Of a stretch of DNA of 64,000 nt, positions 1 to 64,000 are shown in pieces. How positions within the stretch are numbered: the stretch's first letter is position 1; the number at the start of each line of letters is the position of its first letter. The stretch comes from Mobula hypostoma (taxonomy: Eukaryota). A model generated the notes under the pieces. It made no database searches. It was given only the letters and a program-made list of their open reading frames with translations, and was not told where the DNA came from. The stretch covers positions 71,984,001 through 72,048,000 of the forward strand of contig NC_086108.1 of the NCBI RefSeq assembly GCF_963921235.1, given 5' to 3'. Both the position numbers and the translations under genes were made by a program.

Positions 1-699
1 AGTCATTGAAAGTGGGCATACAGGTACAGCAGGCGGTGAAAAAGGCGAATGGTATGCTGGCATTCATAGCAAGAGGATTCGAGTACAGGAGCAGGGAGGT
101 ACTACTGCAGTTGTACAAGGCCTTGGTGAGACCACACCTGGAGTATTGTGTGCAGTTTTGGTTCCCTAATCTGAGGAAGGGCATCCTTGCCATAGAGGGA
201 GTACAAAGAAGGTTCACCAGATTGATTCCTGGGATGGCAGGACTTTCATATGATGAAAGACTGGATCGACTAGGCTTATACTCGTTGGAATTTAGAAAAT
301 TGAGGGGGGATCTGATTGAAACGTATAAAATCCTAAAGGGATTGGACAGGCTAGATGCAGGAAGATTGTTCCCGATGTTGGGGAAGTCCAGAACGAGGGG
401 TCACAGTTAAGAATAAAGGGAAAGCCTTTTAGGATCAAGATTAGGAAAAACTTCTTCACACAGAGAGTGGTGAATCTGTGGAATTCTCTGCCACAGGAAA
501 CAGTTGAGGCCAGTTTATTGGATATATTTAAGAGGGAGTTGGATGTGGCCCTTGTGGCTAAAGGAATCAGGGGGGTATGGAGGGAAGGCTGGTACAGGGT
601 TCTGAGTTGAATGATCAGCCATGATCATACTGAATGGTGGTGCAGGCATGAAGGGCTGAATGGCCTACTGCTGCACCTATTTTCTATGTTTCTATGTTT
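1..699 (+). mobile_element. CR1 LINE 3' end (ORF2 C-terminus, 3'UTR and (TTTCTATG)n tail)
   Basis: ORF 6..410 has CR1 motifs LYKALVRPHLEYC, EGVQRRFTRLIPG, RGDLIETYKI and TRGH. The sequence ends in TTTCTATGTTTCTATGTTT at about 681-699. Confidence 0.95.
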
Positions 700-2009
700 T
701 CTTCACCTTTCTTTCTTCTTATTTCTTGCTACTCTCCTTTCTCCATTCCTTTGTTCTCTTAGTGCTCAATAAAATGATCGTGAAATAGCAAGTTTTGTGC
801 CTTGTTCTTGATTCCTGAAAGAACCTTAGATTAAAAATACCATAATCCAACAAGTGATAGTGCTTTATTGAGCGTAAGTTTAAAGTATAGTAAATTGATG
901 TGCTAAGAATTAAATGTTTATCTACATCTGTTTTGTAGTAACTTCATCCTTAATTTCATTTTAATGTGAAAAGTGGGCCAAAAATTGTTTTCTATATTTG
1001 AAACACATTGAACTGTCATTACAGTGAGTTTCACTTTACAGTACTTAGGACTTGGAGCGATGGTGAAAGAGTTTAAAAGAGTTGGGTCTTGGGGCTTGCT
1101 TGTGAGTTTCATTTCACTGGAGCTGTGACTTGGAGCAGGAAAATTTAAAAGAGGTAAATCTGGGGCACTTCCCTGGATTGTTCAGGCCATTAAAATAATT
1201 TTACTTGATTGCATATTTACGAATCTGCTTGTAACTAAAGTTTCTCCAGCAACAGCTGCTTTTTGCTATATCATATTTTTTTCCTCTGGAGATCACCGTG
1301 GGTCTGTCATGGACCAACTGCCCTTTAGCAAAATTTTTACAGATATACACCAGCCTTTATGCAAACACTGGGATCCAGCTCTCACTCTCTACCTACAATC
1401 TTGTCTCTTCTACTGGATGCATTAATACAGATACAGAAATAAACTCTGGGCTGCAATGACTTCCAGATGGGAAGAGCAAACAATAGTGTTTGCCTCTCGC
1501 TAGAAATCTATGCTCCAGCCCTGCCATTGAGAATATGTGTCACCTCCCCGGAGACCCATGTTGAGCCAATGCTACAGCATTTTCCTTCACAAATAATCCT
1601 GTTAGTTCCTCAATGCCCTTCCCCATGGTGCTCCAGCTATACAGCACCTCAACTGTGACTTTTTGTGACCTCCCTATTTTACTGTTCTGATGAACAATCA
1701 ATGAAATGAGCTGATGGCTCTGGCTCTGTCTCTGTTTCCACAGATGTTGATTGACCTGTTAAGAATCTCTAGCATTTTCTATTTTTGTTTAAGATTTCTC
1801 CTTCCGCCACTCTCACTGTCTCATTAATCTCTCACCTTGTATTTCCAGATGGTTCTCAGTTGGTCTAAATTCTGTGTTACTAAACTTCCGTTAGTACTAA
1901 AGTCTATGATACATCCTGCATCAGTTGCTCCTCGCCTATTACACCACACCCCTCTGAGCAACATTGGCTAACAGCCCCTACCACTCAAGTTTAAAATTCT
2001 CATCCAAAG

Positions 2010-2700
2010 TCTAAGGTCAAGTTTATTGTCATGTGCACAGGTACTTGTATACTGTACACAGGTGCAATGAAAAACTTGCTTGCAGCTGCATCACAGGAAT
2101 TTACAAGAAATACATAAAGTATACACAATTCATACAAAAAATTGTGGATGAATTTCTTCACAAAAATAGAGAAAGAGAAAGTTAATTTGAGTGCAAAATG
2201 ATCAGAGTGGTCATAGTGTTATTAAACTGTAGTGGTCAGTAGTAGTTTGCCAATTGGTTCAAGAACAGAATGGTTGAAAGGAATTAGCTGTTCGTGAATC
2301 TGGTGGAATTTCAGGCTTCTGTACCTTCTGCCTAAAGGTAACAGCATAAATATGGCACGGCCAGGATTATGAGGATTTTTGATAATGGATGTTGCCTTCT
2401 TGAGGTTGCACTTCATGTACTGACGGTGGGGAAAGATTTGTTCATGATGTACTGTACTCTCTTCAGGTTCTTATGTTCCTGCACATTCGAATAGCTATGC
2501 CAGAGGATGATGAAACTAGTCTGGATACTTTCAACAGAACATCTGTGGACGTTTGTTAATGTTCAGTGACAAGCCAAAACTCCTTAACCTCAGAAGAAAA
2601 TAAGGACACTGGTGTACTTTCCTAGTGACTGAATTTATGTTCTGGGCTGAAGTCCATCTGAGGTTATGCAACTCCCCAGTCTCTACAAACTTACACAGTT
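2010..2700 (-). mobile_element. Degraded Rex1/Babar-type LINE 3' fragment
   Basis: Minus-strand peptides KKATSIIKNPHNPG..F.LLP.GRRYRSLK and KVHQCPYFLLRLRSFG. An AATAAA plus short-repeat tail lies near 2010. Confidence 0.75.
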
Positions 2701-4144
2701 TGACATGGACTGCAGACTCGAGGGACTGCGGATGCTGGAATCTGAAGCAACAAACAATCAGGTCTTGATGCAGGATTTCAACCTGAAACACTGACGATTC
2801 ATTTCTCCCCTGCAGATGCTGCTTGACTTGCTGAGTTCTTCCAACAAATTGTTTGTGGCAATGGGCTCCACATTGGATTCGGGATGAGGAAAGAAATAGT
2901 GTTGTTCTGAAGCTGGGTAATCTGCATTTGTGGATCCTGAGTATAAGAGGAGTATGTAATTTCTTTGTTGTTGCCTGCTTCTTGCGTACCTGCTTACTGA
3001 TTGACGGGCTGGCCTGGTGCCTAGGAATTCCAACAGCAGGCTTCCAGCTGTGCTGGGCTGACAGTGGGGAGTTGGCAGTGAGGAGATGTTGGAGGGGTCT
3101 GTAGGGAAAGAGAGATCGCAGGGATTGGGGTGGTATTTTCAGCTTGTAGATGTGGGATTGTGTCTGCCAGCTTGGAGTACGGGGTGCTGTGATGACAGTG
3201 GGTGAAGAAGGAGGCCTGTCTGAGGTGTGCTATGGGGTCTACTCACAGGAATGATACAAATGCAGTATGGGGGGGTGGGGGAAGAGGGAGCTATTGATCA
3301 CTGGGCTTCTGAACCCCTTGGTTGCTCTAGCTGTAGGGATTGAATTGTAGGATAAGAGCTGAATTTACTCATTTGGGCTTTAACGGCGCTGAGTTCCTAA
3401 CCACAAGGGGGTACCAGTCATGGAGGAACTCCATTTGTGGAGTGGAGGGCAGTGAGAATGTTATGATAACAAAAGGGATGGTGAGCGCAAGTGGAAGAGG
3501 TAGTTAAGATGGTATGACTGTGGAGTGGATGGTGGGCAGAGTAATCAAATGCAAGAGTGAATGTGGAGGTTTGTAGTTGAGGGAAGAGCATTAGGTAGCA
3601 GACAGGAAGGGATGAAAAGTAATCTGGGGGAATGATGGTTGGGAAAGTGAGTGGGACAAATATTTGTGAGACGCATGACATGGGTGAAAGAAAATAAATT
3701 GTGGACAAGGTTTATCAGGTCTGAAAGAAACATGCCAGCCTGCAGTACCTGCTGCTAAGATACCTACCTCATGGATACAGTCCTTTCCATCTTCTCTCAC
3801 CTGCCCATATTTCTAAAGTGTTGGAAGTCTGGCCAACCAAACTTCAGAATTGATTGAGCCTTAAAATGAAGACAGCTGTCTCATTTGAATGTTTAGGTAT
3901 CAACCTGCCACCAGCAAGTGGGTTAATTATTTGTATCTCATCCCACTGGGATGAATAAAATCTTTCTTTTATGTTTCTTGAACGTTAATGTCCCTGTTGG
4001 CCAACCCACCTGTTTTGAGATACAATTCAACGTTTTTATATGCAAGTGAGCACTGCACCCTCCTTGTCATCATTTCCCATATTCTGTCTCTCAGCCTGCC
4101 AATCTTTCTTTAAAACTAACCTTAAAACACAGAATTAGAAAGAG

Positions 4145-5170
4145 AATCAGATGCAGGTTTAATATCTTTGGCATGTGTTGAGAAATTCGTTGGGTGCAGT
4201 ACCTGCGTAACACATCATAAAAACTATAATTTAGAATAATTTTTTTTAAAAATAGGTAACTTAAATAGTGCAAAACGAGAGCAGAAAGAAGTAATGAGTT
4301 GTCCATTCAGCAATCAGATGGTGGAGGAGACGAATATGAGTCTTCTTGCTCCTGTCCAGCCATATTGATGGTAGCAATGAGAAGATGGTATGTCCAGGGT
4401 GATGGGGGTCCTTATTAATGGATGAGACACTTTGAGGCATCACCTTTTGAAGGTGTCCTTAATGCTGAGGAGGCTAATGCCCATGACGGAACTGACTGAG
4501 TTTGTAACTTTCTGCAGTTATTTTGTATCATTTTAGTAGCCCCTTCATACGAGATGGCAATGCATCCAGTTAGAATGCTTTCCATAGTATATTTGTAGAC
4601 ATGTGCATGAGCCTTTGGTAACATACACAATCTCCTTAAACTCCAATGAAATATATCCACTGTCATGCCTTCTTTGTAATTGCATCAATGAGTTGGGCCC
4701 AGAATGTTGACACGCAGGGACTTGAAACTGCTCTCTCTTTCCACTATGATCCCTTGATGAGTACTGGTGTATGTTCCCTTGATTGTCCCTTTCTGAAGTC
4801 CGCAATCAATTCCTTGATCTTAGTGACAATGAGTGCAATGTTGTTGTTACAACACCACTCAACCAGCTGATCTATCTCTCTCCTTTATGCCTCCTTGCAC
4901 CATCTGAAATTCTGCCAACAAAAGTTGTATCATTGGCAAATTTATGGATGGCACTTGAGCTGTGCCTGGGTGAGAATGTGGTCATGGGTGTAGAGAGAGT
5001 AGAGCAGTGGGCTAAGCATGCATCTTGAGGTGCACCGTTGTTGATTGTCAGTGAGGAGATGATGTTTCTGAATCACATTGACTGTGGTTTCCCAATGAAG
5101 AAGTCAAGGATCCAGTTGCAGAGGGAGGTACAGAGACCTAGGTCTTGGAACTTGATGATTAGTACTGACT
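4145..5170 (-). mobile_element. Degraded Rex1/Babar-type LINE fragment
   Basis: Minus-strand peptides IN.DPHHPGH..FSLLPS and YKYTMESILTGCI. Confidence 0.75.
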
Positions 5171-5184
5171 ATATGATCAATTGA

Positions 5185-5955
5185 ATTTATTTATTTAAAT
5201 CTTACATCCGTCCTACAATATGAGGGAGTAAAAACCTTTGTGTTATGACACTGTCGCAATGCACAGACATATGAATTAATAAGTCTAATGGCTTGTAGAA
5301 AGAAGCTGTCCCGTAGCCTGTTGGTCCCGGCTTTAATGCAGTGGTACCATTTGCCAGACGGAAGCAGCTGAAACAGTTTCTGGCTGGGGTGACTGGTGTC
5401 CCTGATGATCATGCAGGCCTTCTTTACACATCTGTAAATGTCCTCAGTGGGGAAGTTCACATCCACAGATATGCTGGGCTGTCCGCACCACTCTCTGCAG
5501 TGCCCAGTGATCAAAGTTGATGCAGTTCCTGTACCAGGCAGTGATACTGCCAGTCAGGTTGCTCTCAATGGTGCCCTTGCAGGAGGTCTTGAGGATTTGG
5601 GGGCTCATGCCAAACTACTTCAGTTACCTGAGGTGGAAGAAATGCTGTTGTGCTTTTTTGCCACACAACCGGTGTGTATAGTCCAGGAGAGATCTTCAGT
5701 GATGTGTATACTGAGGAACTTGAAACAATTCACCCTCTCAACTGCAGTCCCATTGATGTTGATCCGGGCGAGCTGGTCTCTGTGCCTCCTGTAATCCATG
5801 ATCAGCTCTTTTGTTTTTTGGACATTGAGGGAGAGGTTGTTATCCTGGCGCCACTGTGTCAAGGTGTCAACCTCTCCTCTGTAGGCTGTCTTGTCACTGC
5901 TAGAAATAAGGCCGATCAGTGTTGTCATCTGCAAATTTGATCAGCAGATTGGATT
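5185..5955 (-). mobile_element. Rex1/Babar-type LINE 3' part (RT C-terminus), better preserved
   Basis: Minus-strand (F)ADD-TTLIGLIS..NNLSLNVQKTKELIMDYR..FKFLSIHITEDLSW and DTSHPSQKLFQLLPSGKWY..TNRLRDSFF. A (TAAA)n tail lies at about 5185. Confidence 0.9.
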
Positions 5956-8344
5956 AAGCACTCAAGGGAAAGAGATTACAGATCCTTCTCTCCACAACAT
6001 TCATTTTGTTATTGCAAAGCATCTTGGCATATTATTCTATATTAAAGTCACTTTATAAATTCACATTATTTTGCAGTTGTTCCAACTGCATATAAATGGG
6101 AAGTACAGACTTTTGAACGGTTGCCTGGTTCAAATCTGCTTTGAGTCTCACTGAAGATCACATCTCTGATATTGAGAAATGCATACGTTTATTTCATGGA
6201 ATAGCATTAACACTATCCAGATGTCCCAAGTAAGTTTAGTTTGTGCTCAGTGGTTTTGCCTTGTTTTGACTAAATAACTGGAAGAATTTTGTAGCTGAAA
6301 GAGTCCCACCATCAATAACAACTTTGCAAAAGTGAACAATTGTAAAGAAGTCAGATAATTGTTACGGTCCTTATACCCTTCCCTAATCCCCAGCTCTTGC
6401 ATTGAATTTTGACAGTGGGTGCATGTGACATCATGACAACTGCCTCTGAGGAATTACTGGATTTGACTGTGCAAGAGAGATGAATTTCAATGAGGTGAGA
6501 GGGTGTCATTGGTCGTGCTTCAGTGACCTTTTCAATTCAAGTGTGCTTTCATTCAGCAACCACACATGGGTCAGCCTCAGCAGCTAATTCAAACCTGCTC
6601 CCCTGATAATCATCTTTGAAAATTAAAACAAAATCATGAGCAGTGGAAAGAGAGAAACAAATTCCCTGTGGCTCATTCTGCCTTCAAGCGAGATCCACTG
6701 AAGAATGAATTAGATTGAGTTTTGATCATGATCTTTACAAGCATTGCACTGAAACTCAGTTTTCTGGTCAGGGTATTAAGTACCTGGCTTATCTCACTAA
6801 CAATCCACATGGAAATAGTAACAGAAAGTGAAAATATCTATAAACACTAGAAATTGTACAATAACTGGAATTGCTTGAAAAACATGATATATCAAAGTGA
6901 ATTTGAAAAATAACAGTGTTGTTAAATTGAGACTAAAATTTGTTCTGCCTGGTTATCCATTTTTCTCTTTCATGTCTGACTAGTTTTCTAGAATCTCCCA
7001 TTGTTGAAGCATGCAACTAACCATTGGTTAGACCACACAGAGATTGGGTTTTCCAGAATGCAATTACCTTATCCTTCAGTATAAAACAAACGCAGTACAA
7101 AGTAATTCAGTAAAAGAGATTTCATCCAGATGTTGTGCACCTCAAAGGGTATTTTAGACATGATCGCTGGACACTTCATTTATTTCCTGGACTGATATGA
7201 TATGCAGCATACTTCCAGCTCAAAACGTGTTTCCATTTTGAGCATTTTGCAAAGGGAGCAGAACATTAGATTTTAGGTCAATACCTCCATCTTAGGCTGG
7301 ATATAGACTTATTTCTAATACGCTTTCATGAAACGCTTCAGGGTATTTTCCTAAGTTAGACCTACTATGCAAATACAAAATGAAATTATAGAGAAACATT
7401 GGAAATACTGAGTAAGTCAGGCAGCGTATATGGTGAGAGAAACAAAGTTAACATCTCAAATGACATCGAATTGGAATTGAGAGAAGTTGAGAGATAATAA
7501 CATGTTTTGATGTGCCTTGTGAGAGGATGGGAAAATAGGGGACAAAAGGGGGAGGAGGTGATGAGAGGGATGATGACCAGGAAAGATTACATGACCAAAG
7601 GGTGAAATTGTAAATATAAGTACTGATTCTGCAGCAAAACATAATCAGCTTTTGAGATATTTCTCTGATGCTTGCATCTTGGATCAATTTTATTTGGCTA
7701 TATACTGTACAGTATTTCTCAACAAGTCCCTCTGCAGGGTCATCAATCCCTCCCATGTCATTGCTGCCATAATCAGGAATATTTCACTCCAGCTTGGTAC
7801 AATTACTTCAAGGTAGATTTCACTTTTATCAAAGAACGCCTCTTAATTATGGAATCCAAATATTACATGAGGAACTTTCACATGGAAATGCTACTTTTTA
7901 CAGTGCTAGATGTTAAAACCCTTAAAGATTTAGAACATGAGAAGGCAGGAACGTTTAACACAAGGTTGTGTCACTAAGGGCATTTTTGTGTGTTAAGTAG
8001 AAGGAAAGTGATGTTGGTTTTCCTTCTTGAAACAGTATTGCTGGTGAAAGGTCTCCCATGTAGGTGTTAGATAAGGCAATGGGAGAATATCTATGTGGTT
8101 CTAAGCCAGTGTGATGTCTCCTTGCCACAGCTCTGAATTGCTTTCTAGGTGGTAGAGACTGGAGGTTTGGGAAATCTCATTGGATTGATCTTGATGAGTT
8201 ATTGAAAGGGCTTGCAGCAGTATTGCAGCTACGGTACTGTGGAAGGAATAGAAGGATTAAAATCAAGTGAGATATTCCACACTGGATGTTATTGACCATC
8301 GGAAATCATAGGCACAAGCATCTCTGCAGTAATTGGAAATCCAG

Positions 8345-8560
8345 AGCAGCACATACAAAATGCTGGAGGAACTCAGCAGGCCTGGCAGCATCTATGGAAA
8401 GGTATAAGCAATCAACATTTCAGTCAAGACCCATCATCAGGACAGGAAAGGAAGGGAGAAGAAGACAGAATAAGGTGGTGGGGAAAGGGAAGGAGTACAA
8501 GCTAGAGGGTGATAGGTGAAGCCAGGTGTGTGGGGAGGGGAGGGAGGGGGCAGTTGTTGA
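8345..8560 (-). mobile_element. Penelope-like element 3' terminal (pLTR) remnant
   Basis: AAATGCTGGAGGAACTCAGCAGG..GCAGCATCTATGG followed by a purine-rich tract, homologous to the ends of the PLEs at 17450 and 42324. Confidence 0.7.
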
Positions 8561-9537
8561 CTGTTTGTTCACTGATGGAATTGCACTGACACAGGGAAAT
8601 AGAAAGTGCCCCACTATAGTCCTTCCTTTTAACTTGTAATATTGATAAGGCTTAACAGAGCCACAGAAAACCCAGACTCTGATCTGTTCTTACAGGCAGA
8701 GGATTGATGAGTCTGACCAAGTTAAGTTTCCTTTCAAAGATGACCCCAAGGGAATTGAGTGCACACAGCCAAATGTATTTCAATGAAATGCAGGGCCGTG
8801 CAGGTTAGATTGAGCTTTTTGTATACTTGGAATTTTGGTCCATTTAATCCTCCTAATACACCTAATTCCACCACATTTAAATTATCCTCATCTGCACACA
8901 GAACTGCTCAATTAATAACTATTATTTTAAATAATGTAAAAGATGCAATCTCAGTGTGGAGGAGTTGATGGCAGATCAACATTCTGGGAGAAAGCAGAGC
9001 TGTGGTGGGTTGGGATTGGTCCCTACCATTGGTGCTTCTCTCCAGTATTGGCTCCGTGGAAGATCAGCAGGATTGTGTTCATCTGTGAATGCACTAACAT
9101 GTGATGAGACAACACCCCATGTGTCATCAACCTTCCGGGCATGCCACTCAGGGACTTGGGTCATTATTATTAGTTATTTTTTCTCAGCTCAGGCTGGTAA
9201 AACAGGAGGTACAGGCATAGCCAAGCACACTTATTTCTCCATTGCTAGGAACTTCTGGACTATTCGAGTGGTGTTTAGTATTTTGCCTTTCTGAAGATTT
9301 ACATAAATAATGCTGTGTAGGCCTAATTGCTTAATGCTATTGTGTAGTGAATTTGGGATGATACCAGCTGTAGATATTAATATTGTGACAAAGTATACCC
9401 TGTTCCTGTTCCATAGTCTTTCAATTTCCTCTTTTATTCTGACTCTAAAACTGGATCAGTCTTGTATTGATAGTATGGTATGGTGTCTTTTGTGAGTTTG
9501 TATTTTAAAGCAAGATTTTGGTGAATGATGTTTCATG

Positions 9538-9665
9538 GCTCCACCTCCTCCTCCCCCCTTTGCCCTCCTCCCTCCTACTTCCTCCATTCTCCCTCCCCCT
9601 CCCTCCCCTCTTCTTCTCTTCCATCTCATCGTCCTTCCTTCCCCCCTCTGTCTCATCCTCCCTCA
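9538..9665. repeat. C/T low-complexity (CCT-like) tract
   Basis: Near-pure pyrimidine run, which produces the spurious poly-Pro and poly-Gly ORFs. Confidence 0.9.
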
Positions 9666-9674
9666 TCCATTATC

Positions 9675-12560
9675 CTTAGCTGACTGTGGCAACAAATTCC
9701 ACAGATCCACCACTCTCTGGCTAAATAAATCCTCCCTCCTCTCCATTCTAAAAAGACGCCCTTTATTCTGAAGCTGAGACTTCTTGCCTTAGACTCTCCC
9801 ACCATAGGAAGCATCCTCTCTACATCCACTCTATCAAGGCCTTTCACCATTCGATAAGTTTTAACTAGGTCAGCCCTCATTCTTCTGAACTCTACTGAAT
9901 ACAGGCCCAAAGCCATCAAGCGCTCTTCATATGACAAGCTGTTCAATCCTGGAATCATTTTGTGAACATCCTTTGAACCCTGTCCCGTTTCATCACATCC
10001 TTTCTAAGATAAGGAGCCCAAGTGAGGCTAATGCTTTATAAAGTCTCAACATTATATCCTTGGTTTTATATTCCAGTAGTTTTGAAATGAATGCTATCAT
10101 TGCATTTACTTTCTTCACCACAGACTCAACCTGCAATTTAACCTTTAGGGAGTCCTGCACAAGGACTCCCAAGTCCTTTTGCACCTCTCTTTTCAGTCTT
10201 TTCTCTCCATTTCATTTCTTCTACCAAAGTGCATGACCATACACTTCCCGACACTGTATTCATCTGCCACTACTTTACCCATTCTCCTAATCTGTCTAAG
10301 TCTTCTGTTTCCTCTCTACTTCCTTAAAACTACCTGTCCCTCCACTTACCTTCGTATCATCTGCAAACTTTTCAACAAAGCCATCAATTCAGTCATCCTA
10401 ATCATTGACATATAATGTAAAAAGAAGCGGTCCCAGCTCAGACCCCTGTGGAACACCGCTAGTCATCGGCAGCCAACCAGAAGACGCTCCCTTTATTCCC
10501 ACTGTTTGCCTCCTGCCAATCAGCCACTGCTTTCTTCATGCTAGAATTTTCCTATAATAACATAGGCTCATAACTTGTTAAACAGCAAGATTTGTCAGGT
10601 AAGACTTTTCCTTGAGAAAACTATGCTGACTATGCCAATTTTATCATGCGCCTTCAAGTACCCCAAAACAACATCTTTAACATTCGGTTCCAACATCTTC
10701 CTAACCACTGACTAACTGGCCTAGTTTCCTTTCTTTTTTCTTTCTTTACATGGTCCACTAACACCACAACAATAGTTAAGAAAGCACAGCAACACTTGTT
10801 TTTCCTCAGGACACTGAAGAAAGCTGGTCTAACTGAACAGATGCTTGTGACCTTTTACCACTGCACCATAGAGAGCATCTTAACATACTGCATCTCTGTG
10901 TGGTATCTCAGTTGTACAGCAGCTGATAGGAAAGCACTTCAGCGGGTCGTCTCTAGCGCACAGAAGATCATCGGGACACAGCTCCCAGCCCTGGAGGACA
11001 CCTACAGCTCTCGCTGCCTAAGGAAAGCTACAAGCATCTGTAAGGACAATACACACCCATGCAATCATCTGTTTGAACTTCTTCTATCTGGCAGACGTTA
11101 TAAGATTTTCTATGCCAGCCCTTCCAGACTGAAAAATAGCTTTTCCCCCAGAGCTATAATTGCCCTGAACCAATCGATCAAGCATCATCCATAAATTTGT
11201 TATATTACTACTTAATACTGGTTTTATGGCTGTCATGCATCTGAGTTGCACTTTTGTACTGCTGGACATTGCTTGTACTGACTGGTTACTTGATTTTATT
11301 TATTGTTTATTCATTTTATTTGTTGTTTTGTAGCATTGAGTATGAGAGTTGCAAACTCATTTTTGCTGTCTTGGTGCATGACAAATTGTACTATGCAATG
11401 ACAATAAAGATATTTCATTTCATTTCATTTTCTCCATTCTTGAAGAGTGGAGTGACACTTGCAATTTTCCAGTATTTCAGAACCATTCCAGAATCTAGTG
11501 GTTCTTGACAGATCATAACTAATCCCTCCACAAGTTCTTCAGCCACCTTTTTCCAGAACCCTGGGGTGTACACCATTTGGTCCAGATGACTTCTCCACCT
11601 TCAGACCTTCCAATTTCCCAAGAACCTTCCCCTAGCAGTGGTAATTTCACACACTTCATGACCCCTGACACCTGGAACTTCCATCATACTGCTGGTGTCT
11701 TCCACAGTGAAGACTGATGCAAAACACTTATTCAATGTGTCTGTCATTTTCTTATCCCCCTTTATTAGTTCTCCAGCATTGTTTTCCAGTAATTCAGCAT
11801 TCTCTGTCATTTCTCCCTTACACTTTATGTATCTGAAAAAACTTTTGGTATCCTCTTTAATATTATTAGCTAGCTTTCTTCCATATTCCACCTTTACCTT
11901 AATTACTTTTTTAGTTGTCTTCAGTTGGTTTTTAAAAGCTTCTTAATCCCCTAACTTTCTGCTAATTTTTGCTCTAATGCCTGCTCTCCTTTTGGCTTTT
12001 ATGTTGGCCTTGTCTTCTCTTGTTAGCTACGGTTGTGTTATCTTGCCTCTCGAATACTTCTTCTTCGGTATGTATGTATCCTGTGCCTTCTGCCATTACT
12101 GCTCTGCCATCATCCCTACCAGTGTCCTTTTCCAGTCAATTCTGGCCAACTCCTCTCTCATACCTCTGTAATTCGCTTTACTCCACTGTAACTGATACAC
12201 TTGACTTCAGATTCTCCTTCTCAAATTTCAGGGTGAATTCAATCATATTATGATCCCTAAGGGTTCCTTCACCGTAAGATTTCTAATCAATTCCGGTTCA
12301 TTGCACAGCACCCATTGCAGAATAGTTGATCCCTTAGTGGGATCAGCTACATTGATCTAAAAAACCATCTCATAGGAATTCTGGAAATTCCCCCTATTGG
12401 GATCCAGCACCAACCTGATTTTCCCAATCTAACTGCAAATGGATATCCACCATGACTATTGTAACATTGTCCTTTTAGCATGCATTTTCTATCTCCCGTT
12501 GTAATTTGTAAACCTAACTACTGTTTGGGCATCTGTATACAACTCCCATCAGGGTCTTCA
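9675..12560 (-). mobile_element. Degraded CR1 LINE (ORF2), interrupted by a Rex-type LINE at about 10745-11430
   Basis: Minus-strand peptides QKDLGVLVQDSLK..LYKAL, IPGL..LSYEERL..GLYS and YGRKLANNIKEDTKSFFRYIK..FASVFTVED. Confidence 0.9.
10745..11430 (+). mobile_element. 5'-truncated Rex1/Babar-type LINE nested in CR1
   Basis: ORF 10796..11194 (KKAQQHLFFLRTLKKAG..FYHCTIESILTYCI..HPCNHLFELLLSGRRY) with AATAAA and a (CATTT)n tail. Confidence 0.9.
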
Positions 12561-13029
12561 TACACTTGCTCTTTTAATAGTATGAGTAAATACAAAATAA
12601 TGATGATTAGTTGGTCAGTATGTTCCATTACATGTTGCTCGAGGAAGCTGAAGTCATCTAACTCATTTATGAATGTTTTAAATTTTTATCGGAGGGTTTT
12701 ATTACCTGCAGTGTTTGGTAGACCTTTAGGTGGCACTGCAATAACTGTTTTAAATATTAAATATTCTGCGGCATGAACTACTAACACAAGGAGACCCCTC
12801 TTTCACCTTTTCCAATAAAGACCTTACTTTGAACCTTTTGTCCCTATATGTCTCATTCTTTTTTTTAACTTTTTTTGCTGAGGGCAGCTTTATTTACTTA
12901 GCCTCCACCTGAATTTAATTAGTTTTTCTATTGTTTCTGGATGCCTTTATTTAAGTTTGTGAAATCCTTCCTCGGTCCCTATCTGATTCCTTATTTTTAG
13001 ATGTGAAAGTAGTAAAATGGAAACTCGTG

Positions 13030-13420
13030 GTGGTGGATGTTTGTGTGCTTCTGGGAATGTTCTCCTACGTACGTGTGCATTGGTCAGGATGTATTGATCA
13101 GACTCTGCTGATAAGTCTGATCCTGCTGGGAATACGTTCCAATGGGAGTATTTCCTGGGTAGGTTTGTAAGTTAATATGTGCACTAATAGGAATGACTGT
13201 TCTTGGGTATGTATGCTGCTTGGAATCAATAAAGGGTTTAGATGCTGCTGGGTTTGCATTCTGCTGGGATTATGGATTACCTGGATTCTGTACTGCTAGG
13301 ACTGTATACTGTGTGGTTGGTGTTTAGCTGGAATGCTGTGTTGCTATGGTGTGCTGCAGGTATCAGGGGGAACTGGATGGCGTTCTGCTGGGTTTGAGAA
13401 CTGCTGGTATTGTGTGTTTC
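13030..13420. repeat. Degenerate minisatellite, about 16-bp unit (CTGCTGGGAATGTGTG-like)
   Basis: Repeated CTGCTGG(G/A) cores at roughly regular spacing. Confidence 0.6.
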
Positions 13421-14167
13421 ACTGGGTCTCCCCAGGCTTCACTGTCATGTGAATCAAGCTCACAGCTGGTTGTCCTTGCCTTTTCTGTTGTTCCTTCATT
13501 GCAGTAAAACCACTAGCATCCTGGTAACTAAGAAAAACAAGGCAACACACCTTAATAGCTACCATTTAGTGGATATGATATGCAAGATCATGAACTTGTT
13601 CAAGAGTCTGGTCATGGCATGCGTTAACTCCAGTCTCCCAGACAACCATAACTCACTGAAATTTGCCTACCATCAAAACAAGTCTACATCAGCTACTTTC
13701 TCCCTGGCCCTTCACTTTTCTTTGGGGCATCTGGACAGTAAAACAACTTATAAGACAATAATATATTGGAGCAGAATTATGCCAACTGGCCCATTGAGTC
13801 TGCACGCCATTTCATTAAAGCTGATCCATTTTTCCTCTCAGCTTGAATCTCCTCCCTCTCCCCAAGGAGGACAGGGACGACCGCGCATTGGAGCATCGAC
13901 TCCTTTCCTGGACGTTACCTTTTCTATTCTTTGACAGTTCACGGGTGGTCAGGGTAGCACGTAGATAGGCACACAGGTAGTTACTTGTGTAAATTCACAT
14001 GCTCTTTGTTTCAAACACGCAACGTATTTATCAGTAAGTACAGATCCTCTCTGTGCCTAACTGATCATTACTATTAAGGGCTAATCCTGGTAACAATTTA
14101 ATATTTCAGGTAAGAGACTGTTTGTCAGAAGTGGCCAGCAGAACTGACAAAGGGTCTTCAGTCTGAC

Positions 14168-14550
14168 GTAGAACATAAGACAGTACAGCACAGGAACAGG
14201 CCTTACAGCCCATCATGTTGTGCTAAATTAATTATGTTAATGACTAATCAAATTAATCCATTCTACCATATCTTGGATCTTCTGCATAATCACATTCTCA
14301 TCTAGGAACTTCTTAAACAATTCTTCTATATGTGTCTCTGCCATCACCCCGGCAGTGCATTTGACAGACCCACCACCCTCTGTGTAAATTTTTTCTCCTT
14401 TGAACTTTCCTCCTCTCATCTTCAATGCATGCCCTCGAGCATTAGACATTTCAGCTGTGGGGGGAAAAAGGCTGTCTGCTCTATCTATGCCTCTCATAAT
14501 CTTATAAACCTCTATCAAGTCTGCTCTTAGCCTTCAGAGCAAACAACCAT
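14168..14550 (-). mobile_element. CR1 LINE 3' fragment
   Basis: Minus ORF 14237..14518 LIEVYKIMRGIDR..ARGHALKMRGGKFKG. Confidence 0.85.
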
Positions 14551-14554
14551 AGAG

Positions 14555-15750
14555 TAGACCATAAAACCATAAGATACAGGAACAGAATTAGGCCATTTGG
14601 CCCATCGAGTCTGTTCTGCCATTTCATCACGGCTGATCCATTTTCCTTCCCAGCCCCAGTCTCCTGCCTTCACCCCTATATCCCTTCATGCCTTGACCAA
14701 TCAAAAATCTATCAACTTCTGCCTTAAATATACATAATGACTTGGCCTCCTCAGCTGTCACTGGCAATGAATTTCACAGATTCATCACTCTCTGGCTGAA
14801 GAAGTTTCACTTCATCTCCATTCTAAAAGGATGCCCCTCTATTCTGAGGCTGTGTTCTCTGGTCTTAGACACTCCCACCATAGGAACTATCCTTTCAGCA
14901 TTCACTCTATCAAGGCCTTTCATCGTTCGATAGGTTTCAATTAGGTCACCACTCTTTCTTCTGAATTCCAGTAAATTCCAGAGCCATCAAACACTCTGCA
15001 TAACAACAGCTGTTTAATCCTGGAATTATTTTTGTGAACCTCCTTTGAACCCTCTCCAGTTTCAGCACATCCTTTCTAAGAAAAGGGGCCCAAAATTGCA
15101 CCCAGTACTCTAAGTGAGACCTTGCCAGTGCTTTATAAAGGCTCAATGTTACATCCTTGCTTTTATATTTTAGTCCTCTTGAATTGAATGGTAACATTGC
15201 ATCTGCCTTCCTCACCTCAGACTCACCCAGCAATTTAACCTTTATGGAATCTTGCACAAAGACTCCCAAATCCCTTTGCACCTCAGTCTTTTTTTGTATT
15301 TTCTGTCCATTTAGTCAACCCTTTCATTTCTTCTGCCAAAGTGCATGACCATATACTTCCCGACATTGTATTCCATCTGCCACTTTTCCCATTCTTCCAA
15401 TCTGTCTCAGTCCTTCTGTAGCCTTCCTATTTCCTGAAAACTACCTGCCCCTCTTTGTATTGTCTGCAAACTTTGCAACAAAGGCATCAATTCCATTACG
15501 CAAATTATTGACATATAATGTAAAGAGAATCCGTCCCTACATAGACCTCTGTGGGACACCATTAGTCACTGGTAGCCAGCCAGAAAAGACTCCCTATATT
15601 CCCAGTCTTTGCCTCCTACCAATCAGCCCCTGCTTTACCTATGCCAGAATCTTCCCTTTAATACCATAGGCTTGTAGCTTGTTAAGCAGCCTTATTTGTG
15701 GCACCTTGTCAAAGGCCTTCTGAAAATCCGAGTACACAACATCAACCGAT
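14555..15750 (-). mobile_element. CR1 LINE 3' fragment
   Basis: Minus ORF 14946..15281 QRDLGV..LYKALARSHLEY.VQFWAP..LERVQRRFTK, with a (TATGGTTT)-type tail at about 14555. Confidence 0.9.
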
Positions 15751-17449
15751 AATCTAAGTTAGATTTTTTAAATTGACTACAGCTTTGCGTTCAATACTAT
15801 AATTCCAAACAAACTCACTTCCAAACTCCTGGACCCAGGACTTAACACTTTCTTGAACTGGATTCATGACTTCCTGACTAGCAGATTACAATCAGTAAGG
15901 ATGGGTTTTAACCCTTGCACCATGATTATCCTCAGCATTCATGACCCACAAGGCTATGTCCTCATTCTCCTTCTCTACTGCCTATACCCTCATGACTGCT
16001 TGGCCAGGTTCCCCTCTAACTCCATCTAAACTGTGTAGGTGATACCAGCGTAGTTGTCCCTATCTCAAATAATGATGAGTCAGAATACAGGAAGGAGATA
16101 GAGTGCCTAGTGACAATGTATCATGACACCAATCTTTCCTTCAATGTCAGCAAATCAAAAGGGCTGTACAGTAGTTATTGACTTCAGGAAGTTGGGGGGG
16201 AAGGCACATGCTCCTGTTTACATCAGCTGTGCTGAGGTCATGATGGTCGAGAACTTCAAGTTCCTAGGAATGAAGCTTATTGATAATCTGACCAAGTCCA
16301 ACCACAATGATGCTGCAGCCGGGAAAGCTCAGCATCATCTCTACTTCCCCAGGAGGCCAAGGGTATGTGCCCACTTTGAACCGCACCAATTTCTATTGCT
16401 GCACCATAGAAAGCGTCCTATCATACAACTTGGTGTGGCAATTGCTCCACTCATGAGTGCAGAGAGTTGTGGACACAGCTCAGCCCATCATGGAAACCAG
16501 TCTCCTCTCAGTGGACTTCTCGCTGCCTTAGTAAAGCATCCAGCAGAATCAAAGGACCCACCCCGGGCATTCTCTCTCCTTTCCATCAGCCAGAAGATAC
16601 AAAAGCCTGAAAGCATGCACCACCAGACTCAAAGACAGCTTCTATCTCTCTGGTATAAGACTATTGAACAGTTCCCTATTTCAATACAATTGACTCTTGA
16701 CCTCACAATCTACCTCATATGTCCACCTGCACCATACTTTCTTTGTAACTGTAAAACTTTATTCTGTAGTTTGTTATTGTTTTACGTTGTACTACTCCAA
16801 TGCACTTGTAATGAATGGTATGCCAGACACATTTTTCACTGTAACCTGGTACATGTGGCAGTAATAAACCATTTTTACAATTTAGATGTTTCCCAGAAAC
16901 CACCCAGTTAATTTAAGTCTTGTACAAAGGCATGGTCCTGTAAGCCCCAGTAAAATCAGTGGGCAATGACAGAGAAATGCATGGTCAACTAATAACTCTA
17001 TTGTCTAGAAATGGTGGGAGAATTGTGATCTAGGAGTTAACTGGTGGGGTAAGCATTAGGGAACTGCATGAGCATAACAGTATTGCAAAGTATTCCCTTT
17101 AGCTTGTTTCTTCTATCAGATATCAACTGGCCTTCAACTGGCAGTAGTCATGGAAAAACAGTAGGGAGTGAAGAGGAGTGGTGGCAGAGTGAGTGAGATC
17201 ATTCAGTATGGGATTAGAAATCAGGAGCCAATGGAGAAGTGTCAGATCCTTGGAGATTATTCAGCACCTAACTCCCTGGCCAGGAACAGACCCATTAAGG
17301 AACTTAGGAGGAGAAGATCTCCTCCAATGTTCAAGCTTTGCCAATTGAAAAAAAGATGCAGAAGTAATACTGAATGTGCTTTTTCAAAAAATATTGCACA
17401 GTCTTAAACTTCTATTAGCCTGGTTACCACTGGGTGAGACAAGGTAAAA

Positions 17450-19086
17450 TGCAAACACAAGAAAATCTGCAGATGCTAGAATTTCAAGCAACACACATAA
17501 AAGTTGCTGGTGAGCGCAGCAGGCCAGGCAGCATCTCTAGGAAGAGGTACAGTCGACATTTCGGGCCGAGACCCTTCGTCAGGACTAACTGAAAGAAGAT
17601 CTAGTAAGAGATTTGAAAGTGGGAGGGGGAGGGGAAGATCCGAGAAGACAGGAGGGGGAGGGATGGAGCCAAGAGCTGGACAGTCAATTGGCAAAAGGGA
17701 TATGAGAGGATCATGGGACAGGAGGTCCGGGCAGAAAGAAAGTGGGGGGGGGGGAATCCCAGAGGATGGGCAAGGAGTATAGTAAGAGGGACAGAGGGAG
17801 AAAAAGGAGACAGAGAAAAAGAATGTGTGTATGTAAATAAATAACGGATGGGGTACGAGGGGGAGGTGGGGCGTTAAAAGAAGTTTGCGAAGTCAGTGTT
17901 CGTGCCATCAGGTTGGAGGCTACCCAGACGGAATACAAGGTGTTGTTCCTTCAACCTGAGTGTGACTTCATCCTCCACCATCAACTCTGCTCTCAAACGC
18001 ATCTCCCCCATTTCACGTACATCTGCTCTCACTCCATCCTCCCGCCACCCCACTAGGAATAGGGTTCCCCTGGTCCTCACCTACCCCACCCCACCAACCT
18101 CCGGGTCCAACATATTATTCTCCGTAACTTCCGCCACCTCCAATGGGATCCCACCACTAAGCACATCTTCACATCTTTCCCTCCCGCCCCCCCCCCGCTT
18201 TCCACAGGGATTGCTCCCTACGCGACTCCCTTGTCCATTCGTCCCCCCCATCCTCCCCACTGATCTCCCTCCTGGCACTTATCCTTGTAAGTGGAACAAG
18301 GGCTACACATGCCCTTACACTTCCTCCCTCAACACCATTCAGGGCCCCAGACAGTCCTTCCAGGTGAGGCGACACTTCACCTGTGAGTCGGCTGGGGTGA
18401 TATACTGCGTCCGGTGCTCTCGGTGCGGCCTTCTATATATTGGCGAGACCCGACGCAGACTGGGAGATTGTTTTGCTGAACACCTACATTCTGTCTGCCA
18501 GAGAAAGCAGGATCTCCCAATGGCCATACATTATAATTCCACGTCCCATTCCCATTCTGATATGTCCATCCACGGCCTCCTCTACTGTAAAGATGAAACC
18601 ACACTCAGGTTGGAGGAACAACACCTTATATTCCATCTGGGTAGCCTCCAACCTGATGGCACGAACATTAACTTCTCAAACTTCCGCTAATGCCTCACCT
18701 CCCCCTCGTACCCCATCCGTTATTTATTTATATACACACATTCTTTTTCTCTCTCTCTTCTTTTTTTCCCTCTGTCCCTCTCATTATACCCCTTGCCCAT
18801 CTTCTGGGCTCCCCCCCCCCTTTTCTTTCTCCCTAGGCCTTCTGTCCCATTATCCTCTCATATCCCTTTTGCCAATCAACTGTCCAGCTCTTGGCTCCAT
18901 CCCTCCCACTCGTGTCTTCTCCTATCATTTTGGATCTCCCTCTCCCCCTCCCACTTTCAAATCTCTTACTAGCTGTTCTTTCAGTTAGTCTTGACGAAGG
19001 GTCTCGGCCCGAAATGTCGACTGTACCTCTTCCTATAGATGCTGCCTGGCCTGCTGCGTTCACCAGCAACTTTTATGTGTGTTGCT
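17450..19086. mobile_element. Penelope-like element (Neptune-type GIY-YIG), inverted 3' arm plus direct arm
   Basis: The plus arm (about 17970-19086) encodes C..C..C and VIYCVRCSRCGLLYIGETRRRLGD.FAEH (GIY-YIG). The minus arm (17450 to about 17970) is a reverse copy of its 3' end. TSD TGAGACAAGGTAAAA at 17435-17449 and 19087-19101. Confidence 0.95.
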
Positions 19087-19961
19087 TGAGACAAGGTAAA
19101 ACATCACTTGTATAACACAATTGAACAGTCATTTGTTAATTCAATGTGTACTGCTGCTTGAGAACATGTCTCATCATTGATTTATCAACTTGTACTGTTG
19201 AGGCTCCTTCTCTGCTGGAAAAAGTAATTTTTATGAATCCTATTTGTTGTAAATGTATTGTTGTTTCCATACACCATCCTTTGTTTCTAAACACTGATTG
19301 AAAAGTGATAAGATATTATGTATATGTGTGCATCATGTTGGAGTGACATTCTCTAGGGACATCATGGCTCTAGAGGCTGCTAGGCATGCATAGTGATGTC
19401 TACTATTACATAACATATGGTTAGCATTACCTGTGCAATTTATTTTCCAGTTGATGGCGTTTGAACACTGTAGGGAAACCTATCAAAGACCTTCATTTTC
19501 CTGGGGGTAGAGTAGTGAATAATCTACAAGGATGTATCAATTTCCATTGGTTCCTGTTCTCTATTTCCAATATGAATGACCTCACTGACTCTGCTGTCAC
19601 TGGCTTTCATTCCCTGCCATTGTCTCCTTGATCCCACTTCCTGACAATTGATCTCCTCTTTGGTATTCTTCATCTTCAGTCTGACCTCCAGACTTCTTCC
19701 TGAGTCCCCTCCTTGAATTCCCATTTCTTGCTCTCCATCTCTAATTAACACTCCATTCTGTAATCAGCTAAGCAACTCATTCCAAGCTTTCCTTCATGTC
19801 TCTCCCCACCTCAGTCATCTCCCTGCACTCATGCCCCGTGATCTTCTCTGCATGCTCATCTTCCATTTCCTATCCATACAGCAATGCCACAATGTGAATT
19901 TCTAGCCCATTGTACTTGTATACTACTTTAGCATGTTCTTATGGCTTTGCTAAGTGCTTAC

Positions 19962-20002
19962 ATCTGATGCATGATCTTGGACTGGAGTCACTTTTATGTT
20001 GG
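19962..20002 (-). other. Candidate 41-nt small exon of an unidentified host gene
   Basis: On the minus strand: a long polypyrimidine tract, then ...GCATGCAAACTAG|exon|GTAAGC, in unique non-repeat sequence. Confidence 0.35.
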
Positions 20003-21229
20003 CTAGTTTGCATGCCGCACGATCAGAAATAGAGTGGAGAAAGAGCGAGGGAAAGAAAGTGAGCAGAGTCCTTGCATCAAGATTTATTGAAGGAATTCTT
20101 AAACAGATTAATTTTATTATTAAAGATGTCATTCTGTATACCATCGCTGCTGACTTTGAAGAATTAACCAGTTCTTGTAAAAGACAAAAGAGTTGGTGAA
20201 ATGTATGTAGAGACAGAAGAGTTTGATCTCCACACAAATATAAGGGGCGATATATGGATTCAGTTAGTAGAAATCTCTGATAATGTACAAGAGCTAGCTC
20301 CCTGCATTTTAAATGACCCTGAATTGCTGAATATAGCTGTATACAATGGGATTCAGGAAATTGAATAGAATGTTGCCCTCCAGTTATTGTTAGGACTCTT
20401 ATATTAATTCACTCAGATATTGAGTGAAAACAGAAACAGCTCAAAATTACTGAAAACCAGGGAACTGGAAGTTTTTCTATACCTTTTCCTGCACCTTGGC
20501 ACAAATTCTTCAGGAAATGCCGGAGTTAATTTTGAGAAATATGTGTTTTAACTGTAATGCTTTAGTTGATGTACAACCCTAATACATTCACAACGTGCAG
20601 AGACAAAGAAAGGAAAAACCTCATGATGAGCTGCTGTTCATTTATTGACCTCAACAGCACATTCTGTCCTTCAATGACTATACCATTTGGACCCTTCATA
20701 CCTGAAATCATTCTCCAGTGTCTAGCTAAACCAAGGCTGTTTCAGCAATTAATCTTTCACAAGGGAAGTCTGTGACTGCCAAAGAATTCCTAACTTCACT
20801 TGCTGCTCCAAGTTTTGCAGTGTCCATTTTGCCAGTCAGCACAACAGCATGTGGAAACTATCAAACACAAATGGTGCGAGATCTCCAGTGACCGGCTCAT
20901 TCTCCATGTAAAGCTTCTGATGGGTCTGTTAACTCTTAAAGAGACACAGTTGCTGATTTACCAGAACCTGGAGACAGGCAGCTCAGTGTAACTGAAGCTT
21001 AGGGAGCTGACGACTGTAATCCCTTCAATGATCAGAGCCTGAAAGTATCTAGAGTGCCCCTGGAGAAACTGTATCTTGAGCCACATCATAAATCTTCTCC
21101 TGGAGTATGGTATGAATGCTCTCATACACTGCTAATTGGAAACTACACTCATTGTTTAACCTCATTTCATCACTTGCCAATTGCTTGATACTTACTCAGA
21201 TATTCCTGAATATCAAAATAGATTACACA

Positions 21230-21710
21230 AATCAGAATCAGATTTATTATGTGACCTGAAACGGTAACTTAGCAGCAGCAGTTCAATGTAATACATAATA
21301 TAGATGATAAAAAAAAATAAAGTAAAAATAATAAGTAAGTAAATCGATTACAGTATACATATATTGAATAGATTTAAAAATGTGCAAAAACAGAAATAAT
21401 GTATATTGAAAAAAGTGAGGTAGTGTCCAAGGGTTCAATGTCTATTTAGGAATTGGATGGCAGAGGGGAAGAAGCTGTTCCTGAATTGCTGAGTGTGAGC
21501 CTTCAGGCTTCTGTACCTCCTACCTGATGGTAACAGTGAGAAAAGGGCATGCCCTGGGTGTTGGAGGTCCTTAATAATGGACACTGCCTTCCTGAGACAC
21601 CACTGCATGAAGATGTCCTGGGTACTTCGTAGGCTAGTACCCAAGATGGAGCTGACTAGATTTACAACCCTCTGCTGCTCCAGCTGCTCCCCCAAACAGC
21701 CTGTCAGAAA
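21230..21710 (-). mobile_element. Rex1/Babar-type LINE 3' fragment
   Basis: ORF 21435..21695 CLRKAVSIIKDLQHPGHALFSLLPSGRRYRSLKAHT..FRNSFFPSAI, with a TCTGAT-repeat tail. Confidence 0.9.
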
Positions 21711-21779
21711 CTAAAAGTGATCAAACACTAAATGTAATGTTCAATTCATGAATTTTGAGAATCATGAATTGAATCCTTG

Positions 21780-22878
21780 GAGACTTGGTAGACTGGGCTC
21801 AAAATTGCTTTGTCCTTGGGAGACAGCGGGCACCTGTGGAAGGGTGCTATTCTGCTGGGAGCTTTGTGAGTAGTGGCATTCCGCTGATGGAAATTTCAGA
21901 TACAGGCCAATTTGCAAGGTCTGAAACAAAAGGAAAGCACACAATGAAAGGTAGGACCCTTCAGAGAATTGAAGTATGGAAGGATTTTGGGAACAAGTCC
22001 ACCATTTCCTGAAAGTGGCACACAACTAGATAGAGGTGGTAAAGAAGGCATCTTTGTCAGTTGTGCTGTCAAGGATAAAATTTGGGAATTCATGTCACAG
22101 CTGCATAAAACTGGTTAGGCCACATTTGGAGCATTGTGTGCAATGTTTGTCACCACATTACACGAAGGATGTGGAGGTGTTGGAAGGGATGTAGATGACG
22201 TTAACCAGGGTGTTGCCTGAATGAGATAGTGTTAACTCTAAGGAGAGTTTGGACAAGGTTAGATCGTTTTTTCAGGGACTGAGGGATGACCTGATTATGA
22301 GGGTGTGGTAAACCATATATATGTTGTAACTGGGTTAACTGTCTGGACACGTCCCACTGCTGACTGCCCCTGTGGCTCCTCCCACAGATTCATGAATAAA
22401 TGTGTTTTTCCTTGCCCCTCCCCCTCAGTCCGGGGGAAGACACTCACCATGGAGGTCGTATTGTACAGCGAATAAAAGACTTTCGGTATTCTATCTAACC
22501 TCAGTCTTTTGAGTTATTGAAGGTGCTTCAGAGGGGCATAGAAAGGGCAGAGTTTTTTTTTCCTGAAGTGGAAATGTCAAATATTAGAGGGCATAGCTTT
22601 AAGGTCAGAGAAGGAAAGTTCAAAGGAGATTTTCAAGAGAAGTTCTTTCACACGGAGAAGTGTAAGTGCCTGGAATGTCCGCGCAGGAGAAGTGGTGGAA
22701 GCAGATAAGACTGAAGTATTCAAAAGGCATTTAAATAGGCACAGGAACAGGCAGGGAATGGAAGGGTATGGACCATTTACTGGCAGGTGGGATTAGTTTA
22801 AACTGAGATCACATACCTCACAGACTTTGTGGGCCAAAAAGCCTGTTCCTGTGCTGTGATATTCTAAGTTCTATGTTC
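21780..22878 (+). mobile_element. Old degraded CR1 LINE, interrupted by a Gypsy solo LTR
   Basis: Remnants of LVRPHLEHCVQ and RGHSFKVREGKFKG, with a TTCTAAGTTCTATG tail. Confidence 0.8.
22304..22530 (+). mobile_element. Solo LTR of the Gypsy family found at 49432
   Basis: TGTGGTAAACC...GGTGCTTCA, colinear with the LTRs at 49432 and 53675. Perfect 5-bp TSD GAGGG at 22299-22303 and 22531-22535. Confidence 0.95.
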
Positions 22879-24494
22879 CAAATATCTTCTTCTCTCTTGC
22901 GTCTTGCACAATTGTATTAGGAGCCTGAATAGAGTCAGTTCTGATATTTCCAGGCAAAATAAATAGTCCTGTCAGTGTTCATGTCTAAGATTCAATGGAA
23001 GATGTGTCGCAGCAACGCTTAATTATGGCTGCCCCCTTTAGGACAATAATGTAGGAGATGAGGAAGGGAGAATGTTTCTTATTGTGGGTCTGGAGTTGTC
23101 AGAGACATCCTGTAGATGGGCCTGTAAGTGCTACAAAATAGCTGAGTCTCCATATGAGATGATTGTAAAAAACTACTCCAGGGTTTATCAACTAGCATTC
23201 CATGAAACCCTGTTTTTCCACGAGGGGTCGCCAGGGGCTCTCTGAGAGGTCGTAATAAAAAAAACATCGTTTTTTTGAATGTCGTGCAATGCTAGTGTTT
23301 GCAGTGGTTGGCAGTGACCGAGCAGCCCCATTAGCAATCTCGTTAGATATCTCTCAGCCCAGCATGGCTGTGCGCAGTAGGACCGTGGTTACTTGGTTGA
23401 GTCCATTCTCAGTTTTTGATGTGAGATAGGGGAGGCCATTGATAATGGGTGAGCGCTGTATTGCACTGGAAGGGAGATCGGGAGACTGATGAGTGTAAAG
23501 TCTGGTTTCTGATTATTGAATGGACTCACCCAACGTGAGCTTTTAGAGGCTATTAACCCCTGTGATTTACAGACATGTCTGATGATCCAAAGTGGCGATT
23601 TTTAAAGTGGAGGTGTGAGATGGAAGAGGATGACTCTAGCCCTAGGTCTACAGACAATTCTGATAAGCTTAATGATGAAGAATTACAATCTTCTGAGTCA
23701 TTTCACTGTGTGAGTGCAAAACTGGACACAAAAAAAGACTGTCTTCACAATGAAAACTACATATCAATGGGTTTTACATGGACAGGTGATCCAAATTGTC
23801 CTATTCCCTGTGTGTGGTCTGTGGCTCCATCAAAACTGAAAAGAAACTTAACTGCAAATCACAGCCATTTGTCACATAAAAGTAATTAATGTTTTAAATG
23901 GCTATTGGAATCTCAAAACAAACAGTAAGATTTTTGTTAATAAAGTCATAGTCAGTAAAAGGAAACAGGAGGCAAGTTATTTAGTAGCAAAACTTATTAC
24001 CCAGAAAAGGTTCTCACACAGTTGGTGAGAACCTCATAATGCCAGTATGTAAAATTACAGTGGATAAAGGCTAGGTCAAGATACAGTGACAGAAATTGAA
24101 AAGGTTTCACTCTCAAACAGTATGATAAGTCAACATATTGATGACATGTCACATGATGCTGAAGAGGTTTTGTGTGATAAACTGGAAAACAACAGCTTCT
24201 CTATCCAGGTTGATGAGTCAACAAATTTCACCAATAAATGGCATGTTATAGCATTTGTAAGATTTGTAAATGATGGTGAAATCCAAGGAAACCTTTTCTG
24301 TTGCAAAGTGCTGCCTGAAACAAGCAAAGGCCAAGATATATTTAATGTTTTGTCTTCATATCTGGAAACAAAAGGTCTGTCTTGGAGGAACTGTGTTGGC
24401 ATCTGTACTGATGGTGCCCCATCAATGGTTGGCTTCATCAGAGGTTTTGTTTCTCTTGTAAAAAAAAAGGGAAATCCTGACATTGTCACAACAA

Positions 24495-25018
24495 TATACA
24501 CAAAAAACTCAATAAGCCAGGCAGCATCTATGGAAAAAAGTACAATGGACGTTTTGGGCTGAAACCCTTTGGTAGAACTGGAGAAAAAAGTTGAGGAGTA
24601 GATTTAAAAGGTGGGGTAGGGGAGAGAGAAACATGATGTGATAGGTGAAACCAGGAGGGGGAGGGATGGAGTAAAGAGCTGGGAAGTTGATTGGTGAAAG
24701 AGATACAGGCTGGAGAAGGGGTAGTCCTATAGGAAAGAACAGAATGCAGTGAATAAAAGAAATGTGGGGGGGGGGAAGAAGCACTAGACGGAGTCAATGG
24801 GCAGGCAAGGAGATAAGGTAAGAGAGGGAAAAGGGGATGGGAAATGGTGAAGGAGGTGGGGGAGCATTACCAGAAGTTTGAGAAATTGATGTTCATGCGA
24901 TCAGGTCAGAGGCTACCCAGATGGAATGTAAGGTGTTGTTCCTTCAACCTGAGTGTGGACTCATCGCGACAGTAGGGGAGGCCATGGATTGACATATTGG
25001 AATGGGAATTGGAAGTGA
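24495..25018 (-). mobile_element. PLE 3' fragment inserted in the hAT transposase
   Basis: Minus strand is homologous to the PLE end (TLRLKEQHL.FHLGSL.PD.MNINFSNF) plus the pLTR tail. Confidence 0.85.
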
Positions 25019-25375
25019 TCATTCATGGGAAAGCAATGAACATTTTGCTGCAGTTTTCAACTTCTTACATGTGTGAGCAAGCTTTTCCTTGTGTAACAAG
25101 CATCAAGAGCAAGGATAGAAATTGTCTCATTTCAATTGAAGGTGAAAGCCATCTGTGTTTATCTCAAATTGGACCCAGAATAGAGTATTAGTGAAGCAAA
25201 AACAAGCACAGGTTTCACATGCTAGGCCTGTATTTGAACCTGATTACGTCATTTAGTAAGAAAACATTTTTTTTCAAAATCTTGTATAAAATTGTCTTAG
25301 GATATATTTTTATTCATATTGCTTTGGCTTATGGTTTTTAGTAACTTTACTATTCAACATTGTCAATAAATTTTC

Positions 25376-25655
25376 ATGCAACACACATGCAAGTTGCCGG
25401 TGAACACAGCAGGCCAGGCAGCATCTCTAGGAAGAAGTACAGTCGACGTTTTGGGCAGAGACCCTTCGTCAGGACTAACTGAAAGAAGAGCTAGTAAGAG
25501 ATTTGAAAGGGGGAGGGGGAGATCCAAAAATAGGAGAAGACGGGGAGGGATGGAGCCAAGAGCTGGACAGTTGATTGGCAAAAGGGATATGAGAGGATTA
25601 TGGGAAAGGAGGCCTAGGGAGAAGGAAAAAGGGGATGGGGGAGAAAATCCAGGAT
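25376..25655 (-). mobile_element. PLE pLTR fragment, same subfamily as 17450
   Basis: Closely similar to 17488-17770. Confidence 0.9.
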
Positions 25656-28239
25656 GAGACTACCGTTAGAAAAATAAAATCCTATTTTGGCTTAAGCCAG
25701 TTATTTAACAGAAATTTATTATGTTTTCCTCATGCGATTTTAAAATTGATGAGAAAGGAAAGAGATAAATTTCAGGAAAGGTAAGTTAAGCTTAGCGACC
25801 TTTTTTTTTAAGAAAGATTGGCTAAAAATTGATTCTCTAGTCAAAAGAGCATTGACAATTATTTTTGGATTATTATATCTACAACTTACTAATCACGCTG
25901 ATGTACCGTGAGCTGTAGATATCATAATTTTTTATGCAGGGGTTCCCTGAGCTTTGAAAATTATTTCAAGGGTTCCACCAGGGCAAACAGGTTGAGAAAG
26001 ACTGACCCTAAACCAACATCTCAATCTGCTGGATATTGTTGGGAGAATTCTGCAAAGTGTGTTATTATAATGAACCTGATAGGTGGGTGAACATACAGGG
26101 AGGTGGTCAGTGAGCTGGTGATGCACTTTCACTCAGGGCATGTCATCTGAGATACAGGAGGGAAACAAGCCTACAGAAATGGTAATGACCACTGGGTCAT
26201 CTCTGTAGCTGAGTCATTTAGACTTTGGATGTGGTTTAGCAGGAAACCAGGTCCCATGAGTGCTGAAGGTAGAAAAGCTGCATGTTATGCAGTCAGAAAA
26301 TGCTGGAGGTCTTATCAACAGTAATCTTTCAAATATACTTACAAATTCCACCCCTCCACTCCTTTCCCATCTAAGTTACTGATATAAATGGGAAATAATT
26401 CAGATCAAAGCACTCATCCTTGTGACTTCTTTTCAGGCAGTCATCTGGGATTGAGGTTTACTTGTGTCCATTCCAGTTTTGTGGGTTCTGAAGTGGCTAA
26501 TGAGAGCCGCCACCTCTTCCACAGAAAGGGGAGGAAGTGGTTGCTGGGGGGGCTTGCTCATTAGCTTGTACAATGATTGGCTCCCTCTGCTACTCGCACA
26601 GAACTCTGATGTTCTCCTGAAGCTTGGACTCTATGCTCCTTTTCAACTTGCAGTGCTCATAGGTCAAACGTTCTGTGGAAAGAGAAATAAAGTTAACGTT
26701 TGGGATTGAGAAGCTTTCATCAGAGCAGGAACATAGTTTCTGCTTTGTATTAACGACCTTTATTAAGTAGTGAGGTCATACTCGATATCTTCTAATCTAT
26801 AAGAACAATTCTGGACTCTGCAGAATTTTGCAAGTTGATAACCAGGACAGCTACTTCTTTAAAATCTCTGGAATACACATCATCTGGTCATTAGGATTGT
26901 TCATCACTTACGGTCACCAAATTTTCTTGTACTTTTCTTTTAACTAATGCCCATTTCATTTATTTCCTGATTCACGATTTACCACTGGTACTTCTGGCAA
27001 GTTTTTAATGTCATTATCTCTGAAGATAGAGACAAAGTGTTACTTAATTTCTCTGACATTTCTTTTCTTCCCTATTATAATTTCTCCGATCTTTATATTA
27101 ACCTCTTTCAGATATTCTATTACTGCTACTTTAGCATTTCTTTTTCTTCTACTTCAGACTGGACTATCATCCTTGTACTATTCTGTTTTTTGCACTCATC
27201 ACTGAATTGTTGTTACCATGTATACTGTTTACTCTGAGTCCCATTCAAAAAAACTCTATTACATTCTATTTGTATATGATAACAAGCTCATCTGAATCCG
27301 AAGTGATTCACATTTGCTTCTGCCAATTTTTTCTTCATTTACCAGTAGAAGGTCCTATATTTCTTTCTCATATTTCACTCTCACAATCTACCTAGCTTTT
27401 CATTATCGATTAACTCTCTGAATACCATGGGGGGAATTGTTGGGGGCTTGAGGGAGTTAGAGGAGGGTTTGCTGACCCTATTGTTCTACAGTCTGGCTCA
27501 ACCTGCCAGTTGATACCACAGGTCTGCTCTTGCGAACACTCAGCTAGGTTGCAAAGCCATTCCAATCAATAGGTTTGACCTTACTTACAGTAAAGTACAT
27601 CATAAACCCATGATGATCAATGCTTCTGGGTTTACCTTTCATGAACAGGATTGTAAACCCATGCCAATCAATAGGTCAGGGTTTTATTGCAATGAGAATT
27701 GCCAATGTTTGCATTTTATTAACTATTTATGAATTTGCACTGTTGTTTTAATATGCACAAATCAATGATTCAGCAAGGAGAGAAAGGGATAAATGTTTTA
27801 TCTCTCTGCACTCAAGCAGCACTGAAGAACAAATAAATCATTGACATAATTGTAAACATTTTCAGTGCTGACATCCCAAATCTGTTCCAATTACACATGG
27901 GATGGATTGTAAATCCAAAGTGATTGAAGGACTTTTGGAGATTGCAGTGATAGGTTTCAAATCCCTGAAAGTGAAAGCAGTTAGTTTTGCTCTTTCAGTT
28001 AGATGCTATTTACAAACCGCCTAAAATCTAGTACTGTAAATGTTCTGCTCCCAAACTCCTTGCGTAGCACATAAATTCAGAAGATAATATACCAAAGCAA
28101 AGTTAAGGAGATGATGGAAAGCTAAATGAATAGAAAGTGCTGGAAATGCTCAGTCAGTTGGCAGTATCTATCATGGCTGGGACGGGGTTGAGCTCTCAGA
28201 CTGGTGACCTGGTAACTGGAGATGTAAACAAAAAAGGTT

Positions 28240-28950
28240 CTGGAGGTGCTGGAAATTTTGAACAACACACATAAAACACTGGAGAAACACATCAAGTCTG
28301 GCAGCTTCTTTGTCGTCTTGGTCCAGCCTCCTCAACATTGGTGAGACATGACACAGATTGGGGGACCACTTCATTGAGTACCTTTACTCTATCAACCACA
28401 AAAGGTGGGATTTTCTGCTGGCCACCCATTTCAATTCAACGTCCCAATTGCATTCTGACATTTCGGTCCCTGACTATCTCTGCTGCCATGATGAGGCCAC
28501 ACTCAGATTTGAGGAGAAACACCTCATATTCCATTTGGGTAACCTCCAATCTAATGCCACAAATGTTGATTTCTCTAACTTCTAGTAATTCATTCCCCTT
28601 CCATTTTTGTCTTTTTTGTATTCCCTATTATGGTTCTCCTCTCACCCGTTCTTGTCTCACCTGGCCATCACCTCCCTCTGGTGCCCCTCCTCCTTCCCTT
28701 TCAAAATAGTCTCCTTTCCTATCAGGGTCCTTCTTCTTCAGCCCTTTATGTCTTCTACCTATCACCTCTCAGCTTCTTACTTTATCCACCCCCTCACTCC
28801 ACTCTGGCTTCACGTATCACTTGACAGCTTGTACTCCTTCCCCTCCCCCCACCTTCTTATTCTGGCTTCTGCCTCCTTCCTTTCCAGTACGGATGAAGGG
28901 TCTTGGCCCAAAACATCAACTGATCATTCCCCAACTCCACCACAGATGGT
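28240..28950 (+). mobile_element. Degraded PLE 3' part with a short inverted terminal piece
   Basis: IGET..RLGDHF.E..ATHFNSTS..HSD..EEKHLIFHLGNLQ..N.DFSNF, followed by a decayed hammerhead region at about 28885-28920. Confidence 0.8.
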
Positions 28951-29491
28951 GCATGACTGGAAATCTGACAGAATGGCAGCAGGAAACACAGCAGTACAGT
29001 TAAGGGAAGGGCTGTTCTATTATTGTATACTGGTATCTGAAATCAGAAAACATCAAGGAACATTGAACGTCCCTGTGCCGAAGTGTCCTGTGGGGGGCAC
29101 GGCTTATTTTGTTGGTCAAAAGCCACTTCTGTTGTGTCGATTGTGATTGCTCAGTTTCAGAACCGCGTCAGCTCTTCCCACTGGTTGGCTGGCCTGCCAC
29201 AGCACCTCGTGTCCAGTTTTAAACACCTCGGGGGTATAAAGGATAGCACATGTGAAAGATTCTTTCACTTTCCCATTGTCCCCAGAACTGCTGGGAAGGT
29301 ATGCTCCACGTGCACTTTTAACTAAGTATCTGTTTGTTGAATATTTAGTTCTGTAGTTTGTGTAACTTGGGGGAACTTAAATGTTTGGTTTAATTTTTAC
29401 TGTTTGTAAATAAATGATTAATATACTTATTCATACTTGGTGTTTTCTGTCTCACTCACCAAACCGGTGAAACTGCTTCAACGATATATTT

Positions 29492-29509
29492 TGGCGCTGC
29501 AAGCAGTGT
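29492..29509 (+). promoter_or_regulatory. Primer binding site, tRNA-Ser-like
   Basis: TGGCGCTGCAAGCAG matches 13 of 15 bases of TGGCGCTGTGAGCAG, the complement of the vertebrate tRNA-Ser(CGA) 3' end as recalled from memory. It starts 3 nt after the LTR. Confidence 0.6.
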
Positions 29510-29589
29510 TCGTTGTTTGAGCAGAAACTGCTTTTCTTTAAAAGGTTATTTAAAACTGAAGACCATACCCCCCCCCCCGCCATATGAGA

Positions 29590-31310
29590 GATGCTGAGTC
29601 CTGGGGTGGAGTGATAACAGTGAGGGCTTTGAGAGTCTTTCTAACCTGCAGCTAATGCATACGGAATGAAATTGGACGCCACATTGTGTCCATACTTAAA
29701 ACATTGGGTTTGCCCAGGAGAAAGGATAGCTGGAGAGATGCTTTCCTGCTGTTTGCAGCGATTGTAAGACACCAGCATAAGATGATTGTGAATCTTAAGA
29801 ATGAGGTGGAGGACTTAAATCACTGCTGCATCATTATGAGATGGCCCAGATAGAGGCGGCAAAGTTAGAAGATAAGAATATAGAGATAGCTTGTCAGATA
29901 ATGAAGGTACAGCAATTAGAGGCTGCCCAGTGAGCCAATTGACAGCCCGATCCTGTTAAAGTTGGAACTTTCATGTGGCAGGGCAGTGATCCTGCTGTGT
30001 TGTTGGGGATGGGGATATTTGGTTGGATGATAAAAAAAGAGGGAGAGAGGGTAGCGTGGACTCTTCAGTTTATTCTTCGAAATGATTGGCCTCTCCCCTG
30101 CATACCTGCCAGGCCAGTTATCACATGCTCCCACTCCCACCGTGAGGACATTTGCCTGTGGCTTCTTAGGTAAAGAGCAAATGTCAGGATGAGTTTTCTA
30201 CATAGAGAGTGGTGAGTGCATGGAATGGGCTGCCAGCAGCTGTGGTGGAGGCAGATACGATAGGGTCTTTTCAGAGACTCCTGGACAGGTACATGGAACC
30301 TAGAAAAATAGAGGGCTATAGGTAAACCTAGGTAATTTTTAAGGTAAGGACATGTTTGGCACAGCTTTGTGGGCCGAAGGGCCTGTATTGTGCTATAGGT
30401 TTTACATGTTTCTATGTTTTCCCAGGAGGGGGAGGAGGGTCACGAACATGGGGGCAATAGTACAATGGGCCCCTTCAAAACAACAGAGATCAAGGAGTCC
30501 TCTGCTAATGAATTAGTGAGATTAGGGGATAAGTATAGACAGAAGCCTGGAAAGTCTCTGGCCGTGTGGTTGTTAAGGATATGGGATGAGGGAGTTACTG
30601 GAAGTGATCCTATCTAATAGAGGGACAAGTGTTTTAGGGAGCCTTTCATCCCAAAATGTGATCAATAACACCCTGAGAACACTGCTTGCTTCCCCTGAGC
30701 ATAATGCATCACTAAGGGATTGAGTAGTAGCAGCAATTAGATTCAGGTGTCCTTCTATCTCTGAGAAGATTTGAAAACCCCAAGCAGAATGGAACACAGT
30801 ATAGTGAGGCACAACAACGTCCCCCCCGCCCACTTCGCCTGGGGGCTCTTATTACAGAATTATACAGCATTATGGTAGCCCACCAGAGGATGTTGAGCTA
30901 ACATCTGGCCTTATAGGACATGTGGTTATAGCAGCAGCTTCCCATTTAAAAGGAATAGTGCTGTCTTTAATAGCACCAGCTGTTGGTTGGCCAATAAGTA
31001 CAGTGATTCAACTATGACAAGGTCAGGAGTATGTAGAAGAGGGTATAGAAGTTGGATGAGCAGATGGGGTGTGGGAGATCCTGCGTGTTCCGTAAGGGAG
31101 GGTTTTGGTGTTGCTTAAAGCTGGGGTCATGGAGGAACAGGTAGATGGGATTCCCACCCTCACCCTCAATGCAAAGTGGAAGGAGTACTGCCAGGGGAAG
31201 CGAGAAAAGGGGGAAGGGTCATTCAGGGAGAAAGGTCATTCTTCAAGCCCTCTCATAATAAGGACTCCTGTTGTCCTCTGCTGGCAGACCTTCAGCACTG
31301 GGAATTGGGG
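29590..31310 (+). pseudogene. gag: Degraded ERV-L/S-like gag
   Basis: ELVRLGDKYRQKPGKSLAVWLLRIWDEG (30509-30592) and VLLKAGVMEEQVDGIPTLTL (about 31108-31167) resemble the ERV-L/MaLR/Fv1-type gag blocks YRQxPGE..WxLRxWD.G and LxxxGV....IDxxPT. It carries multiple stops, and its start is approximate. Confidence 0.75.
30180..30420 (+). mobile_element. CR1 3' tail inserted in the ERV gag
   Basis: AGAGAGTGGTGAGTGCATGGAATGGGCTGCCAG...GGGCCGAAGGGCCTGT followed by a TTTCTATG tail. Confidence 0.85.
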
Positions 31311-31399
31311 GTCATTCAACTTGCATCCCTCTTTCCTGCAAATAGAGAAGGATTTGAATGTGGAGAAATATTTGAGGTTGGTCACATCAATCAATTTTC

Positions 31400-31897
31400 T
31401 TGAGAGAGATAGAGAGAGAGAGAGTGTGTGTGTGTGTGTGGATTTTGCCTTTAAGAGGGATGTGAATGCAGAACAGTGTATGTTGGCCAGATGGGATGCA
31501 TGGTGGAGCACAGGAGGTGTATCTGTTTGGGTTACCCGGAGAATTTGGTGGCAGCAGAACACTGCATTCGCAATGGCCATAGGATTGACTTCGGTGGCAC
31601 AAAACTACAGTGGCAAGCCAATGGCTTATGGGACCACCTGGTAAAGGAAACCACTGGAATGAAGATGAATGTCTTGCTCTAAGTAAGAACTGGAATTCGA
31701 TTATAAACAAGGTGAGAGAGTAGAAACCTGATTGGATGAGGACTGACCAATAAACACAGATGGACAATGGGGTATAAATACCACCGGACTAGAAATGCTC
31801 AGGCATCATCCCTGATGAAGATGGCAGAGTACGCCATCGAAACGTTGGTTATAATCGATACCTGTACCCCGCTAGAAGCCCAAGAAAAGTTTATTCA
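31400..31897 (+). mobile_element. PLE 3' fragment of a different family, with a hammerhead ribozyme
   Basis: GIY-YIG C-terminal remnant YVGQ(M)G..EHRRCI..AEHCIRNGHRIDF, and a hammerhead core at 31812-31846. Confidence 0.75.
31809..31850 (+). ncRNA. Minimal type I hammerhead ribozyme motif
   Basis: CTGATGA-A-GATGGC agagtac GCCATC-GAAA-CGTT. Stem II has 6 bp and stem III is the palindromic ACGT. Confidence 0.65.
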
Positions 31898-32199
31898 GTT
31901 TTAGGGATATGGTAGATGTGGTAGAAATTTGGGAAACTTTATTCTGAAGATGAGATGCCCACATTTGAGATGGATATATGCATTTGGGGATTTGGGGGAA
32001 ATTCTAGTCATTCTTTTTGATTTTTTGAGATACTTGGTGACTAATCAGGAACAAGCGTGTTTGTATCTTCCTGCGTTACAGAATGGCAAAACAGTGGATG
32101 CAGACTTGTGGTGGGAAATCCTGCGATACATTCCTGAGGATGGCTTTTGAATTTGCACACTGGAGTATCAGGTCAGAATGATGTAAATGTATGAGAACT

Positions 32200-33390
32200 C
32201 TTTACTACATCGTGGATGGGATGCAACTAATAGCAATCCCTTCTGAGGACAAGGAAAAAGATTGCTGGGGAAAATGATCTGGCTTCTTGGGTTTGGCATT
32301 CAGTCTTGGGGAAACTGGGAGGGAGTAGTCTATTCCAGCCAACGTTGACCCGGAGTTTGGTATCAGCCCTGAGCCTTCATATCCTTGGCAGAGTAAGTGT
32401 TTTAAGGTTGGGTACTCCCCTACGTAGCATTCGTTTAACTGGAAGGTCCCAACACTTAAAGTGATTTCCCCACCTGACAGAGCGTTGGTAAGCACAGGTA
32501 CGAGGTGGATGGTAATTGTAAGCAGGAACAGTATGCTGGTGCGGCTGTGTCTTTGTCAAATGGTGTTGAGAAGGTGGGTCCTTGCTGGACACTGGCACTT
32601 ACTGGGTATGTAGTTCCTCAGCTTACCCGTGGCTCCCCGTAGGGTGTTGCAGCTGATATGTGATGCCAGACATGTAGAATCCCAGTGCTCTGGATGAGTA
32701 CCTTGCCAATGCCGGTTGGCTACTACAGAGGAAGGAAGGTTTTGAATGCTACCTTTTCCCTGTATGATACTGCCAGACTGTCTCAGGAACATCAAAATAC
32801 TTACGCTTGTCTCCTCTATCATTGTGGAAGGAGTGATATCTTTCGCTCTCTTTTTTGTGTGTGTGAGTGTGTGTGAGAGAGAGAGAGAGAGAGAACGTGC
32901 GCTGCGGGATGTCTTGATGCTGCTTTCTGCTGCACGTGTGTGGGAGGGCAGCAGGAGGCTTTGGGGCTCTTACGGTCTTTCTGTCATTCATTCTTTGGGA
33001 TTTTTCTTCTGTTTTGAGGATGTCTGCGGAGAGTAAGAATTTCAGGTTGGATATTGTGTACATTCTCTGATATTAAATGGAGGTATTGAACTGATATCGA
33101 TGGCTTAGATTACCTGCTCACAAAAGAAAGGTGGCAGATGTTATTAGTCAGGAATGCTGCACCTACATTCCTGATGAGTCAGGAAACATCACTCACCTCG
33201 CTGATCACATCTGAGAGTCAATGTATAGAATTAAGTGTGAGACCATCTCAATGGCTATTACACTCCGGGGGATGTATGGTGGTTTTTTGGGGCACAGGAA
33301 GGTTGCTGGACTACTGTAGTACACTGGGGGGTGGAATGACTATTGGGTTTACAGCACTGGGTATTGTACTTGTGTTTTATACGTAGATTA
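32200..33390 (+). pseudogene. env: Degraded gamma-type env (SU C-terminus and TM)
   Basis: GTYWVCSSSAYPWLPVG (32594-32644). ISD-like GLDYLLTKE/GGRC then ECCTYIPDESGNIT (about 33099-33195, CX6CC-type, frameshifted). A hydrophobic anchor follows at about 33330-33385. Confidence 0.8.
32824..33090 (+). mobile_element. Non-autonomous retroelement 3' fragment inserted in env
   Basis: Ends AAGAATTTCAGGTTG..TACATTCTCTGATATTAAATG..TTGAA, the same tail as the reverse copy at 63795-64000. Confidence 0.65.
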
Positions 33391-33974
33391 GTGGCAATTT
33401 CACAAGAGTCATACTAGTCTGAAGGTTGGATTGTCACGGTGTTGTGACTTTTGAGGGGTGGATGGTCCTGTGGGGGCGTGGCTTACTTTGCTGATCAAAA
33501 GCCACTTCCATTGCGTCCATTGTGATTGCTCAGTTTCAGAACTGCATCAGCTCTGCCCACTGGTTGGCTTGCGTGCCACAGCACCTCATGTCCAGTTTCA
33601 AACACCTCGGGGGTATAAAGAACAGCACATGTGAAAGGTACTGTCTCTTTCCCTTTGTCCCCAGAACCGTTGGGAAGGTATACACCACACGCACTTTTGA
33701 CTAAGTATCTGTTTGTTGGCTATTTCGTTCTGTAGTTTGTGTAACTTGGGGGAACGTAAGTGATTTGCTGATTTTTTAAAAAAAACTTTTTGTAAATAAA
33801 TAATTAATGTACTTATTCGCAGTCAGTGTTTTCTGTTTCACTCACCAAACCAGTGAACCGGCTTCAAAGTTATAAGTAGATGGCATCAGGTTAGCGATGA
33901 GGATAGATTAAATGAGCTTTTTTGTTTGGAATGAAGGAGGATGAGAGATGTGCAAGATAAGAGGCAGAATTTTA

Positions 33975-35599
33975 GCCAGGAAATGGTGTTGGATAGGCTG
34001 TTGGGTCTGAAGGCTGATAAGTCCCCAGGACCTGATGGGTTGCATCCCAGGGTACTTAAGGAGGTGGCTTTAGAAATCGTGGACGCATTGGTAATCATTT
34101 TCCAATGTTCTATAGATTCAGGATCAGTTCCTATAGATTGGAGGGTGGCTAATGTTGTCCCTCTCTTCAAGAAGGGAGGAAGAGAGAAAACAGGGAATTA
34201 TAGACCTGTTAGCCTGACGCCGGTGGTGGGAAAGATGCTGGAGTCAATTATAAAAGATGAAATTACGACACATCTGGATGGCAGTAACAGGATCGGTCCG
34301 AGTCAGCATGGATTTACGAAGGGGAAATCGTGCTTGACTAATCTTCTGGAATTTTTTGAGGATGTAACTATGAAAATGGACAAGGGAGAGCCAGTGGATG
34401 TAGTGTACTTGGACTTTCAGAAAGCCTTTGATAAAGTCCCACATAGGAGATTAGTGGGCAAAACTAGGGCACATGGTATTGGGGGCAGAGTACTGACATG
34501 GATTGAAAATTGGCTGGCTGACAGAAAACAAAGAGTAGCGATTAACGGTCCCTTTCGGAATAGCAGGCGGTGACCAGTGGGGTACCATAGGGTTCAGTGC
34601 TGGGACCGCAGCTGTTTACAATATATATTAATGATTTAGATGAGAGAATTAAAAGTAACATTAGCAAATTTGCCGATGACACAAAGCTGGGTGGTAGTAT
34701 GAAATGTGAGGAGGATGTTATGAGAATGCAGGGTGACTTGGACAGGCTGGGTGAGTGGGCAGATGCATGGCAGATGCAGTTTAATGTGGATAAATGTGAG
34801 GTTATCCACTTTGGTGGTAAGAACAGGAAGGCAGATTATTATCTAAATGGAGTCAAGTTAGGAAAAGGGGAAGTACAACGAGATCTAGGTGTTCTTGTAC
34901 ATCAGTCACTGAAAGCAAGCATGCAGGTACAGCAGGCAGTGAAGAAAACTAATGACATGCAGGCCTTCATAACAAGGGCAATTGAGTATAAGAGCAAAGA
35001 GGTCCTTCTGCAGCTGTACAGGGGCCTGGTGAGACCACACCTGGAGTACTGTGTGCAGTTTTTGTCTCCAAATTTGAGGAAGGACACTCTTGCTATTGAG
35101 GGAGTGCAGTGTAGGTTCACAAGGTTAATTCCCGGGATGGCGGGACTGTCATATGTCAAAAGATTGGAGCGACTGGGCTTGTATACTCTGGAATTTAGAA
35201 GGCTGAGAGGGGATCTTATTGAAACATATAAGATTATTAAGGGATTGGACACGCTGGAGGCAGGAAGCATGTTCCCGCTGATGGGTGAGTCCAGAACCAG
35301 AGGCCACAGTTTAAGAATAAAGGGTAGGCCATTTAGAACGGAGTTGAGGAAAAACTTTTTCACCCAGAGAGTGGTGGATATATGGAATGCTCTGCCCCGG
35401 AAGGCTGTGGAGGCCAAGTCTCTGGATACTTTCAGGAAAGAGATGGATAGAGTTCTTAAAGATGGCAGAATCAAAGGTTATGGGGATAAGGCAGAAACTG
35501 GATACTGATTGTGGATGATCAGCCATGATCACAGTGAATGGCGGTGCTGGCTCGAAGGGCCGCATGGCCTACTCCTGCACCTATTGTCTATTGTCTATT
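33975..35599 (+). mobile_element. Young 5'-truncated CR1 LINE (RT domain) inserted in an older CR1 (about 33880-35925)
   Basis: KSPGPDGLHPRVLKE, NYRPVSL, YLDFQKAFDKVPH and SKFADDTKLGG. One frameshift plus stops near 34550-34590, and a (CTATTGT)n tail. Confidence 0.97.
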
Positions 35600-36289
35600 T
35601 GTGAGGATAGCCAGAGACCTTTTCCCTTGGTGGAAATGGATAATACCTGGGGCTTAATTTTAGGGTGATTGGAGGAAAGTATGGGGGAGTGTGTCAGAGG
35701 TAAGTTATCTTACACAGAGATTGGTGAGTGGAATGCCCTGCTGGGATTAGGCAGATACAATAGGAGCATGTAAGAAACTCTTACATGGGCACATAGATGA
35801 TAGAAAAATGGATGGCTATGTCAGAAGGAAGGGTTAGATTGATCTTAGAGCAGGTTAAAAGTTTGGTACAACATCGTGGGCCAAAGGGCCTCCACTGATT
35901 TGTCGTGTTCTCTGTTCCACATTCTATGACTTAGACTGTGGTCATAACAGACACTCTTAAAATGGTAGTTTCAGACCAATGTCACACTCCATCACTGCAT
36001 AATACTTTGAAATAGTGAAAGGCTATGAGAAGAATGGTCTCTCCATACCTGTAGAAGTCTTTATAACAACTGATCAGGTGTGATAATACTGCATGGAGCT
36101 TCAGGTACTTCTCTCGCCTATATGACGAGGGGAAGCCACCAAATTGGATACAGAAATTATTATTGGAGCCAGTGCCATCTGCAACAATGGTTAAAACATA
36201 AAGCATCAACTTAGAGATAAAATGTTAGCAAAAAAAACTGAAAGCTCGCTTTACTTATGATGATGGCTATGCAGGAGTACAGGGTCAGA

Positions 36290-36960
36290 ATGCCGGCAGT
36301 GCATTCCACGCACCCACCACTCCCTGTGTGGACAAACTTACCCTTGACATCCCCTCTGTACCTACTTCCAAGCACCTTAGAACTATGCCCCCTCGTGTTA
36401 GCCATTTCAGCTCTAAGAAAAAACCTCTGGCTATCCACACAATCAGTGCCTCTCATCATCTTGTACACATCTCTCAAGTCACCTCTCATCTTCCGTCGCT
36501 CCAAGGAGTAAAGGCCAAGTTCACTCAACCTATTCCCATAAAGCACACTCTCCAATCCAGGCAACATCCTTGTAAATCTCCTCTGCACTCTCTCTATAGT
36601 ATCCACATCCTTCCTGTAGTGAAGTGACCAGAACCGAACACAGTACTCCAAGTGGGGTCTAACTAAGGTCTTATATAGTTGTAACATTACCCCATGGATC
36701 TTGAACTCAATCCCACAGTTGAGGAAGGCCATCATACCATACACCTGCGGAACACAATTGGTCACCGATCTCCATGCAGAATACGAACCATCTACAACCA
36801 CCCTTTGCCTTCTGTGGGCAATCCAATTCTGGATCCACAAAGCAAGTTCTCCTTGGATCCCATACCTCCTTACTTTCTGAATAAGCCTAGCATGGGGAAC
36901 CTTATCATGTGCCTTACTGAAATCCATATACACTACATCCACTGCTCTACCTTCATCAAA
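36290..36960 (-). mobile_element. CR1 LINE fragment with an internal deletion
   Basis: In ORF 36211..36942, YMDFSKA.DKVPH..RQRVVVDG..VPQ is joined directly to LYKTLVRPHLEYC, so the FADD region is missing. Confidence 0.9.
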
Positions 36961-36989
36961 TGGTGGAAAAGACGAGTTAGTGTTTATGG

Positions 36990-37290
36990 GTTTGTGGACT
37001 GTTCAGAAATCTGATGGTGTCAGGGAAGAAGCTGTTCCAAAACTCCTGAGTGTCAGTCTATAGACTCCTGCTCCTGTACCTTCTTTCAGATAGCTGGAAC
37101 GCAAAGAGGGCATATCTCAGGTGGTGAGGGTCTTTAATGATGGATGCTGCCTCCTTGCGTGGGAAGGCTTGTGCCCATGAAGGAGCTAGTTAAGTCTACA
37201 ATCCTTTGTAGCCTCTTGTGATCCTGTGCACAAGCGGTTTCATACCAGGCTGTGGTGCAACCAATCAGAATATTCTCCACTGTACATCTA
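36990..37290 (-). mobile_element. Degraded Rex-type LINE fragment
   Basis: GGGAAGAAGCTGTTCC and GGGTCTTTAATGATGGATGCTGCC are homologous to the copy at 21230-21710. Confidence 0.65.
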
Positions 37291-37399
37291 TTGTATAACA
37301 ATTTCAGGCAAAGCCATTTGGGCTAGTTCTGTGTAAAGAAATAAATACAGCTAAATACTTTGTTAATGACACTTTTCTGTGGAAAAGTGTGGTAAGCAA

Positions 37400-38080
37400 T
37401 CACTGCAGACAAGGTGAGGCTGACTTGAGGTGTGCGGTGCAATGCAACGTCAGAGCAAGGTCGAGGCATTTTCGAGGAGAAGTGGTTGGAGCACGGTTGA
37501 GACATGGTCGAGATGAAGTTGGGGCGTGCGAACCAGAGTAAAGTCAGAGTGGAGGAGTTTCAGAAGCCATTCACCTGAACCGAGAGTGAGGTCTGATCGA
37601 TTTAAACGCCAGCTCAATTTGGATAGGTCAGGTATGGGCTGAAACATGGCAGCAGGGTCCAGACGCAGAGTGTATGGACGCGACAAGGCCCAGGTGCTAA
37701 TGTGGGGAACGACCGGTGTTTGGACAATTTAAATGCTGGGCCAGATGGATTGAAAAGGCAGGGTGTCAGGACTGGAGGTGGGGCTGGCTGGTTCTGGTCA
37801 GTGCTCTGTGGGGTTTGCTCTTCTCTCCGCTGCACTGAAGCTGAAGCTGGGGCCTACTTTGGCCTTCATGTCTATGGACTCACTTTTGTTCTGAATGCTG
37901 TTACTTGCTTTTATTGTTTCCACGATTTGGGTTTCCTTTTTCTCTCTGTGCATCAGATATTAGTCGGTTTTTTTTAAATGGGTTCTTTGGGTTTCTTGTT
38001 TTATGACTGCCTGTAAGGAGACAAATCTCAGTCCTATAATTTATACATGATTTGATGATAAATGTACTTTGAACTTTGAG
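37400..38080 (+). mobile_element. Non-coding interspersed repeat with a Rex-like 3' tail (putative non-autonomous retroelement)
   Basis: CpG-containing body, T-rich 3' region, ending ATAAATGTACTTTGAACTTTGA. Confidence 0.55.
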
Positions 38081-38348
38081 ATGTTATTCAGAAGCTTGTT
38101 TTCACCCTTCAAGAAAATTGACAGTTAGATGACTCAGACCACCTTTCAAAGTTGACTGGTTTCATTTATGTGTATTGGGAGTGGGTGAACCACAACATTT
38201 TAATGGGTTGCCTTACATTTGGCATGTAATGGGAGAAGGGAGCATTTCATTTTATTCTTATTTGTTTTCTCTTTTCTTATATATAAATCCACCATTATCA
38301 ATTACTGAACAATCCCTATGCTCTAAGATGTATACACACACACACACA

Positions 38349-40161
38349 CAGTGCCTATAAAAATTATTCACCCCATTGAAAGTTTTCATGTTATTATTAT
38401 TTTACAACATTGAATCACAGTGAATTTAATTCGACTTTTTTTACACTGATCAACAGAAAAAGACTCTTTTGTGTCAAAGTGAAAACAGAACTCTACAAAG
38501 TGATCTAAATTAATTACAAATATAAAATAATTAATATGACACATCAAATCATCACTGGTGCCGCCTAGTTTTAGAGGTCACATAGTCAGTTCAATGGAGA
38601 TCACCTGTGTGCAGTCAAGGTGTTTCAATTGATTGTAGTAAAACTACACCTGTGTCTGGAAGGTTCGACTACTGCTGAGTCAGTCTCCTGGTAAAAATGA
38701 GACCATGAAGATGAAAGAACACGCCAAGCATCTCTGCAAAAAAAGTTACTGGAAAGCACATGTCAGGAGTTGGACGCATGAAAATTTCCAAGTCACTGAA
38801 TACCCCTTGGAGTACAGTTAAGGAAAGAATATGGCACTGCTGTGAATCTGCCTAAAGCAGGCTGTCCTCAAAAACTGAGTGAAGGTGCAAGAAGGGGACT
38901 AGTGAGGGAGGCCACCAAGAGACCTATGACAACTCTGGAGGAGTTACAGGCTTTAGTGGCTGAGATGGGAGAGAGTGTTCAGGTGCTGTCACCCAGGTGT
39001 TTCACCAGTCACAGCTTTATGGGAGAGTGGCAAAGAGAAAGCCACTGCTGGAAAAGATCTTACATGAAATCTTGGCTAGAGTTTGCTGGAAGGCATGTGG
39101 GAAACTTTGATGTCAGCTGGAAGAAGGTTCTACGGTCTGATGAAACCAAAATTGAGATTTTTGGCCATCAGACTAAACACTATGTTTGGCATAAGCCAAA
39201 TACCGCACATCATCAAAAACACACCATCCCTACTGTGAAGCATGGTGGTGGCTGCATCATGCTGTGGGGATGCTTCACTGCAGCAGGCCCTGGAAGGCTT
39301 TGAAGGTAGAGGGTAAAATTAATGCAGCAAAGTACAGGGAAATCCTGGAAGAAAAGCTGATGCAGTGTGCAAGAGAACTGTGACTTGGGAGAAGATTTGT
39401 TTTCCAGCAAGGCAATGACCCCAAGGATAAAACCAAAGCTACACAGGAATAGCTTAAAAACAACAATGTTAGTGTCCTGGGGTGGCCAAGTCAGAGTCCA
39501 GACCTCAATCCAATTGAGAATTTGTGGCTGTTCACTCAAGATCCCCATACAATCTGACAGAGCTTGAGCAGTTTTGTAAAGGAAAGGAAAGGTACATCAC
39601 ATCCGGAGATTCCCTGGTTAGTGGACGATTTACCTCCACGCCTCTCTGAGATAGTGGGGAACCGCGTAGAAGGTAAGTTACAGCAGTGGTTTGCCGTTGC
39701 CTTCTGCCTGGTGAGTTTCCAAAGAGATCACCAGCTCGTAACCCAGCATGGATGGAAAGCATGCAGGGGAGCCGGCTAGATTCGAACTAGGGACGTTCTG
39801 TCCTGAAGTCCGGCACTGATGCCACTACACCACCAGCCGGGTCTCAGTTTTGTAAAGAAGAATGGGAAAAAATTGCAGTGTCCAGATGTGCAAAGCTGAT
39901 AGAGACCTATCCACACAGACTCAAGGCTGTAATTGCTGCCAAAGGTGCATCTAATAACTACTGACTTGAAGGGGGTGACTAATTATGCAATCAATTATTT
40001 TATGTTTAAGAAATTTAGACCAATTTATAGAAATTTGTTTTCACTTTGACACAAGAAGGGTATTTTTCTGTTGACCAGTGTCAAAAAAGCTAAATTAAAT
40101 CCATTGTGATTCAATGTTGTAAAACAATAAAACACAGAAACTTCCAAGGGGGAGGGTGCTG
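38349..40161 (+). mobile_element. Tc1/mariner DNA transposon (IR/DR type) with a defective transposase
   Basis: About 200-bp imperfect TIRs (CAGTGCC..TATTCACCCC / GGGGGAGGGTGCTG-TA). Motifs WKKVLRSDETKIE, PTVKHGGGCIMLWGCF, FQQ.NDP and [15 protein letters not shown]. Confidence 0.93.
39582..39844 (-). mobile_element. tRNA-derived SINE nested in Tc1
   Basis: Minus-strand A box TGGTGTAGTGG and B box AGTTCGAATCT, with a (CCTTT)n tail. 13-bp TSD CAGTTTTGTAAAG at 39569-39581 and 39845-39857. Confidence 0.9.
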
Positions 40162-40446
40162 TATATATAGCAGGACTTCTGTCTGCCCTGTGGGTTCAAG
40201 GGTATACAGTAAATGAAAAAATGTTGAATTAGTTTGTTTATGGTTAGTATTTGATTATATTAATTTGAGACATATTAAGTTTCTTGAATTGTAGACAGTA
40301 ATATTATATTACATATGACTTGTTAGACCAAGGAGATTTGGGGAATTGCAAAGATTGCAGACAACCCAAAGCTAGAATGCAGTTTCTCTGTATAATACCA
40401 AAACAGCTTAGCCATTTAGCAGCCATTTCCATAGATGTGTGAACAT

Positions 40447-41311
40447 TGTGACGAGAATACACATAAATTAATATGTTTGCGGGCCTGGGCTAGCATCAGT
40501 GGCATCAGCAGTTGGTCTGCCACCTGTCCTCAGGGGAAGGAGAGATAAGGAACAATGAAGCAGCATCTGGAGATGTGTAATGAAGGGACGGGAGAGAGAG
40601 CTGTCTGGAGCGGCTCCCCCTTTGAACCCTGAACTGTTTGAAGTGATGGACAGGCGATACCCCAGCAGGGGGATAAAAAGGGACAGGTTCGCTAAGGCAG
40701 GACACTCACGACACCCGAGGTAACGAGACCCTGGAAGCGGTACGCTTCTCACGAGTCGGTGGGAAGTACCAGACCATAAACGCACAGGGTGGAAAGGTAC
40801 GATCAGCGGGAACCCGGTGTGTGGTCCACCCTTGCTTGGGTGCCGGGTTCACTGCAGAGGATCGACCGCATCTGGAGGAGGGGTCACAGTCGGTGACCTC
40901 AGGTGACATCACAAGGGACCCGCCCAAAAGCTGCTTGTGAGCCATATCGCCGGTCTGTGAGTGGAAGCCGTTTCTGAATGATCAGCCGTTCTCGTTCTCT
41001 CTCTCCCTCCCCCCCCCACGTTGTCCATCGCCATGGCAACGATTACTGCGAACTGAACTAAATCGAACTGGACTTTTGTGTCACTTTGAAATTGGTCATT
41101 TACCCCCAGACAACGATAGAGCTTGATTGATGCTGTTATCTTAATTCTGTGCACATGTGTGTTTATCATTGCTGAACTGTTGCATTTATTATCCTTTCAA
41201 TTACTGTGTTGCTTGTTTCTTTAATAAAACTTTCTTAGTTCTAGTAACCCAGACTCCAACTGAGTGATCCATTTCTGCTGGTTTGGCAACCCAGTTACGG
41301 GGTACGTAACA
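40447..41311 (+). mobile_element. Solo LTR, 865 bp, Gypsy/ERV-type
   Basis: TGTGACG...CGTAACA inverted termini, 4-bp TSD ACAT (40443-40446 and 41312-41315), AATAAA at 41223, CpG-rich. Confidence 0.85.
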
Positions 41312-42323
41312 ACATCATCTCAACTTATTAAATCATTCTCTATAGCTTTAATCTGAATGATTTAATAGGGTTAAGAAGAAAAGGAGATCCTGGAGGCAAA
41401 TGAAATATCAAAGGCTAGTTCTATGAATCATCTTGATTTTTAATGTTCAGATCACTTCCGAGAGTTGTAAGTAAAATTTGCCCAAAGACTTTACTTTTTG
41501 AGCCAAATTGCAGAACAAAATAGTGAAAACAAGTTTATTCATTGTTAAAATAGGAAAATCAAAATTTTATGGTTGTTACGAATGTGGAAGAAATAGATTA
41601 GATTTTAAGGCTTCATTCTTGACTGAGTAGCACAGTTAAGTACAACAGCAGCAAAAGTGGTAATTTATTAAAAGATTTTAGCCAAAGGCTCCACAATTAT
41701 TAGCTCTTTCTACATGACCCCTTTTCTTTCATAATTGATTGCTAATTGCCTCTCCTATCCTCAGTGTTTGAAGAAACACTATGCAGCCATATAATGTGTA
41801 GCCAAAAAGAATAAGAGTGAAGCACAATGCAGGCCTTTCAGAAAGCTGATCTATATTTCTAAACTGTCATTGTTCTAAAAATTTGCATATTGTTCTTATC
41901 AGCATCTCAGGTACAGTTAACTATGAAAATTTTCTCTTTCCTCAATGTGAAAATCAACCTTTCATGCAAATCATGCGAACTACTCAGCAGACAGTGACCT
42001 TACAGTGAACTCACTATTACCACACCATATAAGCAAGGTTAATAGCTTTTATTTTTATTCATGGGTTTTCCACCAACAGTGACGTATTGAAATACAACTT
42101 TTTAAGTGTTAATTATTTCAGTAAAGCCTTTGTCCAGGTAACACTAAGCTAGAGGACCTGCATTGAATTCCATTTTGGTATTGTGCAAACTAGTTCCAGT
42201 TATGTAGAATAATTGGCCTCAATATTCCTGGATTAGAGTAATGCGGTGGGGGTGGGAGGGGGAAGAAAAACATGTTATGTATTAACTTACATGCGTGTGA
42301 CCATACAGTTAGGATAGAAATAG

Positions 42324-44588
42324 CAAACAACAGGAATTCTGCAGATGCTGGAAATTCAAGCAACACACATCAAAGTTGCTGGTGAACGCAGCAGGCCAAG
42401 CAGCATCTATAGGAAGAGGCGCAGTAGATGTTTCAGGCCGAGACCCTTCGTCAGGACTAACTGAAGGAAGAGTGAGTAAGGAATTTGAAAGCTGGAGGGG
42501 GAGGGGGAGATGCAAAATGATAGGAGAAGACAGGAGGGGGAGGGATAGAGCTGAGAGCTGGACAGGTGATAGGCAAAAGGGGATACGAGAGGATCATGGG
42601 ATAGGAGGTCCGGGAAGAAAGATGGGGGGGGGGGTTGACCCAGAGGATGGGCAAGGGGTATATTCAGAGGGACAGAGGGAGAAAAAGGAGAGTGAGAGAA
42701 AGAATGTGTGCATAAAAATGAGTAACAGATGGGGTACGAGGGGGAGGTGGGGCCTAGTGAAAGTTAGAGAAGTCAATGTTCATGCCATCAGGTTGGAGGC
42801 TACCCAGACGGAATATAAGGTGTTGTTCCTCCAACCTGAGTGTGGCTTCATCTTTACAGTAGAGGAGGCCGTGGATAGACATGTCAGAATGGGAATGGGA
42901 TGTGGAATTAAAATGTGTGGCCACTGGGAGATCCTGCTTTCTCTGGTGGACAGAGCGTAGATGTTCAGCAAAGCGGTCTCCCAGTCTGCGTCGGGTCTCA
43001 CCAATATATAAAAGGCCACATCGGGAGCACCGGACGCAGTATATCACCCCAGTCGACTCACAGGTGAAGTGATGCCTCACCTGGAAGGACTGTTTGGGGC
43101 CCTGAATGGTGGTAAGGGAGGAAGTGTAAGGGCATGTGTAGCACTTGTTCCGCTTACACGGATAAGTGCCAGGAGGGAGATCAGTGGGGAGGGATGGGGG
43201 GGACGAATGGACAAGGGAGTTGTGTAGGGAGCGATCCCTGCGGAATGCAGAGAGAGGGGGGGAGGGAAAGATGTGCTTAGTGGTGGGATCCCGTTGGAGG
43301 TGGCGGAAGTTACGGAGAATAATATGTTGGACCCGGAGGCTGGTGGGGTGGTAGGTGAGGACCAGGGGAACCCTATTCCTAGTGGGGTGGTGGGAGGATG
43401 GAGTAAGAGCAGATGTACGTGAAATGGGGGAGATGCGTTTAAGAGCAGAGTTGATAGTGGAGGAAGGGAAGCCCCTTTCTTTAAAAAATGAAGACATCTC
43501 CCTCGTCCTAGAATGAAAAGCCTCATCCTGAGAGCAGATGCGGCGGAGACGGAGGAATTGCGAGAAGGGGGATGGCGTTTTTGCAAGAGACAGGGTGAGA
43601 AGAGGATAGTCCAACATATTATTCTCCGTAACTTCCGCCACCTCCAACGGGATCCCACCACTAAGCACATCTTTCCCTCCCCCCCTCTCTCTGCATTCCG
43701 CAGGGATCGCTCCCTACACAACTCCCTTGTCCATTCGTCCCCCCCATCCCTCTCCACTGATCTCCCTCCTGGCACTTATCCGTGTAAGCGGAACAAGTGC
43801 TACACATGCCCTTACACTTCCTCCCTTACCACCATTCAGGGCCCCAAACAGTCCTTCCAGGTAAGGCATCACTTCACCTGTGAGTCGACTGGCGTGATAT
43901 ACTGCGTCCGGTGCTCCCGATGTGGCCTTTTATATATTGGTGAGACCCGACGCAGACTGGGAGACCGCTTTGCTGAACATCTACGCTCTGTCCGCCAGAG
44001 AAAGCAGGATCTCCCAGTGGCCACACATTTTAATTCCACATCCCATTCCCATTCTGACATGTCTATCCACGGCCTCCTCTACTGTAAAGATGAAGCCACA
44101 CTCAGGTTGGAGGAACAACACCTTATATTCCGTCTGGGTAGCCTCCAACCTGATGGCATGAACATTGACTTCTCTAACTTCCGCTAGGCCCCACCTCCCC
44201 CTCGTACCCCAGCTGTTACTCATTTTTATGCACACATTCTTTCTCTCACTCTCCTTTTTCTCCCTCTGTCCCTCTGAATATACCTCTTGCCCATCCTCTG
44301 GGTCACCCCCCGCCCCCCGTCTTTCTTCCCGGACCTCCTGTCCCATGATCCTCTCGTATCCCCTTTTGCCTATCACCTGTCCAGCTCTCGGCTCTATCCC
44401 TCCCCCTCCTGTCTTCTCCTATCATTTTGCATCTCCCCCTCCCCCTCCCCCTCCAGCTTTCAAATCCCTTACTCACTCTTCCTTCAGTTAGTCCTGACGA
44501 AGGGTCTCGGCCTGAAACGTCGACTGTGCCTCTTCCTATAGATGCTGCTTGGCCTGCTGCGTTCACCAGCAACTTTGATGTGTGTTGC
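42324..44588. mobile_element. Penelope-like element (Neptune-type), head-to-head inverted duplication
   Basis: The minus arm (42324-43613) carries RT thumb SQFLRLRRICS plus GIY-YIG. The plus arm (43609-44588) carries GIY-YIG. TSD TAGGATAGAAATAG at 42310-42323 and 44589-44602. Confidence 0.97.
44490..44525 (+). ncRNA. Minimal type I hammerhead ribozyme in the PLE pLTR
   Basis: AGTC-CTGACGA-AGGgtctcggCCT-GAAA-CGTC^GACT. Stem I is AGTC/GACT, the core is intact and the predicted cleavage is after 44521. Confidence 0.8.
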
Positions 44589-44929
44589 TAGGATAGAAAT
44601 AGAACTAGTTTTGTTTCCTTTTATAGTGAACATGTTGGTGACATAATTCAAACAAGAAATAGCAAATAGAATGAGACATGGGAACAAATGGAAAAGTTCT
44701 AGACTGTACACATATAGTATAAATGGCCAAATATTTCATATATGGTTATGAATTTCATATATATACAAGCTGTCAGAAAAAGAATTTAATTTTGTTATAT
44801 ATGTGAGTTTAAATGAGGAACATTTAAAATGGTCTAAATTCTTTTTTAATTTTTAAGATAGTATTTTTCAATAGAGGGTTTCTTTCCTGCAGTTGGGCTA
44901 TCCACATACTGTTTCAAGGCCATATTAGA

Positions 44930-45665
44930 CTTTGTATTGGGAAACAAGCTGGCCTGGTGATTAGGGTTTTGGTGGGAGATTGTTTTGAGAACAGTGATCA
45001 CTACATCTTAAGTTTTAAGATTGTTATGAATAAGGATGTCTGGACCACAGGGAAATTGGCAATTGGGGGAAGCCAAGTTACAACAGTATTAGATGGGATT
45101 TTGGAAGAGTGGGAGCAATTGTTTTTGAGCACTCCCAAATCTGTCATATGGGAGTTGTTTAAAGAGCAGCTAATTGGAATTTAGGATGAATATTTTCCGG
45201 TCTGGAGGAAAGACCAGGATAGCAAGGCAAGGAAAGATGGGAGCTGTAGTTTAGTGAAAAGGAAATATACCGTCTGATGTAGGAAGTTGAAATCATACAG
45301 GACCCTTAATGAATATAATGGAAAGCAAGAAATAAATAAAGCGAGGCAATAGGAGGACCAAAAGGGCCAATGACATGTCCTTGGTAAGTTTATTAGGTAA
45401 ATCTAAAGGCATTTTATACAATACATTTAAAATAAAAGGTTAACTAGGGAAACAGTCTGACCACAGGGACAAAGGAGAGAAATTATGCCCAGAGCTTATT
45501 TTGCCTAAACAAGATAGTGGTGTTTAAGAGACATTTATACATGCATATGAATATACATGGAAATGGGGGATATGGATCAAGTCTAGGCAGATGGGATTAG
45601 TTCAATTTGGCACCATGGTTGGTTTAGATACTATGTGCATTTTCCTGTGCTCTACTATCTATGTT
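44930..45665 (+). mobile_element. Very degraded CR1 pieces
   Basis: F..SDH.ILSFKIVM.KD..W..FK.QLI, plus a CR1-type 3'UTR at about 45520-45665. Confidence 0.6.
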
Positions 45666-46774
45666 ATAAATATGACAAATTGTGTGGGCATCAGGTTAAA
45701 ACAAAACTCACTTTGTAAGACATTTAGCCCATTATTCAGTTATGCAAATGTAATTGAAAGTGATTTGTAATTTTATCATTTCTATTAACCTAACATAAAT
45801 CATCTGGAACTGAATAAGAGAAGGCAAATAAATTTTGATCAAATTCAGGGTTTCTTGAGTATTGAGCAGTCTGCTCTTGTCAATTGAGTAATATTGAGAT
45901 CCATGAGGATGCTGAGGAGACTAAAGCCAGGAAAGCCAATTACAAACAGTCCCAGCTTTCTGTCAATCTCCCTGCTTTCTTCTGCAAAGCTCAATCCACA
46001 GACTTTTCAATTGTAGTTAATTATACCATTTGTCATGAATTTGATTTTTGTCTAACAGAGGCCATTAGCTTTGATTTGCCTATTATTTATGGTGTTTAAA
46101 TAACCTCTCATGATTGAATTTATTGAAATACTTTTGAATGTAGATAGCATATTAACTATTTTCACTAGGCAACATCAATCCAGCTCTAGGCTCCACTGTT
46201 AATATCTATAGTCTAAAGGTTATTATGGTGGATATTAATGTATGAATGACAAGCAAATGCATATTGTCTTCTGCCTTTATTTTACCACAAGATGCTGCTT
46301 AATGCCAATGCAAATTGCAGTTGAAAGAGTCAGGGAGTCATGGAGACCCACAGCATGGAAACTAGCCATTCTGCCCAACATATCCATGCTAACAGCGGGC
46401 AGTCAACTCCTCTAATTACATCTCCCAGTACATGGCCCATGCCCTTCTCTACCTAAATGATTTGAGCCATCTAGACACTTCTTAAATGCTACCTGCAGCC
46501 TCTCATCATCCACCTTCTTGTGCAGTGCATTCCAGGTACTCACCACTCTCTGGGTGAGAAAGGTCTGACTTGCCTATGCTGATTCGTTTCTAGGAGTGCT
46601 GTGTCAATGTATTTAACATTGAACCTCTAATATCATCCATGTTAATTTCTGACTTTGTGAGTACTGTTAGTAATTGTTTGTATTGCAATCTGATCCCTAC
46701 ACTCCCAACTGTTAAGATATTAGCCCCTCAGTGCACTCTTGATTAATTACCCAAGTAAGACAGAACAAGGATCA

Positions 46775-47775
46775 GGGATCAGTGCTGGGTCCATTGTTAT
46801 TTGTCATCTATATCAATGATCTGGATGATAATGTGGTAAATTGGATCAGCAAGTTTGCTGATGATACAAAGATTGGAGGTGTAGTAGACAGTGAGGAAGG
46901 TTTTCAGAGCCTGCAGAGGGACTTGAACCAGCTGGAAAAATGGGCTGAAAAATGGCAGATGGAGTTTAATACTGACAAGTGTGAGGTATTGCACGTTGGA
47001 AGGACAAACCAACGTAGAACATACAGGGTTAATGGTAAGGCACTGAAGAGTGCAGTGGAACAGAGGGATCTGGGAATACAGATACAAAATTCCCTAAAAG
47101 TGTCGTCACAGGTAGGTAGGGTCGTAAAGAGAGCTTTTGGTACATTGGCCTTTATTAATCGAAGTATTGAGTATAAGAGCTGGAATGTTATGATGAGGTT
47201 GTATAAGGCATTGGTGAGGCCGAATCTGGAGTATTGTGTTCAGTTTTGGTCCCCAAATTACAGGAAGGATATAAATAAGGTTGAAAGAGTGCAGAGAAGG
47301 TTTACAAGGATGTTGCCAGGTCTTGAGAAACTCAGTTACAGAGAAGGGTTGAATAGGTTAGGACTTTATTCCCTGGAGCGTAGAAGAATGAGGGGAGATT
47401 TGATAGAGGTATATAAAATTATGATGGGTATAGATAGAGTGAATGCAAGCAGGCTTTTTCCACTGAGGCAAGGGGAGAAAAAAACCAGAGGACATGGGTT
47501 AAGGGTGAGGGGGGAAAAGTTTAAAGGGAACATTAGGGGGGGCTTCTTCACACAGAGAGTGGTGGGAGTATGGAATGAGCTGCCAGACGAGGTGGTAAAT
47601 GCGGGTTCTTTTTTAACATTTAAGCATAAATTGGACAGATACATGGATGGGAGGTGTATGGAGGGATATGGTCCGTGTGCAGGTCAGTGGGACGAGGCAG
47701 GAAATGGTTCGGGCACAGCCAAGAAGGGCCAAAGGGCCTGTTTCTGTGCTGTAGTTTCTATGGTTTCTATGGTTT
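46775..47775 (+). mobile_element. Young 5'-truncated CR1 LINE with an open ORF2 C-terminus
   Basis: ORF 46782..47777 QGSVLGPLLF..SKFADDTKIGG..LVRPNLEYC is uninterrupted and ends in a (TTTCTATGG)n tail. Confidence 0.97.
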
Positions 47776-48109
47776 AAGAGTGAAGGTTTAAAGAATGGCG
47801 GTGGCCATGTAAGCAGATACACAGAGAACGACTGCAAGGCGTAAATTTGGAGCTGTTGCTCAGCCCAGTGTAGACAGATAGAAAAAGTAAGGGAACATAA
47901 TTTTCTCTAATGTTCTTATGTTCTCTGATTTTAAAAAAACAAATTTTAAAGGTATACATTAATCATTAAAATATGAAATATATTTCAATTTGTACAGACA
48001 CAGAAAAGTATTGATTTGGACATGTCTAAAAACAATTACATGGAAACTTCAGCCCAACCGGTCGATAGAAGTAAGCCTTCATTCATTCATTCTTCATTCC
48101 TTTTCAATC

Positions 48110-48800
48110 AATGGGCAAATTTGCTTGAGCTGTTGTGGAGGGTTTAGACTAGTTTAGCAGGGGTCGAGAAACTGGAGTGATGGGACTGAGGATGGGGCAG
48201 TTGGTATACAAGTAGATGGAATTTGTAATGATACTGTGAGGATGGACAGACAAAATTGGATAGGGCAAATTGCAGTCAGTGGGGTGAGTTGAAGTGTAAT
48301 ATTGGAGCAAAATTGAAAAGGACGAAGAATACAGGACTGACAGTGTTATATTTGAACGTATCCGATATATGGAATAAAGGATATTATCTTGTAGCACATT
48401 TAGATATTGGCTGGTATGACATTGTGTACATCACTGAATTGTGATTGAAAGAACATTATAGCTGGAGATTAACGTCCAAAGATACACATTGCATCGAAAG
48501 GACAGGCAGGTAGGCAGAGGGGGTAGGGCGGGCCTGTTAAAAAAATGAAATCAATTCCTTAGTAAGAGGTGTCATAGGATCAGAAGATGTTGAATTCTTG
48601 TGGGTAGAGCTATGAAACTGCAAAAAGACCCCAACTGGAGTTATACAGACCTCCAAACAATGGCAAAGATGTGGCCTACAAATTACAATAGGAAATAGAA
48701 AATGCATGTCAAAAGGGCAATATTACAATAGTCATGGGAGATTTCAATATGCAGGTTGATTGGGAAATTCAGGTTGGTGCTGGATCCCAAGAGGGCGAGC
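48110..48800 (+). mobile_element. Degraded CR1 ORF1 end / ORF2 endonuclease start
   Basis: L.VLYLN..I.NK..YDIV.ITE, RKDR..GRGG and MGDFNMQVDW. Confidence 0.75.
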
Positions 48801-49686
48801 TTTATATAATTTTAAAGAATTTTCTTGTACCACACAGCTTTTTGCTTTCAGAAAATAATCATAAAGTGCTACAAGACAACAACAGGAGCTTTGGCCACCA
48901 TGTCATTTTGACTGTTCTGTCCACTTGCACTATTCCCATTCGCCCCCATTAGGCCCATGTCCTTCCATGCCTTACCTGCTTAAATGCCTGTCTTAAGTGT
49001 CTCTAAAATGCTGTGATTGTAACTGACTACATAATCTCCTCTTGCAGCAAGTTTCAGATATCAACCACTCTCTGCATTTAAAAAAAAACAAATTCCATTT
49101 ACAATTCCTTCCTCTCACTTAAATCTATGTCCTCTTGTTTTTTTGATTCTGACTGTCTACCCAATCTACCACTCTTATAATTTTGCATATCCTGATCAGG
49201 TTAGCCTCTAATCTACTTTTGCTCCAAGGGAATCAAACCCAGCCTAATCAATCCCACCATGAACCAGGCAACATCCTAGTGAACCTCCTATGCATTCAGT
49301 CCAGTGCAACTATATCCTTCCAACTGGGTGACGACCAGAACTGCACCCTGTGTACCTCGAGCTTGCTCTAGACACTGTTCTGAAAAATTGCATTTTAAGT
49401 CCCAATTTTTATATTCTATGCCCTGACCCATTGTGGTAAACCATGTATATATGTTGTAACTCGGTTACCTGTCTGGACACACCCCTCTGCTGACTGCCCC
49501 TGTGGCTCCTCCCACAGAGTCCTGTATAAAGGTGTTCGCCTTGCCCCTCCCCCTCAGTCCGGGGGCAGACACTCACTGTGGAGGTCGTATTGTACAACGA
49601 ATAAAAGCCTTTCAGTATTTTACCAAACCTCAGTCTTTTGGAGTAATTGAAGGTGCTTCAATTTTATTCGCTGTATGTTTTAAAAC

Positions 49687-52600
49687 ATGGAACAGGCCCT
49701 GAGACCAGAAAAATTAGACCTCAATCCGCAAACACCTGAAGCTGGAAACGCTTTCGAACTCTGGCTGGCCTGCTTCAAAGCGTATCTAGAGGAGATTAAA
49801 GCGACCGACCCCGTAGCGAAGTGCAGAGTTCTACTCTCCAGGGTCAGTCCACGGGTCTATTCGCTGATCAGAGACCAGCCGAACTACGACGGCGCAATGA
49901 ACGCACTCAAAAGACAATACCTGCGGCCGATAAACAGCGTCTATGCTCGGCACCGTTTAGCGACACGGCAACAAGGCCCGGGGAATCGAGTGCTGAGTTC
50001 GTCCAGGCCCTACGGTCGCTCGTGCGAGCCTGCAATTGCCAGGAGCTGACGGCGGCGCAGCATGCAGAACTCCTAGTGAGGGACGCCTTCGTCACGGGGA
50101 CCAGGTCAGTGTACGTGCGCCAGCGGCTGCTGGAAAAAGCCGATCTTACCCTAAATTCGGCGATGGAGCTGGCTAATACGTTGGAGGCCGCTCTGCATAA
50201 CTCCGAGGCTCTCCAGGCACGCGATCCCCCGATGGCCTCGTGGGTGCCGCAGACCCCGCAACCCGCCGGCGAATCGACCTCGGCTGCAGCCAGTCATGAG
50301 TCCGCGAAGTGCTACTTCTGCGGACTGGAGAAGCACCCCTGGAAACGCTGCCTGGCCCGACAAGCTACCTGCTCCAGCTGCAGAAAGAAGGGCCACCTCG
50401 CCAAGGTCTGTAAGTCAAAACTGCAAGCGGGATCGAGCAGCGCTGCGTGCGAGACGTGGGGGTCGCCATCTTCCCTGCACACTGCCACCACATGCGAGAC
50501 ATGGGGGCCGCCATCTTCCCTGCACGCCACCACCACATGCGAGACATGGGGGCGGCCATCTTGGTCGGCGCCACCTCCCACCGCCTACGACCAACAGGTG
50601 CTCACGGGGCACCCCACCACGCCGGACCAAGACAGCGACCCCACCCTGGCTTCTGTGACCCTCCACCAAAGCGCTCCCCACCAGCTCGCAAGGTCAATGA
50701 CAGACATCCTGGTGGAGGGGCACAGGACAAGCTGCCTGTTTGACACAGGCAGCACGGAGAGTTTTATCCACCCGGCCACGGTGCAGCATTGTGGACTCAT
50801 GGTACGACGGTAAGTTGGAGGGTCACCATGGCCTCCAGGTCGCATACAACAGACATCCGGGGGGGTTGTGTAGTGATACTAGTGGTGCAGGGCACAGAAT
50901 ATCGGGACTTTATGTTACTGGTCTTGCCTCAACTGTGTGCCCCTGTGCTGTTGGGGTTGGACTTCCAGAGCCACCTGAAAAGCGTGACAATGAAGTATGA
51001 TGGGCCCCTCCCGCCAATTTCTGTCATAAATCCCCTGTTTTGTAGAGATATGTCACGTACCCCGCTACTGACCACACACACACACCAACGCGCGCATCCC
51101 ACCCAACATCATGCCAACTGCCAGACTACCGACACCACTTGCGGCCTCTCCACCCTCAGGATCCCTCCCCCACCGCTGTTCGCCAACCTGACCCCCAACT
51201 GTAAACATGTGGCAACTAAAAGCAGGAGGTACAGCGCGGGGGACAGAGCTTTCATTAAGTCGGAGGTGCAGCGGCTGCTCAGGGAGGGGGTCATTGAGGC
51301 AAGCACAAGTCCTTGGAGGGCGCAGGTGGTGGTTGTTCGGAACGGGGAGAAAAATAGGATGGTCGTGGACTATAGCCAGACCATCAATAGGTTCACGCAG
51401 CTCGACGCGTACCCTCTACCCCGCATCGCGGATATGGTCAATCAGATAGCAGGGTACAAGGGGTACTCGACCATAGACCTAAAATCCACTTACCATCAGC
51501 TTCCCATCCGCCAGGAGGACCGCCCTTACACTGCCTTCGAGGCGGACGGCAGGCTTTATCAATTCCTGCGCGTCCCCTTTGGTGTCACGAATGGTGTATC
51601 TGTCTTCCAGAGGGCAATGGACTGGATGGTGGACCAGTGCCAACTGAAGGCCACGTTCCCATATCTGGATAACATCACCATCTGCGGTCACGACCAGCAG
51701 GATCACGACAACAACCTTCAAAAATTTCTCCAAGGGGCCAAATCTTTCAACCTCGCCTATAACAAGGACAAGTGTGTATTTGGGACCACCCGACTTGCTA
51801 TCCTTGGGTGTGTCGTGGAGAATGGAGTCATTGGCCCTGACCCCGACCGTAAGCGCCCCTTGTTGGAACTCCCTCTTCCCAATACCCTCACAGCCCTCAA
51901 AAGGTGCCTGGGCTTCTTTTCATATTACGCCCGATGGGTCTCTAACTATGCAGACAAGGCCCGCCCCCTGGTCGAGTCCATCACATTCCCCCTCTCACCC
52001 GAGGCCCGCGCGGCCTTCAGCCGCATAAAAGGGGACATTGCCAAAGCAGCAATGCATGCGGTGGATGAGGCCATTCCCTTCCAAGTAGAGAGTGACGCCT
52101 CCGACTTTGCGCTGGCTGCTACCCTCAACCAGGCAGGAAGACCAGTGGCGTTCTTCTCCCATACCCTTCAAGGCCCTGAAATTCGGGACTCCACGTTGGA
52201 GAAAGAGGCCCAGGCCATAGTGGAAGCTATAAGGCACTGGAGGCACTATCTTGCCGGTAAAAGGTTCACCCTGCTAACTGACCAGCGCTCAGTCGCATTC
52301 ATGTTTAATAATCAGCAGCGGAGCAAAATCAAAAATGATAAAATTCTGAGGTGGAGAATCGGACTCTCCACCTACAACTATGACATCATGTACAGGCCTG
52401 GGAAGCTCAACGAACCCTCCAATGCCCTATCCCGGGGAACGTGCGCCAGCGCGCAGATCGACCAGATATACGCCCTACATGTAGACCTTTGCCACCAGGG
52501 AGTCACCCGGCTTTTCCACTTCGTGAAAGCCCGGAACCTGCCTTACTCCCTTGAGGAGATCAGGACGATGACCAGGGACTGCCAAGTCTGCGCAGAGTGC

Positions 52601-53605
52601 AAACCGCACTTCTACCGACCCGAAAAGGCACCACTCATCAAGGCCACCCGTCCCTTTGAGCGACTGAGTGTTGACTTTAAGGACCCCCTTCCCTCCTCCG
52701 ACCGCAATGTGTACTTTCTTAACGTAATTGACGAGTACTCGCGGTTCCCCTTCGCCATCCCCTGCCCCGACACCACTACCACGTCAGTTATAAAAGCCCT
52801 GCGCAAGCTCTTCACTCCGTTCGGATACCCATGCTATATCCACAGTGACAGAGGGTCCTCGTTTATGAGTGACGAGCTGCGCCAATATCTACTGGCTAGG
52901 GGAATTGCAACCAGTAGGATCACGAGCTATAATCCCCGGGGGAATGGACAGGTAGAGAAGGAGAATGGCACGGTGTGGAAAGCCACACTCTTAACCCTCA
53001 GGTCAAAGGGACTGCTGGTCTCCCGCTGGCAGGAGGTCCTTCCCGAGGCACTCCACTCCATCCGCTCCCTGTTATGCACAGCCACCAATGCCACCCCTCA
53101 TGAGCGGCTCTTTTCTTTTCCCAGAAAATCGACCACTGGAACCACCCTACCATCTTGGCTGACGTCCCCGGGGCCAGTGCTGCTCCGGAAACATGCGAGG
53201 AGCAATAAACACTCCCCGATCGTCGAGAGGGTTCACTTACTTCATGCGAACCCCCAGTATGCCTACGTGGTTTTACCTGATGGGCGGGAGGACACGGTCT
53301 CCATCCGCGACCTGGCGCCCGCAGGAGATCCGGGCCCCTACCCTGAACACTCCGTGGTGACTAATGACCCTGTACCCACCAATGTATGTACCTACGAGAC
53401 ACCGTGCAGCTCAAACCCTATACAGACACCACACGACACTCCCATACCGGGCGCGACGCACACGCATGAGGGATTACCGACGCCTAACGTGCTGGCACCT
53501 GAAGTCAGGCCGGAGCCAGCACAACCGCCATCACCGGTGCAATCACCGCCAGTGCTACGTAGATCACAGCGACGGACTCGACTGCCTGATAGACTTGACC
53601 CGTAA
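49687..53605 (+). pseudogene. Gypsy gag-pol polyprotein, probably one ORF broken by two -1 frameshifts (about 49972 and 50808)
   Basis: Two CX2CX4HX4C knuckles, protease LFDTGS, RT PFG..YLDN, RNase H DASD/EKE/TDQ, and integrase H-H-C-C with D-D-E (VDFK, HSDRG, GQVE). No chromodomain was recognised. Confidence 0.93.
50448..50562 (+). repeat. 45-bp tandem repeat (about 2.5 copies) in the gag-PR linker
   Basis: Units start at 50448, 50493 and 50538 and encode CETWG.PSSLH..TT. Confidence 0.95.
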
Positions 53606-54242
53606 ATATACTTATTGTAAATATTGTCAGTCACTTCACCCCGCGGGACTCTTTTTAAAAAAAGGAGGGGTGAATGTGGTAAACCATGTATATATGTTGT
53701 AACTCGGTTGCCTGTCTGGACACACCTCTCTGCTGACTGCCCCTGTGGCTCCTCCCACAGAGTCCTGTATAAAGGTGTTCGCCTTGCCCCTCCCCCTCAG
53801 TCCAGGGGCAGACACTCACTGTGGAGATCGTATTGTACAGCGAATAAAAGCCTTTCAGTATTTTACCAAACCTCAGTCTTTTGGAGTAATTGAAGGTGCT
53901 TCACCTATGCAGGCAAGAATGCCAATTTAGTATCTTCACTCTATCTACCTGTGTTGAGGCTTTCAGGGAAATGTAGTCTTGAATTTTGAGGTTCCTCTGT
54001 TCATCAGCATTCCACAGTGCCCTACTAATTACTGAGTACGTCCTACCTGTATTTGACTTCCCAACATGCGTCACTTTGTACTTATCAGGATTAAATTCCT
54101 TTTGCCAATGCTCTGCTCAACTTTCCATCCGATCTATAACCTGAAGTAGCCTTAGACAACATTCCTCAATTTCCATCAGGCCACACACTTTCTTGTCATC
54201 CACAAACTTACTGACCATACTTAATTGTACCTCTATATATAA

Positions 54243-54555
54243 ATGGCCAAGTGGTTAAGGCGTTCGTCTTGTGATTTGAAGGTCGCTAGTTCGAGCCTTG
54301 GCTGAGGCAGCGTGTGTGTTCTTGAGCAAGGCACTTAACCACACATTGCTCTGCGACAACATCGGTGCCAAGCTGTACGGGTCCTAATGCCCTTCCCTTG
54401 GACAGCATTGGTGGCGTGGAGAGGGGAGACTTGCAGCATGGGCAACTGCTGGTCTTCCATACAACCTTGCCCAGGCCTGCACCCTGGAAACCTTCCAAGG
54501 TGCAAATCCATGGTCTCATGAGACTAACAGATGCCTATAATAATAATAATAATAA
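54243..54555 (+). mobile_element. tRNA-derived SINE with a (TAA)n tail
   Basis: A box TGGCCAAGTGG, B box AGTTCGAGCC, CORE-like TTGAGCAAGGCACTTAACC, and a TAATAATAA tail. Confidence 0.85.
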
Positions 54556-55483
54556 ATATATAAATATAACATATACAAAATGGATCCCAGCATTGATCAG
54601 AAAAATTGGAAAAGTATCTTTCTGCCGTTATCATCCATCTCCTATCAGCAGTCTAATATTGGATCCAATTAACTTGTCTGATTTGGAAGCCATATGCTCT
54701 AACTTTGGAAGCACCTGCCATGTGGGACCTTATCAAGTAGACACTACCTATTCATTTTCTCCTGGTTGGTGACGCCAACTTTCACTATCTTTCAAAGCAC
54801 CCTCACCATTGCTTCACTAACTTTTTTGTAATTTAATGGCTTGAATGTACTTAGCACAATTTTCTGAACAGTGTATTCCTGCAAGCCTAAACATTGGTAG
54901 GAATTTAAACACACACCAGTTGTGAAGGGATAATTTGTTAAACAATTGTCTCTGTCAGCCCCAAATACTTAACATTTTCATTTGTTTTGGCTGAATGATT
55001 TCGTTCATTAATGGTTGCCAATTGCTTTTCCAAATGAACCACAGTACTTCAATGTTTTCATGTTTTCCTGCTAAGATTTGAAATGTTTTGTGAAGCAATC
55101 CTGAAAACATTTTGCTAAGGGATTGTTTGGGAGGCTATTAAAATTTTAGGAAACATACACTGAGGTGGAAGTTAGTTATTTTGACATGATTTATTGATGC
55201 ATTCTTTTATGATTACAAGAAATTATTCCATTTACAATGAGATAGGAAACCTGAAACCATTTTGTAATTACCTGCCGTGAAGCACTGAGATTTATTAATA
55301 TTTTGACATTCTTTCATGTGACCATCGTATTATTTATAGAAACTAATTTAAATAACACTTTACAACTCAGTGCCCCAGATTAGTTCTGTCATCTCTCTTA
55401 CACGATCAAATGTGTGACTTCATTATTCAATAGGATTTAAAAGGAATAATCTCTGCTATTTCACTCTGTTCATATTTTATCTT

Positions 55484-55722
55484 GGATGGCATGGTAGCAT
55501 AGTGGTTAGTGTAATGCTTTACAGTGCTAGTGAACCGGGTTCAATTCCTGCCGCTGTCAATAACTATGACTGTGTGGATTTCCTCTGGGTCTTCCAGTTT
55601 CTTCCCACATTCCCAAGAACTACAGGTTAGTTGGTTAGCTGATCACATGCGTGTAATTTGGTGGTGTAGGCTTGTTGGGCTGGAAGGACCTGTTACTGTG
55701 CTAAATAATAAAAATAAATAAA
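55484..55722 (+). mobile_element. V-SINE-like element (HE1-type)
   Basis: tRNA head GGCATGGTAGCATAGTGGTTAG..GGGTTCAATTCC, V-domain-like GTGGATTTCCTCTGGGT..CCAGTTTCTTCCCACA, and an AATAAA-rich tail. Confidence 0.75.
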
Positions 55723-58079
55723 TCTCACAGTCCCTCTGCAATTGCATCTCAGTATTTTTCTTACATTGGATAACGCAACTGGAAAATATATTCTAGATAT
55801 ATTTTTCCTTTGAAGGACTGTAAATGCCTTTCATGCTTTGGATGGTGGTGTCTCTGGGATATGAAAGGTAAAGAGAAATGCAGCACACTTTGCAGGGCTC
55901 CAAATGCATGTCAAAATCTTGAGAGGTTTCTACACAAATGAGAAGGCTTTGATCTCAACCTTTGGATCTTCTTGGTATGCACAGGAGTATTTAAGATGAT
56001 TTAAGGTATAGATAGAAACTATCTTCTCTCATGGGGAATCCAGAACAAAAGGGAATAAATTCACCAGCTCTAATAAATGAGATTAACATATTAACACAAC
56101 CTATATCACAAAGTAAAGAAAGCATGAATTAAAGTCCTCTCACAGATGAAGCAAGAATTAAGATGAAAGCTGGAAATGATGTACTGAAGTTTTCAAGTGA
56201 TAGAAAGAGCCAGGATGTTTTTTAAAGCTTGTTATTTCTTTAATTTGGCAGATGCTTGGATGTTGCTATGATATTCCAAATCTCTCATAAAATGCTATTC
56301 TTTTTGAACCTGCCTTATTTTGCATTTGTTTTTTACTTTGCTTTAACTTTTAAAAATTGCCAGTAGCTTGCTTTAGTTACAATTTCAACTGTGGATAAAC
56401 TGATAAATATTTTAGAGAGATAAATTTACTTGATGTTCCTGCACATTGACCTGCACTCTTTCCTATTTGTTATAGATGTATATGCAAGTTTTGAAAATTG
56501 AGTACTTGACATGGTTTTGATAAGTGGTTTTAAAATATGGTCTAATAGAACAATGAAAACCTGAGATGGGAAGCTGCAATGAATAATATCAATGCTACTT
56601 GTCAGTTGAGCTACGTTTCTAAGAAATTATAATTAAATATTTGAGTGTAAAAATTGCCTTTTGTAGCTGTACTAGACAATTGCTATAGAATGGCCACCCC
56701 TTTAATTCCTAATTATGCTCAGCATTATAATTTAAGCAGTTACAAAATACTGACTGACAAATAGTAATTAATATCATTGTGCACCATAACATTTAATTTG
56801 CCCAATTAAAAAACATTCTTTTATTTTCTTTAAAGCAGCAGTTTTACAAATAAAAAGGGAAGAGTACTTTTTCTTTATTTATAATCTGTTCCATTGAATG
56901 GAATGAAATACATGGTCAGAAATTAGAAGAATAGGCAGAGCACATAATGTCCTTTCAGCATTACAGATAAATTCTTGCCCTCGTTTTCTTTGCAGTGTTA
57001 ACACATTAATGTCTTAATGATTGAAGAAAATGCTTCTGCCATTTCGTGTGACCTTTCACACCACCAGGTGTAAAACTACTTGCACTGTTCCAGACACAGG
57101 AAACTAGAGAAAAATAACAAAGGCATTAAAGAAAAATCTTTGCATTTCTCCCCATTCTCTTTTGACATTTTTGCTTTAGGTTATTGGAACATCAGAGATA
57201 GCGGAACAGAAATAGGCTGATTTATGTGTGAGACGATATAATTTAATTTCCAAAAGCTACCCAACCAGAATTGGAAACCAGAAGCAGGAGACAGTCCTTT
57301 GAATTTGCTTGTAATAACTGATGAACATTTGTGTTTGCCGCATTCAGCAGTATCTGATATTTAGCAAAAGTGCATCTACTTCCAGCTGCCCTGGTCTGGT
57401 TCTCATCCCTTCATATCGGTAAAACTAATCACACCTGATTTCAGTTTCACTCGGGTATCTGTGATTTTTTTAAAAGCTTTGACAAATGGCTTTCTGCTTT
57501 CAAAGTCATGAAACAACGCAACTCATTAAACAGAGGATAAATCATTGGGTGCTGCGATATGCTGTTCAGCTATTTTCAACTGATAAATACTGTCTCTTTA
57601 ATGAAACTGTCATTTTGAATTTTGATGCCTCTGGAAAACAAAATATTGGAGCATCTAGCTTTTGATAAAGCCTTTCTTGTTCCACTTGGCACAATTTTAT
57701 CTTAAACAAAATAGGTAGCTTGTGATTAGACCAACAAAAAAGTGTAGGAAGCTCTCTGATGGCTTGAACTGGACAAGATTAGGAGTTAAGGTTTCCATTC
57801 TATATCTTCTTTTGAAATGACAGGAAATTAAAGGAAGCAGTAAAGCTGATTTTATGAAAACACAATTAAAGGAATGGAAAGGGAGGATTTCCGGCTACGT
57901 TACAATGTTGCGGATAATATTAAAGAACATTAAGAAATGCAAGATTTATAGAAACATAAAAGAGCTACAGTACAATACAGGCCCTTTGGCCCACAATGCT
58001 GTGCCAAACATGTACTTACTTTAGAAATTACCTAGGGTTACCCATAGCCCTCTATTTTTCTAACCTCTATGTACCTATC

Positions 58080-58560
58080 AATGCATACTCAAATCAAAAG
58101 CTGTGGATGAACCAGGAGGTCTGTAGACTGCTGAGGGTTAGATCTGTGGCATTTAAGTCTGGCAATCCAGGTCTGTACAAGAAGAACAGGTATGACGTGG
58201 AGGGCTATTTCAAGAGCTATGAAACAATTCCAATTTAGAGGCAACATTGGATGCACATCAACTCTGCCATTACTTCCTACAAAGTGAAACCCAACATCAT
58301 GAATGGCAGTGATGCTTCACTCTTATGCGTTTGCTTCCCGGAATCTTCTCAGCGACAGTAAAGCACTGGGTCACACAAATGGTCTCCAAACTGTAAACCG
58401 CAGGCTCTAACAGTTCCAGAAGCATAATTAAGGTGAAAAACAGATGTAAAAGAAGTAAAAAAGACATTTTTGTGAGCTATCTGGAATTGTCGATCAAGGG
58501 AGCATTTTACGCTGGTGCCATCTTGACCAGTATTGACAGAACACTGGCACATTACTGGCG
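58080..58560. mobile_element. Rex-type LINE fragments (ORF piece on +, probable 5' end on -)
   Basis: YSNQKLWMNQEVCRLLRVRSVAFKSG on the plus strand. AAGATGGC-type start on the minus strand at about 58520-58530. Confidence 0.55.
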
Positions 58561-58654
58561 GTATTGCATCCTGCTTTACCCACTGATCCTTGAAGATGCA
58601 GATTGTCCATGAGGAGGTTCAATCAGCAAGTAACCTGGGTTTAAAGGTTAATAA

Positions 58655-59585
58655 TGACAATTGACAACAATGTAGTAAACTGGATCAGGAAATTTGCAGA
58701 TTACACCAACAGTAGGGGCACAGGGGAAACAAGCCAGGCTTGCAGTGGGATTTGGACCAGCTAGAAAAATGGTCTGAAAAGGTGGCAGATAGAATTTAAT
58801 ACTGATAAGCATGAGGTGCTGCCCATTGGGCGGACAAACTAGGGTAGGACATACACAGTGAATGGTGGGTACTGCGGAGTGCAGAAGAGGAAAGGGATCT
58901 GGGAATACAGGTCTATAATTCATTGGAGGAGGTGTCACATAGATAGGGTGATAAAGAGAGCTTTTGGCACGTTGGCCTTCATAAACCAAAGTAGAGAGTA
59001 CAGGAGATAGGGTGTTATGTTAAAGTTGTATAAGATATTGGCAAGATCTAATTTGTAGTATTGTCTGCAGTTCTAGTCACTACCTATGGGACAGAGATCA
59101 ATAAAAATGAAAGAGCACTGAGAAAATTTACAAGGCTGTTGCTGGGCCTTGAGGACCTGAGTCATAGGAATAGGTTAGGACTTTATTCACTGGAGCATAA
59201 GAGAATGAGGAAAGATTTGATAGAAGTATAAAAAATTGAGGGGTATAAATGAGGTAAAGGCAACCAGGCTTTTTCCACTGAGGTCGGGTGAGACTAGAAC
59301 TAGAGGTCAAAGGTTAAGGGTGGAAGGTGACATAGCTAAGGGGAAACTGAGGGACAATTTTTTTTCACTTAGCATTCGATGCAAGTGTAGAATGAGCTGC
59401 CGGTGGAAGTGGTGGATGAGGATTCTATTACAACATTTAATAGAAGTTTGGGCAAGTATGTATATGGATGGGAGGAAGCTTATGGTCCAGGTGTATGTCC
59501 ATGGGACTAGGCAGAAGAACAGTTTGCCATGGACTAAATGGGCTGAAGGGCCTGTTTCAGTGCTGGAGTGCTCTATGACTCTAAA
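58655..59585 (+). mobile_element. Degraded CR1 LINE 3' part
   Basis: Colinear with 46800-47770 (KFAD, LGLYSLE, RLFPLR.GETRTRG). Confidence 0.85.
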
Positions 59586-59834
59586 TGATAACTATGTGTT
59601 AAATGCATTTGCTTTTGGCTTGTAAAATTGGACAATATGAGCTAATTAAGATTAATTAGAAAGTTTCAATATCCCCATTAAAAGAAGACCCCTAAATAAA
59701 GAGGCATTATCCTTTCAACAATGTTTGGAAGCTGGAATGACTGCACTTTTCAATACTAGTTAATAAATTTTTTGTTGGGGTGGAAATTCAAGGGATGTGA
59801 ATCAAAGTTGGGCAAGTTTAGCGTTACGCAATTA

Positions 59835-60058
59835 CAGCTTGTGGCAATGGAGTTCAAAGTTCAATGCTTGCATTGTCTGTACGTCCTCCCCATGGAATAT
59901 GTGGGCATTCTCTGGGTGCTCTGATTCCCTTCCACAATCCAAAGATGTATTGGATAGTAAGTTAATTGGTCTTGGTAAATTGTCCCATGATTAGGCTAGG
60001 GGTTGCTGGGCAGCATGGCTTGAAGGGCATATTCCGTGCAGTATCTCGATAAAGTTAA
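59835..60058 (+). mobile_element. V-SINE-like fragment
   Basis: GTGGGCATTCTCTGGGTGCTCTGATTCCCTTCCACAATCCAAAGATG..TTAATTGG..TAAATTGTCC. Confidence 0.65.
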
Positions 60059-60060
60059 AC

Positions 60061-62345
60061 AATAGACAATAGACAATAGGTGCAGAAGTAGACCATTCGG
60101 CCCTTCGAGCCTGCACCGCCATTCTGAGATCGTGGCTGATCATCTACTATCAATACCCAGTTCCTGCCTTGTCCCCATAACCCTTGATTCCCCTATCCAT
60201 AAGATACCTATCTAGCTCCTTCTCAAAAGCATCCAGAGAATTGGCCTCCACTGCCTTCTGAGGCAGCGCGTTCCACACCTCCACAACTCTCTGGGAGAAG
60301 AAGTTCCTCCTCAACTCTGTCCTAAATGACCTACCCCTTATTCTTAAACCATGCCCTCTGGTACTGGACTCTCCCAGCATCTGGAACATATTTCCTGCCT
60401 CTATCTTGTCCAATCCCTTAATAATCTTATATATCTCAATCAGATCCCCCCTCAATCTCCTTAATTCCAGTGTGTACAAGCCCAGTCTCTCTAACCTCTC
60501 TGCGTAAGCCAGTCTGGACATCCCAGGAATTAACCTAATGAACCTACGCTGCACCTCCTCCACAGCCAGGATGTCCTTCCTTAACCCTGGAGACCAAAAC
60601 TACACACAATACTCCAGGTGTGGTCTCACCAGGGCCCTGTACAAATGCAAAGGGATTTCCTTGCTCTTGTACACAATTCCCTTTGTAATAAAGGCCAACA
60701 TTCCATTAGCCTTCTTCACTGCCTGCTGCACTTGCTCATTCAGCTTCAGAGACTGCTGAACAAGTACTCCTAGATCTCTTTGTATTTCTCCCTCACCTAA
60801 CTCCACACCATTCAGATAATAATCTGCCTTCCTGTTCTTGCTCCCAAAGTGAATAACCTCACACTTAATCACATTAAACGCCATCTGCCAAGTTTCTGCC
60901 CAGTCACCCAGCCTATCCAAGTCACCTTGAATTCTCCTAACATCCTCATCACATGTCACACTGCCACCCAGCTTAGTATCATCAGCAAACTTGCTGATGT
61001 TATTCACAATGCCTTCCTCTAAATCATTGACGTAAATCGTAAACAGCTGTGGTCCCAATACCGAGCCCTGTGGTACCCCACTAGTCACCACCTGCCATTC
61101 CGAGAAACACCTATTCACTGCTACCCTTTGCTTTCTATCTGCCAATCAGTTTTCTATCCATGTCAATATCCTCCCCCCAATGCCATGAGCTCTGATTTTA
61201 CCCACCAATCTCCTATGTGGTACCTTATCAAATGCCTTCTGAAAGTCAAGGTACACCACATCCACTGGATCTCCCTTGTCTATCTTCCTGGTTACATCCT
61301 CGAAAAAGTCCAATAGATTAGTCAAGCATGATTTGCCCTTGGTAAATCCATGCTGGCTCGGTCCAATCCTATCACTGCTATCAAGATATGCCGCTATTTC
61401 ATCTTTAATAATGGACTCTAGCATCTTCCCCACTACTGATGTTAGGCTAACAGGGCGATAGTTCTCTGTTTTCTCCCTCCCTCCTTTCTTAAAAAGTGGG
61501 ATAATATTAGCCATTCGCCAATCCTCAGGAACTGATCCTGAATCTAAGGAACATTGGAAAATGATCACCAATGCATCCACAATTTCCAGAGCCACCCGCT
61601 TTAGTACCCTAAGATGCAGACCATCTGGACCTGGGGATTTGTTAGCCTTCAGTCCCATCGGTCTACTCATCACCGTTTCCTTCCTAATGTCAATCTGTTT
61701 CAGTTCCTCTGTTATCCTATGTCCTTGGCCCATCCATACATCTGAGAGATTGCTTGTGTCTTCCATAGTGAAGACAGAACCAAAGTACTTATTAAATTCG
61801 TCTGCTATTTCTCTGTTTCCCAATACAATTTCTCCCAATTCATTCTTCAAGGGCCCAACATTGTTCTTAACTATCTTCCTTCTCTTCACATACCTAAAAA
61901 AACTTTTGCTATCCTCCTTTATATTCCTAGCTAGCTTGCATTCATACCTCATTTTTTCTCCCCATATTGCCTTTTTAGTTAAGTTCTGTTGCTCCTTAAA
62001 AATTTCCCAATCATCCGTCTTCCCACTCACCTTAGCTCTGTTATACTTTTTTAGTTCTATGCTATCTCTGACTTCCTTTGTCAACCACTGTGGCCACTTT
62101 CCCCCCTTTGAATCCTTCCTTCTCCGGGGGATGAACTGATTTTGCACCTCGTGCATTATTCCCAAGAATACCTGCCATTGCTGTTCCACTGTCTTTTCTG
62201 CTAGGATATCCGACCAGTCAACTTTGGCCAGCTCCTCACTCATGGCTCCATAGTCTCCTTTGTTCAACTGCAATACTGACACTTCTGGTCTGCCCTTATC
62301 CCTCTCAACTTGCAGATAAAAACTTATCATATTATGGTCACTCCT
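60061..62345 (-). mobile_element. Young 5'-truncated CR1 LINE (ORF2 with two in-frame stops)
   Basis: ORFs 61146..62390, 60600..61145 and 60150..60563 share one frame. Motifs SDHN, PGPDG, YLDFQKAFD, QGSVLGP and FADD, with a (CTATTGT)n tail. Confidence 0.97.
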
Positions 62346-62874
62346 GTACATATCAATGGTGTAACATGCTAGAGAGGTTGAATGGTCCACTCCTATTGCC
62401 CTCTTATTAGTAAAGCAAACTCTGATAATCTGCTATTTGATTATCCAAAATCCCATTGGTTCAGAATCTGCTACTTACAAACTCACTGGGTACCCATTCC
62501 CCCACACTTTAACATTGTCTGTTACTTGTACACACTTTCCTTTTAAGCTGAACAGGTTCCATGTTTTCTATACTCCAACACACGAGAGGGCTCTTTTGCT
62601 CACCAGGTTTTGTTTTCCACACTCCCTTTAAACTTACTGGGCTCCTATTTCCATTGCTACCTTAAACACACAGGGTTCTGCGTCCAGCTTGCTTTAACCT
62701 CACCAAGTTCACTGAAAGCATGATGAGCACTTACCTACTTTGAAACACGAAAAAAAAGTGAAATTGAAATGGGTTGGGGCACTAATATAAATAACACTCA
62801 AAAATCCAGTGTATTTGTGGATTATGTAGAGAAAATTCCATTTTATAGATTGTGTATAATTGAAGTCGCAGTTT

Positions 62875-63795
62875 ATAGCAAATTTATTATCAACGTACAG
62901 ATTTGTCATTAGATACAATCCTGAGATTGATCTTCTAGCAGGCATTCAAAGTAAATACAAGAAACACAATAGAATCATTTGAAGTCAGGACCGATGAACA
63001 ACCAATATGCAAAAGAAAACAAACTGGGCAAATACAAAGAGATAAATAAAGAAATAATACCAGTAAATAAAAAAAGTAATAACTATTGAGAACATAATAT
63101 GAAGAGTTCTTGAAAGTGAGTCCATATGTTGTGGGAATAGTTCAGTGATGGGCGAGGGAAGTTGTCTCCTCTTGTTCAAGAGTCTGATAGTTGATGGGTA
63201 ATAATAGTTCCTGAAACTGGAGGTGTGAGCTTTGAGGAACCTATACCACCTTCTTGATGGGAGCAGTGAGAGGAGAACATGGCCTAGGTGGTTGGTGGTC
63301 CTTGATGATGGACGATGTTTTCCTGTGACGGAGCACCGTGTAGATGTGCTCAATGTGGAGAGGGCTTTACTGTACTTGTATTCACTACTTTTTGATGGCA
63401 TTTCCATTCAAGGGTACTGGTGTTTCCATACCAGTCTGGGATGCAACCAATCGATATACTCACCACTGCATATCTATAGAAGTTTGTCAAAGTTTCAGAG
63501 GATGTGTCATATCTTCACAAACTTCTAAGAAAGTACAGGCACTGCCATGGTTTCTTCATCATGGCACTTGTGTGCTGGGCCCAGGACAGATCCTCTGAAA
63601 TGATAACACCAAGGAGTTGAAAGTTGCTGACCCTCTCCACCTCTGATCCCCCAGTGAGGACTGGCTCATGGACCTCCGGTTTCCTCCTCCTGAAGTCAAC
63701 AATTAGCTCCTTTGTCGTGCTGACATTGAGTGAGAGGTTGTTGTTGTGGCACCACTCAACCAGATTTTCAACCTCCCTCCTATATACTGATTCAT
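62875..63795 (-). mobile_element. Degraded Rex1/Babar-type LINE
   Basis: W.HNNNLSLNVSTTKELIVDFRR, FQLLGVII, and LLSLLPSRRWYRFLKAHTSSFRN. Confidence 0.8.
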
Positions 63796-64000
63796 CAAAG
63801 GTTTCAAAGGTACATTTAATGTCAGAGAAATGTACACAATATACACATCCTGAAATTCTTTTTCTTCACAACCATCCGTGAAAACAGAGGAGTGCCCCAA
63901 AGAATGGATGACAGTTAAACGTTAGAACCCCAAAGCTTCCTCCAGCTCCCCCCTCCCACGTGTAAGCAGCAGCAAAGCGGCAACCCTCCCTCCTCCACCA
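63795..64000 (-). mobile_element. Non-autonomous retroelement 3' end, same family as 32824-33090, runs off the window
   Basis: Minus strand GAATTTCAGGATG..TACATTTCTCTGACATTAAATGTACCTTTGAAACCTTTGA. Confidence 0.6.

Follow-up and report, generated by a model that had tools for sequence, protein, structure and literature searches.

The described elements most comparable to the one reported here are XtERV-S of Xenopus tropicalis and a related bullfrog ERV (Yedavalli et al. 2021, PMC8278194); in the sections of that source available to us, XtERV-S-type elements are defined by LTRs with TGT...ACA ends and by a 5-base target-site duplication. The same sections describe a deleted XtERV-S subfamily of about 4 kb, Xt-S4 to Xt-S14, ordered LTR-PBS-internal-PPT-LTR, in which many structurally similar copies occupy different target sites and the LTR shares its 3' half with the full element while its 5' half is replaced (PMC8278194). 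EAV-HP of the chicken, as far as the available parts of its reports go, carries gag and env without pol, is multi-copy and is thought to have been spread by a helper (PMC3747184, PMC4607243). The accessible part of a survey by Chen et al. (bioRxiv 2021.11.23.469661) reports gamma-type env ERVs in six cartilaginous fish and describes ERV-SA.a-Ppe, which combines a class III pol with a gamma-type env.

Here we analyse a 64-kb stretch of Mobula hypostoma DNA (the window) that holds an old and now dead provirus, which belongs to an XtERV-S-like family of class III and combines an ERV-L-type gag with a gamma-type env. A further point of reference is the MaLRs, ERV-L-derived elements without pol that were mobilised in trans to tens of thousands of copies and that are not known to carry an env.

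Layout, age and relatives of the provirus

Self-comparison of the window aligned 29085-29488 with 33465-33874, the two LTRs, at 84.9% identity over 411 columns (E 5e-131), with 54 differences at 404 aligned sites and a K2P distance of 0.149. Both LTRs terminate near ATA, the 5' end is TGT, and the provirus flanks agree at three of five bases, which gives no clear target-site duplication. The PBS-like site may be that of tRNA-Ser; the window contains no tRNA gene for comparison, and Rfam gave no match across it. The internal region spans 3973 bases, or 2937 after removal of three inserts. The earlier note had described LTRs about 85% similar, a PBS-like site and polypurine tract where we place them (Table 1) and an internal region of about 3 kb without its inserts, all of which the measurements bear out.

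Table 1. Features of the Mobula provirus, in window coordinates
Feature	Position	Strand	Remarks
5' LTR	29084..29488	+	starts TGT; TATA-like box ~29235 and AATAAA-like box ~29408, read from the sequence
PBS-like site	29492..29509	+	TGG start, 3 bases past the 5' LTR
gag 5' part, broken	29587..30181	+	coiled-coil region; DGDIW-type motif near 30005-30025; by eye only
Insert 1, 3' tail of a very high-copy LINE-like repeat	30182..30419	+	12 other matches in window; contig depth above one million
Class III gag, capsid to C-terminus	30480..31403	+	many stops and frameshifts
(GA)n(GT)n microsatellite and short spacer	31404..31455	+	directly after gag end
Insert 2, 5'-truncated Penelope-like fragment	31462..31900	+	GIY-YIG-like piece and terminal repeat
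Probable integrase C-terminus remnant (extreme 3' end of pol)	31971..32081	+	by-eye comparison with bullfrog element
env remnant, SU and TM start	32082..32790	+	N-terminal motifs 32106-32245; SU-end motif 32597-32680; heptad "stutter" sequon 32745
Insert 3, high-copy microsatellite-bearing repeat	32791..33091	+	4-base repeat at bounds; second copy 63803-63982
env TM remnant	33092..33400	+	shortened ISD ending LDYLL (33105); CX6CC region frameshifted (33139-33160); HR2; membrane anchor ~33333-33383
Polypurine tract	33453..33462	+	
3' LTR	33463..33874	+	

Contig comparison revealed that the insertion is common to two related species, one diverged by 2.6% and the other by 11%, and is therefore ancient; three related species have it as a fixed insertion. 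Related contigs skip insert 3, including one from organism B that rejoins at 33088. The heptamer TGATATC was rejected as a duplication flanking this insert because contig joints place the insert ends at 32791 and 33091. Insert 2, presumably of the Penelope-like family, has no Pfam match and shows high contig depth that climbs toward its 3' end.

Many other contigs cover patches of the gag capsid and of env, with 17 carrying a different letter at 31144 and 11 at 32262, which indicates that a family existed and supports placing this copy in a multi-copy family. Among the best 40 of 1176 places, a selected set, the locus's own contig stands alone at 31085 and over 31904-32010; at 30145-30153 this holds for three of the four runs. 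In the same set, run X1 has only two other contigs with a different letter at 29164. Such sparse cover hints at few close siblings, but contig depth does not measure copy number and gaps in cover prove nothing, and we do not count it as evidence. No related DNA was found in viral, metagenome or prokaryote contigs.

Gag and env remnants

The 5' part of gag escaped both tblastn and HMM detection. In the capsid to C-terminal part, the MHR lies at 30534-30593, DGIPT at 31144 and the C-terminal motif, placed by eye against the published bullfrog element, at 31376-31399; a TGA comes next, at 31401. Counted by eye against the alignment in Fig. S6 of PMC8278194, the MHR matches seven class III rows at 8-13 of 20 positions and 16 other rows at 3-5 of 20. 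A phmmer search with the gag piece 30604-31230, read through its stops, against 1.84 billion representatives yielded four matches, of which two are true gag relatives (P0003, E 7e-9; P0006, E 5e-4) and two are repetitive proteins that we rejected as relatives. With P0003 as query, tblastn extends over 30480-31236 (E 1.6e-14). Among the gag relatives are a lizard protein labelled "Fv1-like" and a Gag-Pol of Varanus. In the Atlas, the named structure nearest to P0003 is Fv1 (TM 0.36/0.50, below the Atlas bar) and the nearest named features are those of spuma Gag (0.84), both serving as leads only. A word-index search of the gag piece against longer proteins gave none among 1681 candidates, and by eye no Cys-His box is seen in the three forward frames of this decayed sequence. 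The MHR count and the gag relatives uphold the note's placement of gag in class III (ERV-L/S-type).

The env remnant, judged from its sequence motifs, appears to hold the features of a gamma-type TM in order (ISD, CX6CC, membrane anchor and stutter sequon), decayed and frameshifted, as had been proposed. Env motifs were found at 32600, 33105 and 33152, and the pairing of ISD end with CC occurred in none of 60 shuffled windows; a database search with env left none of 1140 candidates at E 10, and a PDB search gave chance matches only. The description of the element as env-retaining does not stand, since what remains has several internal deletions: by spacing and by-eye alignment, the copy is without the CXXC region, the cleavage site and fusion peptide, and part of the ISD. 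Near 32207-32229, 23 nt separate two env motifs that are about 90 apart in the frog relative; near 32681-32745, 64 nt are left for the stretch from cleavage site to stutter, which takes more than 150 in XtERV-S; the shortening of the ISD lies near 33100. Both marks of a working env that we looked for, a CXXC in SU and a furin site, fall in regions missing by this spacing; LQRK at 32724 was rejected as a furin site because it sits just before the stutter sequon, within the first heptad repeat. These deletions would abolish fusion. The single organism B contig that rejoins at 33088 (one run, alignment extent not given) suggests that the short ISD is shared.

Loss of pol

We found no match to reverse transcriptase, protease or integrase families in any frame of 29500-33464, and tblastn with a related class III reverse transcriptase returned nothing inside the element below E 20, while family search and tblastn both recovered the Gypsy pol at 51200-52400 as a positive control. 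Pfam recognised no env, gag or pol family anywhere in the element; having missed gag and env too, it says little on pol by itself, and the claim rests on the size argument. With the Penelope-like insert set aside, 128 bases separate the end of gag from a short C-terminal remnant of integrase that probably survives, and a candidate env splice acceptor ends where this remnant does, at 32081. The corrected motifs for integrase end and env start, defined post hoc, each match once in the window, against 0-0.03 per shuffle. The remnant region found no support in Pfam, PDB or the Atlas, where a query with 31905-32147 gave a top score of 0.82 and no lead; the same interval was rejected as a dUTPase remnant, having too short a motif spacing and no match. 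The original statement that the element has no RT or integrase needs a correction: no trace of RT or protease is seen, but a short integrase C-terminus appears to be kept. Pol is absent while the cis signals are kept (LTR, PBS-like site and PPT).

The reading we prefer, to which we give about an even chance, is that the template was already defective before integration and was copied in trans by a helper. Pro-pol would have been lost before integration, from the end of gag to the last integrase codons, along with several env pieces, from a genome that kept LTR, PBS, leader and PPT; by virtue of these cis signals, its RNA could have been packaged, reverse-transcribed and integrated in the germ line by the enzymes of an intact family member. 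Three host repeats landed in the provirus later, and it presumably does nothing now. About half of the credence given to a defective template goes to one that made many copies. The reading is favoured by four large losses within about 3 kb (pol, two env gaps of 23 nt and 64 nt, and the short ISD), more than we would expect of usual neutral decay at 13% LTR divergence, and we also count for it the exact repeat that flanks insert 2 (see below), the organism B contig that seems to share the short ISD, the other contigs that attest a family, and the 4-kb deleted subfamily of XtERV-S with its distinct target sites. Counting against it, none of the best 15 of 1264 contig joints connects gag end to integrase remnant without the Penelope insert, and no autonomous helper was seen in the window or in the viral, metagenome and prokaryote collections. 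The sole intact pol in the window belongs to a Gypsy-type element with other LTRs (49432-53903), rejected as helper for that difference and for an RT 23% identical to class III RT. Also against a defective template, insert 2 sits exactly on the deletion junction, a target of about 128 bases that one of three inserts into 3700 bases would strike by chance in roughly 10% of cases.

That position invites a different account, in which the repeat took pol out as it inserted, or two Penelope copies that had landed at either end of pol recombined, in both cases a one-off event. The microsatellite and Penelope-like fragment do lie exactly between gag end 31403 and integrase remnant 31971, and Penelope copies are very abundant in the contig runs, but the env deletions are left unexplained, and an exact 6-base repeat, AGGGAT at 31456 and 31903, fits a clean insertion. 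This repeat was noticed post hoc, and a 6-mer is shared by chance in 2.3% of 20,000 random position pairs; Penelope elements often leave no duplication. It modestly favours pol being lost first and the fragment entering an already joined junction, and we hold the Penelope-linked account to be quite improbable. A rather unlikely but credible alternative is that a complete provirus integrated and ordinary deletions at the locus, unrelated to the inserts, later took pol and parts of env, making this a one-off with no non-autonomous lineage. Its great age (K2P 0.149, presence in species 11% diverged) leaves time for such deletions, and no sibling junction appears among the 15 best joints; several independent large deletions would, however, be needed in 3 kb, and one related contig seems to have the same short ISD. 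The strongest form of the earlier proposal, a lineage that expressed functional Gag and Env as it spread and took Pol alone from elsewhere, could draw on a gag that appears full length to its end, on the kept env splice-acceptor region and on the example of EAV-HP, in which a genome so built was able to spread; set against the loss of fusion expected from the env deletions, it seems very improbable.

Returning to the defective template, its amplified version would be a helper-dependent, ERV-S-like ray subfamily with at least ten insertions that share the gag-end/integrase-end junction and still carry env remnants. In this version, which we regard as decidedly doubtful, the subfamily would be a very old MaLR-like intermediate on the way from an enveloped class III retrovirus to an env-less, pol-less parasite.

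Relation to known elements

A single decayed copy matters little in itself. Its contribution is to extend to the cartilaginous fishes an XtERV-S-like family of class III that has a gamma-type env, and its presence in species 11% apart sets a minimum relative age for the family. Should the junction prove common to many insertions, class III retroviruses would long ago have given rise in fishes to helper-dependent offshoots without pol, with a datable series of step-wise pol and env loss such as also produced the MaLRs. A literature search, with large ERV surveys and most subscription papers outside its scope, gave no direct description of a pol-less gag and env ERV lineage or of class III elasmobranch ERVs.

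The Ppe of ERV-SA.a-Ppe denotes a sawfish. By description its pol group is SnRV-related, and the supplementary lists of lineages and gene content of Chen et al. may already include the Mobula family. Unlike MaLRs, the Mobula copy has an env remnant, and no MaLR-scale copy number has been shown for it. The resemblance to XtERV-S and the bullfrog ERV, as far as their available description extends, comprises a gag of ERV-L type whose MHR follows the same pattern, a gamma-type TM with ISD, CX6CC and stutter sequon in a similar env layout, and collinear motifs at the ends of gag and integrase and at the start of env. The Ser PBS was tested in XtERV-S; that of the Mobula copy is putative. XtERV-S is young and intact, with pro-pol-dUTPase and an LTR of 705 bases, whereas the Mobula copy is ancient, pol-deleted and env-deleted, sits in a cartilaginous fish and has an LTR of about 405. 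Like Xt-S4 to Xt-S14 as described in the same sections, it has the order LTR-PBS-internal-PPT-LTR at about 4 kb; beside their shared 3' and replaced 5' LTR halves, contigs here too cover the 3' part of the LTR far more deeply than the 5' part. Amplification is shown for that subfamily and is a proposal for the Mobula element. With EAV-HP it shares gag and env without pol in a multi-copy family, though the available accounts make EAV-HP alpharetrovirus-related (class II) and recent, with an env near that of ALV-J and known pol-bearing members. The pol-less architecture has precedents in EAV-HP and Xt-S4 to S14, so that the lineage, if real, would still be of a known kind.

Boundaries, age and copies of the provirus

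Two direct repeats enclose an ancient class III provirus. These LTRs are 84.9% alike over 411 columns, in keeping with the roughly 85% reported in the earlier note, with 22 transversions and 32 transitions in 404 sites (K2P 0.149), and the primer-binding-like site and purine tract described there were both located. The primer we take to be tRNA-Ser; in the target-site duplication comparison, flanking bases agree at 3 of 5 positions. A real element had been recognised correctly, one that is older and more broken than supposed: a dead class III provirus that lacks pol and some of env, is fixed, and has taken up several repeats.

Positions of the provirus, its inserts and neighbouring elements in the window
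Feature	Position	Remark
Provirus, LTR to LTR	29084-33874	
Primer site, 3' of first LTR	29492	starts TGG
Host-repeat insert 1	30182-30419	interrupts element
gag C-terminal motif	31376-31399	
Host-repeat insert 2, Penelope-like fragment	about 31404-31900	on pol junction
Integrase-end-like stretch	31971-32081	
env N-terminus	32166-32245	
SU end	32600	
Stutter sequon	32745	
Host-repeat insert 3	32791-33091	interrupts element
ISD end	33105	
TM cysteine pair	33152	
Hydrophobic anchor		
Purine tract	33453	just before second LTR
LINE	33886-35599	long RT frames; starts ~12 bases 3' of 3' LTR
Inverted copy of this LINE	60061-61687	81% related
Young Gypsy-type LTR element	49432-53903	229-base LTRs 97.8% alike; 337-codon gag-like frame; pol frame of 953 codons matching RT and RNase H
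Solo LTR	22304-22530	89% like the Gypsy-type LTRs
Inverted pair of Penelope-like copies	42359-44589	97.7% alike over 981 bases
Further Penelope-like copies	17447-19089, 25372-25643	

We compared 28960-33464 with four contig sets from three related organisms (A, B and C) at an 80% likeness threshold. Contigs that run from the single-copy 5' flank into the LTR occur in B, with 6 differences in 381, and in C, with 39 in 347; the insertion therefore predates the A/C split, and the LTR distance agrees. Over the locus-like pieces listed, B differs at 71/2710 (2.6%) and C at 229/2052 (11.2%). Other contigs carry a different letter at 31144 in the gag patch (17) and at 32262 in the env patch (11) in run X1, one of the four contig runs, and their small indel differences concentrate at the element's frame breaks. 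Within 29111-29563, coverage of the 3' part of the LTR in X1 was ~70x that of the 5' part; all four runs show much the same contrast, and a single contig jumps over 29132-29292 inside the LTR, a pattern that reads as putative subfamilies with exchanged U3.

Remnants of gag and env

With stops read through, the gag piece 30604-31230 matched four proteins at E <=0.001 among 1.84 billion, two of them gag-like (P0003, E 7e-9, and P0006 from newt); the other two are repetitive proteins, dismissed as chance matches. P0003 aligned back onto 30480-31236 (E 1.6e-14), and a profile search recovered eight relatives (newt, lizards, a snake and two unnamed records), including an 'Fv1-like' protein and one Gag-Pol with an RT domain. 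Counted by eye against the alignment in the available text of the XtERV-S (Xenopus tropicalis) paper (PMC8278194), the 20 MHR residues of the element agree at 8-13 positions with the seven class III rows and at 3-5 with the remaining 16, in line with the class III gag proposed earlier. On its gag and TM, the element would belong to an XtERV-S-like class III group. The 5' third of gag is discernible by eye only. The C-terminal motif lies 260 bases 3' of DGIPT, a spacing like the ~249 bases given for the bullfrog element (PMC8278194, available text), so gag probably ends at ~31403, where it directly adjoins a microsatellite. This microsatellite (31401-31451) is 73% like the one in insert 3 (32872-32926) over 55 bases of low complexity, and may be a fragment of that insert's repeat family; insert 3 itself is skipped by contigs in all four runs.

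Among the related proteins, P0006 and P0013, both from newt, lack a capsid stretch present in P0012 and P0015 (alignment A3), which suggests that this gag clade has, in a newt, a multiplied subfamily with an internal deletion. In P0017 (Varanus), the gag C-terminus runs straight into RT and protease is lacking; the cause is either a faulty gene model or a deletion in that copy.

Database searches gave no supporting match for env; its motifs are collinear and agree with what the XtERV-S paper shows in Fig. S7 and Table 2 (PMC8278194, seen in part). Spacing reveals lost segments: one gap holds only 23 bases against ~90, including CXXC, in the frog relative; SU-end motif and stutter sequon are 64 bases apart, while in XtERV-S the stretch that starts at the furin site already takes up 51 codons (PMC8278194, available text); and ~31 codons, against 38, separate the sequon from the first cysteine. 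The supposedly retained env is therefore a remnant, incapable of membrane fusion in its present form.

Loss of pol and its possible origin

No Pfam protease, RT, RNase H or integrase family appeared in 12 frame read-throughs or short pieces of the element, and a related class III RT found no match within it below E 20; the same query picked up the RT of the Gypsy element at 51407 (E 1e-6). Size is the stronger argument, because Pfam also missed gag and env: from the gag end to 31971 there are 570 bases, or 128 without the Penelope-like fragment, against a pro-pol of 3489 bases in XtERV-S (PMC8278194, as far as available). No RT was found, as the earlier note held, but an integrase end is apparently left: by eye against the frog relative, a stretch resembles the last integrase codons, followed by a splice-acceptor-like site. 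Integrase-end and env-start patterns each matched once in 64 kb, in correct order (0 to 0.13 matches per shuffle), although the patterns were drawn up with both sequences in view, and two earlier versions of them gave no match.

Most likely, at about an even chance, the template, with pol and env parts gone, was already defective at integration and copied in trans. This reading rests on the presence of more than one large deletion, on intact cis signals, on a Penelope fragment that seems to have entered cleanly, and on one organism B contig that seems to carry the same short ISD. No joint across the gag-env junction occurs among the 15 of 1264 contig joints listed, and that ten or more insertions share the junction is rather doubtful. 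Deletion of pol and env parts after integration seems unlikely, if conceivable. Still less probable is a deletion linked to repeat insertion: insert 2 does sit on the pol junction, and identical six bases border it (31456 and 31903), a post hoc observation that would favour entry into an already existing junction; among 20000 pairs of 14-base windows drawn at random, 2.3% share a 6-mer. That the element spread while its env still worked is, given the losses in env, very improbable.

Comparison with known systems

A survey covering cartilaginous fish reports class III pol with gamma-type env (bioRxiv 2021.11.23.469661, available part), and its lineages may include this family. Our literature search, thin on subscription papers, found no description of such a pol-less lineage in sharks or rays. 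The element is not a MaLR. As a putative non-autonomous element it resembles the deleted XtERV-S subfamily, with 11 structurally alike ~4 kb copies at different target sites (PMC8278194, available text), and the chicken EAV-HP, which carries gag and env, lacks pol and is presumed to depend on a helper (PMC3747184, PMC4607243, both in part).

Follow-up and report, generated by a model that had tools for sequence, protein, structure and literature searches.

A Ty3/Gypsy element of Mobula hypostoma with a primer-binding site complementary to its own LTR, and its palindromic by-product insertions

A Ty3/Gypsy retrotransposon of 4472 nt lies at 49432-53903, on the + strand, of the 64,000-nucleotide stretch of DNA analysed here (the window). 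Its primer-binding site (PBS) complements a segment of its own LTR. We suggest that this site is the complement of 15-16 nt of the R region and that the element is probably primed by its own RNA after a cut predicted to fall between 49606 and 49607. That self-priming takes place in some form we regard as very likely. Self-priming has been demonstrated experimentally mainly in the Tf elements of fission yeast, and it is usually linked to chromoviruses. A self-primed clade outside the chromoviruses, with members in cartilaginous fishes and in many invertebrate animals, would mean that self-priming is common and would explain entries recorded as "no PBS found". The new part of this analysis is a set of integrated by-products in which the PBS has folded back on the LTR. 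They also provide a method, since primer length, plus-strand end and RNA start become readable from a genome assembly alone.

Structure and classification of the element

Features are on the + strand unless stated. The 5' LTR (49432-49660, 229 nt, TG...CA) and the 3' LTR (53675-53903) differ at 5 of 229 positions, and the target duplication of the element, CCCAT/CCTAT, matches at 4 of 5. A solo LTR of the same family (22304-22530) is flanked by an exact 5-bp duplication (GAGGG/GAGGG). Within the 5' LTR, a TATAAA (49525-49530) that is retained in most copies stands 31 nt upstream of the adenine of an Inr-like TCAGTC (49554-49559), and the RNA 5' end is predicted at 49556-49557. The putative primer segment in R follows at 49592-49606 and includes an AATAAA (49600-49605). 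Its equivalents are 22463-22477 in the solo LTR and 53835-53849 in the 3' LTR, which has no PBS downstream. According to RNA folds, a second helix (49607-49656, with 49607-49619 paired with 49642-49656) abuts the primer segment, and it is this geometry that places the predicted nick between 49606 and 49607. The LTR is followed by a one-nucleotide spacer (A, 49661), the PBS (49662-49676), gag with the start of the protease (49687-50813, two Cys-His motifs), a pol frame encoding RT (YLDN), RNase H and integrase (50744-53605), and the polypurine tract (PPT, 53658-53674). In the window copy gag is split over two frames, 49684-50049 and 49800-50813, with a stop right after the protease motif.

The Pfam order protease-RT-RNase H-integrase is that of Ty3/Gypsy, the closest solved structure is the Ty3 RT (E 3e-45), and TG...CA LTRs, a PPT and a target duplication are further Ty3/Gypsy traits that are present. 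The sequence-only reading had described a non-chromodomain family with a YLDN-type RT, and this description holds: YLDN is present, and no Pfam Chromo match was found in the pol frame or among the domains listed for 120 relatives. The closest named proteins come from rays and sharks (77-92% identity). Behind them stands a large set at 57-66%, with corals, nematodes and an insect among its members. In many relatives a single protein of ~1150-1300 aa carries protease, RT, RNase H and integrase. The viral contigs searched yielded no relative. Our tree of the relatives is a quick version, without bootstrap or named reference elements. Three loci tried as a tRNA-type outgroup (L106, L108 and L110) were rejected, as their TGG probably belongs to an ATG context, no LTR lies upstream and their rows nest inside the clade. 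The two Cys-His motifs are a feature that we take to be Mag-like. By description, the anatomy as a whole is also Mag-like.

Several other features were observed. The spacer between gag and protease (~50445-50560) holds a ~45-nt unit three times in tandem, with CETWG three times in frame. A TTACCT(G) motif in U3 (49463-49469) recurs in the LTRs of L033, L037, L043 and L046; its opposite strand resembles a splice donor, and it is partly lost within the window element's family. Elsewhere in the window, amid related repeats, 42624-43332 and 43609-44317 form an inverted repeat with 709-nt arms that are 99% complementary and separated by 276 nt. Four sequencing runs compared with the window consisted of contigs and showed no RNA ends. 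Within 50798-53124, contigs from one study (runs X3 and X6) join ~50800 to 53124 with 3-11 added letters, and these joins perhaps represent a deleted, non-autonomous form without most of pol. Gypsy elements of this animal clade also occur in contigs filed as bacterial genomes (L111-L118), most likely through host contamination.

The PBS and its partner in the LTR

The spacer adenine is followed by TTTTATTCGCTGTA (49662-49675), which is the exact reverse complement of 53836-53849 in the 3' LTR and of 22464-22477 in the solo LTR. The 5' LTR counterpart (49593-49606) has one substitution relative to the complement of TTTTATTCGCTGTA. Shuffling the LTR 3000 times with doublets preserved gave complements of no more than 7 nt, as against the 14 nt observed. 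Nucleotide 15 of the PBS is C in 24 of the 30 closest copies, giving a match of 15, and T in the window copy, giving a G-U pair; the self-complement of 14-16 nt spans AATAAA. When RNA is folded from 49556, an unmutated copy has z = -4.19 and none of 200 shuffles is equally stable, while the window copy with its substitution has z = -1.71. The TGG of a tRNA PBS is absent after the LTR, and an Rfam search of 49380-49800 at E up to 10 gave no match to a tRNA or any other family. What the sequence-only reading had noticed here, i.e., the 14-nt exact complement in the 3' and solo LTRs, the single substitution in the 5' copy, the absence of TGG and the AATAAA in the paired segment, was all found again. 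The TATAAA lies 68 nt before 49593, where that reading had given about 65. The second helix, the likely start site at 49556 and the by-products go beyond that reading.

Covariation across the clade

Among 88 related loci examined, 21 have a true LTR pair around the RT, and their RTs are 49-62% identical to that of the element. In all 21, the LTR end is followed by a spacer of 1-2 nt and then by a 10-19 nt complement of the element's own LTR, in a few cases with one mismatch, the complemented segment lying 35-77 nt upstream. Five further repeat pairs were excluded as internal duplications or simple repeats. Enough upstream DNA is available at 63 loci. The signature is present in 41 of them and missing from the other 22, all of which lack a recognisable LTR pair. 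The signature also appears in 5 of the remaining 25 loci, within circularly permuted contigs. Same-size controls taken from pol gave complements of at most 10.

In 25 families, represented by one copy each and related to one another, so that the counts are not independent draws, the PBS pairs with its own LTR over 11-19 bp, and pairing of at least 11 between families occurs in 2 of 600 combinations. There are 24 different last-11-mers among the 25. Thus each family's PBS matches its own LTR with letters that differ from family to family, and the covariation among relatives that fold-back priming would entail is observed. The 3' boundary of the paired segment is fixed: A stands at its last three positions in 25, 24 and 25 of 25 families, and it is followed by a purine (25/25), a C at +2 (25/25) and another C (23/25). 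The boundary is directly followed by a second helix of at least 4 pairs in 20 of 25 families, where 6.4 would be expected. Going upstream, pairing is kept at -12, -13, -14 and -15 in 24, 23, 20 and 17 families. AG is found 11 nt before the boundary in 18/25 and G at -10 in 24/25, a pattern that would fit a Tf1-like RNA start at that point. We also asked whether this AG, at -11/-10, could be a 3' splice site and rejected that as a general rule, since 7/25 families and an older subfamily have no AG and the pairing crosses the site.

In 27 of 29 copies of this older subfamily, which lies in the same genome as the window element, the pairs at -11 and -15 are both compensated; at -11 the subfamily carries T rather than A. 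In a single copy from another organism (L038), both LTRs and the PBS carry a compensated change. At the level of copies the test at the CpG pair is flat (8 compensated against 6 not; in both LTRs, 3/7 against 2/10) and confounded by CpG decay. Five copies (L163, L165, L172, L177 and L192 of G000) combine PBS nt 15 of the older subfamily with the LTR segment of the younger, and this mismatch may mark recombinants or an intermediate stage. At another locus (L250, G000:C2:232477200-232482300) an older-subfamily LTR directly follows the 3' LTR as a two-LTR tandem.

Palindromic by-product insertions

We searched this genome for LTR ends with a PBS that continues as inverted LTR. Such fold-back junctions occur 34 times exactly, and a longer pattern that allowed as many as 3 mismatches found 57. 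With 444 exact normal PBS junctions, the fold-back form makes up ~7% of the exact ones. We read each of the 59 distinct places. The commonest form consists of the LTR, the A, the PBS and an inverted U3 that ends exactly at the first LTR base. Both outer ends are recognisable in 29, of which 23 have exact 5-bp target duplications, 5 match at 4/5 and 1 is a mismatch. A fold-back in the chromosome after insertion would have copied the left flank in inverted form. Because the flanks are direct 5-bp duplications, we rejected this source and infer that the mini-insertions were made as cDNA and then integrated. By-products of the older subfamily were found at 14 places; of the 5 with both ends, 2 have exact duplications and 1 matches at 4/5. 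Together with the covariation across the clade, these integrated by-products lend strong support to tRNA-independent fold-back priming, which the sequence-only reading had proposed.

Seven by-products extend through U3 and on into the PPT and reversed pol, and therefore a 3' LTR served as their template. Four loci read as an LTR into which a short inverted segment of U5 has been inserted at the duplex boundary; two of these have exact duplications. The PBS itself determines where this junction falls, so it does not prove the cut site independently. In 26 palindromes the arms diverge at 50/1300 positions in R and 143/3266 in U3 (p = 0.46), a result under which fold-back and two templates are indistinguishable. 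Shortened left arms near the predicted nick were not used as evidence: of 21 loci, 7 start at LTR positions 171-190, not pinned to 176. One locus (L345, G000:C5:89782947-89785967) has a different fold-back point, as it exits gag ~70 nt after the LTR and then enters inverted U3. The by-products are also a source of perfect 175-bp inverted repeats, which repeat libraries would list among solo LTRs or MITEs.

Length of the primer and start of the RNA

Jumps were sought with patterns that leave the normal sequence at chosen positions, so the counts refer to the exits probed. Exits inside the PBS gave 41 matches with 18 jumps, and exits beyond the PBS gave 8 matches with 0 jumps. Seven of the 18 jumps land on a 9-nt PBS look-alike in gag (49858-49866), and 6 land on a look-alike of the PBS end (6/7) in the protease, on the opposite strand (50781-50787), which with L028 is the target of 7 PBS-anchored inversions. 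The rest are 3 jumps to other internal sites after nt 15-16, 1 jump after nt 11 and 1 short deletion. PBS letters are retained to nt 15, beyond a mismatch with the landing site, in L028, L361, L362 and L353. At both look-alikes some copies have the landing-site letters and others the PBS letters through nt 15, as if a mispaired end had been repaired either way; the copied end was therefore at least 15 nt long. The jump copies may not all be independent, and those at the gag look-alike may descend from a single event or have arisen as ordinary microhomology deletions. As read from these junctions, the primer is likely to comprise 15 nt or more and to be cut out of the interior of R, unlike that of Tf1, which is the first 11 nt. 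The productive primer could be shorter than the by-products imply, because looking for read-through products favours long primers.

An RNA start at 49556 was predicted from TATA and Inr before the by-products were examined. Three by-products (L265, L281 and L318) stop at the equivalents of 49557, 49556 and 49557, and their continuations are all different. L265 and L318 have an extra A untemplated by the LTR, L318 is integrated with an exact target duplication, and two of the three loci also show a short GC microhomology. Other early exits lie at LTR positions 142, 143, 156-157 and 157, and four more fall within the first 20 nt. For three exits to coincide in a 3-nt window, the probability is ~3e-4 with 7 exits and ~1e-3 with 11. 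L279 and L340 were discarded as early exits, being a SINE insertion and an internal deletion, respectively. The 14 by-products of the older subfamily include no stop at the start-site equivalent. These run-off ends suggest that packaged RNAs may begin ~50 nt before the boundary.

Proposed mechanism and alternatives

We propose that transcription would begin near 49556 and that the R segment would pair with the PBS, stacking on the second helix. A nick at 49606/49607, made by the element's own RNase H on the analogy of Tf1, would free a 5' fragment of ~50 nt whose last 15-16 nt remain paired, and from this primer RT would proceed through the spacer and U5. Copying of the primer by the plus strand would follow, usually for ~15-16 nt and sometimes as far as the RNA 5' end. 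Because the primer copy is complementary to the LTR itself, the PBS end of the plus strand could sometimes anneal to the LTR instead of the PBS, which would give rise to the palindromic mini-insertions.

Of the other mechanisms that we weighed, a strictly Tf1-type one is unlikely. Here the productive RNA would start at the duplex (~49591-49596), its first 11-16 nt would be the primer, and RNAs from 49556 would lead to by-products only. The AG at -11/-10 in 18/25 families, the G at -10 in 24/25 and the T-rich run upstream are initiator-like; the shortest duplex (L091) has 11 bp, and Tf1 uses its first 11 bases (PMC7175516); and most plus-strand exits fall at PBS nt 15-16. However, pairing goes on past this length, from -12 to -15 (24, 23, 20 and 17 of 25), and is compensated at -15, while an exit after nt 11 is the junction in only 1 of the 10 matches that probe it. 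The T at -11 in the older subfamily, the canonical TATA/Inr spacing and the three run-offs that indicate 49556 also argue against it. A still smaller probability is given to a primer that comes from the 3'-LTR copy of the segment, at an RNA 3' end made by cutting or trimming at the same AAA, and that pairs in cis or on a partner RNA. This 3' source had been raised in the sequence-only reading. The seven by-products that pass from the PBS junction through U3 and the PPT into reversed pol look as if the primer had continued into the 3' part of the genome, the 3' copy is without a local partner, and the four loci with inverted U5 at the boundary fit as well. Yet annealing of the plus-strand PBS end to the 3' LTR would yield identical products. 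The 5' copy is 55 nt from the PBS and the fold of an unmutated copy is stable (z = -4.2); the local fold should win. In addition, the second helix of the window family extends past the expected poly(A) site, and run-offs at 49556 require a 5' end.

Less probable still is a duplex that mainly masks the poly(A) signal of the 5' LTR, with priming by another route. Such masking has a precedent in HIV-1, where a hairpin hides the 5' poly(A) signal, and AATAAA or ATTAAA lies within the duplex in 15/25 families. In the other 10, however, the hexamer is not in the duplex, and 3 of these carry it downstream, unpaired by the PBS. Masking calls for neither a one-nucleotide spacer nor a 3' boundary that is fixed and directed at the end of the LTR, and the by-products show the plus strand copying the duplex sequence as it would a primer. 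Thus the dual role suggested in the sequence-only reading stands for priming and is weakened for masking, and the hiding of the 5' AATAAA is likely a side benefit in some families rather than a conserved function. We give almost no credence to a tRNA fragment or other host RNA of the same sequence as primer. Half-tRNA primers are known in Copia lineages (PMC6317226), but TGG is missing, 24 different 11-mers in 25 families each match their own LTR, and Rfam (49380-49800, E up to 10) gave no match. Priming by the element's own 5' RNA, cut inside R, remains the reading that we prefer.

Comparison with known systems

Repbase curators have reportedly commented on self-primed animal Gypsy families. 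Our literature search, which covered sources other than subscription journals and Repbase Reports, found neither self-priming in a non-chromovirus animal Gypsy clade nor integrated PBS fold-backs or palindromic mini-elements. In Tf1, the RNA's initial 11 bases pair with the PBS, RNase H cuts between bases 11 and 12, and plus-strand strong-stop DNA terminates in a copy of the primer (PMC7175516). Tj1 of S. japonicus and Tf2, which like Tf1 belongs to Schizosaccharomyces pombe, are described as like Tf1 (PMC4600332, PMC5341516). For Tcn1 and the TAR elements of plants, self-priming has been predicted (PMC6317226). In Tf1 cDNA, a single-stranded PBS end directs mis-insertion at PBS homologies (PMC11042837). 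As in Tf1, Tf2, Tj1, sushi and Tcn1, the PBS of the present element complements its own LTR, and release of the primer by a cut is what we infer for it.

There are also differences. In contrast to Tf1, the duplex in this clade has 11-19 bp and ends at a fixed AAA, often that of a poly(A) hexamer, and in the window family it apparently lies ~36-51 nt inside the RNA and not at the 5' end. The Sushi set has a mean LTR of 572 (PMC3601003), whereas the LTR here is 229 nt and no Chromo match was found. Though the element appears to work like Tf1, we do not file it with Tf1 and sushi, as no chromodomain was found and the indirect evidence in the window family leans against a 5'-terminal primer, which the -11/-10 letters of other families favour. 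By description its anatomy resembles that of the Mag lineage of Ty3/Gypsy (A, B and C clades in GyDB), which has LTRs of 200-300 nt, a length of 4-5 kb and a fused gag-pol (PMC11117352); the 229-nt LTR, the 4472 nt and the 5-bp duplications agree with this. Mosquito Mag elements also make 5-bp duplications, but they use tRNA-Leu, -Ser or -Arg primers (PMC3286476), for which the element has no PBS. Plant TAR Copia and fungal GalEa resemble it in that they are described as having no tRNA PBS and self-priming was predicted from their sequence, but these belong to the Copia superfamily, and the GalEa hairpin is within the leader with no LTR partner (PMC6317226, PMC5445492).

It is possible, at slightly under an even chance in our judgement, that a large clade of animal Gypsy elements not belonging to the chromoviruses arrived at self-priming independently, with a chemistry unlike that of Tf1, i.e., an internal nick. 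If so, a nick at the stacked junction of two helices beside a poly(A) hexamer would free a long capped primer, and the cost would be steady integration of palindromic mini-elements, in which the primer-cDNA junction, the end of the plus strand and the start of the RNA are preserved in the host genome.
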